64,000 nucleotides of DNA, taken from positions 186,001 to 250,000 of the forward strand of contig NW_026782246.1 in NCBI RefSeq assembly GCF_031769215.1. Direction: 5' to 3'. A program made the translations under genes and the position numbers. The stretch's first letter is position 1, and each line of letters starts with the position of its first letter. Shown here one piece after another: positions 1 through 64,000 of the stretch. This DNA is from Ylistrum balloti. Taxonomy: Eukaryota. Under the pieces are notes generated by a model, which was given only the letters and a program-made list of their open reading frames with translations, had not been told where the DNA came from and did not search any database.

Positions 1-390
1 GAGAGATATATATTCAATACTTCTTTAGAATTTGAGATAACAATATTTATTAGGCGAAATCCAAGATTGTCGGCCATTTTGTTTTTCCGATTAGTCTTAA
101 AATGAAATGTGAGAAAGATCTATACAGTAGATATTAAGAAATAGCGATAATAAACTTTCAAAGTCAAAATTCAAGATGGCCGCTAATACGCCATTAAGTT
201 TTTCTGATCAGACCCAAAATCAAATGGGCACAACAAGGGACCGTGGGGACCCTACATATGAAATCTAAGAAAATCCATTTTGTACTTCTGAAGAAATAGA
301 GACAACAAGAGATTCATCAACTACTTCTCAAGAATAAATAAGAAAAATAATTAACGGACGGACGGACCACGGACACTAAATTGTCGATAA
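1..390. repeat. Mollusc-type non-autonomous repeat fragment with (GGAC)n microrepeat and CAAGATGGCCGC/CGGCCATTTT subunits (Helentron/HINE-like)
   Basis: Subunits at 69-80 and 171-183; ACGGACGGACGGAC at 354-367. A similar ACGGACGAACGGAC end occurs near 49553-49566. Confidence 0.5.
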
Positions 391-890
391 GCGGCCATCT
401 GATGATGGTGGGCTAATTAAATAGAACAATTACATGTACATTTTAGCGTGTAGACAAAAAACATGTGCGGGAAAAAACACATCGAATACTGAAAATAACA
501 TTTTCTTTCAAACATCTGGTATTAACTATATGTATGTTGTTGTTGATACAATCGCATGTATTTAAATTACATGCATTGTTATATAAAATGATACGGGATT
601 ATGACTTGCTCAAGTCATTATTTCCTAAAATTGATACAAAATAATGTGTACACACACAGGTACCGATCACACTTTATCATTCTTGTTAGTTGCTATTATA
701 TATCGTTCTTTATCATAGGTACTAACGTAGATAATAGTCACTCATAATATGTTAAATATACTTTGAACAGTACCTGCGTATATAATATTGTACACCCCTC
801 CCCCTACAGCAGGAATGACAACAAGACAATTTCAGGGGGGAAACCCACACGCTGTGTACAATATTATGTATTTGCGACATTGAAGCGTAC

Positions 891-1167
891 CTAATCTGTT
901 GAGCCCGTGACTGTAGTGACCCCGATAATCGGCCGACACCAGAAGATCGGCAAGTGCTTCTGCGTGCCCCCTCTTGGTCCCTACCGCCTCCATACACCGC
1001 ACCACATAACTGTGCAACTCCTCCCGGGCGACCACGCCTTGTCCTTGAGACGTCATCTTTCTAAGTGGTGTTAGGATTGAAGCAAACCCGTCCTGTATCA
1101 CTCCGGGACGTTGTAGGGTCAAAAGGGTACGTATGTACGGTGTTATCAACTTAAGTGTCAACCTCAT
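891..1167 (-). CDS. Ldh_2-family oxidoreductase paralog 0, first coding exon only (remaining exons lie left of the window); possible N-terminal mitochondrial presequence
   Basis: ORF reads ...[48 protein letters not shown], with the family motif ADxRGxxSHG. Phase-1 donor (G|GTACGC) at 890, the same position as intron 1 of paralogs A-C. Second Met at 1056 aligns with the starts of A-C. Confidence 0.9.
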
Positions 1168-2885
1168 ACTTCATGTTTACCCCATGATCGTAACTCCTTT
1201 CGGAACCCCTCGTACTTGTTTGAAAAATAGTCTTGCAACAGTCCGCGGTGTTTGATATACAAATTAATAATATTTTCTTGTGATATTTTCCCGCGATAAA
1301 ACAAAATAAAAATATTATCTACAACAATTAAGAAACGATGATATTAGGTACTTAGATATGGGAAACTATTGAGCACAATCTTGACAGTAAGACATAAACA
1401 CACATGTATGTATATTCTACATGTTCTACGGTGTGCACAGATGTACTGCCTGAAACCGCAGCACACATGCATGTAGTGTATGTGTATTTACCTATAAATC
1501 TTACACCCATGCTTCGATGTACATGAATGTGTATTATGTATGATGCTAAATCACACACATTTATGAGGTATAATCATTAAAAATTCCCTTTGAATATCGT
1601 TAGTGATTCAGATCATAATAATGACCGACATTGCCTCTGTGATAGACATGTCTCGGTATAGTCTAAATATTGATGTATACGTTTTTATTTCAATATTGCT
1701 GTTAAAGTGAGAATATTTCTATTTTCGTGAAATAATTTTGCAATGCATTTAAGTTAAAAAAATATATAAGAAAATATCAAAGATTTACCCTTATATACAT
1801 ATATCATGTAAACTGTACTGATTTTTATAAAAGAGACTATACTTTTAAGACAATTAAAATCCATTGTTCTTAAACACACACCAGTTCCTTCTAGCCCACA
1901 TTTTTTACCTGTAAAATATAATGTGGGCTAAGTGGGAATACAGGATATACACATACTTGAGTCCGTGCTACGTACGACTATGAAAATTTCATTGTGAATT
2001 CAGTAATTTTATAAAGGACAACGCTAACTCGATTGTCGGTGGTACTGAGGTCACTACTCATAATATCCATCTATATTTAGATAGAGGTTAATTCGGTTTG
2101 TGTCTTATCATAGTCGTAGTGATATCCTCCTTCAGCTTCAACTCCTTCGGTAAATAACACTAAACACACAGGTATAACGACGGGTTCACGTGTGATCTCG
2201 GCTGAAAGTATGACAAATTCCATTTATTGAAGTTTAGATTAAATGTAGAATAAAAAAAACAACGATATTCAGCAAAATATTGAACTCTTTTATCTAGAAC
2301 ACAAATAAAGGTGAATTTTTTAAAGTAGTAACTGTAAACAAAATAAATTATCTTCGACAAAAAGCAACCTGAAAATTGAAGTAGTTCAATGCATTGTCAT
2401 TATAGGCGTGCTAAAAGAGGTCAGGTGTGAATGGAATTAAAGCCTGGTGTTTGACAGTCCTACACTATCACGATGTGAAAGGTGTCACTACACAGTGTTT
2501 ATATACACGTGTGGTTTGTCCTTTACATTTTATGTGTGTTTTTTTTTTTTCAATTGATTAAAAGATTTTATTGCAAAGAGTGATATATTATTTAAGATGA
2601 TCTTGTTATAAGGAAGCAAAGTAGCAGATGTATGTCCCGAACGTGTTCTTGAATGTGACCAATCCGAGTTAGAGAGATTTTGTGATAGAATATTTTAAAT
2701 AGATATATATTTTCGTTTAATTGTTCATGAATTTTTAGAAGTTTAATGACACGTGTCGCGCGCAGATCTATCCACCGCAGGTCGTTACAGCTTCAGTAAT
2801 GCATGGAGTATAACACGGTTGACTTCAAACACAGTCGTACAGTCATTCTATGATACTCGTTGTATTGTTAATATACTTGTAGGAA

Positions 2886-5800
2886 ATGGCGGGGATGGAC
2901 GAGGTTGTCGTGAGTATGGCCGAGCTGGACCGCTATGTTGTCAGCTGTATGATGGCCAGCGGGGCAACCGAGGAGAGCGCACGAGTTATGTCTGACCTTC
3001 TTGTTACTGCAGATTACCGTGGACACTACAGCCACGGACTCAACCGAATAGGTAAATATCACTCACAAATATCCCCACCCCCTTCTTAGATTTTTGTGTT
3101 GATTTGAATATGAGTTTTGTAAAAAAAAAAAAAAAAGGCGTCCTTAAGTGAGATAAATGATCGATGGTCCAATCAGATACAGTGTTTGAGTCTTAGTTTT
3201 TTCACAAAACTTTACCCAGTCTTGTATAAATCTAAATTTTCACTTGTTGTAATGCAGACAGGAAGGAGACGTGACAGGGGCGTGTGAAATGGCCGAGTGG
3301 GCGTTACTAAATTAAGAACAATTTAAAGTCGAATGCCGTAAAATTTTCACGTCAGAAACCAAAAATAGGCAATTGTTCATATGATTTATCTGTACAAGTG
3401 TTAAGTATCTGTCATTTTTTTCTGATCCAAAATTCCAACGGAAATATTTCGTGTTAATGTGAATAAGATGTGTTGGAAAATTACATTGAAAGTACTGAAT
3501 TCAATTCTATCTGACAGCTAGCCATTGGCACAAGTAACGGAAGTAAGGTATATTAAGTGTTTTAAAATTATTTTTAAGTGTAATATAGCATTAAGCAACA
3601 TTACAGTGAAAATGAAAATATTGATGAAATCGTCTCGCATGAATAAATATGAAGCATCATGTAAATGATGATATGTAAACTCTATAAAGATTGAATGCTA
3701 TCTCTGTCATAATACAAGCAAAATATTCATAATAGATGTATGTTGTATAGTATTACAGTACGCGTAGTTTACGTCAGGGACTGTATGTCTACATATATCA
3801 TGTGTTTTCCTCAGCTTAATTCGTCAAATGACTGACAAGCTCCTAACACAAGGGTTCAAAAGATGAAGGTTGATGAAAATTATGGGGAAGTTTTATGGTC
3901 GCCATAGTGATCTCATTGAGAAATATTTTATTTCTTTTTGCGACATGAAGCTGGACGTATTTGGTGCTTATTAGGTTGTCTGTTGGTTCCGTTGTTGAAT
4001 ATAGTGTTCGCATTTGGAAACGTGACATTACTTACTAGGATTGACCAAGGTTTACATGGCGGGTGTCGTCAATGAAGCAGAAGACGCTTACTCTTCCTGA
4101 GCACATGGTCTTATTCTCTTTGTACTTTTTCAGGAGTCTCGGTGTAAATCTTCCTTTTGTTCATATTTTGGTCTACTTTTATGGAATTTGAATTGTGATT
4201 ATGTTGCCATGTTGGTATGTTCTTAATGTGTTTTGTTGAGATACTCGATCTGCCAAGATCATACCTCCACCCCCAGAAAAACTTCAATCCTTGAAATCAT
4301 TAGAGAGGTATTACAGGAATACAACTTAATGGATAGTGTATATTGTTTAAAATATTATGTTATAATTTTGATAGATGTTTACACGTCAGAAGTCCAGAAC
4401 GGGGTCGCGTGTGGAGGAGGAAAGGAGCCAACTGTTGTCAAGGAAACCGTAGCTACAGCACTTATCGATGGCAACAATTTATTGGGTACGTATGATATAA
4501 GTAAAATAAAAATGTGTTTTAGGGTTTAAATTTTGTAAGTTCAACATGAAAATTAATTAAATAAATAAAAAATACTAAAAACACTGGGCATTATCCTTTT
4601 ATGTTGTTAAAATTGTATGGTCAAGTTTCTAAAGAGTTGTCCTAATTTTCCTATTAAGATTTGACGATGATGTTTAGAATAATTCAATATCTATTCCATA
4701 TATTAGTTTAGTTTCCAAATTTCAAAGTTATTTTAAATTCATTTTATTCATGTATGAAAAATTAACTAGTTAAATTTGAAATAATTATCTACGGTAATCT
4801 GTATGATATTAATCTTGTCAATTTTTTGTTCTAAATCATGCGAGTGATATATTTTGTAAAATTGCATGTGGTATATCTTGAACACTGTCTATTATATTCT
4901 CATTTAAGTCTAAAAACATTGTTTTATGAGAAAAAAAAATGTTGTAGATAATTTTTGGTTGTTTACATTAATTTACGTTCTGGTAAATCTAATGTAATTA
5001 TTTTATCTTTTTAACACAGTTGTCCATTGAATGAGAAAATTTGTCGTCCATGTTATTGATCTGCTGTTGTTTATAACATACCTTTACCGTGACATTTAGC
5101 ATTTCCTCTTACAAATCCATGTTAGATAAATTAGCTTTTAACCTATGAAAAAAGAATGACATGTACTTCATTAGAGAGGTAATTAGTTAACGCGACGCTC
5201 AGGCCGTATGTTAATGTTACGGGACGTTTATCCTTTTGCAGGCCCCGTAGTAGGGAAGTACGCGATGGACGTGGCTATCCAGAAGGCTAAAAATGCTGGT
5301 GTTGGAATCGTTACTGTCAGAGGTAAGTTTACAGTAATCAACAATATATAAATATATAGAAATCATATATGTAACATTAAATCAATTTAGAAACACTGAA
5401 AAAAAATTCGGAAATGGAAAATAAATTTGCTTTTTAAGATGACGGAGTCAGTCACCACGAGGAAGAAAATATAGTTAATCTACACGGCAAAAAGTTATTT
5501 ATCTCCTCGGAGTTAAATAACCTATCGGATCACAGAAGAAAATTTTCTTTTTTGCGCAAAGGTGGCGAATGGGCACCTGTATGAACTATAAATGCTATGT
5601 GTGTAATTAATCGCTATTTTCTGTGCAGTGACACAGATAGCGAGATGTGCGGTTAGGTTTCTGATGTTTGATACAGAGTCAACACATCTACACAGACCTG
5701 TGTACCTAGTTATTGAATACGTGCACCAAGTTTTATATCTCGCAGTTATTATATGTATTTAGATATTTAAAGAAAATTTTCAACACATATGTGTTTAGTC

Positions 5801-8800
5801 TTTCGCCATCCCTCACCATTTTATTACATATCCGGAACGTCTTTGCATTCATTTCTCTGTTCATATTCTTTGCTGCTTGGAAACATTCAATAAGCAATAC
5901 AAAATATTCACTTTTCACATACAAATCATTTTTATTCCACCCTATAATCAAACGTTAAAGTATGTTACAATAAAAACGACAATAATATCTTTCACATTGT
6001 TCTTGTAAGGTTTCGGAATTTAAAACAAAATAGGCTGGTTCGTTTAGGTTGAAACACACAGAAGATAAGCTAGATTTTAATATGATGTGATTTCCATTGT
6101 TATCAATAACGTCTACAGCTGCGTACAGTGCTACAAGTCTTCCCACTGACAAAATATTATAATATGATGATAAATATACTGTTTTTGTCTGCCATGGCTT
6201 GAGGCACAGACCCTTATGCAGAATGGTTTGGATTTTGTTTAAAGCAAAAGTTCAAGTTAGGTGGCCCCCGTTTTGAACGAAGTACATTCTGGCCTTTAAT
6301 CATCTTCCTAATTTGCGTTCCAGACTTCAGCACATTCAATCAATGAGCATAAATAGTATAAATCTTGCAAGCCCTTGCTGTTCTTTAACCTGATATTGAA
6401 GTCTGCACGTTTTGGGTCATATTTCGATAGTTTACTACATTTCCTCATAGAAGTTGACATGTGATTGTGTAGAGATGTAAGATAGAAAGTGTGAGAGGAA
6501 AACTACTTTGACGTAGTTACATACTTGCTTTTGTTTCAGGTTCAAATCATTACGGGATAGCTGGCTGGTACAGCCTCCGGGCAACAGAACAAGGTCTTCT
6601 GGTGTGTATGTTGAACTCTATAAACTTACAGAAGGTGTAACGTGTGATAAAAAGGAAGATAATTTACAAAGTATGTAAAATGTAACTGCTTTCACTATGT
6701 TATTATCGATGTGTTTATTTTAGTGATTTTGATATGATACAAAATCTCAGAATTCTCAACGATAGATAATACTGGTTTTTGGTTTTATACTTCGTTTATT
6801 ATTCATCTGTTTATTTAGGTTCAGTTTTAATGCTTTGAGTTCATATATTTTTCTTTAAATACACCTATAGCCCGATGAATATATTTATACGTCTTTATAG
6901 ACTCATTCGGCATGACGTCCAATCAATACCATATCATACCATTGCGACAAAGAGAAGTTTGCGTCAAAAGTGGGGATCCGTTTGAAGTCTAAGAGAAATT
7001 GAAAGAACTTATTCCTATGTTACTTCCGCATTATATATTTCAAGTGTTGCTCGCATGAATTTCAGGGTATGTCAATGACGAATTCCTCATCGGTGACAAT
7101 TCCAACCCGATCCAAAACCGTAAGTTTCTATGATCACGAAGAACTTAATATGGTTATAAAAGAAGCGGGAAAGTGTGAATGTCGGTTTGTTTTTACTCAA
7201 TTGAACTTGCGGCTTGCATACAATCGATCAAACTCCATGAAGGAAGAACAACATTGAGAAGGACAACATGCTTTCTCAAACTCCCCGATATTATCTAAAG
7301 AGAAATGTTAAAACTTTCGTTTTCTGACATTACCAACCCGAAGAAATTGAACACGGTCGTTTTGTAAATGAAAGTATTTTTAATTTGTATTTTAATAGAG
7401 ATCTCTTGGCACAAACCCTATTAGCTTTGCGGCCCTTGGGAAGGACGGGGACAGTTTCGCTCTAGACATGGCCACATCCAGTGTGGCCTGGGGTAAGGTA
7501 GGTACGATATTTACTTGATATGACTTTTAGATGTTTTATATGAGAAAACATTTCGAAGATTAATTTGAATATTCCTAGATTTCAACACTTTTGGCCCCTA
7601 ACATCGCTAACGAATCAAAGAAGAACAACCATTTAAGTCGTGTAGTTTTCACTAATTCATTATTTGGCTATGTTATATCTTTGTATTTAAATGTGTTATT
7701 CACCTGCATCTTTTGTGCAGTCCTCCTTAACAGGCATTTACGTGATAACGGCAAACATTTCAAAGATAAAGTATGACTACTGATATAGAATGATAATTCT
7801 GAAATAAGGTATAGGGAAATGTGATAACAAAATCTTTTGTAAATGTCTAAGAACGGATGTTTAATTGATATCAGTTATGGACGTTGTTTTTACTTCTGAT
7901 ATATAACGTAGGTTGAACTGAAGCAGAGGAAGGGTGAGACCTTACCTAACGGCTGGGCTACCGACAAAGACGGCCACGTGAGTATGTTTTTTGAGTGATG
8001 TATCTTAAATCAAGGCGTTCCTTTCAATTATATGTATATGTTTCTTTGTTGGACTTCAATACTAAGTCGGTTATAGTACTGGCCTACTTAACCTGATGTA
8101 CATGAAGTTGAGGCTGGTTTACGAAGCCTTTTAAGAGACTATATTTAGTTTGATAGTGTAGAATCAAAGGACAACAATTCTTACCATACCACCTCTGATG
8201 CGACCAGTCAGTGGAACTATATTACAATAGCTACCAATCATACGTTGTTACACTACTTAGCAATCGGAGTTAAATTAATGTTCAAAATGGATTAAGTTAT
8301 GGAAATGTTTGTATTAAATTGTCGATTTTTTCAAATTCCAAATGTAGTGCACTGAGGTAAGCTCAACATTGTATTCGATATTACCGTTAACTCAATAAGA
8401 CACCGTTCAATCACTATTAAATAAATATGAAAATTCAATGAACACAAATGAGTGTCATGAATAAACGATGCTTATTGACATAATACATATATATTGTTTA
8501 ACTTTGTATAGGAAACACTTGATCCGTCTAATGTGGCCGGATTGCTGCCACTAGGAGGACTAGAGGAGAACAGTAGGTCAATTTCTTCAGTATAAGATAA
8601 CTAGAATTACACGTCGTGTTCTCATTAGTGGAAGCGAAGGCCAATTAATCCATGTACAGGTACCTCTTGAAGGTGAAAGATTTGATTACGGAAGAATGGC
8701 TAAAATTTCAATGTTCCAAGTCAACGCAACACGTCTCTCTGGTCAGACTAAGCTCCTCAATAAAAGGTGTTTCATGTTGTGCGCTGAGCACTCTTTAACG

Positions 8801-11800
8801 TCAGATATTTTAACGTTACGTTTGACAAGCCGATACCTTTTTAAATAGGTTGCGTTATGTTGTAATCTGGTAAGGATCTCTTACAAAACTGTTAATATAT
8901 ACCAAATAAAAGAAAAACCAGAAAAAGAACACGGGAATCATGTGATGGAAAACCATCTAAATAAAATTTCCACTGAACGGGAAAATCGGAGAATATCAAT
9001 GTAGTGACTAGAAAGCACCGCTCTGATAGATCAAAATTTCGGAAGCTATATCAGAAATACGGACTTGAATGATGATATACGTCTTTATCAAATTGATCAA
9101 TCTTATATCTCGCGGGGGAAAATGTAATGAAATATTCTTTCTATTGCCATTACCTTGTCTATGCGTTATTCATCATTCACAACAATAAAGTTAATTCAAC
9201 TCGAATTTACGATGTCGTGCATTTATTAATCAAAAGAAGTCATCTATTACTTATTAATTATTCATTATGATATGTTAAAATCTGTAAAAAAAGTACTCGA
9301 ATTTTTTGTTTTGTTTATTTTTTTGTTTTTTAAGGTGGTTACAAAGGTTACGGTCTGGCGATGATGGTAGAAGTTCTCACCAGTGTGTTGTCAGGGGCAG
9401 AGATGTGTTCATTTGTTAGGAAATGGAAAACATATGAAAAACCGGCAAACCTTGTAAGTTCAATGTTTATGTTTTCGTCATGAACTGCATAGCTATTAGC
9501 ATTGATACTATAACGTACCGGTATTTCAGAAATAGACAAAGAATGTGCGAACATGATAGCAGAATCTTGAGTCAACCTCAATGTTAATAAAACGAGCCAA
9601 AAACATGAACCAAAAAAAAAAAAAAAAAAGAAATATTCACACGACACGGAGACTCATGGAAATAATCGAGGAAAATAAGACAAGTTGTTCCAGAAGAGAA
9701 AGCGTCTTCTTCATCAACGATAATATACTCCAAATGAGAACATGGTTAATAGCGAAACATAAGTTATAGTAACGGGCATCAAACATTTTCTTTTATCAAC
9801 TTGTATCTCTTGAAACCGTGTGTTGTGAATTTGTCTGTCAGTTGCGAGAAATCGTGATACTGGGAAAAAGATTTGAATATCAAATGAACTGTGACATGTA
9901 AACATCACAGGTTGGGGATAAAGGGATGTTGCAAGCTTAAAGAGGGGTACAATTTGTTTACGCAAGTACTCCAATAGCTTGTTGGAAGATCTTATCATAT
10001 TGTTTTTCCTACATGAACGTAATGTTTCACTTAGCAATGACAAAGATCTTAATTGGAAAAGGGGAGGCAATTCTGCAAATGACGAAAGAAATGATAGATT
10101 TTCTGCCTTTGTGATTTGGTAGCGGTTTAATCTGATTAGAAATATTACACATGTAAGTTAACCATGTATTTTCCTTTATTCAACCAATAAAACCAATAGT
10201 TAGATTCACTTTACCAAACAATTTCCTAAATATACGTAGACTAGCTTATTTTCATCATGTTTTATTAACATATGACAAGACAAATATCATGTCACTTATT
10301 CAGACTCACGCGACTAACATTACTATACAGAATTTTCATATATATATATATTGTCAGATTGTGGTTGTGGACCGGTTTTGGGGTTTTGGCGATTGTCGCC
10401 AGATCTAAAATTCTCAGTGGTATTAATGTTTGCGATAAATGAGTGTTTTTGCCATCAAACTACTGTTAAACCCTTAAAGAATTGAGAACATACTAGTGGC
10501 GATCACTATTAAAATAACAACCTTTCAAAATTGTTAGCAAAGTTAATAAAACGATTTTTTGTTTCAACAATTTATGTTAACATACCATCTGATGTAAATC
10601 ATGTTTCAGGGTCACTGTTTTATGGCCATAGATCCTGAAGCTTTTGCAGACGGATTCACCGACAGAATGCAGAACCTAATGGACCATAATCGTAACCTTG
10701 AGCCGGTATGAAAGTCTATAAAGTAGCGAGATGATTGTACATATACATGTGTCCTGGGCATCTAATTCGCTTACTTATTTTCCAAAATGACTCACATGAA
10801 GTGAGATATGTCTGGACTAATCACCATGTGTTTAGCCGATATTTTAATGGGGCAAAGCAGACGTGCAAAATCATTATATCTTCATAAATAAATGTATTGA
10901 ATGGTAGCTCGTTTATCTGATACTACTTTCGAGCCAACGTAAATACAAATGAAATAAATTTCGTATGAAATGGAAAATGACATTTCGCTTGGATGTAGCA
11001 TATTGGCGATCTTCGAAGTAAATTTGTTTTCCATTGTTATAGTTCTGTCGATATTCGCGGTCATGACATTAAAAAATAATAATCTGGAATCTTTGGCTCT
11101 TAATAGGCCCTAGTTATAGTTGCCTTTTTAAAAATTATGTTCAATATTGAACACATATATGTTGATAAAACCATCATTTGGTAACATCCTGACAGGTGGA
11201 TGGCGAGCGAAAAGTCCTTGTTGCCGGAGATCCAGAGCGACAACACATGGCACTATGTGATAAGTTGAAGGGCATTCCCTACCATCCGAATCAGATAAAA
11301 TTTTTGGTATCTATAGATAAATCATTCATACTCATATTAATTCATATTCATGATATCTCATTTTCAATTCGAGCCAAATTTTACCATATATCTGTATATC
11401 AGATCAATACAAAATGTTGTTTTGATTTGTATTTATATCGATACATGTCAATCTTACATACAGAATTCGAAGCGTACATCTCTATCTATACAAAGCACAT
11501 TGTATGGGTTGACTTTTACCAAAAGAGCGCAAACGCTTTTTTCATAGGTCAATTAATGGATTGTGTGTTCCTTTCAATTTTTTTTTGTGATTTCACTCTA
11601 CCTCAGATAAAACGAAATAAAACGAAAACAATCTTTAAAGTAGCATTCTTAATAGTTTCAGTCAGTATAATGCTTGATATAATTTAGACTTCTGTAGATA
11701 CAGACATTGTCTAACTATATCATAATCCAAACCATGGAAAAATAAACAAAAGAAAGATTTACATGGAGACTTCTGAAATAGTACAAAGAGAAGAAGATCA

Positions 11801-12028
11801 GGTGTTCCGAAAGAGTAAGTGTCCTCTGCTTTATCGATGAACCCTCCATGTAAACCTTGGTCGATCCAAGCACATCTTAATAAATGTTGTTAAATCAGAA
11901 AAAGATAAAGTTTTTGACTTTAGACACTGTTTACAGCAATAGTATCATGACTTCTTCTCTCCCTACAGGATGGAATTGCAAAGCAGCTTGGCGTGAGCAC
12001 TCTGGAACATGTAATACCGGATAGCTGA
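2886..12028 (+). CDS. Ldh_2-family oxidoreductase paralog A (YjmC-like), 12 coding exons, 361 aa
   Basis: Exons 2886-3051, 4375-4485, 5242-5322, 6540-6601, 7066-7119, 7399-7497, 7912-7977, 8512-8572, 9335-9453, 10610-10705, 11196-11306, 11969-12028. All GT-AG; 1086 nt, open frame. Motifs [47 protein letters not shown] at 12210. Confidence 0.93.
11752..11870 (+). repeat. Dispersed ~120-140 bp repeat family (core GTGTTCCGGAAGAGTAAGC...TGCTTTATCGACGACAC), representative copy
   Basis: About 10 diverged copies read by eye: 4021-4155(-), 9640-9735, 11752-11870, 12980-13080, 20850-20945(-), 21670-21815, 30980-31070, 37210-37325, 43385-43455(-), 52200-52290(-). Confidence 0.8.
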
Positions 12029-12826
12029 AAGCGTTGATATCTTTTGTAATATTTAACTGTCGTGTTAGAGTGGTTTGTATTTAACCGGAATTTTTACTTG
12101 CAAGATATTTATATGATTATTTATAAATATTTGGATATTGCAGAGAACAATGTGTACTTTTTAACAAGATTACATAACTGTTATGTTATTTGCGGACCTC
12201 ATGCTCTTAAATAAAGGAAATATTTTGCTTCATTTTGTTATATTATGTTATTTATGTTTTATTCTGACATACAAACTACGGAGAATGGGTGATGATGGAT
12301 ATGTTATTTCCCAAATTTAATCAATAGGCTATATCTTTTTGCAACTGGGCTAGGCGCTTGAACACAATACCCTTGAGCGACTTCAAATCTTACCAATATA
12401 AAACCTTCAATGCAGATTGCGTTTGAGTTATGGCCCAAAGGCTATAAGACAGGGTTCCATTATGTGGGGAAAAACAATATAGGTCATCGAGCCCTGCCCG
12501 TCCCAATGCTAGCTATATGTACCTTGCCAGCCGACTACGGATGATAAAGAGTTGGCATTTAGAATATTAAGCATATTATGTTATATACATGGATGAAATC
12601 ATCAAAAAAACATTGATATGTGAATACTTGATAAATATTATGTTTGTTAATATGATATCGTATTCATCCTTTACAAACAATTTCAGTTCTGTAAACAACG
12701 CTTATTTTGGTTTCAGGTGACAAATGTAAAACAGACCATCTTCACATATGAGCGTTGTTTCTTATCTATATCCTTACATTCATCCCTATCGATTTATCGA
12801 TTTCGATTTCACACGATGCCTTCTAA

Positions 12827-12866
12827 ATCACTGACGAATCCTAAAAGGACGAAATAGCTGTATGAT
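12827..12866 (+). ncRNA. Minimal type-I hammerhead ribozyme motif (Penelope-like element type), copy 1
   Basis: ATCA-CTGACGA-ATCC-TAAAA-GGAC-GAAA-TAGCTG-TA-TGAT: stem I ATCA/TGAT, intact CUGANGA and GAAA core, stem II UCC/GGA with an A-C closing mismatch, near-palindromic stem III, GUA cleavage triplet (site after 12862). Confidence 0.7.
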
Positions 12867-13239
12867 GCAGTTTAATTAACTGTATAATGTAAAACAGCAA
12901 GAATAAATGAACATGTGCACATGATAATATTCCAAACTCAATTTCGATAAAATTGGAACAAAACTAGAAATAAAAGAATGAATTACACGGAGACTTTCGA
13001 AAATTTGAAAAAAAAACCAGATGTGCATAAGAGTAAGCCTCTTCTTCTTTATCGACGACACCCTCTCTTGGTCTTGTCAAGGCAAAGGTGGGGACAACAT
13101 ATATGGGAATTTAACATAAGCATCAGCCCCCACTTGGAATTTCAAAATACGATAACCATAAACAGATATGGGTATCAGAAGCTTAAATACGGAAAAGTTT
13201 GACTCGGAATTGATTTCTTATGGAATAGTACCAACCAAC

Positions 13240-15970
13240 ATTTTGATACCACATATCACACTATTTCGGGAGAATCGTTTCTTTTATGTTGAAAAATGCA
13301 GTCAAAATTCATATAAAAAGTCATTACTTTTGAGAAAAGTACTGTTTTGGACACTTCAATTTTAATACTTCCGAAACCAGTCTATTTTTCATACTTGCTT
13401 AAAAGTTGGCCACAGATGATATCTTTCAAAAGGAGGATTCTCGGCAAAAATGAAAACCGGTAAATTTGTCATGTTACACATTTGCTTGAAAAAACCAAGA
13501 AACACTGATTTTTTTTATCATTTTCGTTAAATAGTGACAGCTTAATAACCAAAAGTCTGTAGGTCTTGCTATCTGACAAGGTGGTTGTTCATGTCAATTT
13601 GTATCAGTTTGGTTAACATTGTTGAACTTGACCTCTGTACAAGGTCACACAAATGAAATTTGTTAAAATAAAGACATTTTTGTGCAAGTTTCACAATTTG
13701 AAGATTTAGCTTTATACAAATCTCTTGATGAAGGTCAATAAAGTGACCTTATTAGACAGATTATGTACAGTAATAATGACGGGTTTTGTCTTTGTCAGTT
13801 CCGATCCATAATTTGTGGCACTTTGAGAAGCTAATAAGAGATAGATCAGTTTGCAGCACATTACATTGCGTTTAAGTATAGCAGAAGTGCTCAAGTGATT
13901 GCTTGTTTGAACTTGAGAGTTGCATGGTCTGGGTTAGTTTGATCTTGATGCTAAACATGGCCCAAGAAATACAAGATGCACGCAACATGTGCACACATTT
14001 CAACGGTTCGCTCTGCGGCTGGACAGACACAGTAGTAATCTTTGACAGGGTCATCTTGATAATTTCTGTCAAACGCAATCCAAACATAGTATTTTGACTG
14101 TGATTTGTGCCTTGAATGGATTTGGCCTCGGAGAAGATTTTCATCATACTGATAGAACCAAACTTCAAAGTCTCCAGCAGGAGTCAGATGCTTAGCAATA
14201 TATCTAGGTGCTCCTTTCAACTAGTATGATCTGCAGGTTATTGTTTCTAAATATTCCATATCCAGTACTGGAAACTCTATTGAACAGGCATCAAGTTTCA
14301 CCCAGTTGGCCTTGTTGCGCCTAGAAAGGTCAGGTTCATCTGCAACCCTTGATGGTTGGCAGAGCCAAACCGGATTGCATTCGCTCAGCAAGGCGACGGT
14401 CCCTCAAGTCCCTCTCTGGTGTGGACACATAAATTGGTCCACGTACAACATTCAAGGAAGCAGTAGCTGCTTTAACCAGTTCCTCTGAGACACTAAGGAA
14501 GTTGTTTGAGATAAGTTGTTCTCTGAACTGTTTCCACTGTTTCAGTCGACCATGGTAGCTCTCCACAACCCATCTTGACTTAGTACACTGGCGGTCCGCG
14601 TTGGCAGTAAGTGTATGATGTTGTGTCTGACCTGATAGAAGATAGGAAGGTATGTACACAGAAAACCCTGAACTTCGCAGCAGCTCCATCACATCCCTAA
14701 CAATCACATTGTCATCTTTACTGAGCCACAATGTCAGGTTTTCAACTAAGATTTTTTGTTAAGATATTTGCATCATTTGCCATAAAAATGCCAAATAGTG
14801 CATAACCATTTGGAAAGACAATGATCATTAATTTAACATAGTTGCGCTTCTTTTGCCCACAGTATGAGGATCTTTGAAGGGGGTGATCAGCACTTTTTTG
14901 GACATATATATGGGTACATCAAGGATTACAGTTTCTTTGTCCCCGTAGAAACATCTTGTTAAGGCAGTATCATTTCTGAGATTGCTCATACCAGAAGGTT
15001 CATACAATTCAGACTGCAATAGCCTTTGCTTAAGGTACCGCTTGTAGCACTTTCCACATAGTATGCTTTCTTCTGTTATGTTAATGATCCCAGCAGTCAG
15101 CAGCTGGTACAGCCAGTTACACTGGGGTAAATATACATGTCTTACTTGGGCTCAGGCAACTGGAGATAAATCTTTCAATTTGGTTTTGCAACCACGACCT
15201 ATGCACACGTCTGACATGGTTATTAGAAAACTTGATGTGAGATTTTGCAGTAATTTGAATTTAATACAGAATGTCTGCCATAAGTGTAACTTTGTCTATG
15301 TAATTGTCTATAGATACTTAGCAAAAATGGTATGAATACTTTATAGTAATACCTTTATATGCTTTAGGAAATTAACATATTTGTACATTCAGGTGTCAGA
15401 CAAGGTTATCATTTCTGGCCTTATTTATTAATTATTAATTAGAATATCTAACTAATTTATATCCATTATTGTTACGTTTAATAAACGAAGAAAAGTGGAA
15501 TTACGATAACATGTAATACTGATTTTTTATGATACAAGCTAAACTGTCAATTTGTCTTTAGAGGATATATTTCTAGTGCAGGAAACACCATGTTAAGTTA
15601 TACCTACTGAATTTAATCTTAAAACAATTACAAAATACTTAATGTGCTTTGGTACTACACAAAACTGGAAAATATAGCAGTATTGGGCACAAAAAACAAC
15701 GAAAATCAAATCTTCATGATTATGGCAAATTATGCAATAAGCATGTTTAAATTGCTAAAAAGATATTTTACCGGTTTTGAAATCACTTAAAATTTATTCA
15801 ATAGACAGCATATATACGTAGAAAGATTTTAAAGAAGTATGAAATATATACTGTGATACAAAATGAACTTGACAAACTTTGACATATTCTTTATTTTGTG
15901 ATTTTTTTTTAATCAAAGCTATCAATATGCTTACATTTTTATGCCAATATAACAAATGTGGTATCAAAAT
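13240..15970 (-). mobile_element. Degenerate DNA transposon, PIF/Harbinger-ISL2EU-like (DDE_Tnp_4-type transposase with C-terminal SWIM finger); ends approximate
   Basis: Inverted matches: 13240-13254 with 15956-15970 (15/15), 13387-13404 with 15827-15844 (16/18) and 13453-13464 with 15767-15778 (12/12). The last two blocks are 48 nt apart on both sides. An internal transposase pseudogene is present. No TSD could be fixed. Confidence 0.75.
13951..15217 (-). pseudogene. DDE transposase pseudogene with SWIM zinc finger
   Basis: Across frames: ILD(G)THIYVQKSADHPLQRSSYCGQKKRNYVKLMIIVFPNGY...NDANIL (1-nt deletion near 14917); VIVRDV (the DRGF part with the second catalytic Asp appears deleted, near 14695); TKSRWVVESYHGRLKQW (Glu at 14561-14563); YYCVCPAAERTVEMCAHVACILY (CxC...CxH). 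Multiple stops and frameshifts. Confidence 0.82.
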
Positions 15971-16415
15971 AACGGACATTTCATGTACTTCAGACTGGTA
16001 TATAATTATTTTCATTTAAAATTATCATGTAGCAAGTATTTGTCTTTATGTTAGTGCACGTTTGTTACTAAACCTCTTTATACCAGGAAATTCAGTAAGA
16101 CTATAAGTTGTTATAATGACTTATCATTTATGCGGTTGAAGGTTATTTTCATGTCTCTACATACGGCGAAAATATAAAAAAATGTGGGGGCTAAATGTTG
16201 ACCCAATTGTACCGCTACGGTAAATTAAATTTTTATCAGGTTATTTAGATGAGATAAATCATGAAATATAGAGTATGAATACATCAATGTGACATCTGTG
16301 AAGGATATTGTTGCATGCCACGACAAGTAGTATGTGTAAAAATATGTCCGTTTTTTAATGTCTGGTGTGTTTTTATACTGTGTTGGAGAACAATTCATTC
16401 ATTTTTTACAGCAGC

Positions 16416-19400
16416 ATGGAGGAGACGGGCGAGATCGTCGTGAGTATGGCCGAGCTGGACCGATTTGTTGTCAGCTGTATGATGGCTAGCGGGGCAACCG
16501 AGGAGAGCGCACGGGTTATGTCTGACCTGCTCGTTACCGCGGATTACCGTGGACACTACACTCATGGACTATGTCGTACAGGTAACTTTCAAGATATCCT
16601 ATACATTAAACAACGAATTAACGTTATATATACATCAAACAGCTCCGTAAATCATTACGCAAAATATCGATTAAAATACAGTAAAGTGATATTTTGAGGA
16701 TAAATGAGTTCTTGAAAATGACGTAACGCTGTTTCAAACCTATTGATGTAAGCGTTACATATTGTATCTCATTTTCACCTAACATATTAAAAATGGAATA
16801 GAGCTCGGAAATTTGCAATCTTACGTGATATGTAGTAAATTGAACTTATCAGAGACGATGTTTTAGACTTACATTTACCTTATAGCATTATAATTCTCAG
16901 TTGTAGTTGTCTTGGAAAGGTTGGATATGTGTAATTCCCGCTAAAATGCGAAATGCAAATATAAGTCAATTAAATACATTAGAAGATATGAGGAAAATAT
17001 GTGGTCATTTCTAGTGAGCAGATGGTCAATGTCCGTCTAAGAGTATCCAAATGCTCGTCAATTTGCATGTACAAATCTGCTATCTTATTTTACTTCATAA
17101 ATCAAGTTAGATATCGGAGGTGTGAATTTCATTATAATGCCTTCTGGAGGTAGCGATAATAATAACAGGTACTGATATTTATAGATGCGTACACGGCAGA
17201 CGTAAAGAATGGAGTTACCTGTGGAGGAGGAAAGGAGCCGACTATTATCAAAGAAACCGTGGCAACAGCACTTATCGATGGCAACAATTTATTGGGTATT
17301 TTAGTTATCATATTAGTAATTATTGATTTAGTAATTATCGATTTACTTATTTAGTAAAAAAAATAAAAAGAGACAAATCATACTTACTGTTACCTTTAGT
17401 TTCACAAGAATTTCTTCATGTTTTTTTTTTTCACATTTAAAGCAGATGATCATTTAAATATGAAATTTATTAAGATAGTATTAACAATAATAGAAATGAT
17501 GATTTCATTTTTATATGTATCTGGGCGACAGATAAATATAACATCGACGCATATTCAAAGCATGTTATAGAAGGGTTGTTTGTCTTCAGGACCGGTAGTA
17601 GGAAAATATGCAATGGACGTGGCTATCCAGAAGGCTAAAACGGCCGGTGTTGGCATCGTCACTGTCAGAGGTAAGGATAGTGACATAGGCAACATATTCA
17701 AAATCATCAGAGGATAATTAAGCTTAAATTTCAAATCATATACAGGTTATCAATAACCATTATATCATCATACTGTAGATGGTAACTTCTTTCAGGAAGG
17801 TATCTTAGGGCATGTTACTGAAAGAAATGTTTCTCCGCCGAACATCAAAAAAATAGATAAATGAAACTTTAAAACAGAATTCAATTTTTAAAATGTTGAT
17901 ACAGATAATAGAGGGAACAAATCTGCAAAGGTGACGTCTTTTATAACGGGTCAATTGAAGAAGGAAATATAACTTGAGATTTTTTTAAGTAGGGTAGAAA
18001 TTGATAACGAATCTCACACACCAGACGTGAGCAATGAATGTTTAAACTAAAATAATGCATCTATTTTCTTAACATTAAACAACCTTTTGTTAATGATCGA
18101 ACGTTTTGCATCTCATTTTCTCACGAGGTAATATCTATTCATTTGCCAACAGGTTCCAACCATTTTGGGATAGCTGGCTGGTATAGTCTCCGAGCAACAG
18201 AGCAAGGCCTTTTGGTTAGTAGATTGGACTCTTTATTTCTTTAAATGTATCAACTGCTTATGGTTTTGTTGAACTTTGAGTTCATCATTTCTCTTTCTTT
18301 CAATAACCTGTCAATATAAAGAGCATACATGGTTCTATTTAATCTAATCTTCAATAGTTGTATACACAGATTTCCGCACAAGATACACTGTTAAGAAATA
18401 TACTTATTAATAAGTAGTTTTGATTGATAGCTGGTACGGATATTGCATGGTTAATGTGCAATTAATCTCCTCGAACGTGACTTGTTGAACGAAATCTTAA
18501 ATCCAGTACTGGAAGTTTGAGTATTTGGTTTTAAAGACACAAAATGATCGCATGTTTTGTACAGTATTTCCTTGTAAGCCATATTTGTGTTTCAGGGTAT
18601 ATCAATGACGAATTCCAGCAAAGTAATGATACCTACACGGGCAAAATCAGTAAGACTTTTCTTTACAATAATGTATACTGTTTATCGATAAACAGTAAAA
18701 AAATAACTACATTTTAGGAACTGACTATATGTTCTTCCTTTTAAGTGCGACATATTTTATTCATTTCCTATATCACTTACATGATATCAAAATAATATTG
18801 ATAAAAAATGGTCGAAAATGTAAATAAATATATAAACATTATTTATACTGTATCATGCAGAGGTCTCTTGGCACGAATCCCATCAGCATGGCAGCCCCTG
18901 GTAAGGATAGAGACACCTTCGCACTGGACATGGCTTGCACCACTGTAGCATGGGGAAAGGTAACCTACTAAATGTCACAACATGAATATGAGTCTCATTC
19001 AAAAAATTTCAATAATAGGTCTTTATCATATTAGGTTTTGGTACATGGTCTTCCGAAAAGTCTGTAGTTTACCTCGTTATTATTGAACAGATTGCTTCCA
19101 TTCATGGTCGGAAAACCTAACTAACCTTGGCGTCTAATTTCAATTGTTTATTTGTTCTTTAGGTAATAGCACTATATCACTCCGTGTCCTCCTCTCTCCG
19201 GTCTGATTTTGTCATTAGTTCTTTGTTATTTATTGTGTTTTATGACCGAATAGCTTGAAATGAAGGCGATGAAAGGTGAGGAGCTGCCGAGCGGATGGGG
19301 TTTAGATAAAGATGGAAAGGTAAGGAGAATGATTGATTGCTGTAAACCTAAGTTTTTTTCAGCAACAATAGGAACAATAAAACTGTAATTTGCATAGGAT

Positions 19401-22400
19401 TCCTTTTTTGTTTTTCACTTTCGCTTTAATAAAATTTGTTGAGATCATAAGCGCCCTGGTTTAATATTGTTGTGCTATATTGGTGCGACAGATTTATTGA
19501 AAGAAGGAAAGCAACACTGACACATTTACTGTATCTGTTCAAACAAATTGTACAAGATTTCAGAAGGAAAAAATAAATGCAGCGACAAACCAAATTATAA
19601 CAGATGCGTTTTCAGAATCAAGTAAACGACAGCAGTTGATGATGTCACTGGTTTGCTGCCTGGTGAGAGTCGTGTGTGCCATTTCCGGATAGCGTTACTT
19701 CCATGATGTTTTAAAACTTCCGTTTCGTGATTTAGAGTGTATTCAGAAATAGAGAGGATATTCAATTATTTGTTTTCAACCTCAGATCATTTTATCAGAG
19801 GGCTATCGGTGTAGATATATAACAGTAAATTAGCATTAGTAATAAATTGTCACTTTGTTTACCGTTGTCAAGGACACGTGTGATATGTCAGCTGTGGGAG
19901 GATTGCAGCCATTAGGAGGTCCTGAAGAGAGCAGTAAGTTAGCTAAGGTCGGAAATACACCACGTGTAGATAATTATCATGTGATGGATATGATCATACA
20001 TTAATTATATATTTAAACATTTATGTATAGGTGTGTGGCGTTTGTAGGTATTGTAACGTAACTCTTATTCTGAATTTGCATTAAAAGGTGTTACTCATTG
20101 GGTGTGTACACTTTTAGGGATTGTTTGTGTAGACACTGCTGGTAGTCGTAACCTGTATGCCATGTTTAATTCATAAACATGTTCTTGACATCTTTTTTTT
20201 AATAATTAGACATGTGAAAGTTACTTAATTACTGAAAAGTGTTATTCACTTGTGTATCATTTGTACCTAGATACATATTATTGTTTTTTCCGTTAGTTAC
20301 CGGCTGTTTACGAGAGTATAGATTGTCAAACACATTTAAAGGAGCCAAGTGAAGTCCTTTCCCTACTTTATAAGGCAGTCTTCTATGCTTTTGGTGACCG
20401 ACAGTCACTGTCTAAGTAATTAATGATATATATGAAATGTTTAGAGGCATTTCAATCTTGACAGACGAAAAGTCCTACAGATAAATTGAATATTTCGCTG
20501 ATAAGATAACATTTCAAAATCAAAGTAATCTTTGATATTTTTCCTTATTTCATACCGGAAGAAATTTGTTTTTACATAGATCTAAAAAACCTATCATCAT
20601 TTACAGGGATTCGAATAATAAGCCAATTTAAAAACATGTAAGTTTAATGAAAACAACTTGTCAGAATTAGTATTTCATAACCATTATCATACAGTCACTG
20701 AAATACTGTAATGGGCTAATTTTATGTTTGCTTGAACGCATAATTTGTATGCGACACAAATATACTATAAACTGTTACTTATTGAATCAATGTTGTTTTG
20801 TTAAACATGAATAATTTTAGAGATTGCTGATGCTGGTGGTCCTCGAGATATGAGGCCAAGATTTAAATGACGTGCTTCGTCGCCGAAGCAAAGGACTTTT
20901 CTATTCCGGAAAACTTGGGCTTATCTTCTTTGTTTTGTTTCAGGATTTTCATATCTTGCCCTAGTTTAATTAAGGTTGAGTTGGATTTCGATTATGTTGA
21001 CATGTTGTTATTTTATTGTTTTTATGTTAAGGTGGTTACAAAGGTTACGGCCTGGCGATGATGATAGAAGTTCTCACCAGTGTGTTGTCAGGGGCAGAGA
21101 TGAGTGCGTTTGTTAGGAAATGGAAAAGATATGATAGACCGGCAAACCTTGTAAGTTCAGAATGATGTTTTAACAAAACAATAATGGCTTTAACCATTTC
21201 ATTTAAGTCATTATTTGGAAATGTCCTTGTTAAATGATCACTGGCTAGTTGGTGGTTGGTTACAGGATTTTACGTCTCCACAACTCTCTAGGATGATTAT
21301 GCAGCCATTTTCATAGTTTTTTTACCACAAAATAACCTAAGGATTCTCACTCGCAGGTTTCGTTTCGTTTAAGATAAAAACACAGTGTTACTTTTGTATT
21401 CGTTTATCTTAACCTTATATATCAATCCTATTTTAGGGTCAATGTTTCCTAGCCATAGATCCTGCAGCATTTGCAGACGGTTTCACGGAAAGAATGCAGA
21501 GCCTAATGGACCACAATCGGAATCTCGAACCGGTAAACATTTTACTTGTTAATGAAAGTATTTAATTAAATGATTAATATATTTACAATTATTTACAATA
21601 TGTCTAAAATGTCCATGACATTAGTGAATCAAACCCATTCGATTTTATCTTCGACGTAAAAAAAAAACTCTAAGAAAATACCAGCATGTACAAGGATAAT
21701 AAGAACAGGCGTTCCGGAAGAGTAAGCATCTTCTGCTTTATCGACGACACATGTAAACGACATGTAAACCTTGGTCAATCCAAGTTAATGATGTCACGTT
21801 CTCAAATGAGAATAAGGTTTACAACAACGGCAACAAGCGAACTAACGAGCATCAAAAACGTCCAAATTCATGTCATACAAATAAACAGAATAGTTCTGTT
21901 CAATGAAATCACTATGTAAAAACAATTCAAAAGAGCCATCGTTGTTCAATTCATATATAACTAAGTTGGTCATTGTATTAGACATTGTAATCTATATCAA
22001 GAAGTAAGAATATTTTTTATTTTGTTTTTATCTAAGAGGTAGAAAGGAAGATAATACGACAATTTCAATATAATTTCAAACAGAAAGGAATTTTTGTAGT
22101 GTTTTTTTCACGAATGGTTATCAGGTATTCACATCGTAAATGTGATGTTAATTTTTAGATGGAACCTGAACGGAATGTTTTGGTGGCGGGAGATCCAGAG
22201 CGACAACACATGGCACTGTGTGATGAGTTAAAGGGCATTCCGTACCACCCGAACCAGATGAAATTTTTGGTATTTAAATCTTTAAAATATTTAAACGTTG
22301 AAAGCCATTAATGAATATATTCAATTATATTTACATGTGATCAATATCCTCGGCTGCTATCATATATACTTGTATACTGCCAATCCTATTGTATGAAATC

Positions 22401-22586
22401 ACATTATCAAATTGAAACACATGTTGGTATTTAGTTTAACTCAAATCACATTAACAAATAGAGACCAGACATTACCTACGTTATTAAACGTGATGTGAAC
22501 AGTATGACAGTGATATAATGTTTCTTTTTCTCTTTGTACAGGATGAAATCGCAAAACGTCTAGGCGTGGAACCTTTAAAACACTGA
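16416..22586 (+). CDS. Ldh_2-family oxidoreductase paralog B, 12 coding exons, 356 aa
   Basis: Exons 16416-16581, 17185-17295, 17590-17670, 18153-18214, 18596-18649, 18861-18959, 19254-19319, 19873-19933, 21032-21150, 21437-21532, 22159-22269, 22542-22586. Exon lengths and phases match A except the last exon; 1071 nt, open frame. AATAAA at 22823. Confidence 0.92.
19623..19671 (+). pseudogene. Degenerate tandem duplicate of exon 8 inside intron 7 of paralog B (pseudo/poison exon)
   Basis: AG|TAA ACG ACA GCA GTT GAT GAT GTC ACT GGT TTG CTG CCT GGT GAG AGT C|GTGTGT translates as [15 protein letters not shown]. It aligns with exon 8 (A: [20 protein letters not shown]; B: [20 protein letters not shown]) with a 12-nt deletion and keeps the phase 0-to-1 boundaries. 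Confidence 0.6.
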
Positions 22587-23837
22587 ATGTAGAACATCTG
22601 ATAGCATGGACACAATGCCTATCATATCCACCTTCGTAGTGTTCAAAATTCATGTTTGAATAGATGTTCTTTATGTTTAATCAATATTGTGGGTACTAGT
22701 TATTATGCATTTATATGTTGTACATGTGTATGGGTGATTTCTTTTTTCAAGTGTTTCTCTTTGTGGAATGTTTATGAATACATATTTAACTACTTTGTGT
22801 GTTTCTTGTTTATTAACTATATAATAAATGATATATATCAGATCACTAAAGTATAATTGCCAAAAATGTGTAATGTTTCCTTGATAAATAATAAAACGTG
22901 TTGGACTTGAGATTGTGAAAGTAAATACATCAGCTGCTGATCAAATAGAGCACGAAAATTTTTTTGGCATTTCAGCGATAGTTTGCAATGTTGAAAAGAA
23001 CGACTTTGAATTGTTTTGTATGTGATAGGAGTTGTTTTTCCTCGGTCTCTGTCCCCTTCTCTGTTTTCATTGTCAATGGAAAATAAAGACAAAAGATAAT
23101 TGTTATAAGGATGGGGCTAATTTTGAATGACCATCATAATAATTTCATTTGGAAATAATCTATACCATTGTGTATAAGACATAGGAAGTATTAAATGCGC
23201 ATTTGTATACCGAATAGCCTTGTAGTCCTCATGAAACAGTGGTTATTTCCCCTAACCGCCTGGTCTTATTCTCCTTGAACGTTTTCTTGGGTTCCCTTGT
23301 AGATCTATCTTTTATTTATATTTTGCTTTAGTTTTATAGAATTTGAGTTTGAATTAAGTTCCATTTGACAAGTAGATATTATCTTTGTTGTTCTTTGTTT
23401 GTGCATAATGTCAATATTAGATATTCGGAATTTCATTTGTAATTTTTCATGAGCCATGTAAACGATACTTGGTGAAACTTTACCACTAATACCACGCTGA
23501 GGACTGCTCACTAGTGGCCTTAAAAGCTGGAAGGTCTGAATAGCAAATATCTATGGTTTTGTTAGTGAAGCATTTGATTACAATACAAAAACAATTCCCC
23601 CTTTTTTTTCTTCTTCTTAAATTTTTGGAGTTCCTGGGGTGGGGATGAGGGTGGGGAAACTAGGCTAAGTTTGTGTGAATTTCAACAGCTATACATTTTA
23701 CATGGAGTAGCGTGTGATGTAATACATGTAGGTCGGTTCAGTAAATGTTATCTCTAGTGATGACACCGCCTGTACTCTGACGTGTCGGGTAATCATTTAG
23801 TTTACAAAGTGACCTGTTGCATATCTACTGAGGCACG

Positions 23838-26800
23838 ATGGCGGCCGCCGCTTCAGGTGAAATCGTCGTATCCAGAGAAGAAATACATGGATTTGTGATA
23901 CGATGTTTGACGACTGCTGGTGCTGAGGAAACATATGCGAAGACATTTGCGGACTGTTTGATAACTGCTGATTACAGAGGACACTACAGTCATGGTGTAA
24001 ACAGACTAGGTAAGAATATTTATCAAACTGCGATAATTCAATATCGTATGTGGGTCAAACCGACCTCTTGCATTGTTAGCTGGAAGATAATACGCTCTAG
24101 CTTTTATAAACTTATTTTATCTATCTTTCTGGCATGGTGCAATGTGTGCTTGATGCAGGCCATCAAATCAATTCCATATGTTTTTTTTTACAATAATCTA
24201 TCGATATTCCAATATTATTTAACAAATACAGATTTGCACATTTTTATGTTATTACATTAGAATACTTGTCTGTATTTTGAAAGATCTAGTGAACCTATGC
24301 TAGTGGAATTTGCATATTTCCGATAACAAATGTCTGCTCCGATATAATTTTATAAAATATTCTCATTGCCCGCGAAATACGCAAAAATAGTTGGTTTTCG
24401 GTATCCAATAATGTTTTTATAAACAGTAACTGTGTTGTGAACATTTGCTACTTGATACAAAACGGAACTGTGGTTGATTTCCAGTTCCTTCAACTTCAAC
24501 TCTCAAGCCAAATTAAGCATGCATTTCAAAATGTCATATCGTCATGAAAAGATTTTCAGTGTAACTTTTGCTTTGACAAATGAGAGAACCACAAAATGTT
24601 TCTTAAATGGATTATTTCTTAGACTACTTTCATTATCTCGAATGAAAAGTAAACTCGATGCATGTACAACCATATGTCATGTAATAGATATTTTAGAGTA
24701 TGCCAAGTGACTTATAGCCATAACCTGCTGGGGCATGACTGTTGTACTTCTTTCAGGCACAGTATCACTATAGGTTTTTATATATAGAATAAAAAACACA
24801 GATAGTCTGAAATCTTGAAAAATTACAAACCTTTGATCAATGACGAAAATATTATTTTAAGTATCGTTACATAGGTTTAGAATTGTAAAACGCAAAGGTG
24901 ATCGATTCAAGATATCTTTAGAATATTATCTTTAGTATGTAATCGGATGGCAATAAAATTGAACCTATTTTCCAATATATGCTAAATAATATTTCAAGAT
25001 GAAAGGATAAACTGTTGTATTTCTTGCTTTGAAAAAGACCATTAAAAGCGTGAACAGTCATCGTCATCGTCATCGTGTGCAGTTTCTTTTTCATTTTTTA
25101 ACAGAACAAATGATTATCGACATTACCACATTAGGACTGGTGAACTTTCTAATCTAGATTAGATTATTTCGCTCATTTTCCCCTTATCATCTTCAAAGTT
25201 TCAAAATTTTGATCCCTAGCAACACTGTCTAGACATAAAAGGACGAAGGAGCCGTTTGATGCATTTCAATTAATTATTTGGCACTACTGTATCTAATACT
25301 AAATCTGTACTGAAACATACTGTTCACTCATGTGACATTTGTACATTTCTTAATTGTATCCTTCTTTGTCAGAATTTTACATCGAGGAACTTAAAAGGGG
25401 TATACTATGTGGAGGAAAAGGAACAGAACCAACGATTACAAAACAAAACTTAGCTACAGCGCTGGTCAATGGGAACAACTTGTTTGGTACGTGTTGTCGT
25501 CATTGGTTCATAATAGAACAAATGCTTTGACTTGTTACAAACATTTCATAGAATTGTGAATCGGTTAAAGACCGAACGGAAAACAGAAAACTCTTCGACA
25601 AGTATTTCAAATCATTTGATAAAAATATTTTCATCGTTATGGTAGATAAAATTATGTTCATACTTAGTGAGGTTATTTCAGATAGGGTTATGTCAGAAGA
25701 AATCCCAATGTAACAATGGGACCTAAACCAATCTTAAAAGAACGCTCCTCTTACTTCCCCCTGATCTTTATTAAGACTTGTTAATTGTATAATAATATAT
25801 TCGTTTTCTAACTGGAGAGTTATGAAGTTGATCAATAAACAAGAAATACAAGGTAATTTTGTTATCATTCTATCTCAAGCTTCATAAAAATGGTCAATTA
25901 TACAGCAATTCAGACATTTTTTCAATAAACACACGGATAGTGTGGTATTATTTTAATATGCAATTTGCCCTGCAGCTAGCGGGAACCAATGACCAATCAA
26001 CAATTGAAAATGTTTACAACGTACATTTTCATATCTTTGAAATGTGATTTCTTTTTTCCTTTCCGTCGTTGCAGTCATGGTTCCTTAAAATTGGAAGTTT
26101 ATATAACTAGTAGTTGTAAATGGTGATTTAAAAACGACAAAAATATCCTGATATATAAAAACATTAAGATTCATTTAATACAGTGTGCTTAAAACAACTT
26201 TGGAAATTTATCAATTAATTGCCTTTCCATTTATTTGAAAGACCTTATTTCAACTTTCAGTAATCATTCTGTCTTTGTCAAAGTGAGGTGCTTAGGTGCC
26301 TGTCCGTGTATCAGAGGACAATACATGTAAAGCTGCCCTATAATTGTTTTCCTTTTTTTGAAACCAAAAAAGAAAAAAAAACGTGACAAAAGTAACGTGA
26401 CAAATGTAGTAGGATCCCATATTAATCCTTTATGTTTCTAAGGACCTGTTGTCGGGAAATTTTGCATGGAGCTAGCGATAAAGAAAGCAAAGGAAGTCGG
26501 TATCGGAATGGTCACAGCACGAGGTAAGCTTGTATTCTTTGTAAGTGTTCAATTAAAGTATATGTTGTCCATATAGCTGGGCTGCAATAGCTCAGTCGGT
26601 AGAGTTTAGGACTTTGCAACATCACCTGAAGAGCCGAGTTTTTTATGTTTAATTTCCACTTGTAACGGAGTGATTTTCTCAGGAATTCTGAGACCACAGA
26701 CCTTCTGTTAAATTACCATCACGTTAGCTACACAAGTAAGGTAGCTACAGTCAGCATATGTATGCATACTGAATTGATTAAATGATAAATGATTAACGTA

Positions 26801-29800
26801 GCTATTCTACATTGTTTTCAATTTCCCTCGTACAAACTCCTGTAGTCAAATTTAGTGTAAAATGCAATACCAACGAATAAAAAATAACGGTTTACAGCAA
26901 TGCAGGTTTTCCTTTTATCTTTCTTTTACTGTTGCTACATTATGTATCCATTTTTATTCTTCCACAGGTTCAAACCATTTTGGAATAGCAGGATGGTACA
27001 GCCTAATGGCGTGCGAACAAGGTCTATTGGTAAGAAGATGTTTGTTGATATTGTCAAAAACATTGAGTGATATAACAAATATATTAAAATGGGCGTTTAT
27101 GAATAACCGCTATCTAAAACTGTTTATTGATTCATTCTTCCTAGGCATATTGGTCGATTTTTACAATATATCTTCAAGCATGTATTTATGTATCCGTCTG
27201 TTACATTCAGGTCAACTATATAACATGGGAAGTAATGCTATCATAAGATTATTTCACCACATTAATCCACCTGTTATCCGGTCGCGGTTGCCAAGTGGTT
27301 AAGGCCTCTGACCGTTGTCTTTATCACTAACTACTGGGTTTCGGGTTTGAGTCCCACATGGGGGCATTTGCCAGGTATTGGCCGCAGGTCGGTGGTTTTC
27401 TCAGGGTACTCCGACTCTCCTCAACCACCCAAATCTAGGACGTTAAGCAACAATAAACTTGTCTAAACTGTTATCCAGTGATCCAGTAAATTAGCTCGTA
27501 TAGTATAGCTTTTGGCGATTTTCAATGGCATCGCCGGTAAGAAAATTTATAGTGATATAAAAAAGTGGAAAATTGCGCAACATGATGGCTGCCTCCATTT
27601 GATTATATCCTTCACAGTTTAACTTCAAAACCTGTTATAGTGAAACTTTGATAAGGTACGTTATAAAAAGTTTATTTGAACTGTTTCAAAACAAACATTA
27701 GGAAAATAGTCTCGAATGTTGTTTTTTTTTTCTCACCTTAGCTCGCAAAATTAAATCTTCTATGATACTGTTCTTAAATTTACATGTAAGAGAATGAAAA
27801 TTTATTTACAATCTTTTTTGGCAAAACAAAAAAGATACTAGCACAGAGACTATTTTAAATATGTAAGGAAGTTATAAAGACTTATCTATGTTCGTGTTGC
27901 AGGGCATGGCGTTTACGAATGCATCCGGTGCTATTATACCAACACGGTCCAAAGTGGTCTGTATTAACCTCATATTGTCTTTATTATCTGGAATACAGCA
28001 TTAGAAGGTCATTGCCTTTTTAGTCATTTTTCTATAATTTCAAGCTTCTCTCTGTCTTCAACACATCGACATGTCATTGTTTTCTTCTTTATATGTAAGA
28101 TTCATTGTTTTTAACGTAAGCTTTCCGACGTTCCAGCGTTTACATTTGACATTCCATTAATGGTATTTTTATGATTGAAATACAAAAAGAGAAACCGACG
28201 CGCTTTCAATAATCACATTTGTTGAACTTCAGAGAACATTAGGAACAAATCCGGTGTGTATGGCAGCTCCAGGGAAAAATGGTGACAGCTTCGTTTTAGA
28301 TATGGCGACTTCCAATGTAGCCTGGGGGAAGGTTAGTATTTTTTTCAAAACTTGCCTTTTTAAAAAATATAAAGTAATAGACTATACAAGAGCAGATTCA
28401 TTTGTGAATAAAACCGTTTCATCAAAGGAGATAGAATTAAGACAAATGATTATTATTCTGCAGTCAGCTGTAATTTTGCATGAGATGTTATAAGATCAAT
28501 CAACAGACGTTTTATATGCATTCTTTCTTGCCACCAAAGAATTTTTTCTGTGGATTATTTCAAAATAGAAGCTGAATAAAATATGTATGTTTCAGGTTGA
28601 GCTACAAGTACGGAAAGGTCAGCCATTATCTCCTGGATGGGTTCTGGATAAGGATGGAAAGGTTTGTCATGTCAACAACACTTTCTATTGTGTAGAGCCT
28701 TATTGTTGCATGAAAATATAAGATATGAGATTAGTAGAGAATTTTTTCACAGAGGTCGACATGTTGCTTACCTAGTGATGCTTTTATTTTCATCAAAAAA
28801 TTCCACAAAATGTAAGCGCTGATTCGAATTCCATACTGCAACTTATAAATCATCCGACAGAAGATATTAAGAGTTGCCCCTTTTTACTCAAAATAAGTAT
28901 TTTTGAGAAGCAACCTTTATTGCCATTTGTATTCAACACAAAGCATGTGGATATTAAATCACTTATTGTACAATGTTTGATTAAAGTAAGTATACCACAT
29001 AACTATTGATATAGTATATATATACACTTACCTATAACCTTACCTTTTGAGGATGTCATTTGTGTTTACAGCGTGCTTACGTAATATGAGATCCATTGTT
29101 TTGGTATTTGAGGTCTTTATATGTGTCCAAATTGTACAATTTAATCCATTTATCTTCACAGAATTAGGTTAATTTTGTCTTTTGTTTTCTCCAGCCTACC
29201 GTTGAAATGAATAATGTAGGCGGTTTATTGCCCTTAGGAGGCATGGAAGAAACAAGTATGTGAATAAAAAATAAATAATCACAATACCTTTGTTCTTTAT
29301 CAGTCAAGAGTACTTCAAGTGTTGTACTTTCGATATGTTGGTCCTTTTAATAACCATTTGCAATGATGATGCCAATGTAAGTTTATACCGATTTTAATTG
29401 TGTCGTTATCATAATTTATGAAATATTCAAGAGTGTTGGTGTTGTTGCTGCTGTTTGTTGTTGTTGTTGTTTAATATCTTTATTCATCAATAATGGATTT
29501 ACTTGCTATAATACAGTCGATAAGACATCGTTAAAGTGGACCGTTATGGCAAAATATCACAGTAATTATTATCAAAAGGTTTCAATACCTTTCCATTTGA
29601 TAAGTTTTATTTGTAATTTTTCACATAGGTGGTTACAAGGGTTACGGTTTATCTATGATGGTTGAGGTACTTTGCAGCGTCCTTGCTGGATCACCTTTCG
29701 GGCCATTTATAAGAATGTGGAGGACTTACGACAAGCCTTCAGATATGGTAAAATTGTAATGATATTTTTGTCACATATTAGGAGCATATATTTGACGTGT

Positions 29801-31955
29801 ACATGTCATAAACGACATATTGTAAACATCACCATTAAATATCTGTAAGCCAATGTTTTTCAATTCCTTTTTTAATACAGGACCTTTAAAACATTATTAC
29901 TGATAATTATATGTCATATCATATAGAATTATTAGGATGTCATGGCATGTAAACTATCCATGCAAAAGACATGCAAATTATTAACTTTATTAGGGTAAAC
30001 GTGCAATTGTTATGAAAATCAAATTCTTCATATTTAGTTATTCGAAATAAGAAACAAAATGGAATGTATTTAAGAATATCAGTATTATTTACGATAAAGA
30101 TAAAATCCAACTTTTATTCGCAGGCACACTGTTTTATCGCTGTTGATCCAAACTCCTTTGAAGACGGATTTTCGGACCGACTACAGGATCTCATAGACCA
30201 TTGTCGCAACCTAGAAACGGTTGGTATTGTAGCATTTACTTTTCTCTTTCGACAAATTCGAATAACAATCTTTTCATCAGTGAAGACAAGACAGTGAATT
30301 GACACACCTAGTATTTGCTAAAGCAACAGTATAAGGGCATTGCAATATGCAAATACATGCAAAACTAATTTAAAAGGATCAATAAATTAGCTAATAAATC
30401 GAATTCATATGAATACAAAAACAAAATAGAGGAGGGAAATCAAAATAAAAAAATAAATAAAAAAATAAATAAAAACAATCAAACAAACAGAAAAACAAAA
30501 ACAAAAGAATATAAGTTTACTAATATAGTCGATTAGTCGGTTATACTAATACATGGTAAAGATATGATGTGAATGTGCATTTTCATGTTGTAATACATTA
30601 TTTAAGATATATGCTGGCTACGTGTATGTGGCATTACACAATGTTCTCATTGAAAATTTGTTCAGGCCGACGATGCACCTGGAAGCGTTATGATCGCTGG
30701 CGATCCCGAGCGGAAACACATGAAGTTGTGTGATAGTTTAGGAGGAATACCATATCATCTTAACCAAATTAAAAACATGGTATGTTTAACCAAATTATAT
30801 GCATGGAATTTATTTAGAATGCATAGATAGCAAATGAACTAAGTCTTCATATACCAAGAACCAGATCTTACCATCATTACAAAATACTGACATGTCAATA
30901 AATCTAAATTCACATTCGACGACACATGTGCAAAATATGAGCAAAAGAAATATTTACACAGAGGCCCATGAGATAAGGGAGAGTATAACAAGATCAGATG
31001 TTTCGGAAGGTTAAGCGTCCTATTCTTCATCGACGATACCCACCCTGTAAATGTCATGTTCTCAAATGTGCACAATGTTACATATCAGCGACAGAACCAT
31101 CAAACAAACACCAAATATGTGTAACTTTATATAACAAAAGGAAATGATATTTTCCCAACGAGATCATCGTAAACATCATCAAATTTACTCATACTCTTCA
31201 TTACCGTGCATTGATCTATTTTTTTATGTGAGTTTATATGAATTTTTGACATAAACAGGATATTGTTAAGAAGCCCTTGAATGTTGAATCTAACACAGAA
31301 CAGTCATAAAAGCGAACTAAATCAGCATTTTAGAGTACTATTCCGAAAATTGGTCCATTTAGCATTTATCATACACGTGTAGCTAACCCCGAGCCACAGA
31401 ACGAAAATCGGTATTCATAGAGCCCAAGGACATATGGGAAAAATGATATCGTTTATTTAGACAGGGTGCTTTCACGTGTATGTACAAGTTTAATACAAGA
31501 CAATAAAAAGTTACAAGTCAACAATTCATAGAACAATGTACATGTAAAGTATATACAATGAAAAGACAAACAGGTACTGCTTTGTATAGCCTACTGGTTG
31601 TAAAACATTTAAATGTATTTCTTCTTTAAACATTAACACTGGAAGCCCTTGTGATATATTCACTTAGACTGTTCCATGAAACAGAGCAACTATTGCTAAA
31701 ATATACTTATATATTTTATTGTATTGCTATTGTAGACAGTTGTCTAGGTTGTCTAAAGCATTGGTTTTCAAACTTTTGTTAACCTCTATACTTTTAAACT
31801 AAATTATTTAACCAAATTTAAAATCCCTAGTAGATTTACATTCTGTTTAGCATCCTGTACAAATTGTAACACAAAAAATACATGCGTAATTAACTTTGTA
31901 GGATGATCTGGCGGAGAAGCTGAATTTGGAGAAATTAAAACGTACTTCTCCGTGA
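23838..31955 (+). CDS. Ldh_2-family oxidoreductase paralog C, 12 coding exons, 363 aa (using distal last exon)
   Basis: Exons 23838-24009, 25373-25486, 26443-26523, 26968-27029, 27903-27956, 28233-28331, 28596-28661, 29195-29255, 29629-29747, 30124-30219, 30666-30779, 31902-31955. Same intron positions and phases as A and B; 1092 nt, open frame. AATAAA at 32017. Confidence 0.92.
27280..27458 (+). mobile_element. tRNA-derived SINE with V-domain-like core, in intron 4 of paralog C
   Basis: A-box-like GGTTGCCAAGTGG, B-box-like GGTTTGAGTCCC, central GGTCGGTGGTTTTCTCAGGGTACTCCGACTCTCCTC, and tail GGACGTTAAGCAAC. Confidence 0.7.
31259..31309 (+). CDS. Candidate alternative (proximal) terminal exon of paralog C
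   Basis: ACAG|GAT ATT GTT AAG AAG CCC TTG AAT GTT GAA TCT AAC ACA GAA CAG TCA TAA = DIVKKPLNVESNTEQS*. Phase 0 like exon 12, resembles DDLAEKLNLEKL, and has its own AATAAA at 31502. Confidence 0.5.
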   Translation, partial: DIVKKPLNVESNTEQS

Positions 31956-32721
31956 TGTCCGACTGCTCACAAACGTACAGGCCATTGGATTTATTTCATG
32001 TTTTATACTTAAGCAAAATAAATACACGTATTTGTTTACACACCATGTCCTCCTAGTTCATGTTATTTTACCTATACCAGTTCACATACGTTTCCTTTCC
32101 AAAACTCGATAAAAATGTGTCGCAAGCCATGTAACAGAAAGACGTTTATGATCATCGTGTCTACTCATATTAAACCAATACTTTTATATGCATAGTTTAA
32201 TTGTGACTAGCATATTTTGGTTTCTCACTCCGACCTGATTTCTATTCTACGTGCAGTTATGTGTATTCCGATTTTAAAAGTATTTAAACATTCCTTCTAT
32301 AATCATATTTGATAACACGATGCCATGCGAATTAACACCACTAACCTGTAAGCAAGACTGACCGATAGCACGCGACAACTACCCCATGGATTCAGTATAC
32401 ATATGTTAAAATTCATTTCATATAAAGCGGTACAAAAAGTTTACAAAAAAAAACAAAACGAAATGAAATTATGATTTTATTAAAATTGATGTTTGATGAT
32501 ATGGAAAAAAGACACACATTTCAAACTTTTCCACATTTTAAAATATGCTAGCTGACTTATCAACATTAGTTTTGGTCGTTAGATATTTAGGAATTATTGC
32601 ATAACTCTGTAAGATATCAAAAGAAGATAGCATTTACAGTACAAAATCACACAAGTTTACAGCATCACTTAACATCAATTTATTATTTGATAAAGTGTTA
32701 TCAACCAATAATTGAAACTGC

Positions 32722-32761
32722 ATCATACAGCTGTTTCAACGGTCTAGGACTCATCAGCAAT
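32722..32761 (-). ncRNA. Hammerhead ribozyme motif, copy 2 (degenerate stem II)
   Basis: Minus strand: ATTG-CTGATGA-GTCCTAGACCGTT-GAAA-CAGCTG-TA-TGAT(GCAGTTTC). Same 3' flank as copy 1. Confidence 0.55.
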
Positions 32762-33601
32762 TATATAGCCTTAATGTTGAAACTAGGAGGCGACTGCAGA
32801 AAAGCAAATGTGGTCAAATATAGACAAGCATGTCTTAGTGACTTAATCAGTTTTTTACTTCAAGAATTTTTATTTCATACAGAAACTGGAATCAACAACG
32901 GGCATAACCTATATAAGTCATCTACATTAAGTAGTAAGGAGTTTGTATATAGTGTGATATGAGTGGTTATATGGAATACTTTCAGTTTAAGTTCAGTGTT
33001 TGATATAAAATATACATATGTATAATTAATATCTTCACATGCTTCATACATAATCGTTTTATGAAAGGTTGGATTGGAAATCCTGTACAGAGAACATTCC
33101 ATGACAGTTAATGAGTCTCTGTTCTTCCACAAGTTTAACGGAGTAGTTATCGGTACACCCTTTCATGTTTTACATCAATTATCAACACCAATGAAACCAA
33201 CCTTGTAAAGATATACAATAAATGAAAAAACCTAATGCATATAAAATTAAAAAAAACTTACATTAGACAGGAATCACAGTATTATTGGAAAATTATCATA
33301 ATCATCTGTACAATATTGAATAATGTAAACAACATTTGCGTTTTGCAATATTCATAGGAGTAGAAAAACACAATTCTATGTGCCATTTCAGTATAGTTTA
33401 CGTCAACTCTTTGCACGTCGTCTCAAATAATATACGTTATATATAGCTGCTTTATATAAATCATTGAGACGATTATAAATTCCAAAACGTAAAGAGACAT
33501 ACGAAGGAAATCACTAGGTAAGACTGGCGCGATATTTCAAACCGTTATCTGAAATATAGATAAAGTCATTGAACGTTAACTCAAGAAATTGTAGGATATT
33601 G

Positions 33602-36600
33602 TCACAATTTTGCGGTCTCCGTGTTTTCATAAAACTCTTGTACCTCCTCTTCTGCTGATATATAATTTTTTGTGTCTTTGATGGCATCCACTAAATCTAT
33701 GAAGGTAGGACGACTGATTGGATCCTGTTGCATACACGTCACAATAACTGCATTGAATCTGAAATAAAGTAACGCTTGTTAAGACGTTTGTCTATTTCAC
33801 CTGAATGGCGTATTACATCAATAGTGACGAGGATTCCTTGCGTTATAATACAATCAATTCTATTCCTATTTGCTATAAAAGTACTTTGGAAAACACTATC
33901 TTCATGCCATATGCGTTACTGTTCTTACAAAACGTCATCACAGAATAAGTGATTTAAAATAGTTTGAACAAGCATTAATGATATAGCCCAATGTAAAATG
34001 AGCGTGGTTATTGAAGAAATCAGTATGCTACTTGTAGTATTTCGAAAACGTGAATACATTAAACTGATACAAACTTCTACAACTGCTATATTAGTCAGTT
34101 CATTATAGGAATTGTTGGAATATATGAGATTATAAAAATATATCTATGCTATTAAAATATGGATGATATGCTTCCTATCTAATGAGATTTAAGAAGTTTA
34201 ACTTACTCGTCAGGACATAAGTCGGGTTGACTTAACTGGTGACCGTCCTGAATTGCTGCTTCTAGTTCTGAGTCAGCAATGCCCTCATACGGCTTATAAC
34301 CTTTAAGGTGTCAAAAGGAAACACGTTGTACATGTATTAACAACAGTTAAAGTGAATACCAAATTAATGTTGTGGTGATCAGTATTGTAACGTTTACGTC
34401 TTGGTAGAATATGAGAGGGAAACTATTATCAAGAGGGAAACCAATTACCTCATTCTATTCCTTACGATTTACAGACGAATGATTGGTTATTCGAAAGACA
34501 ATACAACAAAGTTGACATGACCTCTTATAGATATATACCACCTAATACTATTGTGCGAATATGAAAAATGTCTTATGAACGTTTTACGAGATATATTGTA
34601 CATTTTATTTCAAGTATGATCACCTTAACCTATGACAGATTCTAATCAGGTGTAGTATGGAATGAATATTTTTGTGAATATAAACCAAATCTGTCTTAAT
34701 ATTCACGAGATTAAATTTCCTAGGGATTTTATTTCTAACGTGGTTGAGTATGATCCTTGACTTCAATATTTAAATAATGACTGCAGAATCTAATCCGATC
34801 TAGAACCAGGAAAAGCGTGATACTATAAAATCAATAAAACATATTAGCATGTCAAATTCTAAACTTATATTTAATAACACTAGGAGAATGACACTGGGGA
34901 TTTTGGAAGTGCAGCACTTGCTATGTAAATTTTTGTCAATGCAATATCCTGCCATGTATAAAACAAGCGGTGTGATGTTATGATTTAAGTCTGAACTTAA
35001 TCTGTCCAGCGATTCATGAAATATCATGTACACAAGTTTTTCACAAATTAACTCACTGTTACACGCTGACATTCTTCTGAACGCACCTTGTTGCGCACAG
35101 TATTCTGTCCATTCAATTTGTGGGTTGAACTACACGATATCAACGAACTCGTTTGCTAAACACACATGGCGACTGGGGCCTAATTGTGAATTGTGGTTAA
35201 AAAGCTACTTTCAAGTGAATTTCGTTGCTTATAGGCAATTGAGATTTATATAAAAAAAGAATGACACCGAAAAGTTTACTTGAATACGAAGTCAACTGTG
35301 AAAGGAACCCAATTTTTTGACTTGCTCAAATTTGTTTGGTCAATAAGTATTCACTCTGGTAGTTGGGTGGCTAAGAGGAAACCCACTATCCTTTCACCAA
35401 GTCGTCCGGTATTAAATTCCTCGAATTAGCATGAAAAAGGTTATGGGACACAAGTGCGGCCACGTGGGTTTTACTCTCACAGTAAGATCCCTAGTGAGCG
35501 TCAGTCCGGGCAAGCGAACGTGATTATTATTTGTTTGTTTCGCAATTGTTCTAAAATGAATCAAGTTTATGTTCAGTCTATTAGAATACACGGATACAGA
35601 TATAAAACTGTAGGTCTCTTCCAATATTCGACTTGAAACTAAAATGAATAATTGGGAGAGTATTTACATATCTCATTTATACACTGCTGCATTCGAAAAG
35701 GATTTTTTAAAAATACAACTAGCGTCATACCTTGAGAAAATGCTTCCCATATAACGACTCCATACGACCATACATCTGATTTCTCATTTGGCATGGTGTC
35801 ACTTCTGTATCTCTCTGGAGACTGCCATTTCTTCATAAAAAAAATTATGCTTTGACAAAATGTATAATCAATTTGGCAGTAACGTGATTGTGCTGATGAT
35901 ATCGCTAAACTTGTATGTACCTGCACTTCTTGTTACAGAAAAAAGTGCTGATAATGGAAGAGAAAAATAAAACTTCAAATTGTATTTTCTGGATTGTGAA
36001 ACAATTACTTATCTGTTTCATATAAACGCCATGATATTATCATGATATATGTAGGACATGAAAGAGTGGAGCTAGATTTCTCACCCATGATTTCGCAGAT
36101 GGTTCTTCGTCCGCCATCCTTTTTATTTTTGGCTGAAGGTCAGAATTCAGCAGAATGTTAAAAGACGTCAGATTACCGTGGAATATCTGTCAAGCAAGAA
36201 ATTCATACAAACAGTTGTGCAAACCTCACACACAAACAAATTGAAATATTTTGTTATTTTGCAGTATCTAATCTATGATCAACGAGTTATAATACGCTTA
36301 GCCCTTGTGAAAGTACATCTGCAATTGCAGAAAACGATACTGCCTTTAATTGTCTTAGAAATCTAAGAGCGTTCATGTGGGTCTAATGATGTTTTTTAAA
36401 AGGTTGTTGGTCGGTTATCAGCATCCTTCTCCATATCACACTTTCGTCAATATCGAAGATTTATTAGATTAAGTTTTATTCAAGATTTTGTACATGAAAA
36501 ATTTTGCATGAAAACGATTTTTTTAAGAAATACAATGCATGCTCAATTCTAATATATCTGTTTTCAAACTGATCCTGGAAGCCTACAGAATTTCTATATT

Positions 36601-39600
36601 AAAATTAACAGAAAATTTTATTACCTTTCTCGCAACTAAATATTCCATTCCAGAAGCAATTCCGAGAACGATTTCTTGCAGATCATTCCTCTGCACCTGA
36701 TTTCCTTCTGCTTCTAACCAGTTTCCAAATGTCCCGTTCGCACAGTATTCCATGACCAAAGATGGCATTCCTTCGGTAAAAAAGAAAAAAAGAGACAATC
36801 GACTAGAAAGCAATTACTTTCTGTCAAAAGTTCATTGTTGTTCGTAATATTTCTTGTCAAATTATAATACAAGCTGTATCATTATATTAAAACATGCGAA
36901 CGTCTTGGCTTGATCCTGATAAAGAAGTATTGTGGAGCTTTACACAATTATCTTACCTTTACCCTCGTTAATGAAACCGTAATATCGAAGGATATTTGCT
37001 GCCTGTAAAGAATGTGTTTCATGGAACTTGAATAATGTCTTCGCCGCCTCTTCGTAGGCTTGAATTTCTTCTTCTAAATGTCGCAAAAATATTATTGTAA
37101 ACGTGTTGCAAAAATGGTATGAAATCAACACAGAATTATCAACATGTTAACGTTATCATAATTCAAACTTATACTCATCAAAACTAGGGGAAAATATTAA
37201 CAAAAGAATTAGTTACACGCAAGAACAAGTGTTCCGGAACAGTAAGTGTGTTTTTTTTTTAATCAACGACATATGTCATGTAAGTCTTGGTCAATCCAAG
37301 TAAATAACGTCACGTTATCATTTGAACAACGGAATCAACAGACATATTAACAAGCATAAGAGACGTCTAGAATATTTCTCCATTTAATCAAAATGATGAT
37401 CGTAAAAGGTCCACGAAATTTTCATAAACCTGCATCCTTTTAACTCCTGCTTGATCAGTTCTTTGCTAACGAAGTCTTGCATGGAAATCATAATCTTGGG
37501 AACAGGCCCTTGAATATCGAATCAACTGCAATATGTTAACCCCAAAGGTTCGGACTGAAGGAGTGTAGCTATCTAGAAATTCACTATAGGGAAACTGCAA
37601 ATCATCACGCTTATCATGCAGCTATGTGGAAGCTGTCCGTGTTGGTTTCGTTTTAGTGAAGATCTTACCACTAATCCAGTTTTCATGATATCGTCCTGTT
37701 TTTTTTTTTTTTTTTTTAATTTTTTTTATTTGGAAGTATTTTTCACTAAATACTCCTCAGTATACACGTAGTAAAAAGATATACACCGACACGGTTTTAA
37801 TTTTCAAGTTCTCATACGAAGAAAAAATAGCGTATGTAAAACTATTATCATTCGGAAAAGTCAAATGTTAACTTTATCATCTTTAATTGAAAAAATAGCA
37901 AGCAAAGCTGAACAATCTCTTAGAAAAATACGCGGGCTGATATATAAGATTATATTATGCTATGTATATTAGAGCTGAATAACTACTTAACGTATTTCCT
38001 GAGCTCAACCGGTTAGATAATTCGCTTTTGTAACCTCTGATTTTAGGATCCAAAATGCTAATTTCTAGTTTCCAAACCCGAGGAAATTATGTTCTTTAGT
38101 ATCAGTGAGGAATCCTATAACGAAACAGCTGTATGATGCAGTTTCATTCGTATCTTATTCGAATTTTATATAAAAGACATTCAAGCGACGGGCCTCCAGT
38201 ATGTTGTTCATAAGTGTAGCCAACAGCTGCTACAAGTGGACCAAGCCCTAAAATGACCTTAACAGTCCACGGGGCAACTAATCAACAGAATCAATAAAAA
38301 AACAACTATATATAATATTTCTTACCGTCTAGTCCTAAGCTAGTAGTCTTGAAGGCACATGGTTTTTGTCCAATTGTTGATAAACAGCATGTACCGACGT
38401 AGATTGACGTGAACGAGCCTTCCGAAATCATGGTATCTACATTAAAATCGGTGATACCACTGTTAGGTGGCATCTGAATATGGCCATCTAGGTCTTCGTA
38501 AACATCCTCATCGTTGCAATCTTTAATCGCAGTATCCTCGTACGATTCAGAAACATATTGCACAGTAGAGGTCTGTGTTACAAAAATACAATTTGAAACA
38601 TATTCAAAGAAACAACCACGACAGCAAAGTATAGAATGGTATTATAAAACCAGTAAATAAACGAGTACAAATGTTACTACCAACTCCATTAAATAAAGTA
38701 ACATGCCAAAATAACTTACACATGTAGCGAAGTAAATCTTTTGGTACAATCAGGTTTACGAGGACTAGTGTCAAAAGTGACAAATTTGATTCCACATATT
38801 TCTTTCTAATGAATTGACAAGGGTATCAAATACGATTAAAGCTGTTCTTGTAGTGTACGAGATATTAATGGGGAAAATTATCAGGTCTCATAGAGAATTT
38901 CAATGAACAGTTCATGTTATAGTCTAGAAACGGAAATGAGCAAACAGCATTGCAAAGCTTATTTTCCCAACAAATCACTTTTCTACAACCTTTGGTTTAG
39001 ACGAGTTTTTTGTCTTTTCATATCTAGTTGACCCATTGGATTCCTTCCCTGATTCCATAGACTGCTTAGAAAGGTCACTCGATAGGAGGAAGTCCTCAAC
39101 ATGCGTTGTATTTCTTCGCTTTCTCAATATCAGAAATAACCCTATCAGCAAGGCTGAGGCTGCTAGGGACACTGTATAATTAATAAGTCACATTCACTAT
39201 TCTGACAGCCCCAATTTAATAACATAATAATTATAATAAGACTAATCAAAAGTAAACCTAAACAGTTCATTTTACTGTAAATGTATTTGAAGTGTTACCA
39301 AAAAATAACAATAATAATGCAATTTGCACGAGAATCATGACACGGATTATGCCTCGCTTCCTCTGTACGTTTTATTGGTGAAGCATGTCATTTTTCCGCC
39401 TCTAAAGTGATATCCCCACAGTAATTTACTTTGCACCGGCTTTCAATTTGTTTAATTGAAACAAGGGGGAGTATCCAGCAGCAGGCAGAGATTATACTTA
39501 CGTATGACTATAACTACGACATATTTCGTTTCCAGCTTCACAGATCCTGATTGAAAAATAAAAGGAATGAAAACATAATTACTATTTGATGACTTTGGTG

Positions 39601-40728
39601 GAATACAAAAATAGCTTACATTATTGATTAATACGATTGTTGCTTCAGGCAGGAAAACTAATTTATTTTCAGATTTCTGTCATTTTACACCTATTTTGTT
39701 TACAAGAAATATATTTCGTTTGATGTTTTCTAAAGCACTAGATTATGCTTAGTGTTTTTCTTTGATAAATCAAAGCTAAAATGTATGTTACATTCAGATT
39801 AAGCTGCTTGCACAGCATCTTGAATTTGAAGTCATTTATCAATACGCAAAATGAATGTTTGTTATAAACATATGACAAAACTTGTCAAGGTCTTTTGTAT
39901 TTTTGATAATTCTCAAGTGTTAGGCTGAATATCTAAATGTAGCCTAAAAATCAAACTTCGTCAAATTTTTTGGGGAAAATGTTTCTTTCCTTATTGTTTA
40001 AACAAACACGTATTTTATCACCATCGAAATTACGCATCATACATATATTTCTGGCAACATAAAACCATTATGTTGAAAAATACCCAAAACTGTTTGACAG
40101 AAAATGTATGTAATGCAAACAAACAAATAACACATTGGTGTTTTAATTAATAGCTGATACAAATTACCTGTGGTGAAGAGATATTCAAAACTATCACTTG
40201 ATTCGTTTCCATAATGTACGACGAACGTAGCTGCATACTCTGTGCTTGGTAGAAGTCCTATCATTTCGATTTCTGTAACGTTCCTTCTCAAGTCGTGAAA
40301 AACACTTGGCTCCTGACCTTTTCTTCCTATTGTAACTCTTAGTCCTGTTCTTGTATAACAATTCTTCTCGAATGCCCAGACTATTTTCACGCTGTCTGTA
40401 GATAGCGTTGGTGTGTGTATATCAATTGGGCGGGAATCTGTATTAAGTTATAAAAAGTCAATATTGCCATCTATAAAAATCTGAATCCATCGTACAACAT
40501 ACGCATTTAACATGTATGTTACATATAACCATATATGTTGAATAAAATAAAATTTGAATACAAAGATGCATCATACATGCCTGTATGTTAAAATTGCTTC
40601 GTGAAATCTTCGTCATCAACATATCATTTAAACATAGATTGTAACTAATGCCTAAGTCGAAGATTGAACTATCTTTATGATGTAGAAACTTTTGTAAACG
40701 GGTTGACTAGATTGGAATAACTACATTT

Positions 40729-40795
<67 letters not shown>

Positions 40796-43700
40796 CTCTC
40801 TCTCTCTCTCTCATATGAAATACAGATTTGAAATATATATTCGCGTACATACAGATATTTGCTACGTGTTGAAAATTGTAGCAACAATAACACGTAAATA
40901 AATGAGATTTCCTGTCCAGGAATCCATTGACTCGCCTCTGTTGATACGGTTGGTTCATTTTGTGGGAGCGGATATTCCGAAAGCAATGAAATGCAACATC
41001 AGTTTCTTGGATGCATTACCTTTTTACCTTAGATCAAGAACTCGCACAGAATTCCTGTGCCTTTTTATCGGAAGATTACGGTTCTTGAAAATAACTTTGG
41101 TTACATGGTGCTATGATCGTTTTAATAGACGTGTGTGAGAATAGCACAAATGGGTTCTATTTATATCGTGTAAGAAATCGTGTTTTTAATACAAAGAATA
41201 AATCCAAAAATCGTTATTACTTTGTCCATCTGAATGACTTCAATGAAAATTAACGAATTATCTCATTTTTATGCAAATGTTGTCATAACTTATGTCTATC
41301 GCTTGGTTTGATAGCTTTAATAGATTTCAAATTAAGTCTTGTAAGATGATCAGATGGACAGTCGATTTTGTCTGGCATAGACAATGGTCATTCTGGTAGT
41401 ATAATTTTGGTATCTCATTTATATCTAATTTAGAGGTTGCATCATTGCGATGGTATCCATATCCCTGTCACCCAAAGTACATATAAACTCAAACGCCTCT
41501 TATGATGTCTGGGGCGACAGTACCATATGTAGGATAACTGTGCAGGGTAGGAAATGAAATTAATACAAGACGAGAAGGTGGCGTGTTTGCAACAGTAATA
41601 TTAACGAATAACACCATAAATGGTGATAAAGAGGCTTCATTTGTAGGGAAATTAGTAATTGGTATTTATAAACGTAATGTAAGGAAAGAATGCAGTTGCA
41701 TTACTGCTGAACTCAAGTTAATTGCAACAACTACAGCGACGACGACAATGAAAAGATCAACAACAATACAAACAACTGCAGCAACAAAGATTAAACTTGA
41801 ACGGTATTGATGGATTTGATGCTGGATACCACTTGTCATGAAGGATTGTACTAAACCCAACAAACATTTTGATATAGACATAGTGGTGAATCATAAAGCT
41901 GATTCGTCTATTCAGAACTCGCAAATTATACTAGGTATCTATATTTGGTAGCATTATATACATGGGACACATTACTGATGTAACCATTGAAATGAAAGCT
42001 GGGTTTGACTGATTAATGTAATTCTGGAGATTATAATTAGGTTATCATTATTATCATACACATGCTTTAATATCAATAATATTTCAGTTTTTATAATCTA
42101 CCTTCAGAAACCTCTTGTGCGATATTGAAAATATATTAATTAGTATTGAAACATGGTAATTTTTACTAATTAAGTGATATGTCACTATCGCAGGTAAAGG
42201 GGCTGAAATTGACTGCATACGACCATTAGCAATATATGATGACAAAGTAAATTGTAAATAGAACAGATATAATGGACAAATTTGATAATATAATGCAGTA
42301 TGCCAGATTTCTACTTACATTGACGTATGCCACTGAGCGTGGTTGCCTTTCCAATCTAGAAATAAGGAAAACAATTTATCATATGAATACAATTCTATCA
42401 GTGTAATAATGCCTCTTACATAGTTTTAATATAACTCACGTGATCATGTGATAAGAGAATCTTGTATTCGTTTCCATTTCATTTCATTAAGCTTTTATTG
42501 AGATTTATGAAGCTAGCGGCGATTTTTTCGTTTAACCACGTCTGTGGCTCAGAAGCACAAATCTCATATAAATTAGAAACCGGCGTGAGATCCGCTAGAT
42601 ACTCATGAAAAAGTGATCCAAATATTTCTCCCAATTTGTGTGTAGAATATGTAAAAAAAAAATCACTCACTACACTATCATACCACACTACGTCGAATGT
42701 TATAGAATATTGAGTGTACTGTACAGGTACGACTGATTTACAATACTGAAATAAAGAATAAAATAAACCGAAGCATTGGGAAGGGGTTTGGCACATAAAA
42801 CCATACTAAAATTAGATAAAAAAAAAACCTGTTGACCATGAATGCAGTAAAAAAAAAGAGAGAGAATTGCAGAGTTATTTCTTTTCTTCGAATCACATGT
42901 AGCGGAATAAAACAGACTGAAATATCACCAATATATTGCAAGATACCAGGGGCAAACCAAATATGTAGCAAAGAAAAACGTGTATAAGAATTTATTTCCA
43001 GCTTCTACAAATGTTCTCATATTGGAAGTAACTCAGTACGGCCAGATAATAAACTAACTTGACCGCACATTAACCTTCGTTCTTCTTTCTAATTCGCCTT
43101 GGATGAGTGTCAATCGATTAAAATCACCATGAAAAGGTTTATGAAAATGTCAGATATTGCTGCGACCGTTGAATAGTATCAAGAAGTTATTTGACGTCAT
43201 GGTTGTGTACAAAGTTACGTCAATGATTAGTCTAAAATCGCCTCCAAGAATTACTAATGGATAAAGTTGCTCTTCTCATTTGGTGCTGAATGTTAAAGGA
43301 CGGCGTAAATTTCAGTAAATTATCAAACATATTTGGAACATGTATAATGGTATGTTAATACGTATAGATATCGTGAAAGACCACAAATAGCGATGATAGA
43401 TGTCGTCGATGAAGCAGTTGACGGGTTCCCTTCTTGAACGCCTAGTCTTGTGCTTTTTTAACTTCTACAAGGGTATATTACATATGCATCTTTTGTTAAT
43501 ATTTACCCTTTTTAAGTTTGAATCGTTAAGACGTCGTTATTATGTCAATACTTTTGTCTTACCTCCATGGTGAAACTGTTAGCGAGTAGTGCATTGTTTA
43601 ACACTCGGACGAGAAGAGTCAAATCGGCCGTCTGAAGTTCAACCTTTGACATCTGAAGAAGGCAGTGGTCTATATATAGATAATGTTTGAACAGATAACA

Positions 43701-46700
43701 CGTGCCATCCGCAACACATCTGCATTCTTTCACGTTATTGTTACATGTTACCTTTAAAAAAAAAGAACATATAAACATTAAAACGTGTATGTGAAAATAT
43801 ATCGTACAAAGTTGAAGACTCGAAATACCTAGCTCAAGTACATATTTTGTAAATATTCATGTGAATATACATGAAGCGACTCAAACTTGATATCATGACA
43901 TATATATTTACCAGAGATCTTTGTGCTGGGTTAAATGTAGGTAACATACGATATATAAAAACAATGTATTGATTTGTCCATGAAAACTTCATTTAAAATG
44001 AAATAAATAGATAGATACTATAACACAAAATATCACACATTATATCATAGCCACTTATATTGTTTGATATACTGACGGAGTTCGTTCGGTTTCCTGCTGT
44101 GAAGCCCGATGCTAGGAGGCGGTTCGTTTGTTTATCTTGAACATCCCACTCTATCCGAAAAATACCACTGGTTTGATCAGTGGCCTCCATGCTTACTCTA
44201 GTCATTAACGCAAAACCGAAAACGTTACCATGGATACCAAGAGACATATCGTGAAAAAAGCATGTAACATAACTTTACGTCGAAAATCCTAACGGCAAAG
44301 AAAATCATCATGACATACGTACAAGGTATGAAATTTCTGTTGTAAATTGATTTGTTTTCAAAAAGCATTGGTTTTATTTTACTTGAGTATTTTTTTATGA
44401 ATCAAATCTTTTGTCCTAGTTTGATAGAATTTGAGTTTAGATTATGATTATGCTGACATGTAGGTATCTTTTTGATTTTCCTTGTTGATATATCAAAATT
44501 GCATATAACATAAATGATAAACTTTGTTAACAACAACTTTAGTTTGTCATTCACAAATGATTACCTTGTACATAGATGGATTTTGGTTATGTAGCATGCT
44601 TTACTAGATATCATTTTTTTTTAAAAAGTCACCGCCCTCACACAATACAAACAATCTCATAAATTAGCTTTAATATCATTATCATACCCATGTTATAAAT
44701 TTATTCGTTAACTGAAGAGACAAAGAAGTTTGCTCAATAATTCATATTTAAAGATATTATGAGTACCTGGTTGAAAAACTTCCAGGGTATATATTTTTAT
44801 GCATAACTTCAGTATTGCCATATGCGGTTGGTGGACTGGTGTCAAAATATACATATGTAGAATCAACTGATGTATGTCCCATAATGTCATATGCTTTTAT
44901 CCATACTTTGTCCAATGAACCGTCTCCTCGACCACTTGTGAACATTTTACTCAGAGATTCGGGGGCGATTTTATCCATTTGTTTCCAGTTTTCAGTATCA
45001 GGTTCATCGTCAATCCTAGACGCAGCCAGCTGACGCACGTAATCGAACCTAATTATGCCTCTAACGTTTGGTATTGGCGAAAGTTGGATTTTACCATCAT
45101 GGTCATCGTAAGTAGGTATGACAGAACTATTGTCTACAAGAATAGGATCTCCGACGATCCGGGATAGAAAATGACCTTTGTCATGTATAGAATTTACAAA
45201 ATGGTCTTTCCATCTGACAGAAACAGCTGTATTGTTTTTCTGCCAATGATAATTCGATTCTTTGGAAGCACTAGAAAAATACAGTTTACTGGTATTGCTT
45301 ATGACTATTTTAGAGGTGTTATCGTAAAGTACAAAGCGTCGTGCGTAATTTCTATTCGAGGCGTTGTCCTCAACCATCAGGAGGATGGCATAAACACCAG
45401 GCTCGGAGGGGAGGTAATCGTAATCTGTTTGTGTTATGTTTGTTGTAATAGATAAACATGAATCAACAGGTTGTCGAAGATTCCCTGTCTGATCCGGCAC
45501 CAATTTGTAAATACGTAAGACGTAGTGGATTATCCCAGATAAATTGTCTTCCCATCCTCTCCATTCGATATGAATCCGTCCCTAGAAAAAAGTCATTATC
45601 GTTACTTATATATTTTTCTTTTTAATAAAGTCAAATCATGATAATAGTCAAAACAAGCAATTACATATATATATAAAAATCAAGGCCAAACTTTTTAAAA
45701 TTTTGCACGATTAACACAAAGTTTGAAAAAAACTAAATCGTATTAGTGGAGCGTAAATCATCATGAATATTAAAAATCATTATGGGAATTTTACCTGCCT
45801 ATAAAGTGTAAGTAATATGTATGTCTAAAACATTTCCACTACCTTTGAAATTTCTGGTGAAACAATAAGTGGATGACATGAATTATCCCTCTCTACACAA
45901 TGCTGTGGTGGTTGGAAATCAAACCCGATGTTCATGGTTTTGGAAAACTGATCTGAGCGATTCCTTCTGTCATTGAGACTGCTATAGCTATAGTAAGACC
46001 TGATTTGAAAGCTCAGTCTGAAATATGCAAAAAAAAAAAAAAAAGGAAAAACAATGTTTGAACTTTTCATTCTAGTTCTCGACATGTTGTTTAAAGTATA
46101 TACAGTTATCATAGTAAAATGAAGTGAAATGTATGATATCTTCTTCAGTACATTAACATTTTCAACTTTATGATATTCAAGTGCAAGCAAAAACACTATT
46201 TATTGTCCCAGTCCAACTTTTATAGCTAAATGTGTAAATTAAATCCTGAACCGTATATTAGGACAGTTTCATCGCACTATTTTATCATCATTTTTGCAGT
46301 GATGACAATTTCTTTCTAATCAATAGATACATTGAAATAATAGTTGACTGTAGATATTGTAAAAAACGTTTTTTATCACCATGGAACCTGCTTACATATC
46401 ACCATGATCAATGAAACGGTCGAATGTTGAAAGAGAACAAACAGTTTCTTCAATGGTACTGTTCTCAACACAACGAAGATTGATGTCTGTCAGTGAATCG
46501 GTTCTTGCAAAACTACCTGTGAAATATTTGTAAGGAAAGGATTCTTTGTATTTGAAAGTTATGAATGTATGTTTCTAAAATCCTGTGGTGGATAGGGGAT
46601 GGTAACTATTAACGGAACATGATAAAACATTTTATCGATGTATAATAACAATAATGAATGTATACTCTTTAACTCAAAAGTATTTTGCCAGGATGATATC

Positions 46701-49700
46701 GTCGTTGTATAAATAAATTTAACGTCACAAGTCGTTTACAAACATTATTGACAACAAAACGAACAGGGCTGACAGAGATATACAGAGCCCTCCATCTTTT
46801 TTCGTCTTTTAAGGGATTCGTGGTTTATATTGTATGCAAGCTTCTATATAAAAAATGTTAGCAGTATTTTTTTTTACCTTTAACCTTTTTCTATGACCAC
46901 CAAAATATAATATGTTGTAGAACATGATAATGTGATGTTATGATATGAACATGAATAAAATAAGTCAATGGGTTCATGCATGCATGGACGCAGAAGCAAA
47001 TTGAGTACCATAAATATACTTTATAACTTACTATTTGCTTTCCGAAAAGACATTGATGTTCTTGTTTGTCCTGTCCTGTAAAAGACATGGAAGTATTTCA
47101 TTATCTGTGGAAAATGTTGTTCTGCGATTGTTACCGAGAAGCGATTGAATCCGTTCCTGTTGGACCAGGCGTGATTCTTGTTTATTTTGATTTTCAAAAG
47201 GGTCTTGTTATTTGCCCTGTTGATTTGTTCCAGTACTGCGATAGGCATTATCTCTCCTAATTCGGAGTTGTTCGGGACTGTGGAAAAACATAAATCATGA
47301 TATGTATTTGAATTGTGTCGATTCATAAAATGAACTCGTGTATAGTTTGAAAGAAGTATCTCTTAAACATATATCTAATTGCAATATGTATTTACTTCAT
47401 ATTTAACACATTAATGATAGATAAGTTCATCAAGGTAAGTAAACCGTTAGTTTTTATTACACAACTAACTTGCTTTTTTATGTGAAATAACTACGTCATA
47501 TGACATTGTCCTTACACCGGATTAAGTATCACACAGGCCAAGGTAGCCTCAATCACTAACATTGCCCGATTACAAACAAACATTTTCCACCCCAAAAACT
47601 TCATCAACGTTATTTAAATGGAAGGCTAACCAATACTTACCACATGTCGGCATACCTGAGGAAAAATAGCGACTAAATCCAGGAGTACAGATACAGGTTA
47701 TGTGATTGGCATTACTGAGTTCACAGAAATCTACAATCATAAAAGTTACTGGCTATATATTTACATTAAATCATCCAGTTAAGGTAAAGGTTGTCTATGT
47801 TAAATCGTTGCGTTTTACCAAACGTATAGTGTATTTTTTGCGGAAGTAATGGGATGTTCACGTCATTAATTTCATTTTAATGGTGTCTTACGGTTTTATT
47901 ATCTCCATTAAATTAAAATGGGAAATAAAGGAAATGAAAAAATCAGAACACAACAACCCAACACAAGTTTGCAATGAGAAGTTCTATTGAAGGAACACTA
48001 TCTCTGGTTTAAGTAACCGACGTTTGATATGAAAGCTTAATGGAACGTTATGAAGCCTCAGGTTCAAATGTTGAACAAAATACATACAAACAATTAGCAC
48101 CTTTCTCAACAGATATAGAATCAGTAAAAATCATAGTTAAATGATTAATTAAACCGCATTACATAGCTTTTTGTCATTTTATGACCTGCTAGTGATGTTA
48201 AGTGCTTTCATTGTTGAGGCAAAAGAAGCAAATCAAATTGTGTTGCAATAGATGCAAAATCCAGATTAGGAGTTTTAAAATGTAACAATTAATTGCTTTG
48301 TATAAAGTTCGAGTATTGAAGTATTAATTTCAACAGAAAAGACTTTCCTTAACAGTATTGTCGGTATGAACGTTTTGTTAATGATATGCACATTATGATT
48401 TTCTTTTTCATTTCAACCAAATGTTTTATCCTTATGACATAAACGGATTTTGGAATCACGCAGTCAGAATAGTATATAGTGTGAAAGTTGTGTTCTTATA
48501 TATACATATTCTTATACATAAAGTCCAAATACCTTGTTTTTGAATTGTAGAAGCATAAATATTTATAAGAAACTTATAAAGTACCAACCAAATAGCATAT
48601 ATTGAAAATTTTTCAGGCTTATATTAATTCAGAATCTTTTAATTTGAAGATTATATGTGGTTTTCTATACTTACTGGCACATGATCCGTTGGTTAAACAA
48701 TATGTATGTGATGGACAAGGATCGCAGGCATCTGATTTTTAAAATTGTCATATTATTAACTTATCTTAGTTCAAAGCAAAGTAAATGAACAAACATTTCG
48801 ATTATTGTCTATACACGAAAAAATGGATATTGACTTCCGAAAATAAAAAGTGTATTTTCGGTATGAAGAACTGTGGAAATATATAGTAGTAACCAACATT
48901 CTGTCACGACATGATACTACTTGTTGTTAACTGGTTGATAATCGTTGGTTACATCCGTATTTCTTAGTCATAAATACAAGATATATAAGCATCTGATCCA
49001 AGGAATCAAAATGATTCAGATTATTAGGATTCGTGTTGAGTTTAGAATGTAATTCATTACGTATACTGCAGCTTCCATTACTGTCCTCTATATATCCTTC
49101 AGCACATCTTGTTACCTCTTCAAACCGTCGTACTGGTAAAACCTCAGATCGACAACAACTAAAGGATAGAAATATAAAAACAAGACAACATCATCAAAGG
49201 TAGAGGAAATGAAATATATCAAAAAAGAAAAGAGAAAAGGATAAACATTTTGGTTGTTGGGTTGGTTGGTTGAAGGAAGGATGGAAGGAAGGATGGAAGG
49301 AAGAAAGCCAACTAAGAAAGCAACCAACTAACAGAGTAAACAAACAAACAAAACGAATAGTAAGGACATTCTTTTACAGAAACTTACTAAACTGTAGACA
49401 CTTAGAAACACTTGTCCAAAAACGTCCCTAAGAATGCTGCAAATTTTTGGGAAGAATCAGAATAATTATTTTTACAATCGCCGTTTCGTAGTTTTGTCTG
49501 ACATCTAGCGTCTTTATAAAACTAACCCAAAAGTTGAACAAATTTTTAACCAACGGACGAACGGACATACGCAAAAGTTATCCCATAATACATTTATCGA
49601 AATTTGGGAATCGCATGACAATCATGTAGCTCACATATGATATTCTATATTTTTTCATTTAAGTTCGAATAAGTTGGGTTAACCTCGGAAGACGTCGCGA

Positions 49701-50815
49701 AGAAACAAAGCATAGTGATTGCCAATAATATGGTTAAAAAATGAATAGTTTACGCGACAAGCGTTTGTGGACAAGAATTCACTCACGCCAGTTGCTGTCT
49801 GGTGGTGTCACACATTACACTCCATTCCACACACTGAGATGAATCTTCTATTATCTCCTTCCACGCTGTTTCAGTGTACCTAAACAAATTTCGGTCAGAA
49901 TAAGCCTGATTATGAAAGTGTTGCAATTTACATCAACATTCAAAATACATTTTAATAGCTTTCGCGGACCAAAACATTCTTCGTTTGATATATATATTTG
50001 TATTAATCTTAATTCATATTCAATGAAATTTGAATTGTGAACAAATGAAAGATTTTCACCGAGCCCCTGAAAAGGTACAGAAATAAGACCAAAAGGGTAA
50101 GCGTTTTCGTCTTCACCGCCAACACCCTGCATGACAAATTTGGTCTATCCAAGTAATTGACATTCCCAAAAGAGAACAGTGTCTACAACAACAGAACCAC
50201 TGGGCGAATACTAATTTTAAAATCCTTATTCAACATCACTAGTGTGAGTAAAGAGCTCATTTTGTCGACATTAACACTTATTCGGTTTAAGATAACGAAG
50301 ATGCTAAATCATTAATCTTAAGTTCAATATCTATTGTACAACACAATATTTTGTCCAGTACTGTAAAAGCGTATATTTTCGTTGAGCTCCAAGTTCGTGG
50401 TTTTACAAAACTTGCATTATATTTGGCACGTGTTTTCGTGGATAAATCTTGCTCACCAAATCTACTAGTACCTTTATCCATGTCATGGTTTTTTCAATTT
50501 ATCGCTTAATGGACATATACATTCGTATTCATCAATTCCACGAAAATAAATTCCCCATGAAAATCATTGACTATGTGATAAATATAGAATATTTGCTTTC
50601 TTCTATAATCAAGAAGTGTTCAACCTCCTCTACATGTTGTCGTTTTATATGTAGCTTACAAATTGATATTTCTTAAATCAGAAATAATCTATACATTTCG
50701 TCGTCATTTTTTTTATAGATATAGTAGAAACGAATCATTACCCTGTCGAGGCACTAGCTCCAGAAAAGAAGATTAGTATGACGGTAACCACAAGGTGAAT
50801 TCCTCTGCTGCTCAT
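33602..50815 (-). CDS. Single-pass receptor tyrosine (pseudo)kinase with large Cys-rich/EGF-like, beta-sandwich and FN3 ectodomain; 23 exons, about 1234 aa (short form of exon 13)
   Basis: Exons 5' to 3': 50815-50742 (signal peptide MSSRGIHLVVTVILIFFSGASAS), 50182-50117, 49879-49787, 49158-49061, 48731-48675, 47730-47641 (EGF-like), 47277-47032, 46516-46396, 46017-45843, 45581-44767, 44197-44077, 43751-43563, 42745-42671 (or to 42440), 42355-42319, 40437-40168 (FN3), 39546-39502 and 39171-38990 (TM YVVVIVILSLAASALLIGLFLIL-RKRR), 38572-38326, 37073-36957, 36770-36625, 35920-35731, 34300-34207, 33758-33602. Phases are consistent throughout. Kinase motifs LVMEY, GIASGMEYL, KWQSPE, KSDVWSYGVVIWE, DPISRPTF. 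Confidence 0.8.
38101..38137 (+). ncRNA. Hammerhead ribozyme motif, copy 3 (core C3 mutated, stem II partly deleted)
   Basis: ATCA-GTGAGGA-ATCCTATAAC-GAAA-CAGCTG-TA-TGAT(GCAGTTTC). It lies in a receptor-gene intron on the antisense strand. Confidence 0.5.
40733..40812 (+). repeat. (CT)n microsatellite with one TATA interruption
   Basis: Read directly from the sequence. Confidence 0.97.
49253..49305 (+). repeat. (GTTG)n/(GGAA)n simple repeat
   Basis: GTTGTTGGGTTGGTTGGTTGAAGGAAGGATGGAAGGAAGGATGGAAGGAAG. Confidence 0.85.
50358..50580. mobile_element. MITE-like remnant (TACTGT-type left end; TTTTCGTGG/CCACGAAAA inverted subterminal motifs)
   Basis: TACTGTAAAAGCGTATATTTTCGTTG...GTTCGTGG on the left; CCACGAAAATAAATTCCCCATGAAAAT on the right. 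Confidence 0.45.
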
Positions 50816-53518
50816 GATGTTGCCAGCTAGACACAGTTCATATGGATGGGCTGTACACCTTCCTCTTTGATAAAAATTATTATTTTTCTCTTCCGAGAAC
50901 AGGTATTTTTATCTGAAAGGACATGATGTGTCATGTTATTATTTAATATACTTAACCAGCCTTGCTATCTTCAGATACACGAGTGCAATTTATTGTGATA
51001 AGATGGCGTCATTCTATATTATGTAATACTCTTTATGACCGATTAGAAATATATGTGTTTATTAACTTGTCCATACGTCTGTAAATCTAGTAGTGTAAAT
51101 GATAAAGGTATATCACATCTGTATATTTGTACTTCGATAGTAGTTGGTTTTTTTTCTCATTAGACTGTACAAATAACTGTTATCTGTTATACGGTACGAA
51201 TATCGATATCATCATATTTAAATCCGTTTTTTCTTCCAGAAAGAAATATTTACATGACAAGGAAGTTAACAAATAATAGCATGGAAAAGGGAAAAAAGTT
51301 CATCGAGTGCAAATTTAGAGAACCAACATATTATATTCTTATTAAGATGTAATTTTGTTTGAGGGTCACTGGTGTACTCACAAGAGGAGCAATGATACAT
51401 AATGGCGTCAACGAAAGGCTGAGAGCATAGAGAACACCTGTTACAGGCAGGATATTGTACACAACGAATATGTTAACAGTATGTATGGTTTACAGGGGAG
51501 TCGAGTTTTCGATCATCTTTAATGCAGATTTTTTCACTTTGAATTTTCATTGACGTTAAGGGAAATTGTAAATATCAATCCATTCAAAATTGTGAAGCAC
51601 ATTCACAACATGTGGGATGTACGCTCTGGAAACTTTTCCAGATTCCATTCGCCTTTACAGAAATTAATATATTCATACAGTGAATATTTTTCGAAACTCA
51701 AAAGGTTTAACTCAATCAAACAGGCGTTTGCAAATAAAGTAACTTTCATTTCCGCAAAGAATATTTCTCAATGAATGACGACCATAACACTTTTTTTTAT
51801 GATAACCAGTGTTATGAGTTTGTCTGTCAGTCGACGATATCTTGTACGGAAATCGTTTAATCGGGAACCGGCTCGCGAATATCGAATCAATTGTGACATG
51901 CAAACACTATAGATTGGGTAGTAGGACTGTTGCTATCAAGGAATGGAAAATTCACTATAAGGAAATTGAAATCATCACGCTAATCATACAGCTTGCTAGA
52001 TATAACAGCTCTCAGAAGAACTAAACAACAGATGCCGAATTTTTCAGTTTCAAACATTTCGGCTGAATTAGGATATAAATCCAGACCAAGGCTATTTGAC
52101 ATTCAGAGTTATGAATTAAATCAAAACAAGTCATTCATCTGATATTGCTGAAGTATGGTACTCTAAGGATTCATTTCGGAATCAATCCAGATTTCGTGTC
52201 GTCTCATTGATGTCATTCACCAAACAGGAGACGCTTATCTTCCTGGAACATATGGTCCTTTTTAATTTTTCTTTGGTTTCTGTGACTTTTGAAACGTCTT
52301 GTTTCGCATTCGTTTCATTGTTTCTGAGGTAGAATATCTATTTTGCTATTGATGTCGGTATAACATTGTTATTATTGATTCTGAATGCTTATGAAAGTAG
52401 TTTTCTAGACAATTTTTATAATTCGTTTTCCGAGTCTTTGTAAAAGGAAAGACTGACGCAGTACATTGAAAAACGTTAAGAAGCGCTTCAAGATGAAAAA
52501 GCTTTTGTGTGAACGAAATCTCCATTCTGAATGTCTATATTCATTAATATAAAAGATGAATTAATAAAAAAGAAAGACAAAAGTCAGAAAATTTCCAATC
52601 ACTTATAAAACCAGATGATAAGCGGTTGAACAAGTTGAAGTAATCAGTCCATGTGCTCAGTGTTACAAATATATATATCTAATGTTAAGTTAGGACTTCA
52701 AACACATCCCTATCAATAGTAATGTGTCAATATGGAGGACAGGTTGTGTTCCGTTTGTAAACGTGATAAGAGAGATGACAACATGATATCATTATCAGTT
52801 CGTGTGTGAATTTTTCGAAGCATAAGATATTTTATCAAACTATTGTACGACATAGGCTAATATAGCGACCTTTAAACGGTTATTTTTGTATGTGATGTTG
52901 ATATTCAATATAGGTTGAGCGTTTCCTGTTACCATACAGAAGCGATCTTCTGGACGATATAGTGTCTTCATCACTTTTTACATGCTGCTTCGCAAACAAC
53001 AAGTAAGGAGGGCAGACTATGTCCCCACTATCGAGATTCTGATACATATTGGAGATAACACATAGTATTCCACACACTTGATAGTATTGAAAGATATTGC
53101 TGCAAAAAACTACTCGAATGATATTGATCGACAAAAAGGGTTTAAGCATTTATTTACATTTAAACTAAACTTTATAGAGTCTGATTTTGTTAACGTAAAT
53201 ATGCATTTTTATATACAATGTTATTGTGAATTAGGTGGCATATTTTAAACTTGAATTAAAGTTTTGGTACTGCTCATAACATAGCTTGAAATTACGGAGT
53301 GCGTTCACAGTATAAGAAAACATATGATTTTTTTTTTTAAAAGTTGTTTATTTCATCCGTAACAGTTTTTTCATCTTTGTGATAATGTTCATTTGATTTT
53401 TAATTATGTCCACGTTGAGCGTCTGTCCGGATCTACATAATGTGAAATAAAATGATTCATACATTTAGAAATAAAATCAGGTTGCAAAACCTAAAAATAT
53501 TAAGATTAGATACAGAGC

Positions 53519-55202
53519 TTAGCTATTAAGCAGAACTCCCATAAAGCTGGAGTCATGATCCACCATCTGCCCACTGTTGTCACTGATCCAAATCCTGTCG
53601 CCTGTTGCCAGTCTGAGGACCACGGTGGCGGAGCATGCGCTGTACTGTATAGAGGCACTGCAATACATATTCACTTCCGGTACGCCATTTTTCTGGATAT
53701 CCGTGTCGAGTTTTTGACCCGCGAAGACATTATACATACTGGCACTGAACAGGTACATGCCGTCCACGGGTGCTGTAAAAATGCCTGTTGCTGTATCAAA
53801 TGCGTTTCCATAGTTGGTGATCTCCGTCCGGAATTTGACGACATCTCCGACTCCGGGACTTAGATCGACATTGCCATTGTTTGTTGCTTTCACAGTGAAG
53901 GCAATATCGTTGCCAACTGAAACAGTAGGACAATATTTATTTCGTTAAAGTCTTAATAAAATAGCATTCAAAAATAGCTTTGATCTTTCACCGGAATAAC
54001 TTTTGGATTAGAATATGAAAACTTAAAAAAAAAGAAATGATATTGAAGCGATGTTCATCTTATTATCACATAAGTAATAAGATAGTGATACTATACTCTT
54101 GCAAAGAGGATTTTCCAAATACGGTACAGACATGAAGTAAAATTGCCAACAAGAAGAAAAAACATGAAATATGTCTCATTAACGAAAATCTATGTTCCGA
54201 CATTGCACTCTGTGTAGTCTGGTCTATTTCTGACTCATTTTACACCAACAGGTAATGGATATTCTTCTGTACGAAACACTATATTGCCAAGCCATGTATG
54301 TTTTTAATGCATCAACACAGTGTAATCATTTCTCAAGAAGTCTTTGGGTTGGAATCGAGGATGAAATAAATTTTCTTTTAACATTCGACATATTTTTTTT
54401 TATATAAAAAAGCAACTAACGATGTATTCAAAATATAACAATCAATAGGGTTGCGCTCATCCATGTAAATTTCTCCTACGCGTAAACAAAAGAAACATTT
54501 TAAAAGGACTTTATGATACAGGAATAATAGTACAAACCAAAACTAATTAAAGGACAAGTGTTTCTACATGTATAACCAAACCAACAAAATAAACAGGTTC
54601 GCTCTGGAATATACAGGTTATGGAGTTAACACTCTTCGTAACCTTTTGGAAAGCTACCGGTAAGGCATTGGGAAGCCACATGTAACTTAGTGAAAAGCCA
54701 GGAGTCATTTATCTATCTTCCGCCGGATGTAGAGCAAATGAAATTGAATGACATCACAGTTTTCCTAAAACGTTAATCAACAATGGCGTTCACCAAGCGT
54801 TCCGTTTCTAATACCGGTATTGCAGTAAAATGTACATATCAATTGAAAATTGTCGAAATCAAAGGATTTAATTTGTGTTCACGGGCATCTTTGATAATGT
54901 AATTATTGTTAGAACTTAAGGAAATGTTTCATCATTGTTCAGGTTTTGAATCAACTTACAAGGACAGCAAACAGACACGCACTTAAAATCAGTATCCATC
55001 TAGAGTCCGTTAAAAGCGTGAGGATAGTAAGTAAATTTGAAAAAAAGTATATATTGAAATATAATATTATTTACCAGTAAATACCACTAAAGTATACTAT
55101 TTCACCCAGACCTCTGTAACATTTTGATTCACACTTATACTCACCACTCTGTCCGTAAGCACAAGAGACCAATACCCCAGCAATCAATATTATCAGAGAC
55201 AT
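53519..55202 (-). CDS. Secreted globular C1q-domain-containing protein 1 (about 151-155 aa)
   Basis: Signal-peptide exon 55202-55145 (MSLIILIAGVLVSCAYGQS), optional 12-nt microexon 55086-55075, and gC1q exon 53916-53519 (IAFTV...FRTEITNYGNAFDTATGIFTAPVDGMYLFS...GDRIWI...SSFMGVLL). Confidence 0.9.
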
Positions 55203-56100
55203 GCTTCCAACTCCGCTGTCCTACCAAATATGCTTTATAAACGGTCAGAAAGACCTACATATTAAAACTTCTACCTGTAAACACAATCACAAGCAAGACC
55301 CGGAACACATAAATCAAGAAATCCACGAGGCCATCAAGATAAAATTTTGCAGAAAGCTATCGCAGTCTAGTTGTCACGATTTAAGAGTCGTTCTCTTCTT
55401 TGGAATATTTTTCTCAAAAGTGTCTGTTATTAAAAAAAATTATCGAAATGGTCTAGACTTTCTGTGTTGGAACCATAACTTTAATATGTCAATTAAATGG
55501 ATGCAGTGTTGGTAGACGTCACAATTCGTTGCACTAACAAGACTTTGACCAGCTTTACCCCGAATTCGGTCACTCCGATTTCGGTTAATGCTTTAGACGT
55601 TTCAGTGAGATATTAAAGGGCATCGTTCTATCAAAGGTTTTCACATAACTTGTCGTTATTGATGAATAAATCAACGCGTTGTTGGGCTGGGATGAAAAAT
55701 TGTTATCAATAAATCGAATTGATGACATCCCTGTTGACACATCAAGGGCAGAACGATCTTTTTATAGAACTTATATTAAAAAAGTGGGAAACACAGCATA
55801 CATAAATTATGAAATACAATGGATTGAAGGATTACGAATACATCGGAAAATTTACAGGGTACTTTATCTAAGTCTTACAGAGCCTTTGTAAGAGACTGTG
55901 AAGAGGTTGTTATCGAAAAGCTTGCCCCAGATCGAAATCTCTATTTACTCTTAATAAATATATGTATTTCTGATGTATACCCAAGGTTCATCACATCCTA
56001 AAGGGTTGATGTCCGACCGACAAAGGTGTGAAGGAAGGTATCATTTATTGTGAAGCGTTCAACCATCGACACAATATTCCAACTTCGTCTCCAAACAACC

Positions 56101-57425
56101 ATGCATGCCGTGGAGGTATTCACTGCTGTCAGTTTCCTTTTGCTTGGCTCTCTTGCTAACATCCAAGCCTCGGCGCTACCTGCTGTTAGGCTCTCAGGTA
56201 AAAATCCAATCTGTTTTCCGTTTTTGATAATTATTCATGTTTTATTTTCATATGACGTGTGTCATTTCAAATTTTTGCGTCAATTGTACTGTGATTGCAA
56301 AATTAAAGTGTAAAACTCGATCCTTGTTTGAAGCAATTCGTTTTACCCAGGAAGCTGAGGTCTTGCACAGTCGCGATCAGGCTTTTGTCCTTGGGCAAAC
56401 ATTCTACTCAATTTGCTCAATATAACATGTGCGGACCTCCCGCATGTCTTTCAATTAGGTAGTCAACCAAAACTATTACAAGGAGACCCGTGATTAGAAA
56501 TGTTGTGAACATGTCATTTTACATTATTGTTTCTCTTTAACATTTGAATATAATTACCAAACACAACGATGAGATGTCAAAACCGTAGGTAAATACTGAT
56601 GATAACAGCATTTTACGGACTTGAAATCACATATATTTTTTCAACACTGTAAACAAGATTAATACTGAATGTCTCCATTCTTTAAGTTAAGGATTGTCTT
56701 TAGGTATTCAGTATCGTCTAGTACACATCCACTATCTAGTCACAGCTTATACTGTGTGATGCTTCTCTACGTTCTTTAAAACCTTTTTTTTTTATCGAAA
56801 ACGACATTTACAGCTTCTTTAACGAAAGATTTAGGTTAGGAAAAACGTTCTATTTAATCATCAGGGAGAAAAAAACTACTTGCAGAGGTACTTTTTGATT
56901 TTACTATAACACAGTGTAAAATGTAGATCGACAATTTAACAATAAACCATAAATCATATAAGTGTAAGAACAATATTTAGAAAACCTTTACTCGACCGTC
57001 AAATATCCGTTGTTTTCTTCTCTTTCGCAGTGTCCGACAGTATTGCTTTCACCGTCAAGGCTGGAGACGCCCACCTGAATCCAGGAGTGTCACATCCCAT
57101 ACAATTCCAGAATCACATTACGAACCAGGGAGGCTACTATGAAAACTCTACTGGCAAGTTCCTGGCGCCATTTAGCGGCCTGTACATGTTCAGTGCTAGT
57201 CTTTTTAACGTTTATGCTGGCAAGAAATTGGACACGGACATTGTTAAAAACGGCGTTCATACAGTAAACGTATATTGTAGCGCTTGGCTAGCAGACTCCG
57301 CGTGCTCGGCCTCTGTCGTGATAAGACTAGAGGAGGGTGACCATGTGTGGGTGGAGGATGTCAGTGGACAAATGGTCCACCGTGACTCCACTTTCACTGG
57401 TGTTCTCCTCAAACGATACGACTAA
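56101..57425 (+). CDS. Secreted globular C1q-domain-containing protein 2 (163 aa)
   Basis: Exon 56101-56197 (signal peptide MHAVEVFTAVSFLLLGSLANIQA) and exon 57031-57425 (IAFTV...ITNQGGYYENSTGKFLAPFSGLYMFS...GDHVWV...STFTGVLL); phase-1 GT-AG intron. Confidence 0.92.
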
Positions 57426-58329
57426 GTGTATAATCTGACGGGACCTGGTTAATCGGGACTCTGGTTATATATCTTCACAAAGCAATTCCTTTTGATGCCA
57501 AGATCACGATTATTTCGAATTTTAAGTTTTTTCTCAAATGTTTATAAAATAAAATCTTTGTGTGTATTTTGTGTCATCTTTCTTTTTTTTCCAAAGAAGG
57601 ATTTACACAGATGTCCTTTTACATGAGATGAAAGTCTCATTATGCTTAGAGCTACGATCTCCAAATGTAAATGTGTATTTGTAGATAGATTCCGCATAAC
57701 TATCGTTAAATAGCAATTCTAATATCTTTTCATGCGGCAATGTCTTATTTGTTTGGCTGTTGCCGAACAAAAAAGCTTTTTTTTTCTCTCTTTGACATCC
57801 TATTCTAGGATGTAATCATTATTGCTCCCAGCACCTCATTACTCCAGGGGTACGCTCAGTATCGCTGTCTGCACCCTTTAAACATTTCATAACAAATGTG
57901 AAGGTTCAATGTGCGACACCTTGTGAATAAGACAAGAAGACTAGTTTAACCCTTCGATGGACTTAAAACTAATCTCGTTGTCGCAAAACGGTATGTTGTA
58001 CTAGATTCGAAGTTGGGTGTCGCTCTTTTGTAATCTTCAATTATTTGACATTTTTTTTCAAAGCCTTCGATAATAATGACTTCTATCATCAGCGTTGGTA
58101 TCCACCTTTTGGAACACCTGGTCTTATTATTTATTCCTGTACTTTTCTTAAAATGTTCCATATATGCATATATCTCATTTCGATCACACTTTCCACTCAG
58201 TCCATTGATTTTAAGATACAATATAATGATCAAGAACAATGCTTCTGTGAACAAAACAAAATGTCCACATATTTTTACAAAAATATGATCCTGTTCATCA
58301 GAAATATTTACCACTAAAGAGATCATTTT

Positions 58330-59560
58330 GAAATTTAACCCATAATCTTGATTTATGATATTTCATAGTGACTACTCTTTAAACTCCTAAGAATGTTTTA
58401 TCTATCATATCGTAGCTTAATTTATCAGCTATGTGATAAAGATTTTACCTGGACCTAGATGTTTGATTTTGCATCATTCACTCAAGTTAGATCAACATTG
58501 CTCCATCGTGTCATGAAATATGAACCAGTTTTAAGTCTTAGAAACTGACCTTTAATAACGAAATTGAGAAGTAGTTTAGTAAATTGGCCGTAACTTATCA
58601 CCATGTCTTGGCAAATGCGTTTGATCAGCTTGGATTCACAACACTACAACAAATCTAATACCAGTAAAATTTTTCTAGGTTTTTTATTCTGACCTCTGAC
58701 CTGACAACACTGACGTGCAATAAGATGACTTTCAAGTTTTAACAATTTCAGAATATATCAGTTTTGATCCAAAAGTGATGGCAAAGAAAAAAACAAGAAA
58801 AAAAAATGAATATATTGGATCATTTATCTTGAACTAGCTATAACACAAACCTAACTACACAGCACTTTGGGGTGATGCATGTACAGTTTAATTCTAATGA
58901 ATCAATTCATAACCATTCAAAAGTTGGACAAGTCTTCAGTGCAAATTAGGCACTTATTTGGCCTTTGACCTTGATGTTAAAATCGCAGTGACCTAATTAC
59001 ACGACACTTTACAGAACACTGGGTGATACATATAAGGTTGAAGTTGCACTAATAAATCTTTAATAATTCAAATGTTATTGGCTGTAGAACAGTTTTACTT
59101 TCATTGCACCATCAGGCGGATGTTAAGGGTAACTTTCCTCACATGACACTGCAAGTCAGTGCCAGAGAAGAAAAACCAGTGCTGATACTAATGTATTATC
59201 TCTTTTTCTGTACCGTAAGAGATAGGGCTTTCATATTTGGCATGTATGTTCTTCGTGACATTGACCTGAACATCTGACCTACATATGAACAATTTATATC
59301 ATTGGTCATAACCATTGCATCATAAGAGGTATGGCTTTCATATTTGGCATGTGTGTTCCTTGTGACAAGACCTTTCTGGTGGTACCACTTTTGACCATAT
59401 GACCTTGACCGTGACCTTTGACACTTTGACCTTTGACCTACATTTGAAAGTAAAAAAAAAAAAAACAGTTTTAATGTCACACTTCAGAAATTTGTTGCAA
59501 CCGGGAGGATAGTGTTTCATAATACATCTTCTTTTCTCTTCTTTCAATCTCTCATGAACA
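58330..59560. repeat. Satellite-bearing non-autonomous element (TGACCTTGACCTTTGACC-type subrepeats; Helentron/HINE-like)
   Basis: Two tandem units starting AGAG(A/G)TA(G/T)GGCTTTCATATTTGGCATGT at about 59217 and 59325; GACCTTGACCGTGACCTTTGACACTTTGACCTTTGACC at 59401-59439. Confidence 0.6.
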
Positions 59561-61029
59561 TGCAGGATATGTTGTGAATGTACTAATCGTGAGTAAATTC
59601 TCTACAGACATATAATGTACAATTACTTATGTAAACCTCTGGTTTGATAGATGTCACACTGTAGAATATGTCAAAACAATAAAAAAAATATACTTTGATG
59701 GTTTTGGAAAAACATATCTTTATTTCAGAGAAAAAATATATCACTGACAATTAAAATGAATGTATATCTTACATGTTGATAGAAAATAACAAATTTCATC
59801 CTCAGAAATCATGTACCCTATAATCCATGGTATTAACAATAATAAATTAGACACAGCAAAAATGTGGAAAGTGAATATTGTCTAACAGCATAAGGCTGTG
59901 TAGAGAGTTTCTATTATAATACATGCAAATGCACATTGAATTACTTCCCTTCCCCCCGGCAAATGCTAATTCTAGTTCATACAAATTTTTAACAAAAATC
60001 AAAATTTGTAGTTTTTCCTACAAACTAGAACACAATATATACATTATATTTCAATGCTATTATTGCCATGAAATGAGTTTATCTACAAACATCTGTATAC
60101 TTCTTGTATCAAAGATCATTTAGAAATTTTTCTGTAAACAATAACTACACTGCTGTTCAGCAAGCTAAAGTATATTGCATGCTGAAAACATGTCTGGAGT
60201 CACAAGAAGAGATTCGAACCCAGTCCTAAAGTCATAAGAGACAAAAAATGATGAAATTATCTTCGGACATATCTATGGAAGGATTTTCGTGCATATTTTG
60301 TTATCTATGTTAAAGAAATGGACTTCACTCCTAGCAGTCCGTGGTAATTATCTACATATATATATATATACTGTACTTCCTTTTGATCACAGGGGCTATG
60401 CACAAATTTCTAACCAAAAAAACCCCATATATTTGTGTTATAAGCAGATTAGGGGTACGTTTATTGTAAATTTATATCATGTCTGTCTATTGTCCTAAGT
60501 TCATAATTTCCTTTTAATATAATATACTGCTTTCATGTTGTTTTAACAAATAAGAAAATTAATCTGTAACACAGCTGTATATTTGTAAGCAATTCTTAGT
60601 TTTCCACTACCTGTTAAATTTCAGTACCAAACATGAACAAAGGGCCAAAACTCTATCATTGCTAAGCTTAATTCACATGGCAGTATCAGTCACTTGAGTG
60701 ATTCTTGTGTTTAAATATTGTCAGACATGAAGCAGTAATCATGAATAAAGAAATGTTGGTCATGACTTGATATGACTGATATACTAATTAATTGATAAAC
60801 GTAAACCGACAGTCTGATGCTGTAATATAATGAATTTGTATCATCTATATGCTTCACAAGTTACACGTACCTACAGATCAGAAAAGTAACAATAACAAAA
60901 GAAATATGTTTGTAGAAAGAATGAGTCCTAACAAAACCACTAGGAAGTATGCTACTGATGACTTGCTGAAGGTATTGAAATTATAGTAAGTCACAATGGT
61001 CTAATATTGATGATATTATGTTTTTTAAC

Positions 61030-61170
61030 ATTGCTTTATGTTCTATTAATAGCTAGAGTCATTTAAGGATTTTCCAGGTTTGGGTGGGGGAGGAAAGCCG
61101 GAGTTCCCGGCAAAAAAAAACAACCTGCGGCCAGAACCCAGCAACTGCCCGCATATACATCTAGAACCTT
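61030..61170 (-). mobile_element. 5'-truncated copy of the same SINE family
   Basis: Reverse complement reads TGGCCGCAGGTTGTTTTTTTTTGCCGGGAACTCCGGCTTTCCTCCCCCACCCAAACCTGGA...AAATGACTCTAGCT, matching the core at 27380-27440. Confidence 0.65.
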
Positions 61171-63938
61171 GTGATTTTATGGCAGTTTGATGAAAAATTA
61201 TTTTAGGTTGCAATAGGAAATGGGATGTTTTGATGTAATACACTTAACTGACATATTATTGTGATACTACAACGTCACATGTGGGGCTCCAACAACAGAC
61301 CTGACAATAGAACCATTTTAAAAACTATTAAATCAATTCATTTTTGAAATGCAACCATATTTAACAATACATCAAATTTCTGTAAATCATCATAAACACC
61401 ATTTACCATTATATGAAAAGGAACAAATTTTCAGAAATGTGTAATTTGTTCACAAAAAATGTAAAAGACTTAAGTAAATTATCGATTAATCTTTGAACTT
61501 TTCATTTCCAAATTGACTTATCTAATTAACTGAAGTTTTCTAAAAACAGAAAATTTCTCCAAATATCTGTTCACATCTAAACACAATTATCAATGATCAT
61601 TAACAAATGCAAGAGTGCATATCAAAATGTTTTGTTAAAATCTGAAGCTTCATAGCTGATGCCAAACAGTTGTCATGGGAACAAACCCCACCTGAGCTCA
61701 TTAAAATTATATGTGTGCATCGAAATAGTTTTAAAAGTCAGAAACATTTTTGAAACCACCATCTTCAAACACATAAGTAAACAAGATTTTCTAAAACTCT
61801 TTTTTTTCTTGTAGATTTTGCCAAAATCATCTCAACTTACACATCCAAAATGATCACATTTGGAAAGTTTACCCGGAGACTTTTTCAAACTTACTGATAT
61901 AATACATTTTTCCTTTAATTTATTCATTATAAAATAACTCATCCTTTGTTTAAGAATTGTAAAATAGACTTGCTAACATTCTTTAAAAAAAAAAAATCAA
62001 TTAGAATTAAAAATAATAAAACAAAAGATATTCAAACAGATCTTTAAAATTGAAATAAAGGCATCAGAAGGTCCATGATATTATAAATACATTATCAGGT
62101 ACATATCTTCACTCATAAAAAACTTAACTATAAAAATACAATACATGTAGATATCACAAAAAAGGTGAACAAAGCCTACAAACTCAAAAAAATAAAAATG
62201 AAGAAAAAATTATTACATTCAGAAAGTGTCTATACTATTAGCCTAACACTAACAATGAAGGGGACAGTGGAGGGGGACAAGGCCTTTTTTTAGTTCTTTG
62301 TAACTTAAGAGATGGCATTGGTGAGGGGGGTGGGTGGGTGGGTAGGCATTTCTTTTAACTCCTAGAGAGTGAGGGAGGGAGGGGCTGGGAGGTGGTGGAG
62401 TGGAAGTGGTGGGGTTATTATAGGACAATTGCATTGGTTTATAATCTCAATGAACAGGAATATACATGGATGGGATTATTATCATCTTATCTCTATATTA
62501 GCATAGAAATAGAATACCCATTTACCAATCGGTGAGCTATATAAGATAAGGAGTATAACATTTTACGAACAATCTATGACATCATTACCCAAAAAACTAA
62601 CAAAACATCATCTGATACGCTATGTAGAAACAAAGTTTACTTTAATACATTGTTATTCCTGTAACACACCAATTGTTACTGGTTTCCAACTAGATATAAT
62701 ATCAACTATCTTCATGGAATAAACATTGAACAAAACGTATCAGAGAATTCACCTAGTAAGTGAAATACTGTTTGTATTTACTACAAATTAACAACCACAT
62801 ATCTCTAACATCGTCATAATTTAACTTTGATACAAATACACCCACAATAAATTAATATCAATATGCTGCTGGCAACATTACAGGTTTAAACTCTATTTCA
62901 TTATGACTTCTATATATAGTAACTGTACTGCACATAACATGTATATCTCATACATAAACATGTAACTGTGATATAAAAATGTACACAGCATACTTACAGC
63001 ACTGTAAAGTCAATTTAAGGTTAATTGGTTTTGTCTGATAGTTTAAAATCTGAAAGACTTTGAAGCAAAAATAATACGTTTTTTGCAGCAATTTTGGAGC
63101 ACATCAGTTTTCTTCTCAACAGTGAACTTCTGAAGGTATCTGCATCTCTAAATTTGTTCTATTATATTTTCAATGCAGCATAAGTTAAAACTCCTCGAAT
63201 TTAATAAGAAATAATAAATGTGTGTCCCATAAAAGATATCACATGCTATGAAATAAAGAGTGATTACAGAATGAAATTCCATTATATTTAAAATATTTAC
63301 ACACACAAAAAAATCTAAGTTACGTGTATCGATATGAATGCTTGATTTTACAGCATAAATGTATGGAGACATGATGTTTATTGTGTACTGTTTAAAAATG
63401 TAAACATTGTTTTATGTTCAATACAATATCATGACACAAATTACTACCTTAATCACAGATATCCAGGACATAGTAACATTTTATAAAGAGTCCTAATGTT
63501 GACTGCTTTTCTTGATGTTAACATTAGGGAATTCTTTTTTCCACGCTTCTACACAGGGAAAGTCTATTGACATACAGAAGGACACATCAAACATGGTCAA
63601 TTTTGTACAGTTCTGCAGAACACTGAAACAAACAAAAACATGCCTTTCATGAGAAGAAACAGAATTATTTTTTTTTAATTCACAATACACATAAGGCATG
63701 AACTAAAATCTTTTTTTGTAGGATTTTTCAGTATTTCTATAACAGAATTTTCATATTTTTAATGATTCAACCAAGAAATATAATGAGCTTACAAAACATC
63801 ATGGAGTCCAACAAGTCCTAAACTCAAGTAAAAAAAATCACAAACTACCATTATAATTACAGCAAATATATTTGGAAATTTGGTTTTTTCCAAACTGACT
63901 TACATTTTCTGTTATATCAGAACTATGCCTAAAAGGAA

Positions 63939-63998
63939 CTAGTCATCTTTAAGAACTTGATACTGACCCATATACGGCCTCTCGAGAAACCTCCCGTG
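63939..63998 (-). CDS. Possible C-terminal coding end of a minus-strand gene extending beyond the window (HGRFLERPYMGQYQVLKDD*)
   Basis: GC-richer final 60 nt with one plausible open frame ending in TAG, followed by about 4 kb of 3'UTR-like sequence down to a minus-strand AATAAA near 59720. The frame cannot be confirmed. Confidence 0.3.
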   Translation of the reverse strand, partial: HGRFLERPYMGQYQVLKDD

Positions 63999-64000
63999 TC

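Follow-up and report, generated by a model that had tools for sequence, protein, structure and literature searches.

The window, the whole 64,000-nucleotide stretch of Ylistrum balloti DNA analysed here, contains a 22-exon gene on the minus strand (50815-33602) that, taken as a whole, is probably best explained as a selectively maintained receptor pseudokinase, the fast-evolved sister of a mollusc family, working as a scaffold. That the gene is an intact, conserved receptor pseudokinase of the mollusc HRR...GFG family is very likely. The gene is larger than the 33602-38572 stretch first described. It encodes a type-I, single-pass membrane receptor whose signal peptide is followed, towards the C terminus, by a Cys-rich, EGF-like N-terminal part, several FN3-like beta-sandwich modules, a single transmembrane helix and a tyrosine-kinase-fold domain. 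The coding sequence is 3540 nt (1179 codons) with 0 internal stops, and 21/21 splice junctions are GT-AG, which upholds an earlier reading of the sequence (the first-pass annotation) that frame and splice sites are preserved. Each exon is collinear with Mizuhopecten yessoensis XP_021376219.1 (LOC110465001; 59% identity) and Argopecten irradians XP_069110954.1 (52%). Intron phases are identical at 21/21 positions in the window gene, both orthologs and a main-family Ylistrum gene, P0004.

Exon 1 (50742-50815) carries the start codon and signal peptide (MSSRGIHLVVTVILIFFSGASAS...), aligns collinearly with Mizuhopecten ortholog residues 1-25 and has a GT-AG junction of phase 2. Exons 2 to 8, 10 and 11 were placed using ortholog collinearity and splice junctions. 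Exons 2 (49787-49879, Cys-containing) and 3 (49061-49158, Cys-rich) form the N-terminal ectodomain, and exons 4 (48675-48731; ACDPCPSHTYCLTNGSCA) and 5 (47656-47730; FCELSNANHITCICTPGFS) are EGF-like Cys-rich pieces. Further ectodomain is encoded by exon 6 (47032-47253), whose 5' boundary is less certain than any other in the model, exon 7 (46396-46516), exon 8 (45843-46017), exon 10 (44077-44197) and the Cys-containing exon 11 (43563-43751). Exon 9 (44767-45581) is a 272-codon module of tandem FN3-like beta-sandwiches with FDTSPP at its end, identified from its relatives and an AlphaFold2 model. Exon 12 is a 37-nt micro-exon (42319-42355; IGKATTLSGIRQ) with 83% identity to both orthologs and the same phases, 0 and 1. 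Exon 13 (40168-40437; 68% identity to the ortholog) encodes an FN3-like membrane-proximal domain. The small exon 14 (39502-39546; SVKLETKYVVVIVI), placed by ortholog comparison and splice junctions, lies directly before the membrane. Exon 15 (38987-39171), bounded by its splice junctions, encodes the transmembrane helix (LSLAASALLIGLFLIL), an RKRR stop-transfer signal and the start of the juxtamembrane region; its donor is at 38987 or 38990, each in phase.

The AlphaFold2 model of exon 9 had a pLDDT of 89.9, and its best PDB matches were tandem FN3 domains at low TM-score. Pfam fn3 gave weak matches in family members, and there was no Pfam match in the window ORF of exon 13 or in the window ORFs tested near exon 4, the short exon 4 itself lying outside the scan. 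The EMI domain that the first-pass annotation had placed in the N-terminus found no support in Pfam.

The kinase region had been described as six exons. Exon 19 (36186-36085) was overlooked, and with its addition there are seven. The outer limits stand: the first kinase exon does have its acceptor at 38572, and the stop codon ends at 33602. Exon 16 (38326-38572) contains the juxtamembrane tyrosine motifs QYVSESYED and DVYEDLD, the Gly-loop ISEGSFTSIY and the beta-3 motif CAFK, the last two as first reported. Exon 17 (36957-37073) runs from alphaC (AYEEAAKTL) through beta-4, and exon 18 (36625-36770) covers beta-5, the hinge and alphaD-alphaE (LVMEYCANG...GMEYLVARK). Exon 20 (35731-35830) holds KWQSPE, in which SPE stands for APE, and SDVWSYGVVIWE (alphaF), including SDVWSYG; its acceptor, 35830, is at the orthologs' position, and there is an alternative in-frame acceptor at 35821. 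As single window exons, exons 18 and 20 match Pfam PF07714 (PK_Tyr_Ser-Thr) with 34 and 36.4 bits, respectively, against a cut-off of 23.1. Exon 21 (34207-34300), bounded by its splice junctions, encodes the alphaG region (YKPYEGIADSELEAAIQDGHQLSQPDLCPD). Exon 22 (33602-33758) encodes alphaH-alphaI (CMQQDPISRPTF) with RPTF, followed by a C-tail with FYENTET and a TGA stop codon (33604-33602).

The largest correction concerns the catalytic loop, for which VHTSLA had been read in place of HRDLA and CQIDY in place of DFG. Both strings are present in the DNA (35926-35831, minus strand), open in frame with exon 20. That openness is found in Ylistrum balloti only; the same frame upstream of exon 20 is stop-rich in both orthologous loci, and VHTSLA/CQIDY was not confirmed as coding sequence. 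The orthologs' acceptor directly precedes (R)WQAPE, and the window has a good acceptor there (35830). Around the catalytic loop, nucleotide similarity between the window and Mizuhopecten is restricted to 36193-36116 and 35792-35729, and 35926-35831 resembles neither the Mizuhopecten nor the Argopecten locus at the nucleotide or peptide level. VHTSLA...CQIDY is intron sequence read in frame. The real loop is supplied by exon 19 (IFHGNLTSFNILL...KIKRMADEE). This exon, which encodes IFHGNLTSFNILLNSDLQPKIKRMADEEPSAKSW, has an acceptor ...cttgacag and a donor gtgaga, is in phase 0 on either side, and is conserved with the same phases in both orthologs. It contains FHGNLTSFN, KIKRMA replacing KIxDFG, and the first part of a short activation segment. 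HGN therefore stands in place of HRD and RMA in place of DFG, and the activation segment runs to 18 residues.

It could still be argued that the six-exon model holds, or describes a true alternative isoform, with exon 18 joined to an acceptor at 35926, 36186-36085 skipped and VHTSLA...CQIDY used as the loop. An acceptor-like site (gtgcag/GTACAT) does lie there in phase 0, with 32 codons open to 35831 in Ylistrum balloti. However, beyond the ortholog stops and the missing similarity, three genera and the main family share the skipped exon, highly conserved and with the same splice phases, and without it the fold would lose its core from beta-6 to beta-8. We give this model almost no chance of being correct. 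A different exon supplying the loop was a refuting condition in the first-pass annotation, and it turned out half true: exon 19 does supply it, but is itself without both aspartates. The assignment as a receptor pseudokinase thus stands on the absence of both Asp (HGN, RMA), while the HRD/DFG evidence first quoted for it is intronic.

Domains were scored as pseudokinases when at least one of the VAIK Lys, HRD Asp and DFG Asp was missing. The column of the HRD catalytic Asp, which is Asp in ten reference kinases, is Asn in the window and Mizuhopecten and Ser in Argopecten (FHGNLTSFN, FHGNLTSFN and FHGSLTSFH, respectively). The DFG Asp column is Arg in the window and Gly in both orthologs. HMMER and MAFFT alignments show Ala at the alphaC-Glu column in the window, as first reported, Val in Mizuhopecten and Asn in Argopecten. 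Two of the three Gly-loop glycines are gone. The activation segment, correctly noted as short, has 18 residues in the window and both orthologs versus 30-40 in ten reference tyrosine kinases. Structural residues are retained, namely the beta-3 Lys, the catalytic-loop His and Asn (the latter is His in Argopecten), the APE Glu, the alphaF Asp and the alphaH-I Arg. Ortholog P0002 matches PF07714 with 147 bits over profile positions 5-257. An AlphaFold2 model made from the ortholog rather than the window protein (P0151:885-1175; pLDDT 88.5, pTM 0.87) is a bilobal kinase with TM-scores of 0.77-0.89 to Eph kinase structures, which bears out the kinase fold. Judged from sequence, the window domain is classed as a pseudokinase lacking both Asp, with a degenerate Gly-loop, and we infer that it cannot transfer phosphate.

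Some kinases without the canonical residues still bind ATP or catalyse, and in WNK the catalytic Lys has moved. A kinase that is atypical yet active, or some other enzyme using ATP, with its catalytic residues relocated, would fit the retained beta-3 Lys and catalytic-loop Asn and the confidently predicted fold. Nevertheless both Asp, two loop glycines and the alphaC-Glu column have been lost together, the replacements vary among the three orthologs (N/N/S; R/G/G; A/V/N), and even the catalytic-loop Asn is His in Argopecten. This pattern points to an active site released from constraint rather than to one that has been relocated, and we consider an active enzyme very improbable.

The Mizuhopecten and Argopecten orthologs are syntenic, with the same exons and an FHGN or FHGS loop, and differ from the window gene in that the former active-site residues vary by species. 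A C1q gene adjoins the receptor gene in the window and in Mizuhopecten. Ldh_2-type genes flank the receptor in both ortholog loci, and ORFs with the same motif adjoin it in the window. An older Mizuhopecten annotation splits the gene in two and labels the kinase half 'Ephrin type-B receptor 1-B'. Against Mizuhopecten, dN/dS is ~0.24 over the full length (1161 codons, dS 1.2) and 0.23 in both the kinase-like domain and the ectodomain; these values are rough because dS is saturated (1.1-3.2). The first-pass annotation had associated decay with a ratio near 1, and the low ratio, equal in the two parts, argues against decay of the gene.

A decaying or unexpressed pseudogene with a residual open frame would account for the degenerate catalytic motifs that differ between orthologs and for a long stem branch in the tree described below. 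The only sequencing run found to hold the locus is a DNA run; no RNA run holds it, which is also in keeping with a pseudogene. In that independent DNA run, 6/6 indels over the region it covers are intronic. Set against decay are 22/22 open exons, canonical splice sites throughout, constraint on the kinase-like domain as on the ectodomain, structural kinase residues retained in all three species and synteny in two other genera, and we regard a pseudogene as very unlikely. The gene is intact and selectively maintained, with its architecture and loop kept under purifying selection in two further scallop genera.

PTK7/CCK4/Otk, RYK/Derailed, ROR, ERBB3, EphA10 and EphB6 are receptor pseudokinases thought to signal as scaffolds or co-receptors (PMC7586955, PMC8141879). 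Like the window gene, they are single-pass, with a conserved tyrosine-kinase-fold domain minus catalytic residues. The claim that the ectodomain matches none of PTK7, ROR, RYK and ERBB3 was borne out. Pfam scans of the window ectodomain ORFs and full-length ortholog P0002 contained none of their modules (Ig repeats for PTK7/CCK4; WIF for RYK; Ig-Frizzled-Kringle for ROR; receptor-L/furin-like for ERBB3), nor those of Eph. The vertebrate and insect receptor pseudokinases differ from the window gene, which has no detectable Ig, WIF, Frizzled/Kringle, receptor-L/furin or ephrin-binding domain and belongs to a different lineage. Active-site loss in the window gene also seems more complete than the losses known for the vertebrate and insect receptor pseudokinases.

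The closest relatives of the window gene were found among molluscs. A search of cluster representatives with exon 9 gave 388 relatives at E<=0.001, and the exon matched members of the mollusc HRR...GFG family at E 1e-39 to 1e-47, and those members carry the HRR/GFG domain. The family shares with the window gene the ectodomain modules, 22 exons, intron phases, a single TM helix, a tyrosine-kinase fold without both catalytic Asp, and a Tyr-rich juxtamembrane region and tail. In all 24 aligned family representatives alphaC carries Lys, the HRD-Asp position is basic and the DFG Asp is missing, with Gly there in 23 and a gap in the other. A motif scan of 108 further proteins found no Asp at HRD or DFG in 103; the loop was unrecognisable in two. 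The family signature (alphaC Lys, H-[RK]-[RK], G-F-G-P) is absent from the window, which has Ala, H-G-N and R-M-A, so the gene is taken as a divergent sister lineage and not as a typical member. Across the scallop lineage the alphaC Lys is replaced by A, V or N, HRR by HGN or HGS, and GFGP by RMA, GIG or GFE. Its activation segment has 18 residues versus a family median of 27.5, and kinase-domain identity to the family is only ~30%. In the ML tree the scallop clade is sister to the family with 98/94 support, on a stem branch of 2.19 substitutions/site; this placement is qualified by the very long branch and by an AU test that does not reject a grouping with Eph (p = 0.10). Of the six kinase-domain introns, four are in the same alignment column as in the main-family gene, and the other two are nearby in gapped regions. 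Ectodomain, intron phases and tree thus place the window gene as an apparent fast-evolved sister lineage of a large receptor family found in bivalves and gastropods. On the sequences compared, the lineage is restricted to molluscs.

Eph kinases (EphB1, EphA3 and EphA2) are the closest solved structures to the ortholog domain (127 bits, ~31% identity), best by both sequence and fold. A chimera could be envisaged in which exon shuffling joined the family ectodomain to a dead Eph-type cytoplasmic part. The Eph-like strings NVLLNSNL.PK and juxtamembrane Y-x4-YED fit such an origin, as does the unrejected AU grouping. However, HRD, DFG and a long, tyrosine-bearing activation loop are present in Eph kinases but not in the window lineage, and Eph receptors differ in ectodomain, SAM domain and intron map. 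Pfam PF01404, PF25599 and PF00536 (ephrin-binding, Cys-rich and SAM) had no match in window exons or orthologs, while a true Eph receptor showed all three. The 21/21 shared intron phases and four shared intron columns also tie the gene to the family, and in a fish Eph gene three of the six kinase-domain introns are absent and three others are present. The Eph sequences compared were from vertebrates and tunicates only. With the ML support for the scallop clade plus family, a chimera seems very improbable, and sister status to the mollusc family is preferred.

As a pseudokinase receptor of that family, the protein would work as other receptor pseudokinases do, by scaffold signalling. Binding of a ligand or partner would fall to the ectodomain, and the kinase fold, though dead, would serve as a dimerisation or allosteric scaffold. 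An active kinase associated with the receptor might phosphorylate the conserved acidic tyrosine motifs in trans, and these would then recruit SH2 adaptors. Candidate docking motifs are YVSESYED and DVYEDLD (juxtamembrane) and YENT (tail), the last of which we take to be a pYxN Grb2-type motif. DVYEDLD and YENT are kept across the three orthologs, the only ones known, so this conservation rests on few sequences. By analogy, the docking-site mechanism is plausible, but we lean slightly against it.

The first-pass annotation had proposed an undescribed invertebrate receptor pseudokinase class. No paper on the mollusc HRR...GFG receptor family was found; however, the gene is not isolated but a divergent lineage of a large mollusc family already in protein databases. 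A broader and rather doubtful reading makes the window gene the tip of an undescribed, mollusc-wide, heavily expanded receptor-pseudokinase class. Its ancestor would have replaced the three acidic catalytic residues by basic or neutral ones, invariant since (Lys for the alphaC Glu, Arg/Lys/His for the HRD Asp and Gly for the DFG Asp, with Ala for the third loop Gly), and the scallop HGN lineage would then have lost even that constraint, with just the fold left as a scaffold. Replacements so strictly conserved would mean that the old active site had gained a new job, for example binding of an anionic ligand or phospho-motif. Examples of the family include Crassostrea virginica LOC111112206, Ylistrum balloti LOC132565501 and Ruditapes philippinarum LOC132751969. 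In databases its members are named "uncharacterized" or carry automatic misnomers (FGFR/FGFR3, Tie/Tie-1, Kit, FER/FER-like, CSK).

Homology was searched with the frame of the largest ectodomain exon, exon 9 (45581-44760, 274 aa), against 1.84 billion cluster representatives, which generated 388 relatives. The top two were from scallops: a 1194-aa protein of Mizuhopecten yessoensis (cluster of XP_021376219.1) and a 1223-aa protein of Argopecten irradians (XP_069110954.1). Both proteins are collinear with the window minus strand, and their loci have an identical exon pattern. After the orthologs had been mapped exactly onto their own DNA, their junctions guided the window model. The resulting receptor gene (minus strand, 50815-33602) has 22 exons with GT-AG junctions throughout and a CDS of 3540 nt encoding 1179 aa with 0 internal stops. 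The protein is 59% identical to the Mizuhopecten ortholog and 52% identical to the Argopecten ortholog, and 21/21 intron phases are common to all three genes. A word search with the ortholog kinase region returned Argopecten alone as close kin and found no protein database entry for the window's own receptor. The joined window protein entered only the local alignment, the tree and the dN/dS estimates; the kinase fold was predicted on the ortholog domain.

The window has a GC content of 32-36%, as in AT-rich animal DNA. A stop-to-stop frame listing placed the kinase-like motifs, including all those quoted in the first-pass annotation, in minus-strand frames: ISEGSFTSIY and CAFK (38641-38309), AYEEAAKTL (37146-36943), LVMEYCANG...GMEYLVARK (36813-36586), VHTSLA...CQIDY...KWQSPE...SDVWSYG (35932-35642), PYEG...LCPDE (34310-34206), and RPTF with the stop codon (33778-33605). 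A further minus-strand frame at 36189-36043, which that annotation had left unused, resembles a catalytic loop and reads IFHGNLTSFNILLNSDLQPKIKRMADEEPSAKSW. Single exons scored 34 and 36.4 bits with Pfam PF07714 (cut-off 23.1). Reading the DNA for GT-AG boundaries and phase gave seven kinase-region exons, not the six first proposed, and the phases are compatible at every junction. On the minus strand these are exon 16 (38572-38326), exon 17 (37073-36957), exon 18 (36770-36625), exon 19 (36186-36085), exon 20 (35830-35731), exon 21 (34300-34207) and exon 22 (33758-33602), with the transmembrane exon upstream (39171-38987, minus strand). Exon 19 is the addition; its acceptor is cttgacag, its donor gtgaga, and both boundaries are phase 0. 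No second, paralogous kinase copy was found elsewhere within the 64-kb window.

The stretch VHTSLA...CQIDY (35926-35831), formerly taken as the coding catalytic loop, lies within intron 19-20 and is open in the exon 20 frame by chance. Three observations identify it as intron and exon 19 as real. Stop codons fill the same frame upstream of exon 20 in the Mizuhopecten and Argopecten loci. The ortholog exon 20 acceptor immediately precedes RWQAPE, for which the window counterpart is tttttatgaag/AAATGGCAG (KWQSPE; slashes mark splice sites). Finally, in the catalytic-loop region the window and Mizuhopecten are similar at the nucleotide level over exons 19 and 20 only, and exon 19 is included in the collinearity of both ortholog proteins. 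Two in-frame acceptors 9 nt apart, gaag/AAATGGCAG/TCT, are present at 35821-35830 (minus strand). The upstream one is in the ortholog position; use of the downstream one would remove Lys-Trp-Gln from an already short activation segment.

The state of the domain was examined by comparing the window, Mizuhopecten and Argopecten sequences, cited here in that order, with ten reference tyrosine kinases, alignment column by alignment column. The first loop Gly is S/S/S and the third is T/A/F. The beta-3 Lys is retained in all three, while the alphaC Glu is A/V/N, as had been read for the window from sequence alone. HRD is replaced by HGN/HGN/HGS, the catalytic-loop Asn is N/N/H, and DFG is replaced by RMA/GIG/GFE. 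The APE Glu, alphaF Asp and alphaH-I Arg are retained in the references and all three scallops. The activation segment comprises 18 residues in each scallop, compared with 30-40 in the references, which bears out its earlier description as short. Thus catalytic residues have been lost and their positions vary from species to species, while the residues needed for the fold are retained. The call of a receptor pseudokinase therefore stands on HGN, RMA and the short segment; the HRD and DFG replacements first quoted for it were intron. AlphaFold2 predicted a confident bilobal kinase for the ortholog domain (pLDDT 88.5); among solved structures, Eph kinases come closest to it, with about 31% identity.

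In the ectodomain, Pfam gave nothing above noise on the window ORFs, which leaves the proposed EMI N-terminus unsupported. Exon 9 is predicted to fold as tandem FN3-like beta-sandwiches (pLDDT 89.9), and its PDB matches are generic FN3 only.

The other long relatives of exon 9 are proteins of 1000-1300 aa from oysters, clams, mussels, pearl oysters, scallops and gastropods, and they score strongly on PF07714. Within this main family the remodelled pocket is uniform. In 24/24 aligned proteins the third loop Gly is Ala, the beta-3 Lys is retained, the alphaC Glu is Lys, and Arg, Lys or His replaces the HRD Asp. Gly replaces the DFG Asp in 23/24, with a gap in the remaining one. The domain of an oyster member, used as query in a word search, matched 445 clusters at E<=1e-30. 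When 108 newly fetched proteins were scanned for two motifs, 103 had H-x-[RKH] and no DFG Asp; of the other five, two were without a recognisable loop and three were unrelated JAK-like or insect kinases (32-35% identity). Members (P0004-P0080 and P0184-P0291 in our analysis, all outside the window) occur as many paralogs per genome, and by Pfam annotation some carry a VWA domain and EGF repeats where others have the FN3-like modules. Their database names are 'uncharacterized', FGFR3, Tie-1, Kit, Ret-like, c-src, CSK, FER-like or ephrin receptor-like; the kinase names are automatic misnomers. No published description of this HRR...GFG family was found in the literature searched in full text. 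This covered papers on the oyster kinome (PMC4883820), on KiNext (PMC11515245), on the holozoan tyrosine kinome (PMC8662651) and on the Lymnaea genome (PMC11589774), as well as a survey of membrane proteomes (PMC5620054), which goes no further than to report expanded receptor kinases in lophotrochozoans. In the oyster kinome FER is the tyrosine-kinase subfamily with most members (eight), and five kinases are classed as 'TK-unique' (PMC4883820). Some of these may be main-family members.

A maximum likelihood tree of 41 kinase domains, in which reference sampling is thin, united the window gene and its two orthologs in one clade (100/100) on a stem of 2.19 substitutions per site. The main family is the sister group of this clade (98/94), and Eph lies elsewhere in the tree. 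The AU test did not reject a grouping of the scallop clade with Eph (p = 0.10), and together with the Eph matches among solved structures this leaves room for an Eph origin of the kinase domain. Such an origin is unlikely, as the intron map agrees with P0004, a Ylistrum main-family gene, and differs from that of a fish Eph gene. P0004 shares all 22 exons and 21 phases with the window gene, and 4/6 of its kinase-domain introns occupy the same alignment column as in the scallop orthologs; the fish Eph gene does not share this set. We felt that gene structures decide the placement better than the tree. We conclude from sequence comparison that the window gene probably represents a paralog lineage of the main family that is restricted to scallops and has evolved fast, and not an Eph chimera. 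The initial interpretation is thus partly supported: the gene is a receptor pseudokinase on corrected evidence, and it probably belongs, as a divergent member, to a large mollusc family that is unstudied, and is not a lone undescribed class.

A whole lineage-specific family of receptor pseudokinases, numerous in each bivalve and gastropod genome, would thereby be added, which current annotation conceals as "uncharacterized" or mislabels as FGFR, Tie, Kit, FER or CSK. Because of this misannotation, counts of active tyrosine kinases in oyster and other mollusc kinomes may be inflated. The two branches of the family, moreover, form a natural experiment. The remodelled pocket is strictly conserved in one; in the other, the scallop branch to which the window gene belongs, the pocket drifts and the fold is kept. 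Comparing them could reveal what a dead kinase domain is retained for.

Against Mizuhopecten, dN/dS was 0.24 over the full length (1161 codons, dS 1.2) and 0.23 for both the kinase-like domain and the ectodomain; against Argopecten it was 0.12-0.16, with dS saturated. The decay check proposed earlier thus gave a value far from the 1 expected of a decaying gene, and by this measure the receptor gene is not decaying. The comparisons show that the receptor architecture is intact, that every canonical catalytic residue has been lost, and that a predicted dead domain is under purifying selection. None of the RNA runs searched contains the receptor locus; the sole run with the locus is DNA. It differs from the window at ~1% of positions and confirms the sequence over 36359-39400. 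Substitutions are present in exons and indels are 6/6 intronic, events too few for significance. Two receptor-intron segments, 37440-37636 and 38031-38227, had contig depth >1000 and many loose ends in this run, pointing to dispersed repeats.

Receptor pseudokinases are few, and those of vertebrates and flies (PTK7, RYK, ROR, ERBB3) have been studied in depth. These four signal without catalysis (reviewed in PMC7586955, PMC8141879), and by analogy the scallop receptor may do the same. Its kinase fold would serve as a dimerisation or allosteric scaffold, a partner kinase would trans-phosphorylate acidic tyrosine motifs, and SH2 proteins would then dock on them. Three such motifs, Y-x4-YE(D/E), DVYEDLD and YENT, are kept in all three orthologs, and main-family members have Tyr-rich strings in the corresponding juxtamembrane region and tail. 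YENT matches the pYxN motif that the Grb2 SH2 domain prefers. On these grounds trans-phosphorylation followed by SH2 docking is the mode of action we prefer from sequence.

Inside intron 11 of the receptor gene, the segment 42440-42745 (minus strand) is overlapped by a 108-codon open frame (42805-42482), and the conserved micro-exon 12 follows (42355-42319). Genes for C1q and Ldh_2 (malate/L-lactate dehydrogenase family 2) are among the neighbours in the ortholog loci. In the window, an exon for a complete C1q domain (PF00386, E 1.4e-19) lies upstream of the receptor gene at 53522-53944 (minus strand), and C1q genes occupy the matching position in Mizuhopecten. Ldh_2 genes flank the receptor in both ortholog loci. 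Window ORFs at 832-1167 (minus), 16365-16697 (plus) and 23838-24260 (plus) resemble first exons of tandem Ldh_2-type paralogs, recognised by the common motif ADYRGHY(S/T)HG alone, with putative later exons near 11196 and 30690. At 13951-14731 (minus strand), a pair of overlapping ORFs (89 and 131 aa) was judged by eye to be putative transposase remnants.
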